Positions 1-64,000 of a stretch of DNA of 64,000 nucleotides are shown piece by piece. How positions within the stretch are numbered: position 1 is the stretch's first letter; the number at the start of each line of letters is the position of its first letter. The DNA is from Massalongia carnosa (Eukaryota). The stretch is from positions 1,922,001 to 1,986,000 of the forward strand of contig OZ287071.1 in assembly GCA_965645245.1 (NCBI GenBank), written 5' to 3'. A model generated the notes under the pieces. That model worked only from the letters and a program-made list of their open reading frames with translations, ran no database searches and was not told the DNA's origin. The translations under genes were made by a program, and so were the position numbers.

Positions 1-1634
1 TCAGCAATTTTACCAAGACAATTTAATAATGTGATAATTCGATATGATTTTGGAAACGAATAGTCCGATTTATTAGGTTTTTTCAGAACTGCACCGAGTC
101 CTGTCCGCCAGCATAACGGGTGATAACCGATTCGAATGAATTTCGAATAAATCATGAAAAACACGTTTTTCAACGATTGAAACGATTTTTGAACAATTGT
201 AAAATTGATTGCATCAGGTCCACATGCTTTCTTCGGATTAAATAAACTAATCGCATTTTTCAACTCGTTTTCGGTCAAATCTGGCCAATTATCATCATTT
301 ACGCTGTCTTGATTTGATAAATCTTCCTCATTATCGTCAATAAATGGGTTTTTTGTATACATTGCTGACACAAATGCATCGCATTTGTCACCAAACTGAA
401 CATTTAGCTTGTTTTCATGTAGAATCGGCGGTATTTTTTCGAATATTCGCGGTTTAGTGTATTTATACGCGGTAAATACATCTTTATTTGCTGCATTTTC
501 AAGAAAAGTCAACCATGTTTGTTGTTTTGATTTTCGAATTGCATGAAAATACTCGATTCGACTATGTTTAAACGTCCGATGACTAAAATCGGACGGATAA
601 TTCTTCCATTCTCGACGATGTCTGCACATGGTTTTTCGAAGTTCAGTTAAATCTTTCGACCACCAATTTTTCGATTTTGCACAAATTTTCGTTTTCGGAA
701 TAAACATTTCAGCCGCGTTTTTGATAACGTTTTGCAAATATATCGCTGATTCGTCGAATTGATGATTATTCAATAAACTTTGAACTTGTGATTCGTAGAT
801 GGTTGAATTTTCGTCTAGATACTTCGCGAATTTATTCCAATCAGCTTTATTGCAATTGTATTTATTCGATAATGCGGTTGCATGTGACGTCAAGTTTTTG
901 AAAGATGTCATTAGTTCAAATCGGATGACTTCATGATCAGAACCTATGACTGCGTTTTCATCGATTGACCAATTTGTAATTGCATTTTCGATTTTAGAAT
1001 TTGCAAAAGTTAAATCAATAACAGATGAAGAACTTCCAGAATGGGCGTAGTATGTACATAAGTCAGGTGTGTTTATCAAGCTACACCTGTTTAATTTCAA
1101 CCATTTGACAAGATTTTCTGATCGAATTGCTTGTTGAATTTTCGAATTCCACCAGTTATGATGTGCATTGAAATCTCCACAGATGACGAATTGATCAGTT
1201 GATTTTGGTTGTAATTGGATTAAAAGTCGATCGATCGTGTATGTTTCTCGATGACTTTGACTTTTTTCGTTATAAATATTGAAAATCTGCACTTTTCGAA
1301 CTTCATAAATTGTAATTTCAATAATTTGCATATCGGAATCGTCAATAAGATCCGTTCTAGGCGTGCATTGCAGTTTGGAATTGCCATTTGTGACAAATAT
1401 AGCTACTCTCGAGCGATAAGTCGCTATTTTTGGCATAATACATGTAAATGAGGGATTTGATATTGTTTTTTGATCTCGTGTCCATGGTTCCTGAAACAAA
1501 ACAATATCAATTTGATTTGATAAAGCATATTCCAAACACGATATCATTGCATTCGTTGACTTTGCACAATTATGTTGAATAAATTTAACATTTTGTGTAT
1601 TTTCGATGTTTGTCAACGAATCCTGTCCTGCCAT
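1..1634 (-). CDS. LINE ORF2, N-terminal part (APE endonuclease and start of RT), runs off the window edge
   Basis: ATG at 1634 overlaps the ORF1 stop (TAATG). Sequence matches the 925-aa ORF at 23835-26612 (QHNCAKS, GDFNAHH, IDLTF, SDH motifs). Confidence 0.88.
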   Translation of the reverse strand, partial: MAGQDSLTNIENTQNVKFIQHNCAKSTNAMISCLEYALSNQIDIVLFQEPWTRDQKTISNPSFTCIMPKIATYRSRVAIFVTNGNSKLQCTPRTDLIDDSDMQIIEITIYEVRKVQIFNIYNEKSQSHRETYTIDRLLIQLQPKSTDQFVICGDFNAHHNWWNSKIQQAIRSENLVKWLKLNRCSLINTPDLCTYYAHSGSSSSVIDLTFANSKIENAITNWSIDENAVIGSDHEVIRFELMTSFKNLTSHATALSNKYNCNKADWNKFAKYLDENSTIYESQVQSLLNNHQFDESAIYLQNVIKNAAEMFIPKTKICAKSKNWWSKDLTELRKTMCRHRREWKNYPSDFSHRTFKHSRIEYFHAIRKSKQQTWLTFLENAANKDVFTAYKYTKPRIFEKIPPILHENKLNVQFGDKCDAFVSAMYTKNPFIDDNEEDLSNQDSVNDDNWPDLTENELKNAISLFNPKKACGPDAINFTIVQKSFQSLKNVFFMIYSKFIRIGYHPLCWRTGLGAVLKKPNKSDYSFPKSYRIITLLNCLGKIA

Positions 1635-3202
1635 TACAAAGCGGCTAATTCGTCGGTCGATTTTCGAACATTTAACGATATAACCATTTCACAATTTTCA
1701 TCATTGGATTGATGATTCTTATTGCAATTCGCGCATTTGACGACGGCGTGTGCACAAGCAATTTTTGACTTGCATGTTGTGCATTCATGATTGCGTGTTT
1801 CATGGTTTTGCGCACATATGCTGCATTTCGCTTGACTTTTGCATTGATAATGCTTGTGTCCAAATTTTTGACAATTAATGCATTGTGTGTTTGGACGAAC
1901 GGAGGTAAATATTTCCGTGTCACAATGTCGGCCCGCGATATTGACTCCTTTTAACGCGTTCAAGGCCATATTTCGATCATTGAATGTCAAAACAACGGAT
2001 GATTTGATCTTGTTATGACGATCACGTGCTAGCCATCTGGGAACATCGCATAATTGCATGTTCGAATTGAACTTTTGAATTTCGTCTTGCAAATATTGCA
2101 TGTTTTCATCAAATGTTGCAATATTTACACCGTGTGCGACGACTTTGAACCACGATTCTTCCTTTCGAACTGTTCGTGGGTCGAATAAATGCTCCCATAT
2201 TGATTTATTGTTCAATAAATCTTCAGCAGTGTTATCAGGACTAGTAGTCAGAACGATGTTTTGACCCGTTTTGGACTTTTCGACCGTGTTAACAACGATA
2301 GTCAATTTCGCGTCTTTAAAAAGCGAATTGATTTGGTTTCGAAGCAACAGTGAATCGATATCGCCGATTTGAGCTTTCGGTGTGATTATCAATCGTCGAG
2401 ATTTGATCGCCTTGAAATCGTCAGTATTATCGAATTTGTTCGCATTCGAATTATTGTTGTTGTTCTTGTTTGTTTTTTTGGATCGAGGAACGGTAGTCCA
2501 ATTTTCGGAATTGACAGTCGCTTTTCCGAGCATTTGGCTCCATGTTCTAGCTGTATCGTTGACCTGCGGCCCTGGGACTCCGGCGGTTTCGCTACGAATT
2601 TCTGGGTTGACGTTTTGAGTCAAATTCGAATTTCCATTTGAATTTCCCTTCGATTTTGTCTGTATAGGATGCACCGATTGTCTCTTTGTTTCTGGAATTT
2701 GGCTAGTTTGTTCTAGCACCCTATTCAATTTCCAATCAATCATTTCTAACGTTGCTTTTGGCTTGATCGATTTCTTTGCCAGTAGAGAATTGACGTGATC
2801 GATGACCATAGCCGTTTCGGGGTTTTGATCTATTACGAATGACTCTAATAATGCATTTTTTGCCGTATTCAATAGTTGAATCGATTTTGATCGATTGATG
2901 ACTTCTTGACTCTCAATCGAATGTTCGTCAAATGTTCGTCTTTTGTTGCGTTTAATTGGTGGACTCAGTCGAATATCAGAATTCAATGATGGCATGGGCA
3001 GATTGGTACTGAATTCACCAGATGGCGCGACAAAAGGTTTCGTTTTTGGGGTGGGTGTGGACGGTGCGGACGAAAATTCTCGCGTTTGGTCCATGGCCTC
3101 CGTGGATTCTACGGTTAGGGGGTTGCTCCGAATTATCGCTACCGAAGATGGCGTGGGGGAGTCGGTTCGGGGGGGCACGGGGGAGTACTCGGGGGGACCC
3201 AT
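1634..3202 (-). CDS. LINE ORF1 (gag-like nucleic-acid-binding protein, three C-terminal Cys/His knuckles)
   Basis: 522-aa ORF with CINCQKFGHKHYQC, CSICAQNHETRNHEC and CANCNKNHQSNDENC and a Pro-rich N-terminus. The ancestral ATG is probably at 3291 (see findings). Confidence 0.9.
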   Translation of the reverse strand: MGPPEYSPVPPRTDSPTPSSVAIIRSNPLTVESTEAMDQTREFSSAPSTPTPKTKPFVAPSGEFSTNLPMPSLNSDIRLSPPIKRNKRRTFDEHSIESQEVINRSKSIQLLNTAKNALLESFVIDQNPETAMVIDHVNSLLAKKSIKPKATLEMIDWKLNRVLEQTSQIPETKRQSVHPIQTKSKGNSNGNSNLTQNVNPEIRSETAGVPGPQVNDTARTWSQMLGKATVNSENWTTVPRSKKTNKNNNNNSNANKFDNTDDFKAIKSRRLIITPKAQIGDIDSLLLRNQINSLFKDAKLTIVVNTVEKSKTGQNIVLTTSPDNTAEDLLNNKSIWEHLFDPRTVRKEESWFKVVAHGVNIATFDENMQYLQDEIQKFNSNMQLCDVPRWLARDRHNKIKSSVVLTFNDRNMALNALKGVNIAGRHCDTEIFTSVRPNTQCINCQKFGHKHYQCKSQAKCSICAQNHETRNHECTTCKSKIACAHAVVKCANCNKNHQSNDENCEMVISLNVRKSTDELAAL

Positions 3203-3291
3203 AGATGTTGTGGAGGGGGGCCTGGGGGAGGAGTTGTTGGTATCAATCGATTTGGTCTATGACCTATCGGGTTAAATCTTCGATTGAGCAT

Positions 3292-4227
3292 AGTGTTTTT
3301 GCCTTTGCAATATCCCTTTTATCGCCACCAAATAATTTATTCTGACTTTCCCCGGACGTACTAGTCAGAATAGAATTTACACCTGTTTGTTTACTGGTCA
3401 AATGACTCTTTCTTTCCTATCCCTATTTATTTGACTATAACGCGTCAAATAAATCCTAATCGGGTTAAAATAGACCGTTCCTCGCTAAGGCAGTAAGTCT
3501 TATTTAACCCTTTACCAGACACTACAATAGGTGAAAATAATGAAAGTTTTTTTTTTGCTTTTTTCAATAAAGATAAATTTTAATGCAATGTAAGACAATA
3601 GGAGACTTCCTATTCTGATTAATCTGAAACAGGACCTTTGGTATAATCCTATTCCAGACGTTTTTCCCCTTCTTTTCAGTGATCTGTTGACCGGGCGTTC
3701 AACGAAGATCTATAAAGCCGAAAATGGAATGTGCAAAAATTATACGTGAAATATGCTATGAAAATTTGTGCTTGCGGAAGTTCCCGTAACCTTAAATGAG
3801 GAATGAACTTTAGAAGACTCTGACGTCGCGACAGTTGTTGTACAGTCCCGCGAGAGTAGATAATTTTTGTAGATAATTTTTATAGTAATAATTGAAGGTC
3901 ATGCGACAACAGAACAGAAGAAAACAAGAAAAAAGAGCGATTTTTGGTCAGGTTGTTGGTATTTGTTGTTTTTTCCAACTTCTAGAGCGCGCTTTATCAC
4001 GTCGGTCGCGTGCGACCAGCAGAAAAACTCTGCTGGAGCTTTGCTAGAGCTCTCCTACACTCAATCTGTGAGCGTTTTAACTCTGGAGGAGCGCAAATGA
4101 CTGAGAAATAGAGGCTCAATTGACTGTTAAAGTTATAGTGTATCAAAAGTTGCGGTACTTGTGTTTCTTGTTGTTCAGGCGTGGGATGGAGGCGTTTTCC
4201 CGCGGACAGGACTCGGTATTGGTAGGC
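3292..4227 (-). promoter_or_regulatory. LINE 5'UTR / presumed internal promoter with conserved hairpins
   Basis: Homologous blocks precede ORF1 in A2, C, B3 and Y. Inverted repeats at 3338-3372, 3426-3453 and 3462-3510. Confidence 0.7.
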
Positions 4228-6026
4228 TCGAATTTTATCGAATATGTGTTTGGAATTCTTTGATAAATAGGGTTATTTTCTGCAATCTTCAATAATCGAA
4301 TTGCGTATTTTTGATTTTTCATTAATAATCGAAGTTTAACTGGTAAAACATGTGATTCAATTTCCATCGCCTGAACAGGTGTGGTTTTGAAAGTTCCTAA
4401 AATCTTTCGAATGATTTGATTTTCTAGGTTCTGAAATAGTTTTTCATATTTCTTTTGACCATTATACCAAATTTCTGAGCCGTAGTCCGAAATAGGAATA
4501 ATGCATGACATATAGAGCTGTCTGCATGCGGTCGGTTTCAGACCCCATTCGGATTTCATCAAATTCTGAATTGCAAAAAACGATCGATTCGCAGAAGCGA
4601 TCCGCGTTTCGACGTGTTTTTTGAAATTTAGTTTTCGGTCTAACCAGACGCCCAACCATTTGACTACATTTTTCGGTTCTAGTACTGTCCCGTTTGGTAA
4701 TTCCAATGTGTCTTTCGATACATTTCTTGTCTTTTCGAAGTGAATCAGCTCGGATTTATCGTCAACAAATTTGACATTATTCGATACGGCCCAATCAAAG
4801 GCCGTTTCGACTATGATTTCGATTTCTTTGCAATTCTGTTTTGCAGTTATATTTTCGACATATATTGCAACATCGTCAATAAAACTGGGAGAATGTGCAT
4901 TGAATTTCATTCGTATTTTCGGAAACAAGTGACGAATGTAAATCAGAAATAGAATAGGCGAGATTGGTGAGCCTTGTGGAATTCCTGATTTGACATAATA
5001 TGTTTTGCTTAAATTTTCATCAAATATCAATTTGATCGATCGTTTTGTCATGAAATGCTTGACCCATTGAATTATTATGCGAGAAAATTTCAGCTTTTTC
5101 ATAACATTTAGCAGTTGATTAATCGAGACAAAGTCAAATGCGCCTTTGACATCGAGTAATAGACATGATAAGACGTTTTTATTTCTATTTGCAATTTCTA
5201 TATCATGAACAACGTTTATTACTGCGTCAATTGCAGAATGATTTTTGCGTCCGCCCATCTGTTCGATATCGAGTAAATTCGAATTTTCGCCGAAGTAGGC
5301 TAGTCGATTTGCAACGATTTTCTCAGCAATTTTACCAAGACAATTTAGTAATGTGATAATTCGATATGATTTTGGAAACGAATAGTCTGATTTATTAGGT
5401 TTTTTCAGAACTGCACCGAGTCCTGGTCGCCCGCATTACGGGTGATAACCGATTCTAATGAATTTCGAATAAATCATGAAAAACACGTTTTTCAACTATT
5501 GAAACGATTTTTGAACAATTATAAAATTGATTGCATCAGGTCCACATGCTTTCTTTGGATTAAATTAACTAATCGCATTTTTCAACTCGTTTTCGGTCAA
5601 GTCTGGCCAATTATCATCATTTTCGCTGTCTTGATTTGATAATCTTCCTCATTATTGTCAATAAATCGGTTTTTTGTATATATTTCTGACACAAATGCAT
5701 CGCATTTGTCATTAAACTGAACATTTAGCTTGTTTTCATGTAGAATCGGCGGTATTTTTTCGAATATGCGCGGTTTAGTGTATTTATACGCGGTAAATAC
5801 ATCTTTATTTGCTGCATTTTCTAGAAAAGTCAACCATGTTTGTTGTTTTGCTTTTCGAATTGCATGAAAATACTCGATTCGACTATGTTTAAACGTCCGA
5901 TGACTAAAATCGGAGGGATAATTCTTCTATTCTTGACGATGTCTGCACATGGTTTTTCGAAGTTCAGTTAAATCTTGCGACTACCAATTTTTCGATTTTG
6001 CACAAATTTTCGTTTTCGGAATAAAC
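4228..6026 (-). pseudogene. Central ORF2 (RT) fragment of degenerate A-type LINE X
   Basis: RT motifs LLDVKGAFD, QGSPISP and SFIDD with stops and frameshifts. Continues at 14257 after the TSD. Confidence 0.9.
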
Positions 6027-6258
6027 TATTTTTTTTATTTATTCATTAAGTGTATTCAACCTAAGGTTATGACACTAAACTATTTTAAGATATGGTTTTA
6101 TGTTACAAATAAATCAACCCTTTATAACCCAACTATCTATCGTCAATATTGCCCCGTTTTTACTCCGTGTTAGTAACAACCTTTAGTAATCGAAATATCG
6201 ATTTTACAATTTGTTTTTGTAAAGCTCGTAAATATTCCAGCATAAATCATTTCTAATT

Positions 6259-9200
6259 TTACCGTTCGATCTCTCCCCAACCTCCCGTTTCGATATTTTC
6301 GTCATCGAGCTGACCTAGCATCCATTTTCTAGTCGCGATTTTGTTATCAACAATATATTTAATCAAAATATTATTTCCGATCCTAGTATTAAACAACATT
6401 TTTAAAGTAATTGTGGTATCGATATTTTGTTTCATGTTTAGGATTTCATTTGAATAATGTATGCAATTCATCAATAAGTGTTCTGGCGTTTGACGTTCGT
6501 TGCAGCGCCCTGTGCATTTTGACGAATTATAATCTTTCAATCGGTGCAGATATGATCGAAAATAACCGTGTCCGAATTTCATTTGCATAATAGTCGCAAA
6601 TATTAATTTCGAACAATTATTCGACAGATAATAAAAACTCGATTTGCCCGGCTGCATTTCGAATTTCTCATAGTATTTGCCTTTTGACTTGCATTGTTGC
6701 CATTGATTCTCCCATGTGGCTAACATATTTCGATTTATTTGACCCTTTACATAATCAAATGTTATTATCGAAGACTCGACTAGGATTTGACTATGTCCCG
6801 CTTTTGCTGCTTTATCTGCAATTTCATTTTCGACGATTTTCGAATGACTAGGAATCCATTGTAGAACCACCTGATAATTGTTTTCGAATAAGTATTTCGA
6901 GAATTTTCGAATTTGTTTTGCGTAAGTATGATTTGTCAAGTTCTGAATTTCGTTTATCGCGTTTATGCTATCGGAAAAAATCCAAATCGTTTTTTCCAAA
7001 TTGAAGAGAATATTCGCAATTGTCAATTTGTATGCCCATTTTATTGCTTGTAGTATCGCATAGAGTTCAGCGTTTTTAACGCTTGACTGTTTGTTTAATT
7101 TCCAGCTTTTCGAAATCGTATGATGTTTGAGGAGACAATCTTTTTCGATAAAACGATTGAAGTTATCGGTGAAATTGTTCCAATTTCGCATAATTGGTGC
7201 AAATGTGACAGCGGAAGTTGAAAACTCGGTTTTTGATCCATCGGTATAGAGTAACATTCGCGATTTATCGGCGTTTATTGATTGGATTTTTGATAAAGTC
7301 GAATAATAACTTGACTTTGCTGTTTCTTTGGATCTTTCGATTTGGAACTTGATTTTACAAGACGGCTTCCATGGTTTGATGAAATTATTTACTGATTCGA
7401 ATTCATCAGTTTTGTGAACTATATCCGAAACGGAATGAAGAATACGGATAAGCTGACTAGGATGAGGTTTACTCGATTTTTTCTCGTCTTCGTTCCATTC
7501 AGCATATCTGTTGTTCCATAAACTAGTGTCAAAACCGATGTTTTCGAATTTCACAGAATAGGTACTGGGAATTCTTTGACAAATAGGATTATTTTCGGCA
7601 ATCTTCAATAATCGAATTGCGTATTTTTGATTTTTCATCAACAATCGTAGCTTGGCTGGTAAAATATGCGATTCAATTTCCATCGCCTGAACAGGCGTGG
7701 TTTTGAATGTGCCTAAAATCTTTCGAATCATTCGATTTTGCAGATTCTGAAATAGCTTTTCATATTTCTTTTGACCGTTATACCAAATTTCTGAGCCATA
7801 GTCCGAAATAGGAATAATGCATGACAAATAGAGCTGTCTGCATTCAGTTGGCTTTAGTCCCCATTCAGACTTCATAAAATTTTGAATTGCGAAAAACGAT
7901 CGATTTGCAGAAGCAATTCGCGTTTCGACGTGTTTTTGTAATTTAGTTTTCGGTCTAACCAGACTCCTAACCATTTGACAGAATTTTTCGGTTCTAGTAT
8001 TGTCCCGTTTGGTAATTGCACTTTGTCTTTTGATGCATTTCTTGACTTTTCGAAGTGAATCAACTCAGATTTGTCGTCATCAAATTTGACATTATTCGTT
8101 GCGGCCCAATCAAAAGCTGTTTTGACGATAATTTCGATTTCTTTGCAATTCTGTGTGGCAGTTTTATTTTCGACATATATTGCAACATCGTCTATAAAGC
8201 TAGGTGAATGAGCATTGAATTTCATTCGTATTTTCGGAAATAAGTAACGAATATAAATCAGAAATAGAATTGGCGAAATTGGTGAACCTTGTGGAATTCC
8301 AGATTCGATATAGTACGTTTTGCTTTTGTGTTCATCGAATATCAAATTGATCGATCGTTTTGTCATAAAATGCTTGACCCATTGAATAACTATGCGAGAT
8401 AAATGCAGCTTTTTCATGACATTTAGCAATTGATTAATCGAAACAAAGTCAAATGCTCCTTTGACATCGAGTAATAGACATGATAAAACGTTTTTGTTTC
8501 GGTTTGCGATTTCGATATCATGAACGACGTTCATTACCGCATCGATTGCAGAATGATTTTTCCGTCCGCCCATTTGTTCGGTATCTAACAAGCTCGAATT
8601 TTCGCCGAGGTAGGCTAGTCGATTAGCAACTATTTTCTCCGCAATTTTACCAAGACAATTCAGTAAGGTAATAATTCGATATGATTTTGGCAGCGAGTAG
8701 TCTGGTTTATTAGGTTTTTTTAAAACAGCACCGAGTCCTGTTCGCCAACATAACGGGTGAAAACCGATTTGTATAAACTTAGAATAAATAGTAAAAAACA
8801 CGTTTTTCAATGGTTGAATCGATTTTTGAATTATTGTGAAATTGATTGCATCAGGTCCACATGATTTCTTTGGATTAAACAAACTAATCGCATTTTGCAA
8901 TTCATTTTCGGTTAAATTCGGCCAATTGTTGTCATTTTCGTTGTCTTGATTCGTTAAATCTTCAATATTATCATCCGTGAACGGGTTTTTTGTGTACATT
9001 GCTGACACAAACGCATCGCATTTGTGATCGAATTGAACATTTAACTTATTTTCATATTGAATAGGTGGTATTTTTTCGAACATGCGCGGTTTAGTGTATT
9101 TATAAGCTGTAAATACGTCTTTATTCGCTGCGTTTTCGAGGAAAGCCAACCAAGTTTGCTGTTTCGCTTTTCGAATTGCATGAAAGTACTCGATTCGAAT

Positions 9201-10270
9201 ATGTCTAAATGTTTGATGACTAAAATAGGACGGATTATTCTTCCATTCTCGACGATGTCTACACATGATTTTTCGAAGTCCGGATAAATCTTGCGACCAC
9301 CAATTTTTCGATTTTGCGCATATTTTTGTCTTCGGAATAAACATTTCAGCCGCGTTTTTGATAACGTTTTGCAAATATAACGCTGATTCATCAAATTGAT
9401 AATTGTTCAATAGACTTTGTATTTGGGACTCGTAGTTTACTGCATTTTCGTCTAGAAACTTCGCGAATTTATCCCAATCGGCTTTATTGCAGTTGTATTT
9501 ATTCGATAATGCGGTTGCGTGTGACGTCAAGTTCTTGAAAGACGCGATAAGTTCAAATCGAATAACTTCATGATCTGAACCCGTGACTGCGTTTTCATCG
9601 ATTGACCAATTTGTAATTGCGTTTTCGATTTTAGAATTTGCAAATGTTAAATCAATAATATATGAAGAGTTTCCTGAATGAGCAAAAAATGTATATAGAT
9701 CAGGCGTATTTATCAAACTACATTTGTTTAATTTTAACCATTTGACTAGATTTTCTGATCGAATTGCATTTTGAATCTTCGAATTCCACCAGCTATGATG
9801 TGCATTGAAATCTCCACATATGACAAATTGATCAGTTGATATAGGTTGATATTTAACTAAAAGTCGATCGATTGTATATGTTTCTCGATCGTTTAGACTT
9901 TTTTCATTGTAAAGGTTAAAGATCTGCACTTTTCGAACTTCATCAATTGTAATTTCGATAATTTGCAGATCAGTATCGTTTATAAGATCCGTTCTAGGCG
10001 TTCATTGCAATTTTGGATTGCATTTTGTAACGAATATAGCTACTCTCGGCCGATAAGTCGCTATTTTCGGCATAATACATGTGAATGACGGATGGGAAAT
10101 TGTTTTTTGATCTCGCGTCCATGGTTCCTGAAATAAACAATATCAACACGATTTAATACTGCATATTCCAGACACGAAATCATTGCATTCGTTGACTTTG
10201 CACAATTATGTTGAATAAATTTGACATTTTGTGTATTTTCGATATTTGTCAACGAATGTTGTCCCGCCAT
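6259..10270 (-). pseudogene. LINE B1 ORF2 (APE-RT-RNase H-CCHC), disrupted
   Basis: Pieces 10061-10270, 7872-9929 and 6259-7974. 1-nt deletions near 10135 and 7935 and a stop near 10001 relative to B3. Confidence 0.9.
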
Positions 10271-11806
10271 TAACCAAGCATTAATTCATCATTCGATTTT
10301 CTAGGATTTAGCGATATAAACATTTCGCAACCTATATCGTTCGATTGATGATTTTTGTTGCAATTGACGCATTTCAGAATTGCATGTGCGCATGCGATTT
10401 TAGACTTGCATGTTGTGCATTCATGATTATGCGTTTCATGACTTTGTGCGCATATATTGCATTTTGCCGGACTTTTGCATTGATAATGCTTATGTCCAAA
10501 TTTCTGACAATTAATACATTGCGTGTTTGGACGAACGGATGCAAATATTTCCGTGTCACAATGTCTACCCGCGATATTCACGCCTCTTAACGCGTTTGAC
10601 GCTTAATTTTGATTATTGAAAGTCAAAACTACCGACGACGTGACTTTGTTTTGACGATCCCGAGCAAGCCATCTTGGTAAATCGCATAGTTGCATATTCG
10701 AATTGTATTTTTCGATTTCGGTTTGCAAATATTGCATGTTATTATCGAATAACGAGATATTTACTCCGTGTGCTATGACTTTAAACCAGGATTCGTCTTT
10801 TCGAATTCTTTGTGATTCGAAAATGTGTTCCCATGAAGATTTATTTTTCAACAATTCTTCGGCATTGTTGTAAGGGCTAGTGGTGAGATCGATATTCTGA
10901 CCGGTTTTGGACTTTTCAACAGTATTGACGATGATGTTTAAATTTGCGTTTTTTAATAGCGCGTTAATTTCATCACGCAACTTCATAGAGTCGATTTGAG
11001 CGTCAGGATTTTTCGGTGAAATCACGAGTCGTCTGGCCTTGATTGCATCAAATCGATCGACTTTGTTCGAATTATGATTCGAACTTTTTCTTTGAATAGT
11101 AGTCCAATTTTCGGAGTTTTCGGTTGCTTTTCCAAGCATTTGACTCCATGTACCGGTTGTGCTAACATATTTACCAGAGACCCCGGTAGCTCCTTTGCGA
11201 ATGGTCTGATTTTCGATAATTGAATTTTCGTTCAATTTAACAACAGGTTTTTGGATTTTTGGACCATTCTGTAGTGGAGTCGTTTGTTGTTGTGACGTTT
11301 TTGAGGAAAGATGACTAGTTTGATCAAGTACTATGCCCATTTTATAGTTAATCATATCTAAGGATGTTTGTAAATTGATTGATTTTTTCGAAATCAACGA
11401 ATTAACGTTGTCAATTACGATAGCCGTTTGTGGATTTTGGTCCAGTACAAATGATTGCAATAATAATTTTGGCCGACTTTAGAAGCTCAATTGAATTTGC
11501 CCGATTGATCGCTTCTTGGCTATCTCTCGAATGTTCGTCAAATGTGCGTCTTTTATTTCGTTTGATTGGTGGGCTTGATCCAATGTTTAAGTTCAATGAA
11601 GGCATCGGCAAGATAGTGGAAAATGGACCCGATGGGAATTTCGTTGCCTTTGGTGTCGGTGTTGACGGGGCTGATGCATATTCGCGAGTTTGATCCATAG
11701 GTTCAAGACGGGGAGAGCTCCCTATCAACGCCACCGGAGATGGTCCGGGCGAGTGTCCGGGGGGGGCCGGGTAAGGGGTCGATAGGGGGGCGGGACTGGC
11801 TGGGGG
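10270..11806 (-). pseudogene. LINE B1 ORF1, 5'-truncated and disrupted
   Basis: Matches 58078-59606. Stop at 10603, frameshift near 11465. First ~15 codons and 5'UTR are replaced by passenger sequence at 11806/11807. Confidence 0.88.
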
Positions 11807-12607
11807 CTAAGAATGATAAAATTGAGTTGACATCTCTCTCCTTCGTGAAGTCTCTATCCCAGTTTTCGTTCATCTCACTGGTGCGTTTTACGGCCCAAGA
11901 TTATTGATGAATTCTACGATTGGGGTGAACGACGTCCCTTTCGCCCAGGTCAAACCCAGTTTACTCCTTAAGCATATATCAAGGGCGAGTCTAGCCGTAG
12001 CCCATGCGCCGGCGAACCGACGGGGTCTCGTTACGAGCGAGATAGACATTCCCTGCTCTATATACACCGACATGCGCATACTGTCCTCTCGGGCTATGCA
12101 GACGGTCTCCGTACGGTGGCCGCCATTGCATACCACGCCTCACGGGTTTTTTACGCCCACTTCGCGTTATTCATAAAGGTCTCCCGTTTATGAACCGACC
12201 ATGTCTCGCAGGGATTTCGATCACTATGCTCCTGACCAGGCAGTATAGTATCGATTTTCCGTCCCTACTAACCAAAACGAGTCGAGGACAACTCGGAGGG
12301 GTGCTCGTTTGAAATTCGTCTATTAGCTCAGGGCCTAGACTGTTATCAATTAACGGGTTCCTCGTATATTGCCCTCTTCTTGTCCCAAGGGTGTCCTATT
12401 TGATGACTAGGTTGCCTCCACCATCCCCGGTACGACTCCGGTTCGGGCCGTGTTGCTCACGGTAGCCATCAATCGGATGGTTTTCATAACCCAAATCCCT
12501 TGTATCGTGTAGGGTGTGACCCTACACTATGTGTCTATATGTTTTATTTCTTTCAGCCGGAGGGCTCCGTGTTGTAGACGAAGGAGACCCGTGTGACAGA
12601 CATAGCT

Positions 12608-13160
12608 CGGACACGGCTATTTTCGATCTTATTTACAGCGATTGAAAGATTATAATTCGTCAAAATGCACAAATCGATGCAATCAACGACAAACGCCAGA
12701 ACACTTATTATTGAATTGCATTCACTATTTCGATGAAATTCGAAACATGAAACAAAATATCGATACTACCATCAACTTGAATATGTTGTTTAATACAAAA
12801 ATCGGAAATGAAATTTTGATTAAATTCATTGTCAATAACAAAATCGCGACAAGAAAATGGATACTAGGTCAGCTTGATGACGAGATTTTCGAAACTGGAG
12901 GTTGGGGAGAGATCGAACAGTAAAATCAGAAACGATTTATGCTGAAACATTCACGAACTTACAAAGACAAATTTTAAAATCGATATTCTTCGATTACTAT
13001 AGGTTGTTACTAACACGGAGTAAAAATGGGGAAAAATTGACAATACATAGATGGGTTATAAAGGGTTGATTTATTTGTAATATAGAAACATATCCTAAAA
13101 TAGTTTAGTGTCATAACCTTAGGTTGAATACACTTAATGAATAAATAAAAAAATAAAAAA
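12608..13160 (+). mobile_element. 5'-truncated A-type LINE 3' fragment nested in the passenger
   Basis: ORF2 C-terminus (...GGWGEIEQ), 3'UTR and A tail. TSD ACAGACATAGCT at 12596-12607 and 13161-13172. Empty site in copy 2 near 63612-63625. Confidence 0.93.
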
Positions 13161-13174
13161 ACAGACATAGCTGA

Positions 13175-14007
13175 CCCGTGTCGTACGTCTTTAGCTCTCA
13201 GCCGATGACTGCATGAAAGGACTTGAACCTTTAAGAGTATGACTGAACGTTGTTAACGAGGTCTATGAAAATCTTATTAACGAGGTCTTCGAGAACAATA
13301 TTAACGAAGTTCCGCTGAACTATTTTCATTCGTTTTGTGATCCATCGAGGTCTACCCGTGTCAAATCCACACCATGCCCGTGTCAAAATGCATCATTTTC
13401 AGCTGATGACTGCTAGAAAGGACTTGAACCTCTAAAAATATGTACGCCGATATTAACGGGGTGCAGATCTGTCTTAACGAGCCCCCGCAGAACCCTCTTC
13501 ACAGGGACGTGTTATTGATTTGTGATTGTGTTTTTTGTGACTGTGTGTTTTGTGACTGTGTGTTTTGTGACTGTGTGTTTTGTGACTGTGTGTTTTGTGA
13601 CTGTGTGTTTTTTGACTGTGTGTTTGTGACTGTATGTTTGTGACTGTGTGCTTTGTAACTGTGTGCTTTGTACAACGTGTGATTGATGACTATGTGTTTT
13701 GTGACTCTGTGTTTTCCTCGATTTTATTTAACGGGCCGGGCCTATTAAATGGGATATTGTTATTCTGCTCCGAGATGGAGTTTTCTTGAGGTGACAGCAT
13801 TCGCCCCGGTGCCTTTACGCGTTCTGTTGATCCCAGCTGATGACTGCATGGGGAGACTTGAACTCTCAGGAGCTAGAACGCGTGTCGATTGTGCCCGGGT
13901 GGGGGATGATGCGGCTCCTTTGGTCCACATCTTCTTCCAGCTGATGACTGCATGAAGGGACTTGAACCCTTAGAAGCATGGTGCAGGGACGCGCGCATTC
14001 TACCCCC
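13175..14007 (-). ncRNA. Putative structured RNA domain: four T-loop modules on long stalks
   Basis: Cores at 13195-13237, 13395-13439, 13831-13871 and 13934-13976. Covarying stems around an invariant ACTTGAA (minus strand TTCAAGT) loop. Confidence 0.6.
13521..13668 (+). repeat. 15-bp minisatellite (TGTGACTGTGTGTTT), ~10 units
   Basis: Direct inspection; ~6 degenerate units at 63173-63264 in copy 2. Confidence 0.9.
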
Positions 14008-14153
14008 CGGCGGTTGGCCTTCGTATCCTCTTCCGTACGTACGTCTGCGACGCGTGTGAACGCGTTAAATTAGCATTGTTTTGATGCGAAAAGATAGGAG
14101 CAAATCTATGTTTGTCAGTCGCTCCACGGTGAGGCCTTTGGCGTCTCCGTAGT

Positions 14154-14256
14154 GAGGACCGATAGTGTAGAAGGAGGAGGACCGATGGTGTAGAAGGAGG
14201 AGGACCGATATATAATAATGTGATAGTAAATATGATAGTAAATGTGATAGTAAATG
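14154..14256 (+). repeat. 23-bp tandem repeat (~2.4 units) followed by 12-bp tandem repeat TRTGATAGTAAA x3
   Basis: GAGGACCGATRGTGTAGAAGGAG units at 14154-14209; 12-mers at 14219-14254. Confidence 0.9.
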
Positions 14257-16239
14257 TTTCGGAATAAACATTTCAGCAACGTTTTTGATAACGTTTTGCA
14301 AATATATCGCTGATTCGTCGAATTGATTATTATTCAAAAAACTATGAACTTGTGATTCGTAGATGGTTGAATTTTTGTCTAGATACTTCGCGAATTTATT
14401 CCAATCGGCTTTATTGCAATTTTATTTATTCGATAATGCGGTTGCATGTGACGTCGAATCTTTGAAAGATGCGATTAGTTCAAATCGGATGACTTCATGA
14501 TCAAAACCTGTGACTGCGTTTTCATCGATTGACCAATTTGAAATTGCATTTTCGATTTTAGAATTTGCAAAAGTTAAATCAATAACAGATAAAGAACTTC
14601 CAGAATGGGCGTAGTATGTACATAAGTCAGGTGTGTTTATCAAGCTACACCTGTTTAATTTCAACCATTTGACAAGATTTTCTGTTCGAATTGCTTGTTG
14701 AATTTTCGAATTCCACCAGTTATGATGTGCATTGAAATCTCCACAGATGACGAATTGATCAGTTGATTTTGGTTGTAATTGGATTAAAAGTCGATCGATC
14801 GTGTATGTTTCTCGATGACTTTGACTTTTTTCGTTATAAATATTGAAAATCTTCACTTTTCGAACTTCATCAAGTGTAATTTCAATAATTTGCATATCGG
14901 AATCGTCAATAAGATCCGTTCTAGGCGTGCATTGCAGTTTGGAATTGCCATTTGTGACAAATATAGCTACTCTCGAGCGATAAGTCGCTATTTTTGGCAT
15001 AATACATGTAAATGACGGATGTGATATTGTTTTTTGATCTCGTGTCCATGGTTCCTGAAACAAAACAATATCAATTTGATTTGATAAAGCATATTCCAAA
15101 CACGATATCATTGCATTCGTTGACTTTGCACAATTATGTTGAATAAATTTAACATTTTGTGTATTTTCGATGTTTGTCAACGAATGCTGTCCTGCCATTA
15201 CAAAGCGGCTAATTCGTCAGTCGATTTTCGAACATTTAACGATATAACCATTTCACAATTTTCATCATTGGATTGATGATTCTTGTTGCAATTCGCGCAT
15301 TTGACGACGGCGTGTGCACAAGCAATTTTTGACTTGCATGTTGTGCATTCATGATTGCGTGTTTCATGGTTTTGCGCACATATGCTGCATTTCGCTTGAC
15401 TTTTGCATTGATAATGCTTGTGTCCAAATTTTTGACAATTAATGCATTGTGTGTTTAGACGAACGGAGGTAAATATTTCCGTGTCACAATGTCGGCCCGC
15501 GATATTGACTCCTTTTAACGCGTTCAAGGCCATATTTCGATCATTGAATGTCAAAACAACGGATGATTTGATCTTGTTATGACGATCACGTGCTAGCCAT
15601 CTGGGAACATCGCATAATTGCATGTTCGAATTGAACTTTTGAATTTCGTCTTGCAAATATTGCATGTTTTCATCAAATGTTGCAATATTTACACCGTGTG
15701 CGACGACTTTGAACCACGATTCGTCCTTTCGAACTGTTCGTGGGTCGAATAAATGCTCCCATATTGATTTATTGTTCAATAAATCTTCAGCAGTGTTATC
15801 AGGACTAGTAGTCAGAACGATGTTTTGACCCGTTTTGGACTTTTCGACCGTGTTAACAACGATAGTCAATTTCGCGTCTTTAAAAAGCGAATTGATTTGG
15901 TTTCGAAGCAACAGTGAATCGATATCGCCGATTTGAGCTTTCGGTGTGATTATCAATCGTCGAGATTTGATCGCCTTGAAATCGTCAGTATTATCGAATT
16001 TGTTCGCATTCGAATTATTGTTGTTGTACTTGTTTGTTTTTTTGGATCGAGGAACGGTAGTCCAATTTTCGGAATTGACAGTCGCTTTTCCGAGCATTTG
16101 GCTCCATGTTCTAGCTGTATCGTTGACCTGCGGCCCTGGGACTCCGGCGGTTTCGCTCCGAATTTCTGGGTTGACGTTTTTAGTCAAATTCGAATTTCCA
16201 TTTGAATTTCCCTTGGATTTTTTCTGTATAGGATGCACC
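14257..16239 (-). pseudogene. 5' portion of LINE X (ORF2 APE domain and ORF1 C-terminal ~345 aa), cut at the inversion junction
   Basis: ORFs 14422-15198 and 15198-16247 match A1. Resumes exactly at the TSD. Confidence 0.9.
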
Positions 16240-19200
16240 TTAAACAAATGTAGTTTGATAAATACGCCTGATCTATATACATTTTTTGCTCATTCAGGAA
16301 ACTCTTCATCTATTATTGATTTAACATTTGCAAATTCTAAAATCGAAAACGCAATTACAAATTGGTCAATCGATGAAAACGCAGTCACGGGTTCAGATCA
16401 TGAAGTTATTCGATTTGAACTTATCGCGTCTTTCAAGAACTTGACGTCACACGCAACCGCATTATCGAATAAATACAACTGCAATAAAGCCGATTGGGAT
16501 AAATTCGCGAAGTTTCTAGACGAAAATGCAGTAAACTACGAGTCCCAAATACAAAGTCTATTGAACAATTATCAATTTGATGAATCAGCGTTATATTTGC
16601 AAAACGTTATCAAAAACGCGGCTGAAATGTTTATTCCGAAGACAAAAATATGCGCAAAATCGAAAAATTGGTGGTCGCAAGATTTATCCGGACTTCGAAA
16701 AATCATGTGTAGACATCGTCGAGAATGGAAGAATAATCCGTCCTATTTTAGTCATCAAACATTTAGACATATTCGAATCGAGTACTTTCATGCAATTCGA
16801 AAAGCGAAACAGCAAACTTGGTTGGCTTTCCTCGAAAACGCAGCGAATAAAGACGTATTTACAGCTTATAAATACACTAAACCGCGCATGTTCGAAAAAA
16901 TACCACCTATTCAATATGAAAATAAGTTAAATGTTCAATTCGATCACAAATGCGATGCGTTTGTGTCAGCAATGTACACAAAAAACCCGTTCACGGATGA
17001 TAATATTGAAGATTTAACGAATCAAGACAGCGAAAATGACAACAATTGGCCGAATTTAACCGAAAATGAATTGCAAAATGCGATTAGTTTGTTTAATCCA
17101 AAGAAATCATGTGGACCTGATGCAATCAATTTCACAATAATTCAAAAATCGATTCAACCATTGAAAAACGTGTTTTTTACTATTTATTCTAAGTTTATAC
17201 AAATCGGTTTTCACCCGTTATGTTGGCGAACAGGACTCGGTGCTGTTTTAAAAAAACCTAATAAACCAGACTACTCGCTGCCAAAATCATATCGAATTAT
17301 TACCTTACTGAATTGTCTTGGTAAAATTGCGGAGAAAATAGTTGCTAATCGACTAGCCTACCTCGGCGAAAATTCGAGCTTGTTAGATACCGAACAAATG
17401 GGCGGACGGAAAAATCATTCTGCAATCGATGCGGTAATGAACGTCGTTCATGATATCGAAATCGCAAACCGAAACAAAAACGTTTTATCATGTCTATTAC
17501 TCGATGTCAAAGGAGCATTTGACTTTGTTTCGATTAATCAATTGCTAAATGTCATGAAAAAGCTGCATTTATCTCGCATAGTTATTCAATGGGTCAAGCA
17601 TTTTATGACAAAACGATCGATCAATTTGATATTCGATGAACACAAAAGCAAAACGTACTATATCGAATCTGGAATTCCACAAGGTTCACCAATTTCGCCA
17701 ATTCTATTTCTGATTTATATTCGTTACTTATTTCCGAAAATACGAATGAAATTCAATGCTCATTCACCTATTTTTTTTTATTTATTCATTAAGTGTATTC
17801 AACCTAAGGTTATGACACTAAACTATTTTAGGATATGTTTCTATATTACAAATAAATCAACCCTTTATAACCCATCTATGTATTGTCAATTTTTCCCCAT
17901 TTTTACTCCGTGTTAGTAACAACCTATAGTAATCGAAGAATATCGATTTTAAAATTTGTCTTTGTAAGTTCGTGAATGTTTCAGCATAAATCGTTTCTGA
18001 TTTTACTGTTCGATCTCTCCCCAACCTCCAGTTTCGAAAATCTCGTCATCAAGCTGACCTAGTATCCATTTTCTAGTCGCGATTTTGTTATTGACAATGA
18101 ATTTAATCAAAATGTCATTTCCGATTTTTGTATTAAACAACATATTCAAGTTGATCGTAGTATCGATGGTTTGTTTCATGTTTTGAATTTCATCGAAATA
18201 GTGAATGCAATTCAATAACAAGTGTTCTGGCGTTTGTCGTTGATTGCATCGATTTGAGCATTTTGACGAATTATAATCTTTCAATCGATGTAAATATGAT
18301 CGAAAATAGCCGTGTCCGAATTTTAATTGCATAATAGTAGCAAATATCAATTTGGAACAGTTGTTTGATAAATAATAAAATCTCGATATGCCAGGTTTCA
18401 TTTCGAATTTCTCGTAGTATTTGCCTTTTGATTTGCATTGTTGCCATTGATTCGTCCATGTGGTTAGCATATTTTGATTTATTTGATCTTTTACATAATC
18501 AAATGTTATAGCCGAGGACTCGACTAGGATTTGATTATGGCCCGTCTTTGCTATTTTGTCTGCAATTTCGTTTTCGGTAATATTCGAATGACTCGGAACC
18601 CATTGCAAAATCACCTGATAATTGCTTTCAAATAAGCGTTTTGCGAGCTTTCGAATTTGTCTTGCGAAAATATGATTTTTCAAGTTCTGAATTTCGTTTA
18701 TCGCGTTTATACTATCAGAAAAAATCCAAATCGTTTTTTCCAAGTTCGATAAAATATTAGTATTAGACAATTTATAGACCCATTTCATTGCTTGTAAAAT
18801 TGCATGCAGTTCAGCATTTTTAATGCTTGACTGTTTGCTTAATTTCCAGCTTTTCGAAATCGTATGATACTTGATCAGACAATCTTTTTCGATAAATCGA
18901 TCAAAATTATTGATAATACTACTCCAATTCCTCATAATTGGCGCAAGCTCATTCACCTAGCTTTATAGACGATGTTGCAATATATGTCGAAAATAAAACT
19001 GCCACACAGAATTGCAAAGAAATCGAAATTATCGTCAAAACAGCTTTTGATTGGGCCGCAACGAATAATGTCAAATTTGATGACGACAAATCTGAGTTGA
19101 TTCACTTCGAAAAGTCAAGAAATGCATCAAAAGACAAAGTGCAATTACCAAACGGGACAATACTAGAACCGAAAAATTCTGTCAAATGGTTAGGAGTCTG

Positions 19201-21133
19201 GTTAGACCGAAAACTAAATTACAAAAACACGTCGAAACGCGAATTGCTTCTGCAAATCGATCGTTTTTCGCAATTCAAAATTTTATGAAGTCTGAATGGG
19301 GACTAAAGCCAACTGAATGCAGACAGCTCTATTTGTCATGCATTATTCCTATTTCGGACTATGGCTCAGAAATTTGGTATAACGGTCAAAAGAAATATGA
19401 AAAGCTATTTCAGAATCTGCAAAATCGAATGATTCGAAAGATTTTAGGCACATTCAAAACCACGCCTGTTCAGGCGATGGAAATTGAATCGCATATTTTA
19501 CCAGCCAAGCTACGATTGTTGATGAAAAATCAAAAATACGCAATTCGATTATTGAAGATTGCCGAAAATAATCCTATTTGTCAAAGAATTCCCAGTACCT
19601 ATTCTGTGAAATTCGAAAACATCGGTTTTGACACTAGTTTATGGAACAACAGATATGCTGAATGGAACGAAGACGAGAAAAAATCGAGTAAACCTCATCC
19701 TAGTCAGCTTATCCGTATTCTTCATTCCGTTTCGGATATAGTTCACAAAACTGATGAATTCGAATCAGTAAATAATTTCATCAAACCATGGAAGCCGTCT
19801 TGTAAAATCAAGTTCCAAATCGAAAGATCCAAAGAAACAGCAAAGTCAAGTTATTATTCGACTTTATCAAAAATCCAATCAATAAACGCCGATAAATCGC
19901 GAATGTTACTCTATACCGATGGATCAAAAACCGAGTTTTCAACTTCCGCTGTCACATTTGCACCAATTATGCGAAATTGGAACAATTTCACCGATAACTT
20001 CAATCGTTTTATCGAAAAAGATTGTCTCCTCAAACATCATACGATTTCGAAAAGCTGGAAATTAAACAAACAGTCAAGCGTTAAAAACGCTGAACTCTAT
20101 GCGATACTACAAGCAATAAAATGGGCATACAAATTGACAATTGCGAATATTCTCTTCAATTTGGAAAAAACGATTTGGATTTTTTCCGATAGCATAAACG
20201 CGATAAACGAAATTCAGAACTTGACAAATCATACTTACGCAAAACAAATTCGAAAATTCTCGAAATACTTATTCGAAAACAATTATCAGGTGGTTCTACA
20301 ATGGATTCCTAGTCATTCGAAAATCGTCGAAAATGAAATTGCAGATAAAGCAGCAAAAGCGGGACATAGTCAAATCCTAGTCGAGTCTTCGATAATAACA
20401 TTTGATTATGTAAAGGGTCAAATAAATCGAAATATGTTAGCCACATGGGAGAATCAATGGCAACAATGCAAGTCAAAAGGCAAATACTATGAGAAATTCG
20501 AAATGCAGCCGGGCAAATCGAGTTTTTATTATCTGTCGAATAATTGTTCGAAATTAATATTTGCGACTATTATGCAAATGAAATTCGGACACGGTTATTT
20601 TCGATCATATCTGCACCGATTGAAAGATTATAATTCGTCAAAATGCACAGGGCGCTGCAACGAACGTCAAACGCCAGAACACTTATTGATGAATTGCATA
20701 CATTATTCAAATGAAATCCTAAACATGAAACAAAATATCGATACCACAATTACTTTAAAAATGTTGTTTAATACTAGGATCGGAAATAATATTTTGATTA
20801 AATATATTGTTGATAACAAAATCGCGACTAGAAAATGGATGCTAGGTCAGCTCGATGACGAAAATATCGAAACGGGAGGTTGGGGAGAGATCGAACGGTA
20901 AAATTAGAAATGATTTATGCTGGAATATTTACGAGCTTTACAAAAACAAATTGTAAAATCGATATTTCGATTACTAAAGGTTGTTACTAACACGGAGTAA
21001 AAACGGGGCAATATTGACGATAGATAGTTGGGTTATAAAGGGTTGATTTATTTGTAACATAAAACCATATCTTAAAATAGTTTAGTGTCATAACCTTAGG
21101 TTGAATACACTTAATGAATAAATAAAAAAAATA
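16240..21133 (+). mobile_element. Inverted duplicate of B1 (6027-9731)
   Basis: Same private frameshift (LNYKNTSKRELL), identical 571-aa ORF, and same poly(A)/X junction. Confidence 0.92.
17771..18946 (-). mobile_element. 5'-truncated A-type LINE (RNase H to 3' end)
   Basis: TSD GCTCATTCACCTA at 17758-17770 and 18947-18959. Empty site at ~8201-8213 in the left arm. Confidence 0.94.
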
Positions 21134-22599
21134 GTTTATTCCGAAAACGAAAATTTGTGCAAAATCGAAAAATTGGTAGTCGCAAGATTTAACTGAACTT
21201 CGAAAAACCATGTGCAGACATCGTCAAGAATGGAAGAATTATCCCTCCGATTTTAGTCATCGGACGTTTAAACATAGTCGAATCGAGTATTTTCATGCAA
21301 TTCGAAAAGCAAAACAACAAACATGGTTGACTTTTCTAGAAAATGCAGCAAATAAAGATGTATTTACCGCGTATAAATACACTAAACCGCGCATATTCGA
21401 AAAAATACCGCCGATTCTACATGAAAACAAGCTAAATGTTCAGTTTAATGACAAATGCGATGCATTTGTGTCAGAAATATATACAAAAAACCGATTTATT
21501 GACAATAATGAGGAAGATTATCAAATCAAGACAGCGAAAATGATGATAATTGGCCAGACTTGACCGAAAACGAGTTGAAAAATGCGATTAGTTAATTTAA
21601 TCCAAAGAAAGCATGTGGACCTGATGCAATCAATTTTATAATTGTTCAAAAATCGTTTCAATAGTTGAAAAACGTGTTTTTCATGATTTATTCGAAATTC
21701 ATTAGAATCGGTTATCACCCGTAATGCGGGCGACCAGGACTCGGTGCAGTTCTGAAAAAACCTAATAAATCAGACTATTCGTTTCCAAAATCATATCGAA
21801 TTATCACATTACTAAATTGTCTTGGTAAAATTGCTGAGAAAATCGTTGCAAATCGACTAGCCTACTTCGGCGAAAATTCGAATTTACTCGATATCGAACA
21901 GATGGGCGGACGCAAAAATCATTCTGCAATTGACGCAGTAATAAACGTTGTTCATGATATAGAAATTGCAAATAGAAATAAAAACGTCTTATCATGTCTA
22001 TTACTCGATGTCAAAGGCGCATTTGACTTTGTCTCGATTAATCAACTGCTAAATGTTATGAAAAAGCTGAAATTTTCTCGCATAATAATTCAATGGGTCA
22101 AGCATTTCATGACAAAACGATCGATCAAATTGATATTTGATGAAAATTTAAGCAAAACATATTATGTCAAATCAGGAATTCCACAAGGCTCACCAATCTC
22201 GCCTATTCTATTTCTGATTTACATTCGTCACTTGTTTCCGAAAATACGAATGAAATTCAATGCACATTCTCCCAGTTTTATTGACGATGTTGCAATATAT
22301 GTCGAAAATATAACTGCAAAACAGAATTGCAAAGAAATCGAAATCATAGTCGAAACGGCCTTTGTTTTTTTTATTTATTTATTCATTAAGTGTATTCAAC
22401 CTAAGGTTATGACACTAAACTATTTTAGGATATGTTTCTATATTACAAACAAATCAACCCTTTATAACCCATCTATGTATTGTCAATTTTTCCCCATTTT
22501 TACTCCGTGTTAGTAACAACCTATAGTAATCGAAGAATATCGATTTTAAAATTTGTCTTTGTAAGTTCGTGAATGTTTCAGCATAAATCGTTTCTGATT

Positions 22600-25500
22600 T
22601 TACTGTTCGATCTCTCCCCAACCTCCAGTTTCAAAATCTCGTCATCAAGCTGACCTAGTATCCATTTTCTTGTCGCGATTTTGTTATTGACAATGAATTT
22701 AATCAAAATGTCATTTCCGATTTTTGTATTAAACAACATATTCAAGTTGATGGTAGTATCGATATTTTGTTTCATGTTTTGAATTTCATCGAAATAGTGA
22801 ATGCAATTCAATAACAAGTGTTCTGGCGTTTGTCGTTGATTGCATCGATTTGTGCATTTTGACGAATTATAATCTTTCAATCGATGTAAATAAGATCGAA
22901 AATAGCCGTGTCCGAATTTTAATTGCATAATAGTAGCAAATATCAATTTGGAACAGTTGTTTGATAAATAATAAAATCTCGATATGCCAGGTTTCATTTC
23001 GAATTTCTCGTAGTATTTGCCTTTTGATTTGCATTGTTGCCATTGATTCGTCCATGTGGTTAGCATATTTTGATTTATTTGATCTTTTACATAATCAAAT
23101 GTTATCGCCGAGGACTCGACTAGGATTTGATTATGGCCCGTCTTTGCTATTTTGTCTGCAATTTCGTTTTCGGTAATATTTGAATGACTCGGAACCCATT
23201 GCAAAATCACCTGAAAATTGCTTTCAAATAAGATTTTTGCGAGCTTTCGAATTTGTCTGGCGAAAATATGATTTGTCAAGTTCTGAATTTCGTTTATGGC
23301 GTTTATACTATCAGAAAAAATCCAAATCGTTTTTTCTAAGTTCGATAAAATATTAGTATTCGACAATTTATAGACCCATTTCATTGCTTGTAAAATCGCA
23401 TGCAGTTCAGCATTTTTAATGCTTGACTTTTTGCTTAATTTCCAGCTTTTCGAAATCGTATGATACTTAATCAGACAATCTTTTTCGATAAATCGATTAA
23501 AATTATTGATAATATTACTCCAGTTCCTTATAACTGGCGCAAATGTGACTGCAGACGTTGCAAATTCGATTTTCGATCCATCTGTATAAAGTAAAACTCG
23601 AGATTTATCGGAGTTCATTGATTTAATTTTGGATAAGGTCGAATAATAACTTGATTTAGCAGATTCCTTTGTATTTTCGATTTGAAATTCGATTTTGCAA
23701 GGCGATTTCCAAGGTTTAATAAAATGATTTGATTGTTCAAATTCATCAGTTTTGTGAACTATATCGGAAACGGAATGAAGAACGCGAATAAGCTGACTAG
23801 GATGTCGTTTATTTGTTTGTTTTTCGTCTTCGTTCTATTCGGCATATTTGTTGTTCCATAAACTTGTGTCAAAACCGATATTTTCGAATTTTATCGAATA
23901 TGTGTTTGGAATTCTTTGACAAATAGGGTTATTTTCGGCAATCTTCAATAATCGAATTGCGTATTTTTGATTTTTCATTAATAATCGAAGTTTAACTGGT
24001 AAAACATGTGATTCAATTTCCATCGCCTGAATAGGTGTGGTTTTGAAAGTTCCTAAAATCTTTCGAATCATTTGATTTTGTAGGTTCTGAAATAGTTTTT
24101 CATATTTCTTTTGACCATTATACCAAATTTCTGAGCCGTAGTCCGAAATAGGAATAATGCATGACATATAGAGCTGTCTGCATGCGGTCGGTTTCAGACC
24201 CCATTCGGATTTCATCAAATTCTGAATTGCAAAAAACGATCGATTCGCAGAAGAGATCCGCGTTTCGACGTGTTTTTTGAAATTTAGTTTTCGGTCTAAC
24301 CAGACGCCCAACCATTTGACTACATTTTTCGGTTCTAGTACTGTCCCGTTTGGTAATTCCAATGTGTCTTTCGATACATTTCTTGTCTTTTCGAAGTGAA
24401 TCAGCTCGGATTTATCGTCATCAAATTTGACATTATTCGATGCGGCCCAATCAAAGGCCGTTTTGACTATGATTTCGATTTCTTTGCAATTCTGTTTTGC
24501 AGTTTTATTTTCGACATATATTGCAACATCGTCAATAAAACTGGGAGAATGTGCATTGAATTTCATTCGTATTTTCGGAAACAAGTGACGAATGTAAATC
24601 AGAAATAGAATAGGCGAGATTGGTGAGCCTTGTGGAATTCCTGATTCGACATAATATGTTTTGCTTAAATTTTCATCAAATATCAAATTGATCGATCGCT
24701 TTGTCATGAAATGCTTGACCCATTGAATTATTATGCGAGATAATTTCAGCTTTTTCATAACATTTAGCAGTTGATTAATCGAGACAAAGTCAAATGCGCC
24801 TTTGACATCGAGTAATAAACATGATAAGACGTTTTTATTTCTATTTGCAATTTCAATATCATGAACAACGTTCATTACTGCGTCAATTGCAGAATGATTT
24901 TTGCGTCCGCCCATCTGTTCGATATCGAGTAAATTCGAATTTTCGCCGAAGTAGGCTAGTCGATTTGCAACGATTTTCTCAGCAATTTTACCAAGACAAT
25001 TTAGTAATGTGATAATTCGATATGATTTTGGAAACGAATAGTCCGATTTATTAGGTTTTTTCAGAACTGCACCGAGTCCTGTCCGCCAGCATAACGGGTG
25101 ATAACCGATTCGAATGAATTTCGAATAAATCATGAAAAACAAGTTTTTCAACGATTGAAACGATTTTTGAACAATTGTAAAATTGATTGCATCAGGTCCA
25201 CATGCTTTCTTCGGATTAAATAAACTAATCGCATTTTTCAACTCGTTTTCGGTCAAATCTGGCCAATTATCATCATTTACGCTGTCTTGATTTGATAAAT
25301 CTTCCTCATTATCGTCAATAAATGGGTTTTTTGTATACATTGCTGACACAAATGCATCGCATTTGTCACCAAACTGAACATTTAGCTTGTTTTCATGTAG
25401 AATCGGCGGTATTTTTTCGAATATTCGCGGTTTAGTGTATTTATACGCGGTAAATACATCTTTATTTGCTGCATTTTCAAGAAAAGTCAACCATGTTTGT

Positions 25501-26612
25501 TGTTTTGATTTTCGAATTGCATGAAAATACTCGATTCGACTATGTTTAAACTTTCGATGACTAAAATCGGACGGATAATTCTTCCATTCTCGACGATGTC
25601 TGCACATGGTTTTTCGAAGTTCAGTTAAATCTTTCGACCACCAATTTTTCGATTTTGCACAAATTTTCGTTTTCGGAATAAACATTTCAGCCGCGTTTTT
25701 GATAACGTTTTGCAAATATATCGCTGATTCGTCGAATTGATGATTATTCAATAAACTTTGAACTTGTGATTCGTAGATGGTTGAATTTTCGTCTAGATAC
25801 TTCGCGAATTTATTCCAATCAGCTTTATTGCAATTGTATTTATTCGATAATGCGGTTGCATGTGACGTCAAGTTTTTGAAAGATGCGATTAGTTCAAATC
25901 GGATGACTTCATGATCAGAACCTGTGACTGCGTTTTCATCGATTGACCAATTTGTAATTGCATTTTCGATTTTAGAATTTGCAAAAGTTAAATCAATAAC
26001 AGATGAAGAACTTCCAGAATGGGCGTAGTATGTACATAAGTCAGGTGTGTTTATCAAGCTACACCTGTTTAATTTCAACCATTTGACAAGATTTTCTGAT
26101 CGAATTGCTTGTTGAATTTTCGAATTCCACCAGTTATGATGTGCATTGAAATCTCCACAGATGACGAATTGATCAGTTGATTTTGGTTGTAATTGGATTA
26201 AAAGTCGATCGATCGTGTATGTTTCTCGATGACTTTGACTTTTTTCGTTATAAATATTGAAAATCTGCACTTTTCGAACTTCATAAATTGTAATTTCAAT
26301 AATTTGCATATCGGAATCGTCAATAAGATCCGTTCTAGGCGTGCATTGCAGTTTGGAATTGCCATTTGTGACAAATATAGCTACTCTCGAGCGATAAGTC
26401 GCTATTTTTGGCATAATACATGTAAATGAGGGATTTGATATTGTTTTTTGATCTCGTGTCCATGGTTCCTGAAACAAAACAATATCAATTTGATTTGATA
26501 AAGCATATTCCAAACACGATATCATTGCATTCGTTGACTTTGCACAATTATGTTGAATAAATTTAACATTTTGTGTATTTTCGATGTTTGTCAACGAATC
26601 CTGTCCTGCCAT
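22600..26612 (-). pseudogene. A2 ORF2 (APE-RT-RNase H-CCHC) with one premature TAG and a terminal 1-nt deletion
   Basis: 925-aa ORF stops at 23835 (TGG>TAG). RNase H motifs YTDGS, AEL, FSDS and QWVPSH follow. 4013 nt versus 4014 nt in B3. Confidence 0.9.
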
Positions 26613-28180
26613 TACAAAGCGGCTAATTCGTCGGTCGATTTTCGAACATTTAACGATATAACCATTTCACAATTTTCATCATTGGATTGATGATTCTTAT
26701 TGCAATTCGCGCATTTGACGACGGCGTGTGCACAAGCAATTTTTGACTTGCATGTTGTGCATTCATGATTGCGTGTTTCATGGTTTTGCGCACATATGCT
26801 GCATTTCGCTTGACTTTTGCATTGATAATGCTTGTGTCCAAATTTTTGACAATTAATGCATTGTGTGTTTGGACGAACGGAGGTAAATATTTCCGTGTCA
26901 CAATGTCGGCCCGCGATATTGACTCCTTTTAACGCGTTCAAGGCCATATTTCGATCATTGAATGTCAAAACAACGGATGATTTGATCTTGTTATGACGAT
27001 CACGTGCTAGCCATCTGGGAACATCGCATAATTGCATGTTCGAATTGAACTTTTGAATTTCGTCTTGCAAATATTGCATGTTTTCATCAAATGTTGCAAT
27101 ATTTACACCGTGTGCGACGACTTTGAACCACGATTCTTCCTTTCGAACTGTTCGTGGGTCGAATAAATGCTCCCATATTGATTTATTGTTCAATAAATCT
27201 TCAGCAGTGTTATCAGGACTAGTAGTCAGAACGATGTTTTGACCCGTTTTGGACTTTTCGACCGTGTTAACAACGATAGTCAATTTCGCGTCTTTAAAAA
27301 GCGAATTGATTTGGTTTCGAAGCAACAGTGAATCGATATCGCCGATTTGAGCTTTCGGTGTGATTATCAATCGTCGAGATTTGATCGCCTTGAAATCGTC
27401 AGTATTATCGAATTTGTTCGCATTCGAATTATTGTTGTTGTTCTTGTTTGTTTTTTTGGATCGAGGAACGGTAGTCCAATTTTCGGAATTGACAGTCGCT
27501 TTTCCGAGCATTTGGCTCCATGTTCTAGCTGTATCGTTGACCTGCGGCCCTGGGACTCCGGCGGTTTCGCTACGAATTTCTGGGTTGACGTTTTGAGTCA
27601 AATTCGAATTTCCATTTGAATTTCCCTTCGATTTTGTCTGTATAGGATGCACCGATTGTCTCTTTGTTTCTGGAATTTGGCTAGTTTGTTCTAGCACCCT
27701 ATTCAATTTCCAATCAATCATTTCTAACGTTGCTTTTGGCTTGATCGATTTCTTTGCCAGTAGAGAATTGACGTGATCGATGACCATAGCCGTTTCGGGG
27801 TTTTGATCTATTACGAATGACTCTAATAATGCATTTTTTGCCGTATTCAATAGTTGAATCGATTTTGATCGATTGATGACTTCTTGACTCTCAATCGAAT
27901 GTTCGTCAAATGTTCGTCTTTTGTTGCGTTTAATTGGTGGACTCAGTCGAATATCAGAATTCAATGATGGCATGGGCAGATTGGTACTGAATTCACCAGA
28001 TGGCGCGACAAAAGGTTTCGTTTTTGGGGTGGGTGTGGACGGTGCGGACGAAAATTCTCGCGTTTGGTCCATGGCCTCCGTGGATTCTACGGTTAGGGGG
28101 TTGCTCCGAATTATCGCTACCGAAGATGGCGTGGGGGAGTCGGTTCGGGGGGGCACGGGGGAGTACTCGGGGGGACCCAT
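26612..28180 (-). CDS. A2 ORF1
   Basis: 522 aa, same translation as 1634-3202. Confidence 0.9.
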   Translation of the reverse strand: MGPPEYSPVPPRTDSPTPSSVAIIRSNPLTVESTEAMDQTREFSSAPSTPTPKTKPFVAPSGEFSTNLPMPSLNSDIRLSPPIKRNKRRTFDEHSIESQEVINRSKSIQLLNTAKNALLESFVIDQNPETAMVIDHVNSLLAKKSIKPKATLEMIDWKLNRVLEQTSQIPETKRQSVHPIQTKSKGNSNGNSNLTQNVNPEIRSETAGVPGPQVNDTARTWSQMLGKATVNSENWTTVPRSKKTNKNNNNNSNANKFDNTDDFKAIKSRRLIITPKAQIGDIDSLLLRNQINSLFKDAKLTIVVNTVEKSKTGQNIVLTTSPDNTAEDLLNNKSIWEHLFDPRTVRKEESWFKVVAHGVNIATFDENMQYLQDEIQKFNSNMQLCDVPRWLARDRHNKIKSSVVLTFNDRNMALNALKGVNIAGRHCDTEIFTSVRPNTQCINCQKFGHKHYQCKSQAKCSICAQNHETRNHECTTCKSKIACAHAVVKCANCNKNHQSNDENCEMVISLNVRKSTDELAAL

Positions 28181-31100
28181 AGATGTTGTGGAGGGGGGCC
28201 TGGGGGAGGAGTTGTTGGTATCAATCGATTTGGTCTATGACCTATCGGGTTAAATCTTCGATTGAGCATAGTGTTTTTGCCTTTGCAATATCCCTTTTAT
28301 CGCCACCAAATAATTTATTCTGACTTTCCCCGGACGTACTAGTCAGAATAGAATTTACACCTGTTTGTTTACTGGTCAAATGACTCTTTCTTTCCTATCC
28401 CTATTTATTTGACTATAACGCGTCAAATAAATCCTAATCGGGTTAAAATAGACCGTTCCTCGCTAAGGCAGTAAGTCTTATTTAACCCTTTACCAGACAC
28501 TACAATAGGTGAAAATAATGAAAGTTTTTTTTTTGCTTTTTTCAATAAAGATAAATTTTAATGCAATGTAAGACAATAGGAGACTTCCTATTCTGATTAA
28601 TCTGAAACAGGACCTTTGGTATAATCTTATTCCAGACGTTTTTCCCCTTCTTTTCAGTGATCTGTTGACCGGCCGTTCAACGAAGATCTATAAAGCCGAA
28701 AATGGAATGTGCAAAAATTATACGTGAAATATGCTATGAAAATTTGTGCTTGCGGAAGTTCCCGTAACCTTAAATGAGGAATGAACTTTAGAAGACTCTG
28801 ACGTCGCGACAGTTGTTGTACAGTCCCGCGAGAGTAGATAATTTTTGTAGATAATTTTTATAGTAATAATTGAAGGTCATGCGACAACAGAACAGAAGAA
28901 AACAAGAAAAAAGAGCGATTTTTGGTGAGGTTGTTGGTATTTGTTGTTTTTTCCAACTTCTAGAGCGCGCTTTATCACGTCGGTCGCGTGCGACCAGCAG
29001 AAAAACTCTGCTGGAGCTTTGCTAGAGCTCTCCTACACTCAATCTGAGAGCGTTTTAACTCTGGAGGAGCGCAAATGACTGAGAAATAGAGGCTCAATTG
29101 ACTGTTAAAGTTATAGTGTATCAAAAGTTGCGGTACTTGTGTTTCTTGTTGTTCAGGCGTAGGATGGAAACGGCCTTTGATTGGGCCGTATCGAATAATG
29201 TCAAATTTGTTGACGATAAATCCGAGCTGATTCACTTCGAAAAGACAAGAAATGTATCGAAAGACACATTGGAATTACCAAACGGGACAGTACTAGAACC
29301 GAAAAATGTAGTCAAATGGTTGGGCGTCTGGTTAGACCGAAAACTAAATTTCAAAAAACACGTCGAAACGCGGATCGCTTCTGCGAATCGATCGTTTTTT
29401 GCAATTCAGAATTTGATGAAATCCGAATGGGGTCTGAAACCGACCGCATGCAGACAGCTCTATATGTCATGCATTATTCCTATTTCGGACTACGGCTCAG
29501 AAATTTGGTATAATGGTCAAAAGAAATATGAAAAACTATTTCAGAACCTACAAAATCAAATCATTCGAAAGATTTTAGGAACTTTCAAAACCACACCTGT
29601 TCAGGCGATGGAAATTGAATCACATGTTTTACCAGTTAAACTTCGATTATTAATGAAAAATCAAAAATACGCATTTGGATTATTGAAGATTGCCGAAAAT
29701 AACCCTATTTATCAAAGAATTCCAAACACATATTCGATAAAATTCGAAAATATCGGTTTTGACACAAGTTTATGGAACAAAAAATATGCCGAATGGAACG
29801 AAGACAAAAAACAAACAAATAAACGACATCCTAGTCAGCTTATTCGCGTTTTTCATTCCGTTTCCGACATAGTTCACAAAACTGATGAATTTGAACAATC
29901 AAATCATTTTATTAAACCTTGGAAATCGCCTTGCAAAATCGAATTTCAAAACGAAAATACAAAGGAATCTGCTAAATCAAGTTATTATTCGACCTTATCC
30001 AAAATTAAATCAATGAACTCCGATAAATCCCGAGTTTTACTTTATACAGATGGATCGAAAATCGAATTTGCAACGTCTTAAGTCACATTTGCGCCAATTA
30101 TAAGGAATTGGAGTAATATTATCAATAATTTTAATCGATTTATCGAAAAAGATTGTCTGATCAAGTATCATACGATTTCGAAAAGCTGGAAATTAAGCAA
30201 ACAGTCAAGCATTAAAAATGCTGAACTGCATGCGATTTTACAAGCAATGAAATTGGTCTATAAATTGTCGAATACTAAATATTTTATCGAACTTAGAAAA
30301 AACGATTTGGATTTTTTCTGATAGTATAAACGCGATAAACGAAATTCATAACTTTACAAATCATATTTTCGCCAGACAAATTCGAAAGGTCGCAAAACTC
30401 TTATTTGAAAGCAATATTCAGGTGATTTTGCAATGGGTTCCGAGTCATTCAAATATTACCGAAAACGAAATTGCAGACAAAATAGCATAGACGGGCCATA
30501 ATCAAATCCTAGTCGAGTCCTCGGCATAACATTTGATTATGTAAAAGATCAAATAAATCAAAATATGCTATTCACAAGGACGAATCAATGGCAACAATGC
30601 AAATCAAAAGTCAAATATTACGAGAAATTCGAAATGAAACCTGGCATATCGAGATTTTATTATTTATCAAACAAATGTTCCAAATTGATATATGCTACTA
30701 TTATGCAATTAAAATTCGGACACGGCTATTTTCGATCATATTTACAGCGATTGAAAGATTATAATTCATCAAAATGCATAAATCGATGCAATCAACGACA
30801 AACGCTAGAACACTTGTTATTGAATTGCATTCACTATTTCGATGAAATTCAAAACATGAACAAAATATCGATACTACGATCAACTTGAATATGTTGTTTA
30901 ATACAAAAATCGGAAATGACATTTTGATTAAATTCATTGTCAATAACAAAATCGCGACAAGAAAATGGATACTAGGTCAGCTTGATGACGAGATTTTCGA
31001 AACTGGAGGTTGGGGAGAGATCGAACAGTAAAATCAGAAACGATTTATGCTGAAACATTCACGAACTTACAAAGACAAATTTTAAAATCGATATTCTTCG

Positions 31101-31272
31101 ATTACTATAGGTTGTTACTAACACGGAGTAAAAATGGGGAAAAATTGACAATACATAGATAGATTGGTTATAAAGGGTTGATTTATTTGTAATATAGAAA
31201 TATATCCTAAAATAGTTTAGTTTCATAACCTTAGATTGAATATACTTAATGAATAAATAAAAAATAAAAAAA

Positions 31273-34029
31273 CTAAATTTATACAAATTTGTTATCACCC
31301 GTTATGTTGGCGAACAGGACTCGGTGCAGTTTTAAAAAAAACCTAATAAACCAGACTACTCGCTGCCAAAATCATATCGAATTATTACCTTACTGAATTA
31401 TCTTGGTAAAATTGCGGAGAAAATAGTTGCTAATCGACTAGCCTACCTCGGCGAAAATTCGAGCTTGTTAGATACCGAACAAATGGGCGGACGCAAAAAT
31501 CATTCTGCAATCGATGCGGTAATGAACGTCGTTCATGATATCGAAATCGCAAACCGAAACAAAAACGTTTTATTTTGTCTATTACTCGATGTCAAAGGAG
31601 CATTTGACTTTGTTTCGATTAATCAATTGCTAAATGTCATGAAAAAGCTGCATTTATCTCGCATAGTTATTCAATGGGTCAAGCATTTTATGACAAAACG
31701 ATCGATCAATTTGATATTTGATGAACACAAAAGCAAAACGTACTATATCGAATCTGGAATTCCACAAGGTTCACCAATTTCGCCAATTCTATTTTTGATT
31801 TATATTCGTTACTTATTTCCGAAAATACGAATGAAATTCAATGCTCATTCACCTAGCTTTATAGACGATGTTGCAATATATGTCGAAAATAAAACAGCCA
31901 AACAGAATTGCAAAGAAATCGAAATTATCGTCAAAACAGCTTTTGATTGGGCCGCAACGAATAATGTCAAATTTGATGACGACAAATCTGAGTTGATTCA
32001 CTTCGAAAAGTCAAGAAATGCATCAAAAGACAAAGTGCAATTACCAAACGGGACAATACTAGAACCGAAAAATTCTGTCAAATGGTTAGGAGTCTGGTTA
32101 GACCGAAAACTAAATTACAAAAAACACGTCGAACGCGAATTGCTTCTGCAAATCGATCGTTTTTCGCAATTCAAAATTTTATGAAGTCTGAATGGGGACT
32201 AAAGCCAACTGAATGCAGACAGCTCTATTTGTCATGCATTATTCCTATTTCGGACTATGGTTCAGAAATTTGGTATAACGGTCAAAAGAAATATGAAAAG
32301 CTATTTCAGAATCTGCAAAATCGAATGATTCGAAAGATTTTAGGCACATTCAAAACCACGCCTGTTTAGGCGATGAAAATTGAATCTCATATTTTACCAG
32401 CCAAGCTACGATTGTTGATGAAAAATGAAAAATACACAATTCGATTATTGAAGATTGCCGAAAATAATCCTATTTGTCAAAGAATTCCCAGTACCTATTC
32501 GGTGAAATTCGAAAACATTGGTTTTGACACTAGTTTATGGAAGAACAGATATGCTGAATGGAACGAAGACGAGAAAAAATCGAGTAAACCTCATCCTAGT
32601 CAGCTTATCCGTATTCTTCATTCCGTTTAGGATATAGTTCACAAAACTGATGAATTCGAATCAGTACATAATTTCATCAAACCATGGAAGCCGTCTTGTA
32701 AAATCAAGTTCCAAATCGAAAGATCAAAAGAAACAGCAAAGTCAAGTTATTATTCGACTTTATTAAAAATTCAATCAATAAACGCCGATAAATCGCAAAT
32801 GTTACTCTATACCGATAGATCAAAAACCGAGTTTTCAACTTCCGCTTTCACATTTGCACCAATTACGCGAAATTGGAACTATTTCACCAATAACTTCAAT
32901 CGTTTTATCGAAAAAGATTGTCTCCTCAAACATCATACGATTTCGAAAAGCTGGAAATTAAACAAACAGTCAAGCGTTAAAAACGCTGAACTGTATGCGA
33001 TACTACAAGCAATAAAATGGGCATACAAATTGACAATTACGAATAATCTCTTCAATTTGGAAAAAACGATTTGAATTTTTTCCGATAGCATAAACGCGAT
33101 AAACGAAATTCAGAACTTGACAAATCATACTTACGCAAAACAAATTCGAAAATTCTCGAAATGCTTATTCGGAAACAATTATCAGGTGGTTCTACAATGG
33201 ATTCCTAGTCATTCGAAAATCTTCGAAAATGAAATTGCAGATAAAGCAGCAAAAGCGGGACACAGTCGAATCCTAGTCGAGTCTTCGATAATAACATTTG
33301 ATTATGTAAAGGGTCAAATAAATCGAAATATGTTAGCCACATAGGCGAATCAATGGCAATAATGCAAGTCAAAAGGCAAATACTATGAGAAATTCGAAAT
33401 GCAGCCGGGCAAATCGAGTTTTTATTATCTGTCGAATAATTGTTCGAAATTAATATTTGCGACTATTCTGCAAATGAAATTCGGACACGGTTATTTTCGA
33501 TCATATCTGCACCGATTGAAAGATTATAATTCGTCAAAATGCACAGGGCGCTGCAACGAACGTCAAACGCCAGAACACTTATTGACGAATTGCATACATT
33601 ATTCAAATGAAAGCCTAAACATGAAATAAAATATCGATACCACAATTACTTTAAAAATGTTGTTTAATACTAGGATCTGAAATAATATTTTGATTAAATT
33701 TATTGTTGATAACAAAATCGCGACTAGAAAATGGATGCTAGGTCAGCTCGATGACGAAAATATCGAGACGGGAGGTTGGGGAGAGATCGAACAGTAAAAT
33801 TAGAAATGATTTATGCTGGAATACTTACGAGCTTTACAAAAACAAATTGTAAAATCGATATTTCGATTACTAAAGGTTGTTACTAACACGGAGTAAAAAC
33901 GGGGCAATATTGACGATACATAGTTGGGTTATAAATGGTTGATTTATTTGTAAAATAAAACCATATCTTAAAATAGTTTAGTGTCATAACCTTAGGTTGA
34001 ATACACTTAATGAATAAATAAATAAAAAA
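31273..34029 (+). mobile_element. Degenerate B-type LINE 3' half (B2), host of X
   Basis: RT-RNase H-CCHC fragments with many stops; B-type 3'UTR and tail. Confidence 0.88.
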
Positions 34030-37000
34030 TCGATTTGCCAGGTTGCATATCAAATTTCTCGTAATATTTGCCTTTCGACCTGTATCGTTGCCATTGATTC
34101 GTCCATTTGTTTACCGTATTTTGATGAATTTGACTTTTCAAGTAGTCAAATGTGATCGCCGAGGACTCCGCTATGATTTGACTGTGTCCTGCTTTCGCCG
34201 TTTTGTCTGCAATTTCATTTTCGATAATTTTCGAATGACTAGGAATCCATTGCAGAATTATCTGAAGTTGTTTTCGAATAAACATTTTGCAATCTTTCGA
34301 ATTTGCTTCGCATAAATATGATTTGTTAAATGTTGAATTTCGTTTATCGCGTTCAAACTATCGGAAAAAATCCATATTGTTTTTTCTAAATTCGATAATA
34401 TATTCTCGTTCGTTAACTTGTATACCCATTTCACTGCTTGTAAAATCGCATGAAGTTCAGCATTTTTAATGCTTGACTGTTTGCTCAATTTCCAGCTTTT
34501 CGAAATTGTATGATGATTGATAAGGCAATCTTTTTCGATAAAGTGATCGAAATCATCGATAAAATAGTTCCATTTTCGCATAATTGGTGCAAATGTGAGC
34601 ACAGAAGATGCAAATTCTACTTTTGATACATCCGTATAAAGTAATATTTGTGATATTTCGGAATTCATAGATTGAATTTTGGACAAAGTCGAATAATAAA
34701 TTGATTTTGCTGTTTCTTTTGAGTTTTGGATTTGAAATTCGATTTTACACGACAACTTCCATGGTTTTATAAAGTTATTTGATTGTTCGAATTCATCAGT
34801 TTTGTGAACTATGTCCGAAAAGGAGTGCAAAACACGAATAAGCTGACTAGGATATCGATTATTTGTTTGTTTTTTGTCTTCGTTCTATTCAGCATATTTT
34901 ATGTTCTATAAGCTAGTATCAAAACCGATGTTTTCGAATTTCATCGAATATGTGTTTGGAATTCTTTGACAAATGGGATTATTTTCGGCAATCTTCAACA
35001 ATCGAATGGCATATTTTTGATTTTTCATCAATAATCGTAGTATGACTGGTCGAATGAATATGCGATTCAATTTCCATCGCCTGAACAGGTGTGGTTTTGC
35101 ATGTTCCTAAAATCTTTCGAATCATACGATTTTGCAAATTCTGAAATAGTTTCTCATATTTCTGTTGACCATTTTCCCCAAATTTCTGAACAATAATCCG
35201 AAATAGGAACGTGCATGACCAATAAAGCTGTCTACATACAGTAGGTTTAAGACCATACTCTGATTTCATCAAATTTTATATCCCAAAGAATGACCGATTT
35301 GCAGAAGAAATTCGAGTTTCGTCGTATTTTTTGTAATTCAGTTTTCGATCTAGCCAGATTCCCAACCATTTGACTACATTTTTCGGTTCCAGTATAGTTC
35401 CGTTTGGTAATTGCAGCGTGTCTTTCGATGCATTTCTTGTCTTTTCGAAGTGAATCAGTTCGGATTTTTCGTCATCAAATTTGACATTATTCGATGCGGC
35501 CCAATCAAATGCAGTTTTAACTATGATTTCGATTTCTTTCCAATTCTGTTTTGCAGTTTTGTTTTCGACATATATTGCAACATCGTCTATAAAACTAGGA
35601 GAATGTGCATTGAAGTTCATTCGTATTTTCGGAAACAAGTGACGAATGTAAATCAGAAGTAGAATATGCGAGATTGGTGAGCCTTGTGGAATTCCTGATT
35701 CGACATAATAGGTTTTGCTTTTATTTTCATCGAATATTAGATTGACCGATCGTTTTGTCATAAAATTTTTGACCCATTGAATAACTATGCGAGATAATTT
35801 CAGGTTTTTCATGACATTTAACAGCTGATTAATCGATACAAAGTCAAATATGTCTTTGATGTCGAGTAATAAACATGATAAAACGTTCTTTTTTCGGTTC
35901 GCTATTTCGATATCATGAACGACGGTCATTACTGCGTCAATTGCAGTGTGATTTTTGAGTCCGCCCATCTGTTCGATGTCTAATAAATTCGAATTCTCGC
36001 CGAAGTAGGCAAGGCGATTTGCAACGATTTTCTCAGCAATTTTACCAAGACAGTTTAATAAAGTGTTAATCCGATATGATTTTGGCAGCGAATAATCTGA
36101 TTTATTAGGTTTTTTCAAAACTGCACCGAGTCCTGTTCGCCAGCATAACGGATGATAACCGGTTTGAGTGAATTTTGAATAGATCATAAAAAACACGTTT
36201 TTCAACGATTGAAACGATTTTTGAACAATTGTAAAATTGATTGCATCAGGTCCACATGCTTTTTTCGGATTAAACAAACTAATCGTATTTTGGAACTCGT
36301 TTTCGGTCAAATCCGGCCAATTATTGTCATCTTCGTTGTCTTGATTCGATAAGTCTTCGACATTATCGTCTATAAATGGGTTTTTTGTGTACATTGCTGC
36401 TAGAAATGCATCGCATTTGTCATCGAATTGAACATTTAACTCATTTTCATATTGAATTGGTGGTATTTTTTCGAATATGCGCGGTTTAGTGTATTTATAC
36501 GCTGTAAATACGTCTTTATTCGCTGCATTTTCTAAAAAAGTCAACCAAGTTTGTTGTTTTGCTTTTCGAATTGTATGAAAATATTCGATTCGGCTATGTT
36601 TAAAGGTTCTATGACTAAAATCTGAGGGATAATTCTTCCATTCTCGTCGATGTCTAGACATAATTTTTCGGAGTTCAGTTAAATCTTGCGACCACCAATT
36701 TTTTGATTTTGCACATATTTTGGTCTTCGGAATAAACATTTCAACTGCGTCTTTAATAATATCTTGCAAATAGATCGCTCATTCGTCGAATTAATGATTA
36801 TTCAATAAACTTTGAACATGTGTTTCGTAGTTTATTGAATTTTCATCTAGAAACTTCGCGAACTTGTCCCAATCGGCTTTATTGCAATTGTATTTGTTTG
36901 ATAATGCGGTTGCATGTGTCGTCAAACTCTTGAAAGATGCGATTAATTCAAATCGAATGACTTCATGATCTGAACCTGTGACTGCGTTTTCATCGATTGA

Positions 37001-39876
37001 TCAATTTGTTATAGCATTTTCGATTTTAGAATTTGCAAATGTTAAATCAATAACAGATGAAGAGCTTCCAGAAAGGGCGTAAAATGTACATAAATCAGAC
37101 GTATTAATCAAACTACACTTTTTTGATTTTAACCATTTCACTAGATTTTCAGATCGAATTGCATGCTGAATTTTCTAATTCCACCAGTTATGATGTGCAT
37201 TGAAATCTCCACATATTACGAATTGATCATTGAATGTAGGTTGATATTTTACTAAAAGTCGGTCGATTGTCTATGTTTCCAGATCATTTTGACTTTTTTC
37301 ATTGTAAATGTTGATAATCTGTACTTTTCGAATATCATCAATTGTAATCTGGATAATTTGCATATCGGAATCGTCAATAAAATCCGTTCTAGGCCTGCAT
37401 TGTAATTTCGAATTGCATTTAGTGACAAATACAGCTACTCTCGAGCGATAAGCTGTTATTTTCGGCATAATGCATGTGAATGACGGATGAGAAATAGTTT
37501 TTTGATCGCGTGTCCAAGGTTCCTGAAATAAAACAATATCAATTTGATTTAATACTGCATATTCCAGACACGAAATATTGCATTTGTTGACTTTGCACAA
37601 TTGTTTTGAATAAATTTGACATTTTGTGTATTTTCGATGTTTATCAACGAATGTTGTCCTGCCATTCCAACACGTATATTCGTCAGTCGATTTCCGAACG
37701 TTTAACGATGCAATCATTTCACATCGTTCATCATTTGACTGATGATTTAGATTGCAATTGACGCATTTGACGACGACATGTGCGCACGCGATTTTGGATT
37801 TGCAAGTTGTGCATTCATGATTGTGAGTTTCATGATTTTGTGCACATATAATGCATTTCGCTTGATATGTGCATTGATAATGCTTGTATCCAAATTTATG
37901 GCAATTGATGCATTGCGTATTTGGTCGAACGGAGGTGAATATTTCCGTGTCACAGTGTCTTCCCGCGATATTTACTCCTTTCAACGCGTTCAAAGCCATA
38001 TTTCGATCATTGAACGTCAAAACAACAGACGATTTGATCTTGTTTTGACGATCACGTGCTAGCCATCTTGGAATATCGCATAATTGCATGTTCGAATTGA
38101 ACTTTTGAATTTCATCCTGCAAATATTGCATGTTTTCATCAAAGGTTGGAATATTTATGCCATGCGCGATGACTTTAAACCACGATTCATCCTTTCGAAC
38201 TGTTCGTGGGTCAAATAAAAGCTCCCATATTGATTTATTGTTCGATAAAGCTTCAGCAGTGTTCTCTGGACTAGTAGTCAGAACGGTGTTTTGTCCCGTT
38301 TTGGACTTTTCGACCGTGTTGACAACGATAGTCAATTTCGCGTCTTTAAAAAGCGAATTGATTTGGTTTCGAAGCAACAATGAATCGATATCGCCGATTT
38401 GAGCTTTCGGTGTAATTATTAATTTTCTTGATTTAATCGCGTTGAAATCGTCCGTATTATCGAATTTGTTCGAATTAGAATTAGTATTCGATTTTTTCGT
38501 TCGAGAAACGGTGGTCCAATTTTCGGAATTAGCAGTTGCTCTTCCGAGCATTTGCCTCTATGTTTTAGTTGACTCGTTGACCTGCGGCCCCGGGACCTCG
38601 GCGGTTCCTCTCCGATTGGCTTGTTTGACGTTTTTAGTCAAATTCAAATTTCTATTCGAATTTGCTTGCGTAGGTCGCACCGATTGTTCCGTTGTTTCTG
38701 GAATTTTGCTAGTTTGTTCTAGCACCCTATTCAATTTCCAATCAATCATTTCCAGCGTTACTTTAGGCTTGATTGTTTTCTTTGTCAGTAGAGAGTTGAT
38801 GTTATCAATGACAATAGCCGTTTCGGGATTTTGATCTAATACGAATGACTCCAATAGTGCGTTTTTAGCTGTATTAAATAGTTGAAGTGATTTCGTTCGA
38901 TTGATGACTTCTTGACTTTGAATCGAATACTCGTCAAATGTTCTTCTTTTATTGCGTTTGATTGGCGGGCTTAGTCCAATATTCGAATTTAATGACGGCA
39001 TAGGTAAATTAGTAGTAAATTCACCAGATGGAAGAATGAACGCCTTCGCTTTAGGGGTCGGTGTTGAGGGGGCGGACGAAAATTTCCCTGACTGGTCCAT
39101 AGCTTCTATAAACTCGTCGGATGGGGGTGAGCTCCCTATCATGGCTACTGAAGATGGCGCGAGAGAGTCGTTTCGGGGAGGACCCGGGGGAGTACTCGGG
39201 GGGGCCGATAAATTTCTAGGTGGGGGGCCTTGGGGGGTTGGTCTCGCCAAAAATCGCCTATTTCTAGGAAGTGCCGAGCTGGTTACGGGGTTGATTACCT
39301 GGTTGAACATGCCATTTCTATATCCCTTTTATCACCACCAAATAGTTTATTCTGACGTTCCCTAGACGTACTAGTCAGAATAGAAATTACACCGATTTAC
39401 TGGTCAAATAACTCTTTCTTTCCTATCCCTATTTGATTGACAATAACAAGTCAAATAAATCCTTATCGGGTTAAAGTAGACCGTTCCTCGCTTAGGCAGT
39501 AAATCTTATTTAACCCTTTACCAGACACTACAATAGTTGAAAATAATGAAAGGTTTTTTTTTCGATAAAAATATATCTAAGGCAAGGTAAGATAATAAGA
39601 GATTCCTATTCTGATTAATCTGAAACAGGACCTTTGGTATAATCCTATTCCAGACGTTTTTCCCCTTCTTTCAGTGATCTGTTGACCGGCCGTTCAATGG
39701 AGATCGATAAAGCCTAAAATAGTATATGCAGAAATTATACGTGAAATATACTGTGAAAATTTGTGCTAGCGGAAGTTCCCGTAACCTTAAATGAGAAATA
39801 AACTTCAAGAAAGTTTGTCGTCGCGACAGTTGTTGTACTGTACCGCGACAGTAGATATTTTTTGTAGATAATTCTT
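34030..39876 (-). mobile_element. Older LINE of a third subfamily (C), degenerate, both ends truncated
   Basis: ORF1 starts MFNQVINP at 39310 (stop at 38558). ORF2 fragments 35276-36769 and 34258-34830. Partial 5'UTR. Confidence 0.87.
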
Positions 39877-40593
39877 TCAAAATATGCTAACTACATAGAC
39901 GAATCAATGGCAACAATGCAAATCGAAAGGCAAATACTATGAGAAATTCGAAATGCAAATTGGCATATCGAGTTTTTATTATTTATCAAACAACTGCTCC
40001 AAATTGATATTTGACACTATTATGCAATTAAAATTCGGACACGGTTATTTTCGATCATATTTACATCGGTTGAAAGATTATAATTCGTCAAAATGCACAA
40101 ATAGATGCAATCAACGAGAAACGCCAGAACACTTGTTATTGAATTGCATTCACTATTTCGATGAAATTCAAAACATGAAACAAAATATCGATACTACTAT
40201 CAACTTGAATATGTTGTTTAATACAAAAATTGGAAATAACATTTTGATTAAATTTATTGTCAATAACAAAATCGCGACTAGAAAATGGATACTAGGTCAT
40301 CTTGATGACGAAATTGTTGAAACGGGAGGCTGGGGAGAGATCGAACAGTAAAATCAGAAATGATTTATGTTGAAACATTTACGAACTTACTAAGACAAAT
40401 TGTAAAATCGATAATTTCTCGATTACTATAGGTTGTTACTAACACCGAGTAAAAACGGGGGAAAATTGACGATACATAGATGGGTTATAAAGGGTTGATT
40501 TATTTGTATTATAGAAACAGATCCTAAAATATTTTAGTGTCATAACCTTAGGTTGAATACACTTAATGATTAAATAAATTAAATAAATAAAAA
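39877..40593 (+). mobile_element. 5'-truncated A-like LINE 3' fragment, no TSD
   Basis: ORF2 C-terminus 39953-40351, 3'UTR and TAAA tail. Its two flanks belong to different elements. Confidence 0.85.
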
Positions 40594-41577
40594 TCCAAGG
40601 TTTAATGAAATGATTCGATTTTTTAAATTCATCAGTTTTGGGAACTATGTCGGAAACGGAATGAAGAACTCGAATAAGCTTACTAGTAATTCGTTTATTT
40701 GTTTGTTTTACGTCTTCGTTCCATTTGGCATATTTGTTGTTCCCTAAACTAGTGTCAAAACTGATGTTTTCGAATTTTATCAAATATTTATTTGGAATTC
40801 TTTGACAAAAGGGGTTATTTTTGGCAATCTTCAATATTCTAATAGCGTATTTTCGATTTTTCATTGATAATCGAAGTTTGACTGGTAAAAGTTGTGATTC
40901 AATTTCTATCGCCTGAATAGGTGTGGTTTTGAAAGTTCCTCAAATCTTTCTAATCATTCGATTTTGTAGGTTCTGAAATAGTTTTTCATAATTCTTTTGA
41001 CCATTGTAGCAAATTTCTGAACCGTAGTCCGAGATAGGAATATACATCATAAATAGAGCTGTCTGCATGCGGTCTGTTTCAGACCCCATTCGGATTTCAT
41101 CAAATTCTGAATTTCAAAAAACGATGGATTCGCAGAGATTCGCGTTTCGACGTGTTCTTTGAAATTTAGTTATCGGTCTAGCCAGACGCCCAACCATTTG
41201 ACTACATTTTTCGGTTCTTGTACTATCCCTTTCGGTAATTCCAATGTGTCTTTCGATACTTTTCTCGTCTTTTCCAAGTGAAGCAGCTCGGATTTATCGT
41301 CATCAAGTTTGAAATTATTCAATCCGGCCCAATCAAGGGCTGTTTTGACTATGATTTTGATTTCTTTGCAATTCTGTTTTGCAGTTTTATTTTCGACATT
41401 TATTGCAATATCGTCAATAAAACTGGTAGAATGTGCATTAAAGTTCATTAGTATTTTCGGAAACAAGTGACGAATGTAAATTAGAAATAGAATAGGCAAG
41501 ATAGGTGAGCCTTGTGGAATCCCTGATTTGGCATAATCTGTTTTGCTTTTATTTTCATCAAATATCAAACTGATCGA

Positions 41578-43585
41578 GACACATTGGAATTACCAAACGG
41601 GACAGTACTAGAACCGAAAAATGTAGTCAAATGGTTGGGCGTCTGGTTAGACCGAAAACTAAATTTCAAAAAACACGTCGAAACGCGGATCTCTTCTGCG
41701 AATCGATCGTTTTTTGCAATTCAGAATTTGATGAAATCCGAATGGGGTCTGAAACCGACCGCATGCAGACAGCTCTATATGTCATGCATTATTCCTATTT
41801 CGGACTACGGCTCAGAAATTTGGTATAATGGTCAAAAGAAATATGAAAAACTATTTCAGAACCTACAAAATCAAATGATTCGAAAGATTTTAGGAACTTT
41901 CAAAACCACACCTATTCAGGCGATGGAAATTGAATCACATGTTTTACCAGTTAAACTTCGATTATTAATGAAAAATCAAAAATACGCAATTCGATTATTG
42001 AAGATTGCCGAAAATAACCCTATTTGTCAAAGAATTCCAAACACATATTCGATAAAATTCGAAAATATCGGTTTTGACACAAGTTTATGGAACAACAAAT
42101 ATGCCGAATGGAACGAAGACGAAAAACAAACAAATAAACGACATCCTAGTCAGCTTATTCGCGTTCTTCATTCCGTTTCCGATATAGTTCACAAAACTGA
42201 TGAATTTGAACAATCAAATCATTTTATTAAACCTTGGAAATCGCCTTGCAAAATCAAATTTCAAATCGAAAATACAAAGGAATCTGCTAAATCAAGTTAT
42301 TATTTGACCTTATCCAAAATTAAATCAATGAACTCCGATAAATCCCGAGTTTTACTTTATACAGATGGATCGAAAATCGAATTTGCAACGTCTGCAGTCA
42401 CATTTGCGCCAGTTATAAGGAATTGGAGTAATATTATCAATAATTTTAATCGATTTATCGAAAAAGATTGTCTGATCAAGTATCATACGATTTCGAAAAG
42501 CTGGAAATTACGCAAAAAGTCAAGCATTAAAAATGCTGAACTGCATGCGATTTTACAAGCAATGAAATGGGTCTATAAATTGTCGAATACTAATATTTTA
42601 TCGGACTTAGAAAAAACGATTTGGATTTTTTCTGATAGTATAAACGCGATAAACGAAATTCAGAACTTGACAAATCATATTTTCGCCAGACAAATTCGAA
42701 AGCTCGCAAAAATCTTATTTGAAAGCAATTTTCAGGTGATTTTGCAATGGGTTCCGAGTCATTCAAATATTACCGAAAACGAAATTGCAGACAAAATAGC
42801 AAAGACAGGCCATAATCAAATCCTAGTCGAGTCCTCGGCGATAACATTTGATTATGTAAAAGATCAAATAAATCAAAATATGCTAACCACATGGACGAAT
42901 CAATGGCAACAATGCAAATCAAAAGGCAAATACTACCAGAAATTCGAAATGAAACCTGGCATATCGAGATTTTATTATTTATCAAACAACTGTTCCAAAT
43001 TGATATTTGCTACTATTATGCAATTAAAATTCGGACACGGCTATTTTCGATCTTATTTACAGCGATTGAAAGATTATAATTCGTCAAAATGCACAAATCG
43101 ATGCAATCAACGACAAACGCCAGAACACTTGTTATTGAATTGCATTCACTATTTCGATGAAATTCAAAACATGAAACAAAATATCGATACTACCATCAAC
43201 TTGAATATGTTGTTTAATACAAAAATCGGAAATGACATTTTGATTAAATTCATTGTCAATAACAAAATCGCGACAAGAAAATGGATACTATGTCAGCTTG
43301 ATGACGAGATTTTCGAAACTGGAGGTTGGGGAGAGATCGAACAGTAAAATCAGAAACGATTTATGCTGAAACATTCACGAACTTACAAAGACAAATTTTA
43401 AAATCGATATTCTTCGATTACTATAGGTTGTTACTAACACGGAGTAAAAATGGGGAAAAATTGACAATACATAGATGGGTTATAAAGGGTTGATTTATTT
43501 GTAATATAGAAACATATCCTAAAATAGTTTAGTGTCATAACCTTAGGTTGAATACACTTAATGAATAAATAAAAAAAAAAAAAAA
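41578..43585 (+). mobile_element. Young 5'-truncated A-type LINE (2.0 kb)
   Basis: Uninterrupted 587-codon ORF2 segment and ~15-nt poly(A). TSD ATCAAACTGATCGA at 41564-41577 and 43586-43599. Confidence 0.94.
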
Positions 43586-44003
43586 ATCAAACTGATCGAT
43601 CGTTTTGTCATGAAATGCTTGACCCATTGAATTATTATGCGAGATAATTTCAGCTTTTTCAGGACATTTAGCAGTTGAATAATCTAGTCAAAGTCAAATG
43701 CGCCTTTGACATCGAGTAATAAACATGATAAGACGTTTTTATTTCGATTTGCAATTTCGATATCATTTACAACTTTCCTTACCGCGTCAATTGCAGGATG
43801 ATTTATTTATACGTCCGCCTATCTGTTCGATATCTAGTAAATTAGAAATTTCGCCGAAGTAGGCTAGTCGGTTTGCCACGATTATCTCAGCAATTTTATC
43901 AAGACAATTTAGTAATGTGATAATTTTATATGATTTTGGTAGCGAATAGTCTGATTTGTTAACTTATCCGATTACTGTCCGCCAGCATAACGGGTGATAA
44001 CCG

Positions 44004-44323
44004 TCATCAAGCTGACCCAAAATGGATACTAGGTCAGCTTGATGACGAGATTTTCGAAACTGGAGGTTTGGGATAGATCGAACAGTAAAATCAGAAACGA
44101 TTTATGCTGAAACATTCACGAACTTACAAAGACAATTGTAAAATCGATATTCTTCGATTACTATAGGTTGTTACTAACACGGAGTAAAAATGGGGAAAAA
44201 TTGACGATACATAGATGGGTTATAAAGGGTTGATTTATTTGTAATATAGAAACATATCCTAAAATAATTTAGTGTCATAACCTTAGGTTGAATACACTTA
44301 ATGAATAAATAAAATAAAAATTG
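44004..44323 (+). mobile_element. Very short A-type LINE 3' fragment with an inverted 5' patch
   Basis: TSD AACGGGTGATAACCG at 43989-44003 and 44324-44338. Confidence 0.9.
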
Positions 44324-46351
44324 AACGGGTGATAACCGATTCGACTGAATTTCGAATAAATCATGAAAAACACGTTTTTCAAAGATTTAAACGATTTCTG
44401 AACAATTGTAAAATTGAATGCATCAGTTCCACATGCTTTCTTTGGATTAAATAAAGTAATCGCATTTTTCAAGTCGTTTTCGGTCAAATCTGTCCAATTA
44501 TCATCATTTTCGCTGTCTTGGTTGACAAATCTTCGAAATTATCGTCTAAAAATTGGTTTTTGTATACATTGCTGAAATAAATTCATCGTATTTGTTATTA
44601 AACTGAATACTTAACTTGTTTTAATATAGTATCGGGGGTATTCTTTCGAATATGTGCGGTTTAGTGTATTTATAGGCGGTAAATACATCTTTATTTACTG
44701 CGTTTTCTAGAAAAGTCAACCAGGTTTTATGTTTTGCTTTTCAAATTGCATGATAATACTCGATTCGACTATGTTTAATCATCCGATGACTAAAATCGGA
44801 CGGATAATTCTTCCATTCTCGACGATGTCTGCACATGGTTTTTTGAAGTTTGGTTAAATCTTGCGACAACCAATTTGTAGATTTTGCACATATTTTTGTT
44901 TTCAGAATAATGATTTCAGCCGCGTTTTCGATAATGTTTTGCAAATTTATCGCTGATTCATCTATTTGATTATTATTCAATAAACCTTAAACCTGTGACT
45001 CGTAGATGATTGAATTTTCGTCTAGAAACTTCAGGAATTTATTCCAATCTGCTTTATTGCAATTATATTTATTCGATAATGCGGTTACATATGACGCCAA
45101 ATTTTTTGAAAGATGCGATTAGTTCAAATCGGATAACTTCATAATCTGAACCTGTGACTGCGTTTTAATCGAATTGACTAATATGTAACTGCCTTTTCGA
45201 TTTTAGAATTTGCAAATGTTAAATCAATAACAGATGTAGAACTTCCAGAATGGGCGTAGTCTGTGAATAAATCAGGTGTGTTTATCAAACTACACTTGTT
45301 TAATTTTAACCATTTGACTAGATTTTCTGATCTAATTGCTTGTAGGATTCTCGAATTCCACCAATTATGATGTGCATTCAAATATCCACATATGACGAAC
45401 TAATCAGTTGATGTAGGTTGAAATTTGATTAAAAATCGATCGATCGTGTATGTTTCTCGATCACTTTGACTTTTTTCGTTATAAATATTTAAAATCTGCA
45501 CTTTTCGAACTTCATCAATTGTAATTTCAATAATTTGCATATCGGCATCGTCAATAAGATCCGTTCTAGGCGTGTAATGTAGTTTTAGATTGCATTTTTT
45601 GACAAATATAGCTACTCTCGAGCGATAAGTCGTTATTTTTGGCATAATAAATGTAAATGACGGATGTGATATTTTTTATTGATCTCGTGTCATTGATTTC
45701 TGATACAAACAATATCAATTTGATTTGATAAAGCATATTCCAAACACGAAATCATTGCATTCGTTTACTTTGCATAATTATGTTGAATAAATTTAACATT
45801 TTGGGTATTTTCGATGTTTCTCAACGAATGTTGTCCTGCCATTACAAAGCGGCTAGTTCGTCAGTCGATTTTCGAACATTTAACGATATAACTATTTCGC
45901 AATTTTCATTATTGGTTTGATGATTCTTGTTGCAATTCGCGCATTTGACGACGACGTTTTTTTTTATTTATTCATTAAGTGTATTCAACCTAAGGTTATG
46001 ACACTAAACTATTTTAAGATATGGTTTTATTTTACAAATAAATCAACCCTTTATAACCCAACTATGTATCGTCAATATTGCCCCGTTTTTACTCCGTGTT
46101 AGTAACAACCTTTAGTAATCGAAATATCGATTTTAAAATTTGTTTTTGTAAAGCTCGTAAATATTCCAGCATAAATCATTTCTAATTTTAACAGATAATA
46201 AAAACTCGATTTGCCCGGCTGCATTTCGAATTTCTCATAGTATTTGCCTTTTGACTTGCATTGTTGCCATTGATTCGCCCATGTGGCTAACATATTTCGA
46301 TTTATTTGACCCTTCACATAATAAAATTTTATTATCGAAGACTCGACTAGG

Positions 46352-46781
46352 TGTAATAGCGCGGCAATACAGGACTGCGCTAGCTCCTGGGATGACTCAC
46401 TCAAGAAGCCCGGGTGACTGATAATCCGGATGCTTAGTCATGATAAGGCGGATAGCAATACTAAGCCATCAGCAATCAGCCTTACCAGTTTGTTAGGCAG
46501 CAACTGAAGCTATTCAGATAAGCCTCGATCTCATGGGAGGCCTGGGACGCCTAGGAGACCTCAGCTGAAGGCAGCAAGGCTATCTACTAGACCTCAGCTG
46601 AAGGCAACAAGGCAGACAGGTAACCAGACAAGTAGTTAGTAAATAGAACCCCATGGGGTATATAGAAAGCTCGATTCCCATCTTCAGGGAATCAGCTTTT
46701 AGCTTTAGCACCTACCAATCTATTAGCAGTCACACTGAGCATTATAACCCATAAGGACTAGTGTCTACTGTCCCTCTTATA
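46352..46781 (+). repeat. 5' LTR
   Basis: TGTAAT...CTTATA. About 7 substitutions versus the 3' LTR counted by eye. TATATA at 46659. Confidence 0.95.
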
Positions 46782-46784
46782 ATT

Positions 46785-46793
46785 CTAAAAGCT
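46785..46793 (+). promoter_or_regulatory. Self-priming primer-binding site
   Basis: CTAAAAGCT is the exact complement of AGCTTTTAG at 46694-46702, ~30 nt after the TATA. Confidence 0.7.
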
Positions 46794-46881
46794 CCATATC
46801 TTAGGATAGCTTGGTCCGACTGTTGATAGTTCAATCCTATCACACCTACCGTCCAAACAATTCAACCTATTTATCGTCAAC

Positions 46882-48036
46882 ATGAACACACGAGGACGAA
46901 GCGGCCAGAATTCGGCCAATCCCACGTCCAATCAGGGTGATGACCTACTGGACTACGATACGCTGAAACAAACACCACTAAACCAGCTAATCGACGAGAT
47001 TAGAGCCATGCAGGCCCATTTGACCGAACAGACAGCAGCCATGCAGGCCCAGGCCACCTTGTTGACTCAGCAAAGTACCCGTCTCGCTGCCAATGAAAGG
47101 GAATTAGAACGACTGCACGAGGAAAGAGAGTCTCGTCGTCCTCGCTCCATGGAACGATCTGTCAGGTATAACCTCAAAGTTAAGTCGCCCGACCCGTATT
47201 ATGGCAAGGACCATAAGACCTTGTTCGAATTCACCAGACAATGCGAGGCTGTCTTTAACACTAGTGGCATGCCTGAAACGGAACAAGATCGTCGTATAGC
47301 CTATGCAGGTAGCTACCTTCGAGACTCCCCTAGCGACAATTGGCATGAGATACTATCACGAGGGGGTCATCTGAATCTTACCTGGAAGGAGTTCAAAAAG
47401 AACCTCATGAATCAACTAGGCTCTACAGAAGTTTTCAAAGATCGAACCTGGATGCAGTACCATCATGCGCAACAACGTCCCAATGATACTGTTCAATCCT
47501 TTGCGGCCTACTTACAACGCCTACGAACAATATTAGCCGATGCAGATCCGGAACATCCTATTACCGAAGAACAGATGGTCCAGAAGCTTCGTACGGGAGT
47601 CATACCAATAATTCGGAATTCCTTAGCACTAGGTCATCGACATCCCGCTACCATAGCGGAATTCATCAGTGATGCACAACTAGCTGAGGGAGCGGCTGTT
47701 TTGCCATCATCAACAGGTAGAGGCTACTCCAAGCGGGAGCAAGGTGCCCCGGTTTCTAACGATCAGGGCCGCCGAGAACCATATCCAACTAATCATCGCG
47801 GAGGTCGAGGCGGAAGAGGTCATCGAGGTAGTCACCACGGAAGAGGCAATAGAGGCGGAAGAGGCCGAGGCGGCAGGAATGCGGCTCCGGCTGGTACTAG
47901 CGCGCCGTCGACCAATAGCAATGCCATTCCGCTAGGCACTGTGACCGAGATACAAGACAATAACAAAAATAGCTGCTATAATTGTGGATCCCTCGAACAT
48001 TGGGTAAAAGACTGTCCCCATCCAAAAAAAGCATAG
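46882..48036 (+). CDS. gag: Gag (retrotransposon capsid domain, RGG region, CCHC knuckle)
   Basis: 384-aa ORF with PDPYYG motif, RGGRGGRG and CYNCGSLEHWVKDC. Confidence 0.92.
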   Translation: MNTRGRSGQNSANPTSNQGDDLLDYDTLKQTPLNQLIDEIRAMQAHLTEQTAAMQAQATLLTQQSTRLAANERELERLHEERESRRPRSMERSVRYNLKVKSPDPYYGKDHKTLFEFTRQCEAVFNTSGMPETEQDRRIAYAGSYLRDSPSDNWHEILSRGGHLNLTWKEFKKNLMNQLGSTEVFKDRTWMQYHHAQQRPNDTVQSFAAYLQRLRTILADADPEHPITEEQMVQKLRTGVIPIIRNSLALGHRHPATIAEFISDAQLAEGAAVLPSSTGRGYSKREQGAPVSNDQGRREPYPTNHRGGRGGRGHRGSHHGRGNRGGRGRGGRNAAPAGTSAPSTNSNAIPLGTVTEIQDNNKNSCYNCGSLEHWVKDCPHPKKA

Positions 48037-51000
48037 TCGCCGCTGCTGCCTCACTACCGGCGACTACTATCAAAGAGGCATCGGCAAGTCCTAAGACATT
48101 GGAAGTCGCACCCTGCATAGAGTACGAAATAACACACGCTAAAGAAACAGCAAAAGTACTAATTGACAGCGGAAGTGAAGTTAACCTTATTTCTAGAGCT
48201 TACGCAAATATGGGCGCTCTGACAGTGTTACACTCCAGCGTCAGTTTGGAAGCTATTAATCACCAGCAAGTCATGACACATGGCATGGGTCTGTTGGTGT
48301 TCGGGGTAACTGATCAATTAGGTCAGTAACGTTTCTTTGAGGAAACATTCCTAATAGCAGATATACCTCATAATATCGTGTTGGGCATGCCATTCCTGCA
48401 GCTAGCCAATCCCGATATCGATTGGTCAGCAAGGACCCTGAATTGGCGAGAACTAAGCGTTCAATCGGCCCTGATGACTACTCATCGGATAGAGATTATA
48501 GAACCAGAAGTCTTCATAGAAGAGGCGTTATCAGAAGATACACCGACCTACGTGGTCCATGCTAAGGCGCTAGGTGTAGATAACATCCATTCGAGCCGTC
48601 GAGCTAGAATAGCCTCAGTGAAGGTACAAGAAATCAAGGTCCCTGAGGCTTATATGTAATGGGCTACGAGACCAGTAAGCTTATCACGAGCGACACTGAT
48701 CTCGAAAGGGGAAATGCTCAGCGTGAGAGGAGGAAGATAGCTACTACGTGCTAGTCTCCGAGAGTATACGTGATCCAAAGAACTAAAGGATGTGGAAGTG
48801 CTTAGACCAAGAGATCTCGTCCGAGACCCAAACGTAGGTTGTTCATAGAATAAAGACTAATTGCTAACGAATACTACAAGATTCGTTCTGATATTTATCC
48901 TACTCACCCCAAGCCTATAGCCTTGGGAGCCTTGGAACCTTAGGAGCCTTGCAAGCCTTGGGAGTCTTGCGAGCATTACAGCCTTGCAATCCACATCCGA
49001 CTTTATCGCATTACATCCAACCATCCCTCAGGATCCATCCACGAACTCGGCGTTCGCTGGATCATCTAGTCAGCCTCGAGCAGCCTTCTAGACCTTCCCT
49101 TGCAAGGTAGAACAATTCTACCCCCGGCTAGATCCCTCACTACATGCCTCAGGCTATGTAGCTTCATTTCGCCGTCACCACTACCTAGTGATGGAAGGTT
49201 ACCTCCGACTGAATACCTCGCTACACTGCGGACCTGCCTCTAAACACAAGGTCTAGACAACGAGGTCATGTAGGTTCATTCAGCCGACATCACTACCAAC
49301 GTAGTAATAAAGGTTGAAGCTGAAGTTTACACCGGGGAGCCTAGCTCAAGCTGCGTCCAGCGAGCCGTGCCTCCTGCTACCTCTCTTGAACCTTCAAGAG
49401 ATCCAGTAGCTCCGAGTAGGCCAGTAGATCCCATATAGAGTTCCTTGGCGTCTCCACAGGAGTCCGCCTTACACTCCATGGCAATCTACTACCACGGCCT
49501 CGACAGGTGTTTGATCTGTAAGTAGTCAAGAACGTGATAACAATAACTCCGAAGTTTCGGGGCAAGATGGCAGTGTGTCAGCCTCGACGGCTTATGCGAC
49601 TTTGTCCTACGGCATGGTCCACGCTAGTTAATCCCGCAACCGCCATAGGCGAGCACGTATCCCTCTAGCGCCATCCGTATTACATTATAAGGATTTCGCA
49701 GATGTCTTTTCGGAAGATAGTGCAGCCGAGCTACCAGAGCACGGGCTACATGATCATGCGATCGACCTCGTGGATGGAAAGCAGCCTCCATATGGACCTA
49801 TTTATAGCCTATCAGAAACAGAGCTTACAGTGCTAAGGGCCTACCTCGATGCTCACCTGGCTAATGGGTTTATCCGGCCATCTACCTCACCAGCTGGAGC
49901 TCCTATTCTCTTCGTGCCTAAGGCAAATGGTACCCTGAGGCTCTGCGTGGATTATAGGGGTCTGAACAATCTGATAGTTAAAAATCGCTACCCGCTACCA
50001 TTAGTAGGCGAGTCTTTAGATCGACTAGGACGGGCCAAACAGTACACCTAATTGGATTTGACTGCAGCCTATAATCGCATCAGAATTAAGAAAGGCGACG
50101 AATGGAAGACAGCCTTTCGCACCCGATATGGCCATTTCGAATACTGCGTCATGCCGTTCGGATTATCCAATGCTCCGGCCTCCTTCCAAGCCTATATCAA
50201 TAAAGCGTTGGCACTAAAACTGGATGTCTTCTGCATCGTTTATTTGGATGATATACTGATCTATACCGAACAGAAGGGTAAGGCCCATGAAGATGCTGTG
50301 CGATGGGTGTTAGAACAACTCCGCAAGCATGGCTTATTTTGCAACTTACAAAAATGCCGATTCAGCACCGACGAAGTCGAATTCCTAGGCTATGTCATCA
50401 ATCCTAAGGGTGTTTATATGCGAAAAGATCGCATCCAAGCAGTGCAAAATTGGCCACGGCCCACATGCGTACGCGATGTACAGGTTTTCATAGGCTTCGC
50501 GAATTTCTATAGACGATTCATTCGTGGGTTCAGTAAAATAGCAGGGCCACTTACCGCTATGCTGAAAACAAAGCCCGCTAATCATAGACAGAAACCACCT
50601 AAGGGTGTCGAAAGCGAGTTCCTTACGGAGGAAGCTCTAGAGGCTTTTGAGAAGCTGAAAAAGTCGTTCATAGAGGCCCCGGTACTAAGGCATTACGATG
50701 CTAGTAAACCAGTACGCGTGGAAACCGATGCGTCAGGTTATGCTATTGGCGGCATATTGGCTCAGCAAGATGACGAGAGACAATGGCACCCTGTTGCCTA
50801 TTACTCACGCAAGATGCTACCGGCTGAGCGTAATTACGAGACCCATGATGCTGAACTATTAGCGATAGTCGAGGCCTTCAAAATTTGGAGACATTACCTT
50901 GAGGGGTCGTCTCACGAAATTCTCGTGTTGACTGATCACAATAACCTTACGAGGTTTATAGATACCAAGCGCCTAAGCGGCAGGCAAGTAAGGTGGGCTC

Positions 51001-52950
51001 AAGAGCTTTCCAGGTATAATTTCCGCATCGATTATCGTCAGGGTAAGAGGAACCCAGCCGATGGGCTGTCAAGACCTCCTACCGCTGGCGATGATGATGG
51101 CGAAGTGCTGGTTGAAAACCGCAAAACGCTCTACCTTTTGCAGACATCCCTAGCAGATAAGAACGCACGCGTTTGTCTAATGAGGGCAATGTCAGGGGAG
51201 TCGTTAGATGATGCTTCTGGCCCGACGGGGTCTCACCACGGTGAAATATGGAAGATCATAACATGCGGAACATTGGTTGTTCCGAAGGTGAAGGCATACT
51301 GGAGTTCATTGCGAAGCTCTCTCGTACAGCACGAGTCACCTTATACTCAACCCGCTTCTAGGGGAGTATTAGAGCGTCTTCCTGAGTTGCAACAGGTTGA
51401 CGAGGTCGCTATCACTGTTCGGAAAAGGTTAGCTACCTTGAAAGACAGTGACGTGTCGGGGACACAGGAGGTGGCGCCCTCCAGCGAGCCATGGGCGGAC
51501 TCGGACCACTGTCTATTCCATGAAGGAAAGAAAGGCCTACATCCCAGCCTCCTTACGGGGAGAAATTCTTGAGTTAAATCATGATGATCCGCTGGCAGGG
51601 CACTTCGGGAAAGACAAGACGATTGAGCTAGTGAGTAGAAAGTAATACTGGCCATCGATGAAGTCAGACATAGCACGCTATGTAGAGGGTTGCGACGTCT
51701 GCATGAGTAGCAAAGCTACGAGGCATAAGCCTTATGGAAACTTGCAGTCGTTGCCTATACCAACTCATAAGTGGAAGGACATTACGATGGACTTCGTCAC
51801 TGGCTTACCTAAGAGTAAGGACTGGAGGGGAGTTGATTATGACTCTATCCTAGTCGTCGTTGATAGGCTCACCAAGATGGTGTACTATGAGGCAGTGAAG
51901 AAAACGCTGACTGCTGAACAGTTAGCTGAAGTGCCAAGGCACTGAGTGTTCAAGTATCACGGCCTACCTGACTCCATAGTCACCGATCGGGGCTCGCTAT
52001 TTACATCAAACTTCTGGTCATCCCTATGCTATTACATGAAGATAAAGCGTAGGCTAAGCACAGCCTTCCATCCACAAACAGACGGTCAGACAGAACGTCA
52101 AAATAGTACCATGGAAGCTTACCTTAGGTCTTACTGCCGTTTCGAGCAAGATGACTGGGTGCAATGGCTCCCTACCGCTGAATTTGCATACAATAACACC
52201 CGTCATTCAAGTACCAAGCTCACCCCGTTCGAGGCTAATATGGGCTACCACCCAAGGATGAGTTATAAAGATAACCAAGACCCTCGATCGAAGTCTAAGA
52301 CAGCTGAGGAACAGGCTAAAAATCTATGCGATTTGTTAGCAGAGTTGAAAAATAACCTGCAATTAGCCCAAGACAATCAAGCCAAATATCACAATAGAAC
52401 GGTGAAAGAACGTTGCTACGCTCCCGATGATATGGTTTGGCTAAACAGCAAACTTATTAAGACGAAAAGGAACAAGAAGCTTGAGCATAAGTTCTTGGGT
52501 CCCTTTAAGGTGTTGAGGCCTGTAGGCACTCAAGCTTACGAGCTAGAACTTCCGAAAAGTTAGAAAATACACCCAGTCTTTCATGTGTCTATGCTGGAAA
52601 GAGACACCACCAGAAGGGAGGTAGTAGACGAACAAATGGCTGAACAGCTTGAATTCGTAGACGATGACATGCAAGAGTATGAAGTAGAGTGCATACGAGA
52701 TAGTGCAGTCTATGCAAAAGAAGCAGAAGACGGACGACCGGCTGGATTATATTATCTAGTGCATTGGAAAGGTTATCCCGACGCGGAAGACACATGGGAG
52801 CCCGTCGCCGGCGTCAAACATCTACGAAAGCTATTGAGGGAATTTCATGAGAAAAATCCTACCAAGCCAACAGCAAAGTCCACCCCTCAGGCCACTAGGA
52901 CTCCCTTATTAGCGAAAGAAACAGGACGACGCACAAAGAGGACTAAATAA
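48024..52950 (+). pseudogene. pol: Pol (protease, RT, RNase H, integrase, chromodomain), disrupted
   Basis: LIDSGS; YLDD; ETDAS and ELLAIV; HDDPLAGH...CDVC; TMDFV, SIVTDRG and GQTER; YLVHWKGY...TWEP. Stops at ~48327, 50049, 51643, 51943 and 52561, a frameshift near 51525, and a solo-LTR insertion. Confidence 0.93.
48655..49684. mobile_element. 1030-bp probable solo LTR of an unrelated family, nested in pol
   Basis: TGTAAT...ATTACA termini, TSD TTATA (48650-48654 and 49685-49689). Removal restores the pol reading [10 protein letters not shown]. Confidence 0.85.
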
Positions 52951-53326
52951 GGCCAGCACTCTTTTCCTACCACCTGCCCACAAAAAAGGTTGGAGGTTTT
53001 TAATGAGGCTGCGCTAGGAGCTCAGCAATGTGTTGCAGTAACGTCATGCTCGATTCCATCCAGGCCAGTAGCTCTTTTCCTAGCACCTTCCCTAGAAGGG
53101 AGGTGGGAGGTTTTTAATGAAGCTGAGCCAGAGCATCAAGTTATGTTATCCTAATATCTTCCAAGCTCTTACAAATCCCAACTCTTGCTAGCCTGCATTC
53201 AAGCGGCCATCGACGTTAAAGCAATCGGCACGATTAACCGCTTGCAATTACCACGCGATGATGGGCTGAACGCACGAACTACCTGGGATGAATTTCGCAG
53301 GAGCTCATTACTAGAATGGAGGTAAT

Positions 53327-53756
53327 TGTAATAGCGCGGCAATACAGGACTGCACTTGCTCCTGGGATGACTCACCCAAGAAGCCCGGGTGACTGATAAT
53401 CCGGATGCTTAGTGATGATAAGGCGGATAGCAATACTAAGCCATCAGCAATCAGCCTTACCAGTTTGCTAGGCAGCAACTGAAGCTATTCAGATAAGCCT
53501 CGATCTCATGGGAGGCCTGGGACGCCTAGGAGACCTCAGCTGAAGGCAGCAAGGCTATCTACTAGACCTCAGCTGAAGGCAACAAGGCAGACAGGTAACC
53601 AGACAAGTAGTTAGTAAATAGGACCCCAAGGGGTATATAGAAAGCTCGATTCCCATCTTCAGGGAATCAGCTTTTAGCTTTAGCACCTACCAATCTATTA
53701 GCAGTCACACTGAGCATTATAACCCATAAGGACTAGTGTCTACTGTCCCTCTTATA
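53327..53756 (+). repeat. 3' LTR
   Basis: Direct repeat of 46352-46781, preceded by purine-rich AGAATGGAGG. Confidence 0.95.
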
Positions 53757-54064
53757 CTAGGATTCGACTATGTCCCGCTTTTGCTGCTTTATCTACAATT
53801 TCATTTTCGAAGATTTTCGAATGACTAGGAATCCATTTTTTTAATTATTCATTAAGTGTATTCAACCTAAGGTTATGACACTAAACTATTTTAAGATATG
53901 GTTTTATTTTACAAATAAATCAACCCTTTATAACCCAACTATCTATCGTCAATATTGCCCCGTTTTTACTCCGTGTTAGTAACAACCTTTAGTAATCGAA
54001 ATATCGATTTTACAATTTGTTTTTGTAAAGCTCGTAAATATTCCAGCATAAATCATTTCTAATT

Positions 54065-57000
54065 TTACTGTTCGATCTCTCCCCAACCTCCCGTTTCGAT
54101 ATTTTCGTCATCGAGCTGACCTACCATCCATTTTCTAGTCGCGATTTTGTTATCAACAATAAATTTAATCAAAATATTATTTCCGATCCTAGTATTAAAC
54201 AACATTTTTAAAGTAATTGTGGTATCGATATTTTGTTTCATGTTTAGGATTTCATTTGAATAATGTATGCAATTCATCAATAAGTGTTCTGGCGTTTGAC
54301 GTTCGTTGCAGCGCCCTGTGCATTTTGACGAATTATAATCTTTCAATCGGTGCAGATATGATCGAAAATAACCGTGTCCGAATTTCATTTGCATAATAGT
54401 CGCAAATATTAATTTCGAACAATTATTCGACAGATAATAAAAACTCGATTTGCCCGGCTGCATTTCGAATTTCTCATAGTATTTGCCTTTTGACTTGCAT
54501 TGTTGCCATTGATTCGCCCATGTGGCTAACATATTTCGATTTATTTGACCCTTTACATAATCAAATGTTATTATCGAAGACTCGACTAGGATTCGATTAT
54601 GTCCCGCTTTTACTGCTTTATCTGCAATTTCATTTTCGACGATTTTCTAATGACTAGGAATCCATTGTAGGACCACCTGATAATTGTTTCCGAATAAGCA
54701 TTTCGAGAATTTTCGAATTTGTTTTGCGTAAGTATGATTTGTCAAGTTCTGAATTTCGTTTATCGCGTTTATGCTATCGGAAAAAATCCAAATCGTTTTT
54801 TCCAAATTGAAGAGAATATTCGGAATTGTCAATTTGTATGCCCATTTTATTGCTTGTAGTATCGCATACAGTTCAGCGTTTTTAACGCTTGACTGTTTGT
54901 TTAATTTCCAGCTTTTCGAAATCGTATGATGTTTGAGGAGACAATCTTTTTCGATAAAACGATTGAAGTTATCGGTGAAATTGTTCCAATTCCGCATAAT
55001 TGATGCAAATGTGACAGCGGAAGTTGAAAACTCGGTTTTTGATCCATCGGTATAGAGTAACATTCGCGATTTATCGGCGTTTATTGATTGGATTTTTGAT
55101 AAAGTCGAATAATAACTTGACTTTGCTGTTTCTTTGGATCTTTCGATTTGGAACTTGATTTTACAAGACGGCGTCCATGGTTTGATGAAATTATTTACTG
55201 ATTCGAATTCATCAGTTTTGTGAACTATATTCGAAACGGAATGAAGAATACGGATAAGCTGACTAGGATGAGGTTTACTCGATTTTTTCTCGTCTTCGTT
55301 CCATTCAGCATATCTGTTGTTCCATAAACTAGTGTCAAAACCGATGTTTTCGAATTTCACAGAATAGGTACTGGGAATTCTTTGACAAATAGGATTATTT
55401 TCGGCAATCTTCAATAATCGAACTGCGTATTTTTGATTTTTCATCAACAATCGTAGCTTGGCTGGTAAAATATGCGATTCTATTTCCATCGCCTGAACAG
55501 GAGTGGTTTTGAATGTGCCTAAAATCTTTCGAATCATTCGATTTTGCAGATTCTGAAATAGCTTTTCATATGTCTTTTGACCGTTATACCAGATTTCTGA
55601 GCCAAATTCCGAAATAGGAATAATACATGACAGATAGAGCTGTCTGCATGCAGTTGGCTTTAGTCCCCATTCAGACTTCATCAAACTTTGAATTGCGAAA
55701 AACGATCGATTTGCAGAAGCAATTCGCGTTTCGACGTGTTTTTTGTAATTTAGTTTTCGGTCTAACCAGACTCCTAACCATTTGACAGAATTTTTCGGTT
55801 CTAGTATTGTCCCGTTTGGTAATTGCACTTTGTCTTTTGATGCATTTCTTGACTTTTCGAAGTGAATCAACTCAGATTTGTCGTCATCGAATTTGACATT
55901 ATTCGTTGCGGCCCAATCAAAAGCTGTTTTGACGATAATTTCGATTTCTTTGCAATTCTGTGTGGCAGTTTTATTTTCGACATATATAGCAACATCGTCA
56001 ATAAAGCTAGGTGATTGAGCATTGAATTTCATTCGTATTTTCGGAAATAAGTAACGAATATAAATCAGAAATAGAATTGGCGAAATAGGTGAACCTTGTG
56101 GAATTCCAGATTCGATATAGTACGTTTTGCTTTTGTGTTCATCGAATATCAAATTGATCGATCGTTTTGTCATAAAATGCTTGACCCATTGAATAACTAT
56201 GCGAGATAAATGCAGCTTTTTCATAATATTTAGCAATTGATTAATCGAAACAAAGTCAAATGCTCCTTTGACATCGAGTAATAGACATGATAAAACGTTT
56301 TTGTTTCGGTTTGCGATTTCGATATCATGAACGACGTTCATTACCGCATCGATTGCAGAATGATTTTTCCGTCCGCCCATTTGTTCGGTATCTAACAAGC
56401 TCGAATTTTCGCCGAGGTAGGCTAGTCGATTAGCAACTATTTTCTCCGCAATTTTACCAAGACAATTCAGTAAGGTAATAATTCGATATGATTTTGGCAG
56501 CGAGTAGTCTGGTTTATTAGGTTTTTTTAAAACAGCACCGAGTCCTGTTAGCCAACATAACGGTTGATAACCGATTTGTAAAAACTTAGAATAAATAGTA
56601 AAAAACACGTTTTTCAATGGTTGAAACGATTTTTGAATTATTGTGAAATTGATTGCATCAGGTCCACATGATTTCTTTGGATTAAACAAACTAATCGCAT
56701 TTTGCAATTCATTTTCGGTTAAATTCGGCCAATTGTTGTCATATTCGCTGTCTTGATTCGTTAAATCTTCAATATTATCATCAGTGAACGGGTTTTTTGT
56801 GTACATTGCTGACACAAACGTATCGCATTTGTGATCGAATTGAACATTTAACTTATTTTCATATTGAATAGGTGGTATTTTTTCGAACATGCGCGGTTTA
56901 GTGTATTTATAAGCTGTAAATACGTCTTTATTCGCTGCGTTTTCGAGGAAAGCCAACCAAGTTTGCTGTTTCGCTTTTCGAATTGCATGAAAGTACTCGA

Positions 57001-58078
57001 TTCGACTATGTCTAAATGTTTGATGACTAAAATAGAACAGATTATTCTTCCATTCTCGTCGATGTCTACACATGATTTTTCGAAGTCCGGATAAATCTTG
57101 CGACCACCAATTTTTCGATTTTGCGCATATTTTTGTCTTCGGAATAAACGTTTCAGCCGTGTTTTTGATAACGTTTTGCAAATATAACGCTGATTCATCA
57201 AATTGATAATTGTTCAATAGACTTTGTATTTGGGACTCGTAGTTTATTGCATTTTCGTCTAGAAACTTCGCGAATTTATCCCAGTCGGCTTTATTGCAGT
57301 TGTATTTATTCGATAATGCGGTTGCGTGTGACGTCAAGTTCATGAAAGACGCGATAAGTTCAAATCGAATAACTTCATGATCTGAACCCGTGACTGCGTT
57401 TTCATCGATTGACCAATTTGTAATTGCGTTTTCGATTTTAGAATTTGCAAATGTTAAATTAATAATAGATGAAGTGTTTCCTGAATGAGCAAAAAATGTA
57501 TATAGATCAGGCGTATTTATCAAACTACATTTGTTTAATTTTAACCATTTGACTAGATTTTCTGATCGAAATGCATTTTGAATCTTCGAATTCCACCAGC
57601 TATGATGTGCATTGAAATCTCCACATATGACAAATTGATCAGTTGATATAGGTTGATATTTAACTAAAAGTCGATCGATTGTATATGTTTCTCGATCGTT
57701 TAGACTTTTTTCATTGTAAAGGTTAAAGATCTGCACTTTTCGAACTTCATCAATTGTAATATTGATAATTTGCAGATCAGTATCGTTTATAAGATCCGTT
57801 CTAGGCGTGCATTGTAATTTTGGATTGCATTTTGTAACGAATATAGCTACTCTCGGCCGATAAGTCGCTATTTTCGGCATAATACATGTGAATGACGGAT
57901 GGGAAATTGTTTTTTGATCTCGCGTCCATGGTTCCTGAAATAAAACAATATCAACACGATTTAATACTGCATGTTCCAGACACGAAATCATTGCATTCGT
58001 TGACTTTGCACAATTATGTTGAATAAATTTGACATTTTGTGTATTTTCGATATTTGTCAACGAATGTTGTCCAGCCAT
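54065..58078 (-). pseudogene. B3 ORF2, 1337 codons with a single in-frame TAG at 54647
   Basis: 1143-aa ORF plus in-frame C-terminal ORF 54065-54532. APE, RT (SFIDD), RNase H and CCHC motifs. Confidence 0.92.
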
Positions 58079-59661
58079 TAACCAAGCATTAATTCATCAT
58101 TCGATTTTCTAGGATTTAGCGAGATAAATATTTCGCAACCTATATCGTTCGATTGATGATTTTTGTTGCAATTGACGCATTTCAGAATTGCATGTGCGCA
58201 TGCGATTTTAGACTTGCATGTTGTGCATTCATGATTATGCGTTTCATGACTTTGTTCGCATATATTGCATTTTGCCGGACTTTTGCATTGATAATGCTTA
58301 TGTCCAAATTTCTGACAATTAATACATTGCGTGTTTGGACGAACGGAAGCAAATATTTCCGTGTCACAATGTCTACCCGCGATATTCACGCCTCTTAACG
58401 CGTTTGACGCTTGATTTTTATTATTGAAAGTCAAAACTACCGACGACGTGACTTTGTTTTGACGATCCCGAGCAAACCATCTTGGTAAATCGCATAGATG
58501 CATATTCGAATTGTATTTTTCGATTTCGGTTTGCAAATATTGCATGTTATTATCGAATAACGAGATATTTACTCCGTGTGCTATGACTTTAAACCAGGAT
58601 TCGTCTTTTCGAATTCTTTGTGATTCGAAAATGTGTTCCCATGAAGATTTATTTTTCAACAATTCTTCGGCATTGTTGTCAAGGCTAGTGGTGAGAACGA
58701 TATTCTGACCGGTTTTGGACTTTTCAACAGTATTGACGATGATGTTTAAATTTGCGTTTTTTAATAGCGCGTTAATTTGATCACGCAACTTCATAGAGTC
58801 GATTTGAGCGTCAGAATTTTTCAGTGAAATCACGAGTCGTCTGGCCTTGATTGCATCAAATCGATCGACTTTGTTCGAATTATAATTCGAACTTTTCCTT
58901 TGAATAGTAGTCCAATTTTCGGAGTTTTCGGTTGCTTTTCCAAGCATTTGACTCCATGTACCGGTTGTGCTAACATTGTTACCAGAGACCACGGTGGCTC
59001 CTTTGCGAATGGTCTGATTTTCGATAATTGAATTTTCGTTCAATTTAACAACAGGTTTTTGGATTTTTGGACCATTCTGTAGTGGAGTCGTTTGTTGTTG
59101 TGGCGTTTTTGAGGAAAGATGACTAGTTTGAACAAGTACTATGCCCATTTTATAGTTAATCATATCTAAGGATGTTTGTAAATTGATTGATTTTTTCGAA
59201 ATCAACGCATTAACGTTGTCAATTACGATAGCCGTTTGTGGATTTTGGTCCAGTACAAATGATTGCAATAATGCTTTTTTGGCAGACTTTAGAAGCTCAA
59301 TTGAATTTGCCCGATTGATCGCTTCTTGGCTATCTCTCGAATGTTCGTCAAATGTGCGTCTTTTATTTCGTTTGATTGGTAGGCTTGATCCAATGTTTAA
59401 GTTCAATGAAGGCATCGGCAAGATAGTAGAAAATGGACCCGATGGGAATTTCGTTGCCTATGGTGTCGGTGTTGACGGGGCTGATGCATATTCGCGAGTT
59501 TGATCCATAGGTTCAAGACGGGGAGAGCTCCCTATCAACGCCACCGGAGATGGTCCGGGGGAGTATCGGGGGGGGACCGGGTAAGGGGTCGATAGGGGGG
59601 CGGGACCGGCTGGGGGTGGTGTCCTTGGTATATTCCGGCGGTTCATTACCGCGTTAAACAT
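58078..59661 (-). pseudogene. B3 ORF1 with a single in-frame TAG at 59458
   Basis: MFNAVMN... 67 aa, stop (AAG>TAG versus B1), then in-frame continuation to TAATG. Confidence 0.9.
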
Positions 59662-60556
59662 GGATTTATAAATAAATCGATGTTGCCTTTGCTATATCCC
59701 CTTTATCGCCACCAAATAATTTATTCTGACGTTCCCCGGACGTAATAGTCAGAATAGAGAGTTTTTACGCCGATTTACTGGTCTTAAGACTCTTTCTTTC
59801 CAAACCCTATTTATTTGACAATAACAAGTCAAATAAATCCTAGTCGAGTTAAAATAGACCGTTCCTCGCTTAGGCAATAGATCTTATTTAACTCTTTACC
59901 TTGACACTACGATATATGGAATATAATAAGAATTTTACGATCGAACAGAAAATTTTTTTTTAAAAAATGTTTTTGATCCAGAAATAAAAATCAAGTACAA
60001 TGAGTGAGAGGAGACTTCCTATTCTGGTTAGCCTGAAACAGGGCCTTTGGTTTAACCCTATTTCAGACGTTTTTCCCCTTCGTTTCAGCAGATTATTGGT
60101 CGGCAGTTCAACGTAAATCGAAAAAACCCAAAATGGAATAGTGTATACGGTACCCTTAACCTTAAATTTCAAATGAACACCAAGAAGTTTTGTTGTCTCG
60201 AGAACAGGTTGTACAGTTACGCGACAGTGATGATAATTTGTAGATAATTTTTGTGATAATAGATGAGATCTATGCGACAATTAAACCGAAGAAATATCGA
60301 AAATCGAGCGATTTTTGACGTTGTTGTTGGTGTTTTTGTGTTTTGTAGATTTTTTGGACGCGCTTTTTGGTGAAGCGGACAGACCGCGACGAAAACTCTG
60401 CAGGAGCAGTGGAAGAGCTCTCCTGTACCCAATTCTGATGGGTTTTAGCTTCTGGTTGGCTCAAATGAATGAGAAGAATGAGGAGAATAAGTTGGGAAAG
60501 TTTCAGTATATCAAAATATAGGGTACCGATGTTTTGGTGATTGGCTTTTTGCTGAT

Positions 60557-62373
60557 TTTGACGACGACGTGTGCACACGCAATTTTCGATTTACATGTTG
60601 TGCATTCATGATTGCGTGTTTCACGATTTTGCGCACAAATTCTGCATTTCGCTTGACTTTTGCATTGATAATGCTTGTGTCCAAATTTTTGACAATAAAT
60701 GCATTGTGTGTTTGGACGAACGGAGGTTTATAATTCCGTGTCACAATGTCGGCCCGCGATATTGACTTCTTTTAACGCGTTCAAAGCCATATATCGATTA
60801 TTGAATGTCAAAACAACGAATAATTTGATCTCGTTATGACGATCCCGTGCTCGCCATCTGGGAACATCTCATAATTGCATGTTCGAATTGAACTTTGGAA
60901 TTTCGTCTTGCAAAAATTTGCATGTTTTCATCAAATATTGCAATATTTATGCCGTGTGTGACGACTTTGTACCACGATTCGTCTTTTCGAACTATTCGTG
61001 GGTCAAATAAAAACCCCTATATTGATTTATTGTTCTATAAATCTTCAGAAGTGATTTCAGGACTAGTAATCAGAACGATTTTTTGACATGTTTTGGACTT
61101 TTCGACAGTGTTAACAACGATAGTCAATTTCGCGTCTTTAAAAAGCGAATTGATTTGGTTTCGAAGCAACAGTGAATCGATATCGCCGATTTGAGCTTTC
61201 GGTGTGATTATCAACCGTCGAGATTTGGTCGCCTTGAAATCGTCAGAATTATCGAATTTGTTCGCATTCGAATTATTGTTGTTGTTCTTGTTTGTTGTTT
61301 TGGATCGAGGAACGGTAGTCCAATTTTCGGAATTGACAGTCGCTTTTCCGAGCATTTGGCTTCATGCTTTAGCTGTGTCATTGACCTGCGGCCCTGAGAC
61401 CCTGGCCGTTTTGCTATGAATTTTTGGGTTGACATTTTTAGTCAAATTCGAATTTCTATTTGAATTTCCATTCGAATTTCTCTGTATAGGTCGCACCGAT
61501 TGTCTCTTTGTTTCTGAAATTTTGCTAGTTTATTCTAGCACCCTATTATTTAATTTCCAATTAATCATTTCTAACGTTGCTTTAGGCTTGGTTGATTTCT
61601 TTGCCAGTACAGAATTGATTCGATCAATGACAATAGCCATTTCGGGGTTTTGATCTAGTAAGAATGACTCCAATAATGCATTTTATGTCGTATTCAATAG
61701 TTGAATCGATTTTGTTCGATTGATAACTTCTTGACTTTCAATCGAATGTTCGTCAAATGTTCGTCTTTTTTTGCGTTTAAATGGTGGACTAAGTCGAATA
61801 TCAGAATTCATTGATGGCATGGGCAGATTAGTACTGAATTCACCAGATAGCGCGATAAAAGAATTTGCTTTTGGGGTGGGTGTGGACGGTGCGGACGAAA
61901 ATTCTCGCGTTTGGTCCACGGCCTCCGTGGACTCTACGGTTTGGGTGGTTCTCCCAATTATTGCTACCGAAGATGGCGTGGGGGACTCGGTTTGGGGGGG
62001 GCCTGGAGCCGTAGTCGGGGGGACCCATAGATGTTTCGGAAGGGGGCCTGGGGGTAGAGTTGTTGGTATCAATCGATTTGGTCTATGACCTATCGGGTTA
62101 AACCTTCGATTGAGCATAGTATATTTTTCTTTTTTTTTCATATTGCAGTATTACTTTTATCGCCACCAAATAATTTATTTTGACGTTCCCCGGACGTATT
62201 AGTCAGAATAGAATTCATACCTGTTTGTTTACTAGTAAAATGACTATTTGTTTCTTATCCCTATTTATTTGACTATAACGCGTCAAATAAATCCTAATCG
62301 GGTTAAAATAGACCGTTCCTCGTTAATGCAGTAAGTCTTATTTAGCCCTTTACCAGATACTACAATAGGTGAA
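60557..62373 (-). pseudogene. 5' part of LINE Y (degenerate ORF1 and proximal 5'UTR)
   Basis: ORF1 fragments matching A1; N-terminus MLNRRFNPIG open in frame. Confidence 0.87.
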
Positions 62374-64000
62374 GTTAACCCAGATACTCGACAGACTTTG
62401 TCCATCCACAATTGGATTGTTGCTCATATTAATTAATGTCCGTTTTGGAGGCAATAAGACTCATGAAGAAGAATTTCATTCTACGAGTTTGATCCCACGA
62501 GTATAATCTAGTGTAGATATAAAGTCACCAGAGATCGGTGGTCCTCCTTCTACACCATCGGTCCTCCTCCTTCTACACCATCGGTCCTCCTCCTTCTACA
62601 CCATCGGTCCTCCTCCTTTTACACCATCGGTCCTCCTCTTTCTACACCATCGGTCCTCCTCCTTCTACACCATCGGACCATCGGTCCTTATAACGGAGAC
62701 GCCAAAGGCCTCACCGTGGGGCGAACGTCAAATATATTGATTTGCTCCTATCTCTTTGCATCAAAACAATGCTAATTTAACGCGTTTACACGCGTCGCAG
62801 ACGTACGTACGGAAGAGGATACGAAGGCCAACCGCCGGGGGTAGAATGCGCGCGTCCCTGCACCATGCTTCTAAGGGTTCAAGTCCCTTTATGCAGTTAT
62901 CAGCTGGAAGAAGATGTGGACCAAAGGAGCCGCATCATCCCCCACCCGGGCACAGTCGACACGCGTTCTAGCTCCTGAGAGTTCAAGTCTACCCATGCAG
63001 TCATCAGCTGGGATCAACAGATCGCGTAAAGGCACCGGGGCAAATGCTGTCACCTCAAGAAAACTCCATCTCGGAGCAGAATAAAAATATCCCATTTAAT
63101 AGGACCGGCCTGTTAAATAAATCGTGGAAAACAGAGAGTCACAAAACACATTGTCATCAATTATACGTTGTACAAAGTACACAGTTACAAAGCACACAGT
63201 CACAAAGCACATAGTCACAAATATACAGTCATAAAACACACAGTAACAAAAAATACAGTCACAAATCAATAACACGTCCCTGTGAAGGGGGTTCTGCGGG
63301 GGCTCGTTAAGACAGATCTGCACCCCGTTAATATCGGAATACATATTTTTAGAGGTTCAAGTCCTATTTAGCAGTCATTAGCTGAAAATAATGTATTTTG
63401 ACTCGAGCATGGTTTGGATTTCACTCGGGTAGACCTCGATGGATCACAAAACGAATGAAAAGAGTTCAGCTGAACTTCGTTAATATTGTTCTCGAAGACC
63501 TCGTTAATAAGATTTTCATAGACCTCGTTAACAACGTTCGGTCCTACTATTAAAGGTTCAATTCCTTTCATGCAGTTATCGGCTGAGAGCTAAAGAAGTA
63601 CGACACGGGTCAGCTATTTCTATCTCACGGGTCTCCTTCGTCTACAACACGGAGCCCTCCGGCTGAAAGAAATAAAACATATGGACACATAGAGTAGGGT
63701 CACACCCTACACGATACAAGAGATTTAGGTTATGAAAACTATCCGATTAATGGCTACCGTGAGCAACACGGCCCGAACCGGAGTCGTACCGGGGATGGTG
63801 GAGGCAACCTAGTCATTAAATAGGACACCCTTGGGACAAGAAGAGGGCAATATACGAGGAACCCGTTAATTGATAACAGTCTAGGCCCTGAGCTAATAGA
63901 CGAATTTCAAACGAGCACCCCTCCGAGTTGTCTTCGACTCCTTTTGTGCGCATGTCGGTGTATATAGAGCAGGAAATGTCTATCTCGCTCGTAACGAGAC
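62374..64000 (+). mobile_element. Passenger element copy 2 (runs off the window edge)
   Basis: 62540-64000 is the reverse complement of 12025-14209 with scattered substitutions, no nested LINE and a 194-bp deletion. T-loops at 62878, 62982, 63356 and 63557. Confidence 0.85.
62540..62688 (+). repeat. 23-bp tandem repeat CCATCGGTCCTCCTCCTTCTACA, ~6 units
   Basis: Direct inspection. Confidence 0.93.

Follow-up and report, generated by a model that had tools for sequence, protein, structure and literature searches.

What is the origin of an 8.2-kb insert that splits a LINE in the genome of Massalongia carnosa and joins a second LINE directly to a stretch of non-LINE sequence? The locus lies in a window of 64,000 nucleotides (positions 1,922,001 to 1,986,000 of contig OZ287071.1), which is densely packed with nested LINE fragments and where elements often come to adjoin by chance. 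We find it very probable that the insert is one retrotransposition product, formed by template switching in the manner of the MINE elements (WEIRD-MGL) of Magnaporthe. A more tentative matter is whether its non-LINE part represents a family of RNAs adapted to such capture.

The interrupted element, host LINE X, runs on the minus strand and is divided by the insert into a 3' side (4228..6026) and a 5' side (14257..16239), both delineated by alignment to its paralogs. The 13-mer TTTCGGAATAAAC stands at both ends of the 8,230-bp insert, the left copy at 6014..6026, inside host LINE X, and the right copy at 14257..14269. This 13-mer is itself host LINE X sequence and hence recurs in other X copies; the intact X paralogs in the window carry it once, at the matching site (693-705 and 25671-25683). 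With the first of these empty-site paralogs, 5323-6031 matches 1-709 and 14257-15500 matches 693-1936; with the second, the split halves of X match 24656-25687 and 25671-26914. Further, a contig from the public run X4 continues uninterrupted through the empty site (at the place corresponding to 14257). The single 13-mer in the intact paralogs, together with the empty site in X4, indicates that the 13 bp constitute a true target-site duplication (TSD) around one insert. This confirms the preliminary description, in which the host LINE was said to break off and to resume 8.2 kb later at the same 13-mer. A direct repeat of 10-20 bp around the whole unit is likewise what is seen in the MINE class.

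The portion of the insert next to the left TSD is a B-type LINE of the APE-RT-RNase H type (6027..11806, minus strand), which is without the first 940 nt of a 6,721-nt full-length copy: its segment 6030-11806 is 98.2% identical to nt 941-6721 of the copy at 53836-60556, around which no TSD was found. The A-rich tail of the inserted copy (6027-6040) abuts the left TSD at 6026, and the 3' part of the unit is accordingly, as in MINEs, a 5'-truncated LINE with a normal tail at the TSD. The ORFs of this copy are broken, and it retains the conserved ORF1 ATG and the whole ORF2 region. Counted from the LINE 5' end, the break comes after 940 nt; the ATG common to B- and X-type copies (MDQTRE...) follows about 105 nt further downstream, and another ATG in the same frame, 14 codons before the break, is present only in the B-type full-length copy. 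The break thus lies upstream of the conserved ORF1 ATG, and its location inside ORF1 is uncertain. Hence, of the earlier depiction of a poly(A)-ended B LINE truncated in early ORF1, the A-rich tail and the 5' truncation stand, whereas the placement in early ORF1 does so only doubtfully.

The rest of the insert, the passenger P (11807..14256, minus strand, with its 3' end at 11807 and its 5' end at 14256), is non-LINE sequence with no ORF of 100 aa or more, and represents a copy of a putative non-coding RNA that reads in the direction of the LINE. This orientation was deduced from homologous P-like elements whose 5' and 3' ends are defined, and it upholds the earlier assignment of passenger and LINE to one strand. 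The 3' end of P, reading ...TTATCATTCTTAG at 11807, passes straight from ...CATTCTTAG onto the LINE, with no filler at the junction (...CTTAG|CCCCCAG). While the LINE tail adjoins the left TSD, the 5' end of P adjoins the right one, and neither part is separately flanked by a repeat. No tail or flanking repeat of its own was detected for P at 11807-14256, in line with the original claim of a passenger unrelated to the LINE and devoid of both, and the sole TSD is common to P and LINE. A same-sense, non-LINE, non-coding 5' part that is directly fused to the LINE and lacks its own tail and TSD is also the arrangement of the MINE class.

P occupies 2.45 kb at this locus, of which about 1.9 kb are P itself. 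The remainder is a nested, 5'-truncated 3' end of an X-type LINE (12608..13160, plus strand; 553 bp with a poly(A) tail), which has its own 12-bp TSD (ACAGACATAGCT, at 12596-12607 and 13161-13172). Neither the window's second P copy nor contigs of runs X1, X5 and X7 contain this fragment, which is a later, separate insertion into P. The passenger had previously been treated as one block from 11807 to 14256; this was apt for its non-LINE sequence, but the block contains the nested LINE. P additionally carries internal repeats of several kinds. A motif scan revealed a T-arm/B-box-like motif, GTTCAAGTC-N7-GCAGTCATC-N-GCTG, on the minus strand at 13199-13228, 13400-13429, 13834-13863 and 13938-13967; it has eight matches in the window against zero expected, all inside the two P copies. 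A repeat search recovered 13 copies of a 15-bp tandem repeat (13519..13715), and the 5' end of P (14154..14257) is made up of 23-bp (14154-14210) and 12-bp (14217-14257) repeats; in a contig of run X5 the match to P stops at 14236, within the 12-bp repeat. The second P copy (62534..64000, plus strand) is in the opposite orientation, is 87-98% identical in the aligned pieces, and is without an equivalent of 12079-12272. As it reaches the window end before its own 3' end, its LINE partner is not visible, and only one of the two P copies in the window has a visible P-LINE junction. The two variants differ by indels and have distinct 5' regions.

We surveyed junctions in public contigs of coded runs (X1, X4, X5 and X7) and by a metagenome motif scan. 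P in the X5 and X7 contigs is 98-99% identical to the window P. In X5, it starts at 11805 and lies beside about 2.6 kb that opens with a same-orientation LINE 3' end, as seen in one contig of depth 2 whose middle 2.1 kb are unread. In the X7 contig, which represents a different locus, a B LINE 99% identical to that of the window ends at 11709 and is joined to P at 11803. This junction is 93 nt shorter, with GGGG at both edges of the 93-nt difference, and may have arisen by deletion within another copy of the window's fusion and not by a separate switch. For P itself, the apparent combination of a fixed 3' end with varying LINE breakpoints (nt 941 in the window, 93 nt shorter in X7, and about 2.6 kb from the LINE tail to P in X5) is thinly documented by contigs of the same P. 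Many distinct contigs cover P in runs X1 and X4; their depths are sums over contigs and were not taken as copy numbers.

The metagenome scan yielded a related family, P', with nine distinct LINE breakpoints among its ten units with a visible junction, and one fixed 3' end (...ATCTATCCTTGG, with ...CCTTAGCT in three units). The LINE parts of these units measure 651, 663, ~700, 885, 1424, 1703, 2217, 3612 and ~4425 nt, with one leaving the contig; most are too short to code, and they derive from at least two LINE families. Two units, L001 and L028, have one breakpoint in common at different loci. Clean TSDs (14, 13, 12, 17, 11-13 and 11 bp) surround the whole unit in six cases; the TSD is imperfect in one unit and none was found in two. 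A common 5' end (GCCTCGCGGTGTCTAG) occurs at seven loci, equivalent to six independent units, and three further loci are 5'-truncated, as is expected of reverse-transcribed copies. The family also includes variants in the 3' end and in repeat number. Across 20 P-like units, LINE ORF2-like sequence was detected in ten; in every one of these it follows the P-like 3' end in the same orientation, beginning within about 35 nt of it in seven, and no such match was on the opposite strand or upstream of the 5' end. No recognizable LINE lies downstream in six of the 20 (L004, L031, L008, L017, L030 and L032), and a Pfam search with the ORFs downstream of L004/L031, L008 and L030 recovered no family. 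Some of the LINE-free units are on short contigs, and solo copies are possible. Two predictions of the preliminary description are thus borne out: a passenger 3' end that stays constant (predicted as ...ATCATTCTTAG) while the attached LINE parts vary in length is seen in the X5 and X7 contigs and the P' units, and a single TSD per fusion is seen in the six P' units with clean TSDs of 11-17 bp.

P shares with the P-like metagenome elements a core at its 3' end (11807..12604, minus strand), of which about 770 nt are predicted to be a conserved structured RNA with 143 predicted pairs in some 27 helices. In the predicted fold, 95.4% of cells pair, as against 35.5-45.5% with the partners slid, and compensatory changes are present at 69 of the 143 predicted pairs as against 11-20, contrasts that are inflated inasmuch as one alignment served both for predicting the structure and for the counts. 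The observed values were reached by none of 500 shuffles. A search of P, P' and seven other loci against Rfam produced no credible match, its sole matches being to bacterial sRNAs at chance level and far under the gathering scores. ARAGORN found no tRNA in the window or in 11 loci, and the 5' head of P', folded as a cloverleaf, was no better than shuffles (z = -0.93). The P core had no matches in viral contigs and prokaryote genomes, and text searches with four core motifs returned only unrelated tRNA-like strings. We also rejected two candidate identities: telomerase RNA, as there is no conserved CCCTAA-type template, and a hammerhead, suggested by a CTGATGA antisense to the motif, as its helix II is impossible and Rfam gave no match. 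The conserved core, as modelled, is a new result and is absent from the families of Rfam.

The single TSD, the fixed P end, the variable breakpoints and the same-strand polarity in ten of ten LINE-bearing units together favour template switching, as had been proposed. In this process, the reverse transcriptase of a Tad-like LINE would prime on a nicked target within LINE X, copy the B-LINE RNA from its poly(A) tail to about nt 941, then take up the 3' end of another RNA, P, and copy that RNA to or near its 5' end, with integration leaving one 13-bp TSD. Alternatively, the same product might be copied from an older chimera that already held this junction. The RNA of P would then possess a defined free 3' end and, given that fixed end and the lack of its own tail, would enter the genome solely on the 5' side of fusions. 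P is a member of a structured-RNA family, characterized by the ~770-nt 3' core and upstream T-arm-like repeats, which many fungus-like contigs carry in the same kind of fusion, with LINEs of varied lineages. It had earlier been portrayed as a tail-less parasite that intercepts LINE reverse transcription. The tail-less fusion pattern agrees with this portrayal, but the term parasite is unsettled, as a captured abundant host RNA would account for these data too. We consider it close to an even prospect that P and its relatives constitute an undescribed, widespread family of fungal structured RNAs with fixed 5' and 3' ends, which are 3'-captured by several Tad-like LINE lineages as tail-less non-autonomous retroelements, with a fold selected for capture, and of which WEIRD/MINE would be one example. 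The fold may serve capture by the LINE machinery.

A different account, to which we give a real but somewhat lesser chance, is that P derives from a single master gene of the host, whose abundant and conserved non-coding RNA is occasionally captured by LINE reverse transcriptase as in the U6-L1 chimeras; a function in the cell would then explain why the fold is conserved. The strong covariation over distant P-like sequences, whose partner LINEs have only 23-32% ORF2 identity with the window LINE, is consistent with this, and the six P-like units with no recognizable LINE downstream could include master genes. A captured host RNA was also the suggestion of the 2007 authors for WEIRD (PMC2104539). 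On the other hand, the searches that returned no Rfam family, tRNA or telomerase template speak against a known host RNA, and a single master gene sits poorly with the many distinct P contigs in X1 and X4, with two P variants within one window, and with the P' variants in 3' end and repeat number. Solo WEIRD, moreover, was not found in Magnaporthe (PMC2104539).

The capture of P could also be old, the insert being a retrocopy of an older chimera that moves as one element: P would have been captured as 5' region or promoter by a LINE with both ORFs retained, which would amount to a LINE subfamily with a new 5' end; we regard this as possible but lean against it. That the LINE part still has its conserved ORF1 ATG and the whole ORF2 region fits such a unit, as do the near-identical X7 junction beside 99% identical LINE sequence at a different locus and the breakpoint that L001 and L028 share. 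Likewise, six pairs of Magnaporthe chimeras have a common breakpoint, and MINEs are transcribed (PMC2104539). Conversely, X5 has the same P end beside a much shorter stretch opening with a LINE 3' end, and the nine breakpoints in ten P' units mostly go with LINE parts too short to code; from the X5 contig and the variety of P' breakpoints it follows that fresh fusions must occur. The three full-length LINE copies in the window have an ordinary 5' UTR and no P, and any master chimera would itself still originate by template switch.

It is very improbable that two independent events (an insertion beside or into a truncated LINE or the reverse, a rearrangement, or an assembly join) produced the pair: elements often adjoin by chance in so dense a nest and P did take one independent LINE insertion, but a perfect 13-bp TSD encloses the pair and none encloses either part alone, P is tail-less, and other genomes repeat the polarity and P end, with LINE sequence downstream in all ten LINE-bearing relatives and at the P 5' end in none. 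Two further candidates were rejected. P is not the normal LINE 5' UTR, given the three full-length copies that end without it; nor is it a twin-priming 5' inversion, being non-LINE, in the same sense as the LINE and missing from those copies.

Chimeras formed by LINE template switching have commonly been viewed as accidents, as for U6-L1, or as a peculiarity of one fungus, as for MINE. The same architecture, with a related RNA, recurs beside LINEs whose ORF2 residues agree with those of the window LINE at only about one position in four to one in three, and the RNA family of P has retained, in the predicted fold, an elaborate base-paired core with many compensatory changes. The recurring architecture and the conserved fold bring a long-standing question within reach of tests, namely whether the 5' partner in such chimeras is a host RNA captured incidentally or an element that has evolved to exploit reverse transcription; such an element, if real, would need no LINE-like tail of its own. 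The alignment and predicted fold presented here describe a large fungal RNA that is missing from RNA family libraries, and annotators have a reason not to divide such units into an "unknown repeat" and a "truncated LINE".

The P-LINE unit is the same kind of hitch-hiking as known from the rice blast fungus, and the Magnaporthe precedent named in the preliminary description is real and matching (PMC2104539). There, MINE comprises a full-length 1.1-kb WEIRD RNA and a 5'-truncated MGL LINE of 230-5461 nt, with direct repeats of 10-20 bp. The two systems have in common a fungal host, a tail-less non-coding 5' RNA copy, a same-sense 5'-truncated LINE, one repeat around the unit, and several copies that share some breakpoints, the last also seen in P' (L001/L028). 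They differ in that P is about 1.9 kb long against 1.1 kb for WEIRD, contains tandem repeats in its interior, and is clearly related to sequences of many other contigs in which the fold is conserved, whereas WEIRD, according to the same text, had no relatives in other genomes as of 2007. The switch motif GCC|A/U, in that account a tendency of MGL and not a class-defining feature (PMC2104539), was present at none of four junctions with known donor LINE sequence; the window switch site reads ...GGACACCA|CCCCCAG, and those of LINE' read ...GAGGATA|GTACGC, ...CTACCA|GCGGGG and ...ACACGA|GCCTAG. The two published WEIRD primer 20-mers had no match with five or fewer mismatches inside P-like elements, a weak check confined to the primers, and our search of the literature on WEIRD-like RNAs and MINE-like chimeras returned nothing later than the 2007 paper besides surveys of Magnaporthe transposable elements.

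With SINEs, such as Mg-SINE with MGL, P shares the condition of a non-autonomous, non-coding element amplified by LINE machinery, and a B-box-like motif, GGTTCAAGTCC, is repeated in P, as GGTTCGAATC is found near the P' 5' end. These motifs recall a SINE head with a Pol III promoter, yet ARAGORN finds no tRNA-like gene in P, the fold of the P' head is unremarkable and there is no Rfam match; moreover, SINEs own a LINE-like 3' end or A-tail and their own TSDs, and P has neither. The U6 snRNA-L1 chimeras are closer in layout: as outlined in PMC2104539, the LINE-encoded enzyme abandons the LINE RNA during reverse transcription and goes on copying from the 3' end of a different RNA, giving a product with a 5' cellular RNA, a 3' truncated LINE, a poly(A) tail and a single TSD, which is the mechanism and arrangement proposed here for the P-LINE unit. 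U6, however, is a housekeeping RNA with solo genes, whereas P has no known function or known solo gene and is 20 times longer, and for P fusion seems to be the main or only way into the genome.

Host LINE X, into which the insert fell, carries the 13-mer TTTCGGAATAAAC on either side of the break (6014-6026 and 14257-14269, by sequence search of the window). This 13-mer is part of X and is present in further X copies too; in self-alignment of the window it occurs twice in the interrupted copy and once in intact paralogs. In one such pairing 5323-6031 and 14257-15500 match 1-709 and 693-1936, and the paralog at 24656-25687 and 25671-26914 likewise has a single 13-mer. One contig of X4, a public sequencing run, spans the unoccupied site uninterrupted. 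Since the 13-mer is found once in the intact paralogs and in the X4 empty site, the 8,230 bp between its two occurrences represent one insertion with a 13-bp target-site duplication (TSD), which brackets the fused LINE and passenger as a whole. Hence, the preliminary description, which had X broken at a duplicated 13-mer and a single TSD around a LINE-passenger fusion, is confirmed, with two corrections concerning a LINE fragment nested in the passenger and the site at which the inserted LINE is broken.

The LINE part of the insert (6030-11806, minus strand) belongs to subfamily B, corresponds to nt 941-6721 of a full-length copy at 98.2% identity, and has an A-rich tail adjoining the left TSD. 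Its 5' truncation, at nt 941, stands; its reported placement in early ORF1 is uncertain, because the break lies ~105 nt 5' of an ATG (MDQTRE...) common to B- and X-type copies, and an in-frame ATG 14 codons ahead of the break occurs in the B-type copy only. Judging from these start codons, the insert may have retained all of ORF1. The full-length B copy (53836-60556, minus strand, 6,721 nt) encodes an ORF1 of 445 aa and an ORF2 of 1,143 aa. The latter contains endonuclease, reverse transcriptase and RNase H domains, and among named sequences its closest relative, at 43% identity, is from the lichen fungus Lasallia pustulata, which leads us to take the host for a fungus, probably a lichen-associated one. 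No TSD is detectable around this copy. At its 5' end it meets part of another, X-like LINE (60557-62373, an internal piece covering ~nt 637-2377), which in turn adjoins a second copy of the passenger; the two LINEs may have come together as a LINE-LINE chimera, through a target deletion or through subsequent rearrangement. Across 1-46351 and 53756-62373, at least 20 LINE fragments of two subfamilies are inserted into one another in either orientation, so that the window as a whole is a LINE nest. The subfamilies are ~85% identical to each other and 96-99% identical within, and this high within-subfamily identity points to recent LINE activity. A Ty3/gypsy-type LTR retrotransposon (46352-53755), with Pfam gag with zinc knuckle, RT-RNase H and integrase SH3 domains, sits inside a B-type LINE; the LINE pieces to its left and right (46191-46351 and 53756-53837), placed on the LINE numbering, share 6 nt, as expected for a short TSD.

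The passenger, P (11807-14256), has the same sense as the LINE part and lacks any ORF of at least 100 aa; neither a tail nor a flanking repeat of its own was found there, as had been noted. It had been described as a unit unrelated to LINEs, which applies apart from 12608-13160, where an X-type LINE 3' fragment lies on the strand opposite to P, ending in poly(A) and bracketed by a separate 12-bp TSD. Neither the second P copy (62534-64000, in reverse orientation relative to the first) nor the contigs of the runs X1, X5 and X7 contain it, which makes it a later, private insertion; once it is subtracted, P measures ~1.9 kb. P contains tandem repeats of 15-, 23- and 12-bp units and four copies of a T-arm-like motif in LINE-strand sense; the motif is matched 8 times in the window, where 0 would be expected, and every match lies inside the two P copies. 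In the second copy, the 23-bp repeats are separated from the 5' UTR break of the X-like LINE by 160 nt (62374-62533) without a match elsewhere in the window or among the metagenome loci; they may represent 5' sequence of a P subfamily distinct from the first copy, where 12-bp repeats stand instead.

We aligned Logan contigs of X1, X4, X5 and X7 to 11300-14800. In X1 and X4, many distinct contigs cover P. A 3,220-nt X5 contig carries P from 11805 on at 99% identity; the match stops at 14236 within the 12-bp repeat and gives way to other sequence. Ahead of P this contig has 2,634 nt, the first 540 of which, the portion examined, are a LINE 3' end oriented as expected for a fused LINE; the contig lacks the B-LINE 5' region 11300-11804 altogether. 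In an 8,164-nt X7 contig, with surroundings unlike the window, B LINE up to 11709 is joined to P at 11803. These junctions indicate that the 3' end of P is the same to within 4 nt in the window, X5 and X7 while the LINE part varies. As GGGG flanks the 93-nt difference between the X7 and window junctions on each side, X7 may be the window's fusion again, in a copy that has lost these 93 nt.

Searching metagenome contigs for the P motif gave 40 loci, none of them the same element; in many, the motif is followed by two blocks of P in unchanged order, at 68-79% identity. A profile from 11 loci recovered the full core ending at the fixed 3' end in 20. The best-sampled relatives, on long contigs, form the P' family, in which several loci are one place retrieved twice. 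Full-length P' is ~1,950 nt; its 5' start GCCTCGCGGTGTCTAG is identical to the nucleotide in seven loci (six independent units), and three further loci are 5'-truncated. Its 3' end, ...ATCTATCCTTGG or, in three units, ...CCTTAGCT, resembles the window P end ...TTATCATTCTTAG. The LINE 3' parts that follow measure 651, 663, ~700, 885, 1,424, 1,703, 2,217, 3,612 and ~4,425 nt, with one leaving its contig; thus 10 units have 9 different LINE breakpoints, in line with the predicted fixed passenger end on variable LINE fragments. The partners come from two or more LINE families, the tail being of (TTAA)n type in one and A-rich in another. TSDs of 12-15 bp had been predicted around each chimera: whole-unit TSDs are clean in six P' units at a wider 11-17 bp (14, 13, 12, 17, 11-13 and 11 bp), imperfect in one and not found in two.

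As a control for chance neighbours, 50 LINE proteins were searched against all loci. ORF2-like sequence was detected in 10 of 20 P-like units, always 3' of the P-like element and in the same sense, and in seven of the ten beginning within ~35 nt of the P-like end, with entry points spread from ~residue 1 to ~1,200; no match lay on the opposite strand or upstream of any P-like 5' end. Three further units have non-coding LINE 3' ends only, and another (L002) a LINE tail and TSD; the remaining six (L004, L031, L008, L017, L030, L032) have no assigned LINE partner. In L030 (129-449, minus strand) and L017, an open frame starting 3 nt past the P-like end has CCHC-like Cys/His spacing as in LINE ORF1 zinc knuckles, with no Pfam match; were it ORF1, the LINE breakpoint would fall inside ORF1. 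The 3.6-kb LINE part of L002 contains, ~1.8-3 kb past the P' end, DDE transposase-like open frames (...LPPHITHLLQLLDVGIF...), suggesting a candidate nested DNA transposon.

Within its 5' half, P' repeats core positions ~99-502 in diverged form (L001:9111-9602 and equivalents in other P' loci; nhmmer E 1e-17 to 1e-21), and P' units have two or three copies of a 183-bp repeat, each with a T-arm-like motif; the P' RNA appears to have been assembled from duplicated modules. Its 5' head (first 98 nt; L002:10975-11072, minus strand) has a near-canonical B-box, GGTTCGAATC, ~65 nt from the 5' end, and the 1,950 nt are free of T runs of five or more, which would suit RNA polymerase III transcription; the head gives no tRNA call and folds no better than shuffles.

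The most likely course of events is that a LINE enzyme nicked LINE X, copied B-LINE RNA from its tail up to ~nt 941, shifted to the 3' end of a P RNA and reverse-transcribed this as far, or almost as far, as its 5' end, whereupon the product would have been sealed, leaving the 13-bp duplication; the template switch itself we infer from anatomy and precedent. The near-full-length LINE part and the near-identical junction at another place in X7 allow for descent of the window copy from an older P-LINE chimera moving as a unit, a possible but less probable history that leaves the class assignment unchanged.

The 3' 770 nt of P are strongly conserved, with invariant blocks alternating with variable stems. 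RNAalifold on 13 sequences predicted 143 pairs in 27 helices; 95.4% of cells are paired (35.5-45.5% with partners slid 1-3 columns) and 69 pairs show compensatory changes (11-20 when slid), with 0 of 500 shuffles reaching either value, a contrast inflated by counting on the alignment that yielded the structure. Even so, the many two-sided changes (e.g. 6 AU versus 6 GC at one pair) can scarcely be accounted for except by a conserved fold. ARAGORN makes no tRNA call and there is no telomerase template. The RNA matches no Rfam family, does not occur in the viral and prokaryotic sequence collections, and no paper describing it was found; the conserved, structured family to which P belongs is apparently undescribed. 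P may be a dedicated hitch-hiker or an often-captured conserved host RNA: coexisting P variants, the many distinct contigs covering P and the lack of solo copies reported in Magnaporthe (PMC2104539) favor the former, and the deep conservation of the fold suits a host RNA just as well. If the master copies are chimeras, the precise P 3' end would have to be made by RNA processing, presumably a P-specific adaptation.

The Magnaporthe MINE element, named as a precedent, indeed has this architecture: according to PMC2104539, a full-length 1.1-kb non-coding WEIRD RNA is joined to a 5'-truncated MGL LINE of 230-5,461 nt between 10-20 bp direct repeats, in 31 copies with no solo WEIRD, and the authors explain the fusions by the LINE reverse transcriptase switching templates. 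The window element shares each structural hallmark of MINE, differing in that the Magnaporthe GCC|A/U switch motif is absent at all four junctions with known donor sequence; none of the P-like elements contains a close match to two published WEIRD primers (given in PMC3978060), a weak test of homology between P and WEIRD. The fixed P end, varying LINE breakpoints and MINE architecture support the original reading as a LINE template-switch chimera, and we regard the element as a further member of the MINE/U6-L1 kind. It goes beyond MINE in its RNA partner: whereas PMC2104539 reported no WEIRD relatives in other genomes as of 2007, P has relatives in many contigs and comes from a conserved, structured RNA family.

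Follow-up and report, generated by a model that had tools for sequence, protein, structure and literature searches.

Conserved predicted RNA structure in a non-coding leader fused to 5'-truncated LINEs of Massalongia carnosa

What are the short motifs that recur, at almost regular intervals and in opposite orientations, at positions 12445–13737 of the 64,000-nt stretch of Massalongia carnosa DNA analyzed here (the window)? An earlier note, made from the letters alone, had read them as the two sides of long RNA stalks. The motifs are where it placed them: plus-strand TTAACG at 13253, 13277, 13301, 13453, 13474, and 13728, and plus-strand CCGTGT at 12448, 12567, 12589, 13176, 13356, and 13378, all exact. 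Every pairing it listed is also found in the sequence, with the nested rungs forming in minimum-energy folds; for the module-1 and module-2 domains described below, the minus-strand folds contain the nested rungs together with the helix CAGAUCUGCACC/GGUGUGGAUUUG. Irregular hairpin stalks, each ending in a conserved three-way junction, have the CGUUAA/ACACGG motifs as their rungs. They belong to a non-coding unit of ~2.4 kb, referred to here as X, which is joined directly, and in the same orientation, to a 5'-truncated LINE.

The window is a nest of LINE copies that holds two copies of X, at 11807–14256 (minus strand) and at 62534–64000 (plus strand). The chimera and its surroundings comprise the following features:

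6014..6026, no strand: left target-site duplication, 13 bp (TTTCGGAATAAAC), enclosing the whole chimera
6027..11806, minus strand: LINE part of the chimera, 5'-truncated within the N-terminal coding part of ORF1
11807..14256, minus strand: X copy 1, the non-coding leader, with its 3' end at 11807 and its 5' end at 14256
12608..13161, plus strand: nested insertion inside X copy 1, an unrelated 5'-truncated LINE 3' end with an A-rich tail
13519..13715, no strand: 15-nt tandem repeat (TTTGTGACTGTGTGT, 13.2 copies) between modules 2 and 3, shorter in copy 2
14154..14257, no strand: 5'-terminal tandem repeats of X copy 1 (a 23-mer in 2.5 copies and a 12-mer in 3.4 copies)
14257..14269, no strand: right target-site duplication, 13 bp (TTTCGGAATAAAC)
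62534..64000, plus strand: X copy 2, which runs off the window

One 13-bp target-site duplication surrounds the whole of 6027–14256, the one chimera with both ends in the window, and the LINE part has an A-rich tail at 6027–6045. The flanks (5200–6031 and 14257–14450) are neighboring parts of a single LINE ORF2 that overlap by TTTCGGAATAAAC, and the uninterrupted target is read once at 25671–25687 and near 693. Since X and the LINE were inserted as one retrotranscribed unit with a single duplication, the RNA strand of copy 1 is the minus strand of the window. The earlier note had favored this strand from its G-U wobbles, and the single duplication and the A-rich tail bear it out. The LINE part shares 98.4% identity with the LINE at 53836–58808, and 11401–11806 matches 59209–59616; the LINE at 53836–59616 keeps its own, different native 5' UTR. 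The LINE ORF2 has endonuclease, reverse transcriptase, and RNase H domains, and the frame from 11806 reads the N-terminus of ORF1 (junction at 11806/11807).

Two other routes to such a junction were considered and dropped. Site-specific insertion of a LINE beside X does not fit a target duplication that surrounds both. A fixed splice donor would call for an AG before the window junction, where the native LINE has CA. The interruption within 12445–13737, already recognized in the earlier note, turns out to be the LINE tail at 12608–13161; it is flanked by an 11-bp target duplication (CAGACATAGCT, at 12597–12607 and 13162–13172), matches ten other LINE 3' ends at 87–99%, and is absent from X copy 2.

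X is non-coding. X copy 1 (11807–14256) contains no ORF of >100 aa, and its reading frame is not kept, because 1-nt indels sit within the best-conserved blocks. A small conserved ORF in the RNA sense (...NHPIDGY...LVIK, followed by a stop) was considered and rejected, since 1-nt indels disrupt it when relatives are compared. Upstream of the 23-mer repeats, which are more numerous in copy 2 than in copy 1, the two window copies diverge; the 5' limit of X is thus approximate.

Seven distant relatives of X (among them L001, L004, L005, L006, and L007), some of them closely related to each other, occur in metagenomes at 59–75% sequence identity. X and these relatives contain 23 three-way-junction modules, each with a tRNA T-arm-like hairpin. 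A module consists of P1; P2, a 5-bp stem with the loop UUCAAGU; and P3, a short hairpin (CAGU-CAUCA-GCUG). The best explanation given below describes the X RNA as two to four modules plus a ~450-nt multi-helix 3' core; the number of modules per element ranges from 1 to 4. In the window, these elements are arranged as follows:

11821..12276, minus strand: region A, the structured ~450-nt 3' core of X, ending 14 nt before the X 3' end
12553..12607, minus strand: 3' side of the module-1 stalk, with three ACACGG rungs (CCGTGT at 12567 and 12589; the third at 13176)
13167..13277, minus strand: module 1 (class I), P1/P2/P3 with the innermost rung, 91.5 bits
13368..13478, minus strand: module 2 (class I), 88.2 bits
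13802..13912, minus strand: module 3 (class II), 72.5 bits, seated on ACGCGUUCU/AGAACGCGU
13906..14016, minus strand: module 4 (class II), not among the covariance-model matches
62828..62938, 62932..63042, 63306..63416, and 63507..63617, plus strand: modules of X copy 2

Within the 64-kb window, covariance-model matches to the modules fall inside X only. In the module core, 80.5% of cells are paired, compared with 36–46% with slid partners, and there are 111 double-sided changes, compared with 21–46. P2 is 95.7% paired, four of its five pairs are changed on both sides, its 5-bp stem is closed by an invariant G-C pair, and its UUCAAGU loop is present in 22 of the 23 modules; it is indistinguishable from a tRNA T-arm. 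For P3, support comes from one compensated pair, in two of 23 modules. The strand asymmetry of the modules is modest. G-U pairs outnumber A-C pairs by 61 to 33, with 19 of the 61 due to one invariant U-G in P3 and 10 to one rung pair; in P1 alone the counts are 13 and 15, and the module Alifold energy is −10.3 kcal/mol vs −9.5 for the opposite strand. A relaxed core pattern gave 49 matches in prokaryote genomes, about chance for 17 fixed bases, and none of the 49 has the full core with a paired P2.

Two further candidate structures were set aside. A sarcin-ricin motif (AGUA/GAA) on the plus strand fits the internal loop of the relatives, but the AGUA is lost in the modules of the window and of L006; despite this loss, these modules keep a Watson-Crick mini-helix through U-A to C-G changes. 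In L007, CUGG/CCAG and GCUUAG/CUAAGC were rejected by eye as linking helices; because they are not nested, they are repeat units.

Module 1 carries further CGUUAA rungs at plus-strand TTAACG 13277 and 13301, module 2 has two rungs per side (TTAACG at 13453 and 13474; CCGTGT at 13356 and 13378), and module 3 is without CGUUAA/ACACGG rungs. The rung-and-stalk architecture proposed in the earlier note recurs in the distant relatives, with matching rung numbers and a covarying third rung pair (C-G in 10, U-A in 4, and U-G in 3 of 23 modules). Loose motif patterns give equal numbers of rung motifs on both sides of the module in 10 of 13 class-I units, a count that rises to 11 of 13 if one TGAACG is disregarded. 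Window-wide, TTAACG is not enriched (41 matches vs 47.6 expected); it is clustered locally, with six on one strand in 481 nt, and the same cluster is seen again at 63305–63531, on the minus strand of the inverted copy. CCGTGT is enriched window-wide (48 vs 14.7 expected, with none of 100 shuffles reaching 48), largely because LINE copies carry CCGTGT too.

The strongest structure of X lies at 11821–12276, outside the stretch that drew attention to the locus. For this core, whose structure was predicted from the same seven sequences in which the pairs were then counted, 96% of cells in 119 predicted pairs are paired (36–48% with slid partners), and 47 of the 119 pairs are changed on both sides (5–12 with slid partners). 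The asymmetry between strands is also greater: on the RNA strand there are 124 G-U to 18 A-C, and the Alifold energy is −120.4 kcal/mol vs −83.9 for the opposite strand. Modules, rungs, and 3' core all show compensatory changes among relatives, and the conservation of the predicted X structure is, at the level of sequence comparison, established.

Folding energies of single sequences tell a different story. The earlier note had named a comparison with dinucleotide shuffles as a check on the stalks, and by this measure the sequences are largely no better than their shuffles. For the domains, z ranges from −1.47 to +0.35; for the module domains on the RNA strand, the values are −0.23, −0.49, −1.04, and +0.01. 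Copy 2 gives −0.28 and −0.85; for the core, z is −0.09 (RNA strand) and −1.58 (opposite strand). One stretch of copy 1, 395 nt in length, is weakly better (z −2.29, 3 of 150 shuffles; opposite strand, −0.35). The same note had asked whether substitutions among copies fall at random with respect to the pairs. Between the two window copies they do: 27 module positions differ, 8 of them in paired columns, with 5 breaking a pair and none of the differences compensated. Across the relatives they clearly do not. Copy 2 lacks 194 nt carried by the family and has private, pair-breaking changes; most of its differences are private to it. In run X1, one of the four contig runs compared, 1160 contigs map to 736 nt of X, and the copy number is very high.

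The junctions of the relatives resemble that of the window. The edge at 11807–11812 is common to the window, L001, L004, and L007, and X ends in ...TTCTTAG or ...TTCTTGG at all four of these loci, which are those where both the X end and the sequence beyond it are visible. The LINE breakpoint varies, lying in the ORF1 N-terminus in the window and near ORF2 residues 721–723 in L001 and L007, with the LINE of L004 starting ~100 nt further up than in L001 and L007. The three metagenome loci may descend from one chimera, because their breakpoints lie within ~100 nt of each other. In L005, a minus-strand fragment of an ORF1 zinc knuckle directly adjoins X (a weak match, E 0.007). Thus, every X with a visible 3' end is fused to a LINE (4/4, plus L005), and among the five loci showing the 3' side of X, there is no copy without a LINE part. 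With a fixed 3' end on variously truncated LINEs and one duplication around the whole, X entered the genome by way of an RNA that the LINE machinery copied; the chimera itself is plain to see in the window.

We consider it probable that X is a structured RNA leader that is template-switched onto LINEs, and that its fold is kept for retention in the LINE particle. In the proposed mechanism, the LINE reverse transcriptase, while copying LINE RNA, would switch template onto the 3' end of the X RNA; a template switch is strongly indicated, and the chimeras WEIRD-MGL (MINE) and U6-L1 have been explained in the same way. Conservation of the modules and core would then reflect their keeping X in the LINE particle; in the simplest case, they would offer several sites to which a protein made by the LINE binds, either the zinc-knuckle protein of ORF1 or the reverse transcriptase of ORF2. 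Such protein binding is putative, a plausible guess, and the multivalent RNP scaffold of protein-binding internal loops that the earlier note envisaged is likewise hypothetical. X may, in turn, give 5'-truncated LINEs a new transcribed leader.

A bolder form of this explanation is possible, although we regard it as doubtful: X might represent a widespread, hitherto undescribed ascomycete family of large structured RNAs that actively parasitizes LINEs, with junctions that hold the reverse transcriptase, a core that steers the template switch, and WEIRD, the non-coding part of a chimeric element in the rice blast fungus, as a member. If so, the T-arm junctions would hold the LINE reverse transcriptase as the CR4/5 domain of telomerase RNA holds TERT, the 3' core would present the RNA end as a landing site for template switching, and X would be copied onto the front of LINE cDNAs and then supply them with a new leader. 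WEIRD would finally gain a function.

Other explanations give X a different role or none. It is unlikely that X is a portable internal promoter acting at the DNA level, with modules that act as repeated enhancers or promoters, comparable to mouse L1 monomers, and conserved words (CAGCTG, TGACTGCA, and GGTTCAAGTCC) that are transcription-factor sites rather than RNA structure. X invariably occupies the 5' end of the chimera, relatives have anywhere from 1 to 4 modules, and the invariant stretches can be read in double-stranded form, including the E-box-like CAGCTG and the B-box-like GGTTCAAGTCC; folding energies no better than shuffles would also fit. However, factor sites do not predict compensation in P1, P2, the rungs, or 47 core pairs, nor do they predict the one-strand excess of G-U over A-C or equal rung numbers on both sides. 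X also has no A box: none of the five window matches to TRGCNNAGTGG with ≤1 mismatch lies in it. As a general matter, promoter and RNA-structure readings of X are not mutually exclusive.

That X is instead a non-coding RNA with a housekeeping role in the host, plentiful in the nucleus and passively caught by the LINE enzyme, with a structure that serves the cell, seems to us quite improbable. Deep conservation of structure at 59–75% sequence identity and a fixed 3' end, like that of U6 in U6-L1 chimeras, are what such an RNA would have, and the available text of the WEIRD paper gives this as its authors' own hypothesis (PMC2104539). By contrast, the fusion of every X with a visible 3' end to a LINE, the very high copy number in run X1, and the way copies differ in module number and tandem repeats, as housekeeping RNAs do not usually do, argue against it. 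In addition, neither the window region nor six relatives match any Rfam family (at the gathering score, no match in the window; at E up to 10, three chance-level matches in 11500–14500, none relevant; at E up to 1, no match in the six relatives).

It is very unlikely that the modules or core are processing signals that create the X 3' end, whether as a self-cleaving ribozyme or as a tRNA-like substrate of RNase P or RNase Z. The X 3' end is exact, the large core stops 14 nt before it, P2 is like a tRNA T-arm in both sequence and shape, and some LINEs carry 5' ribozymes. However, no Rfam ribozyme or tRNA-like family appears at E up to 10, ARAGORN finds neither a tRNA gene in the window nor a cloverleaf, and internal modules are retained uncut in copies. 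Moreover, going 5' to 3' along the RNA from the 5' strand of P1, P2 is met before P3, the reverse of the acceptor/T-arm stack of a tRNA.

Individual candidates and words were also inspected. A plus-strand CUGAUGA, considered as part of a hammerhead ribozyme, lies in a hairpin loop and is followed by 6 nt unable to form stem II, and the downstream CUGA of a C/D-box snoRNA is present in module 1 only (both by eye). A 14-nt core word is without a match in the literature texts searched, and GGTTCAAGTCCCT occurs there only in other contexts, which we take to be mostly tRNA-derived primers.

Lastly, that the periodicity reflects tandem duplication of a 22–24-nt unit in a decaying, functionless repeat with accidental pairings is scarcely credible: Tandem Repeats Finder does call a 24-nt repeat at 13253–13307, folding energies do not surpass those of shuffles, and compensation is absent between the two window copies, but the same motifs, order, and junction recur with compensatory changes in seven metagenome loci at 59–75% identity, and compensation in modules and core, together with matched rung numbers, already contradicts it.

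To our knowledge, chimeras of LINEs with a mystery non-coding RNA have been known from one fungus since 2005–2007. The X leader, which is WEIRD-like in architecture, has relatives, whereas WEIRD was described, in the available text, without relatives or a known function. The relatives of X keep >140 base pairs (27 in the modules and 119 in the core), many via compensatory changes; therefore, the RNA fold of a passenger sequence is under selection. Two questions can now be tested: what the LINE gains from, or loses to, the leader, and whether template switching is steered by the acceptor RNA or is an accident. The modules and core are ready seeds for two new RNA family models, with which repeat annotators could recognize X chimeras rather than file them as unknown repeats.

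Parts of X resemble several known systems. Mouse L1 5' UTRs consist of tandem promoter monomers, which, like the X modules, are repeated units of variable number at the 5' end of a LINE; unlike the monomers, the modules are separate hairpin domains with compensatory changes and are not arranged head-to-tail. P2 shares its 5-bp stem and 7-nt UUCRANN loop with the tRNA T-arm and the heads of tRNA-derived SINEs, and UUCAAGU is the T-loop consensus, the same word as the B box. Unlike a tRNA or tRNA-derived SINE, X has no cloverleaf and no A box, and, unlike in a tRNA, P2 is separated from the 3' strand of the closing helix P1 by 4 nt and hairpin P3. T runs stop RNA polymerase III, and those present inside X would do so, which distinguishes it from tRNA-derived SINE heads. 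The CR4/5 three-way junction of telomerase RNA (P5/P6/P6.1), which binds the reverse transcriptase TERT, has the order of elements seen in an X module, i.e., a closing helix, a longer hairpin, and then a 4-bp hairpin with a 5-nt loop. The partner enzyme would, as proposed for X, be a reverse transcriptase in both cases. The resemblance is one of shape only, with no sequence likeness, and X has several copies per RNA.

Among RNA-LINE chimeras, the U6 snRNA-L1 chimeric pseudogenes of mammals join an RNA copy with an intact 3' end to a 5'-truncated LINE through template switching, with one target duplication around the whole chimera. X shares the intact RNA 3' end, the truncated LINE, and the one duplication. 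U6 is a 107-nt housekeeping RNA with its own genes; unlike U6, X is long, of high copy number, outside Rfam, and seen only in chimeras.

MINE elements are chimeric retroelements of Magnaporthe, reportedly described by Fudal et al. in 2005. As far as the available text of a later source goes (PMC2104539), MINE consists of a full-length, non-coding WEIRD sequence of ~1.1 kb fused to a 5'-truncated MGL LINE, with direct repeats of 10–20 bp and no solo WEIRD copies. The same text shows expression of WEIRD and mentions neither relatives in other genomes nor a structure. Three published WEIRD/MINE primers (PMC3978060) have no match at up to 5 mismatches, a weak result that is uninformative either way. 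On the parts of the source available, MINE and X share (i) a non-coding 5' leader of kilobase scale or longer that is complete at its 3' end; (ii) direct, same-orientation fusion to LINE copies truncated at different points; and (iii) direct repeats enclosing the whole chimera (10–20 bp for MINE and 13 bp for X). The architecture of X thus appears closest to that of MINE. By the same account, X is about twice as long as WEIRD (~2.4 vs 1.1 kb) and, unlike WEIRD, has relatives in seven metagenome loci and a covariation-supported fold.

X, a non-coding unit of ~2.4 kb, is conserved as a folded RNA and reaches genomes at the 5′ front of LINE retrocopies. It is present twice in the window, which is AT-rich (G+C 31–40% across most of its 64 kb) and made up almost entirely of a single kind of LINE in nested copies. 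Its ORF1 has zinc-knuckle-like cysteine and histidine motifs, and its ORF2 encodes an endonuclease, a reverse transcriptase and an RNase H domain. The window sequence is found in public sequencing runs, one labelled “lichen metagenome”, and its source is presumably a fungus. X has no ORF >100 aa; a short conserved-looking reading frame was rejected because 1-nt indels between relatives break it.

Features of X in the window, from self-comparison; the parts of copy 1 are in minus-strand order
11807–14256, minus strand: X copy 1
12608–13161: unrelated 5′-truncated LINE tail inside copy 1, with an 11-bp target duplication
Copy 1, first: short tandem repeats
Copy 1, second: modules 4, then 3
Copy 1, third: 15-nt microsatellite
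Copy 1, fourth: modules 2, then 1, on stalks
Copy 1, fifth: ~250 nt, more conserved hairpins
Copy 1, sixth: ~450-nt core (region A), 11821–12276
Copy 1, last: 14-nt tail, ending at 11807
62534–64000, inverted relative to copy 1, running past the window end: X copy 2

Copy 2 lacks 194 nt present in the family. The microsatellite between modules 2 and 3 (13519–13715 and 63140–63260) is a tandem repeat of TTTGTGACTGTGTGT, with 13.2 copies in copy 1 and 58 nt less in copy 2, and was not seen in the relatives. Between the 23-mer repeats of copy 2 and a 5′-truncated LINE lie 160 nt (62374–62533) that match nothing else in the window and are unlike the 12-mer repeats in the same place in copy 1; they may be the genuine 5′ terminus of X, a third chimera component, or flank.

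Directly after the end of X at 11807, a LINE follows on the same strand, beginning within the ORF1 region that encodes the N-terminus. It shares 98.4% identity with the element at 53836–59616, whose sequence continues instead into a native 5′ UTR of ~1.1 kb that differs from X. On the outside, 5200–6031 and 14257–14450 are adjoining parts of a single LINE ORF2 and overlap by TTTCGGAATAAAC, which occurs once in uninterrupted copies; thus, 6027–14256 (X, LINE and A-rich tail) was inserted as one piece. A 13-bp target-site duplication encloses X and LINE together, ruling out that LINEs merely inserted beside X. One-piece insertion with this duplication also makes the minus strand the former RNA strand for copy 1, as the earlier note had proposed.

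The region has been rearranged since. A near-perfect inverted duplication (4796–9731 versus 22364–16240; 99.9% over 3422 and 1531 bases) has copy 1 in its unduplicated center, and is younger than the chimera insertion because its arms contain both the 3′ portion of the LINE in the chimera and the left target flank of the chimera. Elsewhere, a G+C-richer island at 46882–52563 (0.45–0.51) holds ORFs that by eye resemble those of a Ty3-type LTR element: gag (zinc knuckle), reverse transcriptase/RNase H and integrase.

When metagenome contigs were scanned with the module core, seven loci with relatives of X came up (given L numbers below), 59–75% identical to it over region A and carrying one to three modules each. 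In all four loci with a visible end and sequel (the window, L001, L004 and L007), X stops at one and the same point, ...TTCTTAG or ...TTCTTGG, and a same-strand LINE fragment follows. The start points of these fragments differ: the ORF1 N-terminus in the window, near ORF2 residues 721–723 in L001 and L007, and ~100 nt further up in L004. The last three breakpoints lie near each other, and these loci may go back to a common ancestor. A fragment of the ORF1 zinc-knuckle region (a weak match) adjoins X in L005. Within a single public run (X1), 1160 contigs fall on 736 nt of X, and most letters by which copy 2 differs from them are private to copy 2, indicating a large family of which copy 2 is a decaying member.

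Compared with these contigs, copy 2 (63265–64000) has A/T for the family G/C at 14 of 29 listed positions. Several changes are TG to TA within module cores (e.g., CTGATGA to CTAATGA), a pattern resembling repeat-induced point mutation. The LINE copies, too, are AT-rich (~33% G+C), against ~50% in the Ty3-like stretch. Separately, L002 has a lone module without rungs at 1551–1661 (+), scoring 82.8 bits with the module covariance model (R1), with no region A or LINE nearby; it lies ~450 nt upstream of a same-orientation ORF, cupin-type by eye.

The modules are three-way junctions, and 23 instances align nearly gap-free. RNAalifold, with a further extension, gave five elements:

Rung: CNCGU/ACGNG
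Mini-helix: 3 bp
P1: ~10 bp
P2: 5 bp, loop UUCAAGU
P3: CAGU-CAUCA-GCUG

Across the 23 modules, 80.5% of cells are paired, versus 36–46% with slid partners, and 111 cells changed on both sides, versus 21–46; the covariation score was reached by 0 of 500 shuffles. Support is strongest for P2 (95.7% paired; both-side changes in four of five pairs) and weakest for P3, with three invariant pairs and one C-G to G-C swap in two modules. At the third rung pair, 10/23 modules have C-G, 4/23 have U-A, 3/23 have U-G and 6/23 are unpaired. With loose patterns, rung counts are equal on both sides in 10 of 13 class-I (rung-bearing) units, or 11 without one TGAACG; unequal counts occur in L005 (0:1) and L006 (3:2). 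Rungs are missing from modules 3 and 4 and from three relatives (class II). Within the window, the covariance model derived from this alignment matches only inside X, listing six of the eight modules (both copies of module 4 are unlisted), and it added an L005 module absent from the pattern search. Strand asymmetry is modest (G-U 61 versus A-C 33, much of it supplied by two constant wobbles; alifold −10.3 on the RNA strand versus −9.5 on the other).

For the core, 119 pairs are predicted from seven sequences, with structure prediction and pair counting using the same alignment. Its cells are 96% paired, versus 36–48% with slid partners, and 47 pairs have both-side changes, versus 5–12. Non-Watson-Crick cells comprise 124 G-U and 18 A-C, and alifold energy is −120.4 kcal/mol on the RNA strand versus −83.9 on the opposite strand. 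The folding-energy check proposed in the earlier note gave no support: against dinucleotide shuffles, single-sequence energies were not better, with z of −0.09 for the core (−1.58 on the other strand), −1.47 to +0.35 for module domains, and −0.28 and −0.85 for copy 2. A 395-nt stretch of copy 1 gave −2.29 (3/150 shuffles), versus −0.35 on the other strand. The expectation that substitutions among copies follow the pairs holds across distant relatives, which have compensatory changes, but not between the window copies: 27 module positions differ, eight in paired columns, of which five are pair-breaking and none compensated. The case for structure therefore rests on the distant relatives.

All twelve TTAACG and CCGTGT positions in the earlier note are exact, and every pairing it listed is present; minimum-energy folds of the module-1 and module-2 domains on the minus strand contain the rungs, nested, as well as the 12-bp helix that has three G-U. 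TTAACG is not enriched window-wide (41 versus 47.6 expected) and clusters locally, with six on one strand within 481 nt, repeated in the inverted copy 2. CCGTGT occurs 48 times versus 14.7 expected (0/100 shuffles as high). The 3′ rung word ACACGG is also in LINE RNA (12611–12616, 13013–13018 and LINE copies), once in the 3′ UTR ~150 nt ahead of the tail, which may be mimicry or chance, and these LINE-borne words explain most of the CCGTGT excess.

A DNA-level promoter array is compatible with X, yet leaves the compensatory changes unexplained. X could instead be a host housekeeping RNA caught passively, a reading opposed by its high copy number, by the lack of a visible source gene and by Rfam: no family matched the window at gathering score, 11500–14500 gave three chance-level matches at E up to 10, and six relatives gave nothing at E up to 1. 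The missing family match also counts against modules and core as a processing signal or ribozyme. P2 shares T-arm sequence with tRNA, but X has neither cloverleaf nor A box and its P2 is set apart from the closing-helix 3′ strand, the wrong topology for a tRNA mimic; no tRNA genes were found in the window. In prokaryote genomes, a relaxed module-core pattern gave 49 matches, at chance level, with the full core in none. That the motifs and pairings are chance is contradicted by the relatives.

For X as the folded leader of LINE retrocopies, we strongly infer that the junction arose by template switching, in which the LINE reverse transcriptase would leave its LINE RNA template for the 3′ end of X RNA. 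We would guess that the core presents this end, that modules and rungs would be repeated sites bound by a LINE protein, and that X might give a truncated LINE a new leader. The multivalent scaffold suggested earlier would fit such binding sites.

Template switching is also the mechanism proposed for the Magnaporthe MINE chimeras of non-coding WEIRD RNA and the MGL LINE (PMC2104539). That paper describes a full-length non-coding leader with variable LINE truncation, no solo leader copies, and repeats of 10–20 bp, comparable to the 13-bp duplication here; among the five loci that show the 3′ side of X, none has X without a LINE. The X chimera has the architecture of MINE, a kind already known. 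A 14-nt core word of X was in no paper text searched. What is new is the occurrence of X relatives across several sources with a covariation-supported fold, and the form of that fold: rung stalks bearing three-way junctions with a T-arm, in repeated copies, together with a large 3′ core.

Follow-up and report, generated by a model that had tools for sequence, protein, structure and literature searches.

The window, the whole 64,000-nt stretch of DNA that was analysed, carries four repeats on its minus strand that were confirmed as true copies of one small, conserved and covarying RNA fold. The unit that contains these repeats, here called modules, is the 5' head of a head+LINE chimera of the MINE/WEIRD type, in which the head is joined to a truncated LINE with APE, RT and RNase H domains. 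We hold this identity and architecture (module fold, head and chimera) with high confidence.

The modules are listed below, with core spans taken from P1 to P1' and scores given in bits of a covariance model.

13933..13976, minus strand: module A, P1 CUUCU/GGAAG, P2 AAGGG/CCCUU, loop UUCAAGU, P3 CAGU/GCUG with loop CAUCA; 68.9 bits
13829..13872, minus strand: module B, P1 UCCU/GGGA, P2 GAGAG/CUCCC, one A-C mismatch; 65.6 bits
13395..13438, minus strand: module C, P1 AUUUUU/GAAAAU (extendable), P2 AGAGG/CCUUU; 67.4 bits
13194..13237, minus strand: module D, P1 CUCUU/GAGAG, P2 AAAGG/CCUUU, P3 loop in the variant form CAUCG; 67.8 bits
62868..63590, plus strand: modules of head copy 2, A' (62868-62911), B' (62972-63015), C' (63346-63389) and D' (63547-63590)

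The letters of P1, P2 and the loop on the minus strand were found as the preliminary description had given them, including the near-invariance of the loop and the conserved strand (UUCAAGU in all four modules; CAUGCAGUCAUCAGCU or a one-base variant in each). Its statement that all four modules recur in copy 2 with extra mismatches also held: each copy 2 module had zero to two more mismatches within the pattern in addition to stem changes, the extra changes were mostly C-to-T, and scores ranged from 55 to 63.9 bits. A degenerate module pattern with up to three mismatches matched eight times in 64 kb, four times on the minus strand and four times on the plus strand (62878-63585), with all eight matches in the two head copies; the same pattern had no match in 100 dinucleotide shuffles of the window (0 expected). 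The covariance model found the 8 modules of the window at 55-69 bits and placed the next-best match at 12.5 bits.

Outside the window, the module was detected in 32 metagenome loci (90 matches), on contigs that appear to be fungal-type: four ESM Atlas records give Eukaryota, with Ascomycota the most frequent label, and one sequencing run that carries the sequence is annotated as lichen metagenome. Every homologue came from a single metagenome scan, in which loci were retrieved by an exact pattern for the loop and a 14-mer and further modules were collected at up to three mismatches; since the retrieval pattern demanded those letters, part of the invariance seen in the loop and the 14-mer comes from the search itself. 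The module had no match in 185,579 prokaryote genomes and none in IMG/VR. The 14-mer, in DNA, RNA and reverse-complement forms, was absent from the literature searched, in which the T-arm 11-mer alone turned up, and a literature search for a T-loop motif together with a fungal non-LTR retrotransposon gave nothing relevant.

Four modules alone offer few independent comparisons, so a larger alignment was needed, and covariation was evaluated in 54 distinct modules, 46 from the metagenome loci and 8 from the window. Paired cells made up 88.9% of P1 and P2, compared to 74.9 +/- 0.9 in shuffles (none of 500 reached the observed value), and double-change cells numbered 136 against 48.8 +/- 10.4 (0 of 500), in a shuffle control that ignores kinship between sequences. 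Slid controls, with the partner shifted by 1-3 columns, gave 13-56 double-change cells. Pairing in P2 extended to 95.9% of cells, with double changes at four of its five pairs. Double changes occurred at five of the six pairs of P1, whose 25 distinct 5' strands were present in 35 strand combinations, 27 of them fully paired or with one mismatch in five. G20 and C28 were invariant and UUCAAGU was at least 90% conserved in the 54 modules, the loop having been required by the search pattern. The earlier claim that P1 and P2 vary in sequence and stay paired was thus upheld in the larger alignment.

RNAalifold independently recovered P1, P2 and P3, with compensation at 9 of 13 pairs. Pairing in P3 was kept through a change from CAG/CUG to GAG/CUC in two sequences, from U-G to C-G in one and from U-G to U-A in one. 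The presence of this third short helix, CAGU/GCUG, makes the module a three-way junction. The helices P1 and P2 were borne out as first described, but the U-G pair said to close P1 competes with the third-helix pair C37-G49 (54-module alignment numbering), which RNAalifold preferred. G-U cells outnumbered A-C cells (91 vs. 29 of 756) and the module was therefore assigned to the LINE-sense strand; pairing statistics and G-U bias agree on a recurrent, covarying, RNA-type motif on the strand that had been named. Single-sequence folding energies of the modules were at the level of shuffles (z of -0.46 to +0.32), so the fold would need tertiary contacts or a protein; the three-way junction was the minimum-energy fold in modules A and D only, and B and C fold otherwise. 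The energies of the four modules were no better than those of shuffles on either strand, and thermodynamics therefore does not discriminate.

The module is a three-way junction of about 45-60 nt on the LINE-sense strand, running in the order P1 (variable in sequence, 4-12 bp), one U, P2, joiner, P3 and then directly the 3' strand of P1. P2 is a 5-bp stem closed by G-C and bearing the tRNA T-loop sequence UUCAAGU, the joiner between P2 and P3 has 4-8 nt with a purine as its last base, and P3 is CAGU/GCUG with the loop CAUCR.

The same letters can be read at the level of DNA. The consensus of the pol III B box is GGTTCRANNCC, and that of the A box, 30-60 nt upstream of the B box, is TRGCNNAGTGG. 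The module and a GTTAA 29-30 nt upstream of it might constitute a promoter or insulator monomer of an internal promoter of the head, combining a TFIIIC-type B box, the E-box CAGCTG and further factor sites, with the RNA fold secondary or shared, as in tRNA genes; we consider this unlikely. The module sequence GGTTCAAGTCC matches the B box consensus, with the full box in three of the four window modules and its core in all four, and conserved module letters read also as CAGCTG. Modules stand in 183-bp tandem units in one family, and GTTAA lies at a fixed upstream offset of 28-31 nt in 36 of 64 distinct modules, against a background of 1.45 per kb, a phasing that promoter monomers explain as easily. 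Such an arrangement would be akin to the pol III boxes found in SINEs or to the monomers that stand in tandem in the 5' UTRs of mouse L1, and retrocopies presumably require an internal promoter. A protein site on duplex DNA, however, does not explain why P1, which is outside all of these sites, remains complementary through at least 25 sequences, and it leaves unexplained the compensated changes in P2 and P3 and the bias of G-U over A-C. The 1847-nt head has no A box at one mismatch or fewer, its one two-mismatch site being 93 nt upstream of module D, and a distance of 230-860 nt separates the 5' end of the head from its first module, much more than the geometry of a type-2 pol III promoter allows. 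T runs of six or more were absent from about 12 kb of heads in which A runs of six were present, as this alternative would have it, but T4-T5 runs occurred. A pol III transcript for the head as such was considered and set aside: with T4-T5 runs present and no A box, the case stays weak despite the missing longer T runs.

The RNA fold thus remains the preferred reading of the module, and its setting was defined by the following features.

14256..14269, minus strand: target-site duplication, upstream copy, GTTTATTCCGAAAC, lying within LINE-A, which is interrupted here
14210..14255, minus strand: simple repeat, (ATTTACTATCAC)n-like, 46 nt, between the duplication and the 23-mer array of the head
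13163..14209, minus strand: 5' part of head copy 1, with 23-mer tandem repeats, modules A-D and a 15-mer microsatellite
12607..13161, plus strand: nested, 5'-truncated LINE 3' fragment with A-rich tail, inserted in head copy 1 and foreign to it
11807..12606, minus strand: 3' part of head copy 1, ending ...UCAUUCUUAG, with a conserved structured core at 11942-12277
6029..11806, minus strand: LINE-B, with ORF1, APE-RT, RNase H and A-rich tail, fused directly to the 3' end of the head
6012..6026, minus strand: downstream copy of the target-site duplication, GTTTATTCCGAAAAC, directly after the LINE-B tail
62534..64000, plus strand: head copy 2, extending beyond the window and lacking 194 nt of the core (equivalent to 12079-12272)

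The preliminary description had treated the unit as a non-coding retroelement of 0.8 kb. It is indeed non-coding and mobilised by a LINE, but it is the 5' head of a chimera rather than a free-standing element, and its extent had been set too small: the head of the window measures about 1.85 kb (related heads, 1.2-2.0 kb) and contains a second, larger, conserved structured domain. The longest ATG open reading frame of the head has 89 amino acids, and none of its six antisense open reading frames had a Pfam match. The 3' domain of about 700 nt showed 60-75% nucleotide identity across 10 other loci, and 36 of the 85 predicted pairs in its 330-nt core had compensatory changes. Module number and position differed between head families. 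The head is accordingly a non-coding RNA of 1.2-1.9 kb with two to four modules in its 5' or middle part; its 3' domain is conserved and covaries, and its 3' end is conserved as AU(U/C)CUU(G/A)G. A free head RNA would be expected to end in ...AUUCUUAG or ...CUUGG.

LINE-B has neither the 5' UTR proper to the LINE nor the very beginning of ORF1; the head meets it inside the N-terminus of ORF1, with only the first ~100 nt of ORF1 missing. A target-site duplication of 14-15 bp surrounds the head and LINE-B together. At 691 and 25669 the window has uninterrupted, 'empty' LINE copies whose sequence continues across the duplication site without a break, and the loose end at 14257 of a contig from sequencing run X5 continues with the sequence found at 6012..6026. 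At loci L001/L026 and L012, 13-bp duplications, after a (TAAT)n tail, flank chimeras with 5'-truncated heads; the other six insertions had no clear duplication, their LINE end perhaps being beyond the locus, or just AT-rich repeats of 10-14 nt. Because one target-site duplication flanks the whole chimera, the head and the LINE piece were laid down in one LINE-type integration. Nine independent related insertions had nine different LINE junctions and a head 3' end constant within 3 nt. Heads were 5'-truncated at varied points with the 3' end fixed, and another junction, 93 nt away, was present in contigs of runs X1 and X7. A site-specific LINE insertion beside a pre-existing head was rejected since the duplications enclose head and LINE, 5'-truncated heads included, and a splice junction as the source of the fixed head end was set aside since no AG stands before the LINE sequence at the junction in the window. 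Telomerase RNA was also considered for the head and discarded, the head having no CCCTAA/TTAGGG template-like string and the unit being multi-copy.

Heads were always found upstream of LINE sequence and on the same strand, and copy 1 of the window is short of just the beginning of ORF1, as could be expected if the head were the ordinary 5' UTR of an autonomous full-length LINE subfamily whose modules serve translation or packaging (an IRES or an ORF1p site). We regard this as improbable. Not one of about 12 junctions was seen at a LINE 5' end; they fell at ORF2 residues 14, 515, 635, 795, 832 and elsewhere. The window also holds four other LINE copies with a shared 5' UTR of another kind, free of the module, and a 5' UTR does not account for heads that are truncated variously at the 5' side while their 3' end stays fixed.

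The chimera reading has a close precedent. MINE elements of Magnaporthe are chimeric retroelements of WEIRD and the MGL LINE, in which WEIRD is reported to be full-length up to a fixed 3' end, the LINEs to be variably 5'-truncated and the target duplications to be 10-20 bp (PMC2104539). The same study describes WEIRD as 1113 nt long, non-coding and expressed, with no solo copies and with 28 junction sites among 33 chimeras (PMC2104539); it is said there to have no relatives elsewhere, no structure is described and its function is called unknown (PMC2104539). The present elements share with MINE a non-coding 5' part with one fixed 3' position, LINEs truncated at different positions, many different junctions, the lack of solo heads and one target-site duplication around the whole chimera (in the window and at L001/L026 and L012). 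In contrast to WEIRD as reported, the present head forms a family found on many contigs, its modules covary and its 3' domain is structured, and its length is 1.85 kb in the window and 1.2-2.0 kb elsewhere compared to ~1.1 kb; the likeness described here is one of architecture. The comparison of sequence covered two published WEIRD primers, which had no match at up to five mismatches in the window and the 32 loci.

The module was compared with described RNA families. Rfam 15 gave no match in the window at gathering thresholds, in agreement with the preliminary description's view of an unrecognised motif; at E up to 10, the region 11700-14300 had only two unrelated weak matches, neither on a module, and at E up to 5 there was none in 10 related loci. 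A likeness of AGUC..CAGCU to the SRP Alu domain was dismissed, its helices not corresponding to those of 7SL. The ribozyme offered earlier as an alternative found no support. A small self-cleaving ribozyme that processes the transcripts of heads or tandem repeats would suit the small junction, the near-invariant unpaired letters, the 183-nt repeat spacing in one family and the CUGAUGA on the opposite strand, and we consider it very improbable: these searches yielded no known ribozyme family, modules do not coincide with the 5' end, the 3' end or a truncation point of any head, and retrocopies hold two to four intact modules in series. A hammerhead has helices I-III around a CUGAUGA...GAAA core and an NUH cleavage site; one on the plus strand was rejected, as its CUGAUGA is not followed by a helix II before the next helix, GAAA is not conserved (module B has GGGG, with GAA absent), Rfam gave no match and G-U pairs turn into A-C mismatches on that strand.

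The consensus of the tRNA T-loop is T54-Psi55-C56-R57-A58-N-Y, and in three dimensions the T-loop motif is further marked by a reverse Hoogsteen pair, U54-A58, and by a base intercalated between positions 57 and 58. The module resembles the T-arm in its 5-bp, G-C-closed stem and in its 7-nt loop, UUCAAGU, which carries the U-U-C-R-A signature and fits this consensus throughout. No acceptor, D or anticodon arrangement is present, and the helix order P1-T arm-P3-P1' is not that of tRNA (acceptor, D, anticodon, T). The helix contiguous with the T stem stands on the 5' side, a 13-nt hairpin rather than the acceptor 3' strand follows the T stem, and loop positions 59-60 (GU), free in tRNAs, are fixed. 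ARAGORN detected no tRNA gene in the window, as anticipated from the reported lack of a cloverleaf, and the tRNA family had no Rfam match at E up to 10. That the modules are remnants of degenerating tRNA genes or tRNA-derived SINEs without present function, paired by inheritance or chance, is hardly credible: their T-arm sequence is a perfect tRNA T-arm and the same 11-mer occurs in published tRNA sequences, but there is no cloverleaf, P1 and P3 are not tRNA parts and yet are conserved or covarying across contigs 60-75% identical elsewhere, and none of the 21 variant sites in 13163-14209, among the 40 of 140 variants listed, hit the 168 nt of the modules.

Since the junction is new in each independent insertion, the head probably exists as an RNA of its own, with a 3' end that is defined and not polyadenylated. 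This RNA would be joined to LINE sequence anew in each cycle, either through template switching by the LINE reverse transcriptase or through RNA ligation ahead of reverse transcription, as in U6/L1. The modules may act as autonomous folding and docking units: the junction would hold the likeness of a T-arm or elbow in place for binding by a LINE protein or by a host factor that recognises tRNA arms, which would stabilise the head RNA or draw the head into the LINE ribonucleoprotein, and several modules per head would add avidity. Judged from sequence, this role of the modules in a LINE-dependent head RNA is put forward tentatively, with the binding partner a guess. Taken as a whole, RNA-module fold, head+LINE chimera and docking role together form the best explanation we can offer and, on balance, a probable one.

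SINEs are short RNAs made by pol III, and the 3' end used for priming is their own. The head may be likened to them, and to Alu with SRP9/14, in being a non-coding RNA with a structured module resembling a small RNA and a putative dependence on LINE proteins; the idea of a module that brings an RNA to the LINE machinery would be common to both. Unlike SINEs, the head takes its 3' end from the LINE piece that follows it, and it has neither an A box nor similarity to 7SL, 5S or a whole tRNA. A further comparison is with the U6 snRNA/LINE-1 chimeras of mammals, whose joining is reported as possibly due to RNA ligation by the tRNA ligase RtcB or to template switching (PMC6789731). The likeness is in an RNA with a defined non-polyadenylated 3' end (for the head, a probable one), a variably truncated LINE and target duplications, whereas U6 serves the cell as a housekeeping RNA and is encoded by genes of its own, and the present head, seen only in chimeras, is 10-20 times longer and carries tRNA-arm-like modules. 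In Helenus, tRNA-like sequences in the LTRs of fungal non-autonomous LTR elements are reportedly interpreted as a pol III promoter (PMC10886601); here the T-arm occurs alone, inside a different, covarying fold and in a LINE-borne head.

Chimeras of a head and a LINE, as in MINE/WEIRD, were first described in 2005-2007, in a single fungus (PMC2104539). What is new is that a MINE-like head belongs to a widespread conserved family with RNA covariation, a tRNA-arm-like module and a second structured domain. The identity of the head and its constant partnership with LINEs become testable, given defined helices, a defined 3' end and a covariance model for tracing the family, and the module is a candidate new structured RNA motif for fungi, a kingdom with few known. 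In a wider reading, which is possible but doubtful, heads are an unrecognised family of highly structured non-coding RNAs of 1.2-2 kb that live as obligate 'front-end' parasites of Tad/I-type LINEs across ascomycete-type fungi, with the WEIRD of Magnaporthe perhaps a member. Their modules would be tRNA-arm mimics that recruit LINE proteins or a tRNA-handling factor, for which tRNA ligase, a T-arm-modifying enzyme or the ribosome would be candidates, and each head RNA, which defines its 3' end itself, would be coupled to LINE RNA or cDNA in every cycle. If true, non-autonomous retrotransposition would here follow a route other than that of SINEs, built on a new RNA fold.

Two features within the bounds of copy 1 stand somewhat apart. 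The 46-nt simple repeat at 14210..14255 was not common to copy 2; it represents nucleotides added at integration or else the outermost 5' sequence of the head. The nested fragment at 12607..13161 was 87-99% identical to at least nine other LINE 3' ends in the window, and it is missing from contigs of sequencing runs X2 and X7, which pass directly from 12604 to 13170.

The four modules of head copy 1, A to D, are repeated RNA folds of about 45-60 nt whose helix P2 carries a T-loop sequence, and reading of the sequence found them exactly as given in the preliminary description. They lie in a unit, or head, of non-coding RNA fused 5' of a truncated LINE, and the features of the two copies of this unit are as follows.

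13194-13976, minus strand: modules A-D of copy 1 (four of eight pattern matches)
62878-63585, plus strand: the four modules of copy 2 (the remaining four matches)
14209 to 11807, minus strand: head copy 1, an interrupted unit
12607-13161: 5'-truncated LINE 3' fragment inside head copy 1
11942-12277, minus strand: 330-nt core of the head 3' domain, in which RNAalifold predicts 85 pairs and compensatory changes support 36
14140-14209, minus strand: tandem array of the 23-mer ACCATCGGTCCTCCTCCTTCTAC at the head start, about three copies (copy 1)
62534-62690, plus strand: tandem array of the 23-mer ACCATCGGTCCTCCTCCTTCTAC at the head start, about six copies (copy 2)
13520-13700, minus strand, and 63130-63260, plus strand: array of a (CACAGTCACAAAA)-like 15-mer, lying between modules B and C (both copies)
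~13463-13467 and ~13262-13266, minus strand: GTTAA motif of modules C and D, respectively

A degenerate pattern of the loop and 3' strand, with three mismatches allowed, matched these eight modules in the 64-kb window and had no match in 100 shuffled sequences. The recurrence of the modules in copy 2 was borne out by alignment of both regions, which are two copies of one unit; the extra changes in copy 2 relative to copy 1 were mostly C-to-T. A covariance model built from the module alignment recovered only the eight modules from the window (55-69 bits; next match, 12.5 bits). ARAGORN detected no tRNA, in agreement with the reported absence of a cloverleaf. The window had no match in Rfam 15 at gathering thresholds, and at E up to 10 the region 11700-14300 gave only two unrelated weak matches, none on a module.

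Homologous modules were sought in metagenome contigs by a single scan for GGTTCAAGTCC-N6-GCAGTCATCAGCTG, which detected 32 loci: 21 from one assembly series, reportedly of Antarctic cryptoendolithic communities, nine from JGI records and two others. The core pattern had no exact match in 185,579 prokaryote genomes or in IMG/VR. A looser pattern found 86 modules in the loci and window together, with 54 distinct 64-nt contexts in a gap-free alignment, and the same covariance model found 90 modules in the loci, longer-joiner variants among them. The near-invariance of the loop and 14-mer is partly built in because the loci were retrieved by conserved letters; the stems were free in the search.

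Covariation of the helices, as claimed from the window, was upheld in the 54-context alignment (P1, columns 10-15 with 49-54; P2, columns 16-20 with 28-32). Pairing reached 88.9% of P1 and P2 cells compared to 74.9 +/- 0.9 with partners shuffled (reached in 0 of 500), and 136 cells had changed on both sides compared to 48.8 +/- 10.4 (0 of 500); sliding the partners by one to three columns gave 13-56 such cells. In P2, 95.9% of cells were paired, and 22 of 30 strand combinations were fully paired. P1 had 25 different 5' strands in 35 combinations, of which 11 were fully paired and 16 had one mismatch in five, the helix often resuming past a bulge. With no structure supplied, RNAalifold predicted P1 and P2 together with a third helix, P3, and nine of the 13 pairs are compensated. 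P3 (CAGU/GCUG closing CAUCA) is nearly invariant, and pairing is kept in all four variant sequences (C-G changed to G-C in two, both from one contig; U-G changed to C-G in one and to U-A in another). The U-G pair said always to close P1 is equivocal: its G is also used by P3, and two sequences favour each alternative.

G-U pairs exceeded A-C mismatches (91 vs 29 of 756 cells), which favours the strand predicted earlier and places the fold on the T-loop-bearing strand, in the sense orientation of the LINE next to it. Single-sequence folding energies on this strand gave the fold no support (z from -0.46 to +0.32); of the four modules, only A and D were predicted to adopt the module fold when folded alone.

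The window contains nested LINEs with endonuclease, reverse transcriptase and RNase H. Head copy 1 meets its LINE (LINE-B) at 11806, in the beginning of ORF1, a point at which a quite different 5' UTR is common to four other LINE copies of the window. LINE-B ends in an A-rich tail at ~6029, directly followed by GTTTATTCCGAAAAC, and the same 14-15 nt lie directly upstream of head copy 1, at 14269-14256. Two uninterrupted LINE copies, which represent the empty site, run straight through the duplication site, and the loose end of a contig from a sequencing run has the same continuation. The unit and LINE-B were thus inserted together into the interrupted LINE (LINE-A), with duplication of the target site. 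The term "non-coding retroelement" used previously thus holds for the unit as non-coding and fails for it as free-standing, since the target-site duplication has it integrated together with LINE-B. The head has no ATG open reading frame above 89 aa, and six antisense open reading frames of soil contigs had no Pfam match. Contigs of two sequencing runs bridge the site of the 12607-13161 fragment and lack it, and in contigs of two runs a second junction of the family to which the window head belongs lies 93 nt deeper in the LINE.

The same architecture was detected in other loci. The largest related family has a non-coding unit of ~1.96 kb that starts at a common point or at various 5'-truncated points and has a single 3' end, ...CATATCTATCCTT(GG). 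The LINE begins directly after this end at a position that differs between insertions (ORF2 residues 14, 515, 635, 795 and 832 by tblastn, and additional offsets from blastn comparison of the downstream parts), with nine different junctions in nine independent insertions. Two of the chimeras, whose heads are 5'-truncated, end in a (TAAT)n tail and are enclosed by 13-bp duplications. Three soil-type contigs have reverse-transcriptase sequence from about residue 700 directly 3' of the head end, and another locus has four modules followed by a LINE without most of ORF1.

Over its last ~700 nt the window head is 60-75% identical to heads at ten other loci, and the alignment is bounded by a conserved head end, AT(T/C)CTT(G/A)G. 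The 330-nt core is 65-75% conserved across contigs (homologous parts in L006, L007, L013, L016, L019, L020, L021, L023, L027 and L032), matches no Rfam family and contains long unpaired stretches that do not vary, among them GTAACGCGAAG, GAGAGGACAGT and TGCTTAAGGAGTAAAC. Copy 2 has lost 194 nt of the core (12079-12272 vs 63940-63947) that copy 1, the run contigs and all other families retain; copy 2 is probably dead because the deletion falls inside the conserved core. Heads carry two to four modules whose number and positions vary between families, and one site in the 3' domain is occupied by a module in four families but not in the others. The 15-mer array also varies in length, both between copies 1 and 2 and in run contigs (13550 joined to 13652).

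A mechanism may be proposed on a demonstrated basis: the fold and its strand, the existence of the head and of the chimeras, and integration in a single event. The head RNA is probably a separate molecule with a defined, non-polyadenylated 3' end, joined anew to LINE RNA or cDNA each time, because the junction is new in each insertion and the head end is constant. The determinant of that end would lie inside the head because the downstream sequence always differs, and the modules, too far from either end, would not set it. The module would best fit a docking or folding unit, because its unpaired letters are strongly constrained, its helices are weak and modules are multiple: it may be a T-arm/elbow look-alike bound by a LINE protein or by a host factor that binds tRNA arms or, alternatively, may pack against the rest of the head. 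Psi55 synthase recognizes GUUCNANNC in a stem-loop and the m1A58 enzyme recognizes GUUCRA, and given these patterns the two enzymes are cheap first candidates for module binders.

The main rival places the function in DNA, with the B box, E-box and a linked GTTAA motif as promoter monomers. Of 64 distinct modules, 36 have a GTTAA that begins 28-31 nt before the T-loop sequence (background, 1.45 per kb) and lies within the consensus GGGACTYGTTAATACYGGCTTT, often present in two to three copies ~25 nt apart; window modules A and B are without it. This consensus could be a 3-bp hairpin with the loop UUAAUAC, with a few compensated changes by eye, or a DNA site. In one head family (L001-L030, Antarctic series), a 183-bp unit holding the module is present as one to three tandem repeats, the copy number varies between insertions, and many copies show G-to-A and C-to-T decay (e.g., GTTAA to ATTAA). 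Promoter monomers account for why letters are conserved, why the motif is phased and why units stand in tandem, but leave the compensated helices and the strand bias unexplained; both readings could be true at once, by analogy with tRNA genes. Cleavage by a ribozyme, an alternative raised earlier, is unlikely because the modules are far from both ends and no truncation point falls at a module.

Chimeras of this type were already known, from one fungus. The MINE elements of Magnaporthe have the same architecture of head and LINE: as described in PMC2104539, WEIRD is a 1113-nt expressed non-coding RNA that is never solo, 33 chimeras with the MGL LINE have 28 different fusion sites, their duplications measure 10-20 bp, and template switching is the authors' explanation. 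The U6/L1 chimeras are analogous, and RNA ligation by RtcB before reverse transcription is reported for them in PMC6789731. Two WEIRD primers (PMC3978060) matched neither the window nor the 32 loci at up to five mismatches. Searches of Rfam 15, and of the literature by sequence string and topic, found no description of the module or its spread, of the structured 3' domain or of a conserved family of such heads.

Inverted stretches of 3421 and 1536 nt, 100% identical, occur at 4793-9731 vs 16240-22367 of the window. Together they make a nearly perfect palindrome that has the head-bearing region at its centre and is disrupted by a LINE fragment of 1.17 kb (17771-18946); it reflects either inverted duplication in the very recent past or an artefact of assembly. 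A Ty3-type LTR retrotransposon with gag and zinc knuckle, RT-RNase H and a Tf2-type SH3 domain occupies ~46500-53600, which is G+C-richer (46-49%), and identical weak model matches at 46580-46615 and 53555-53590 suggest its LTR pair.
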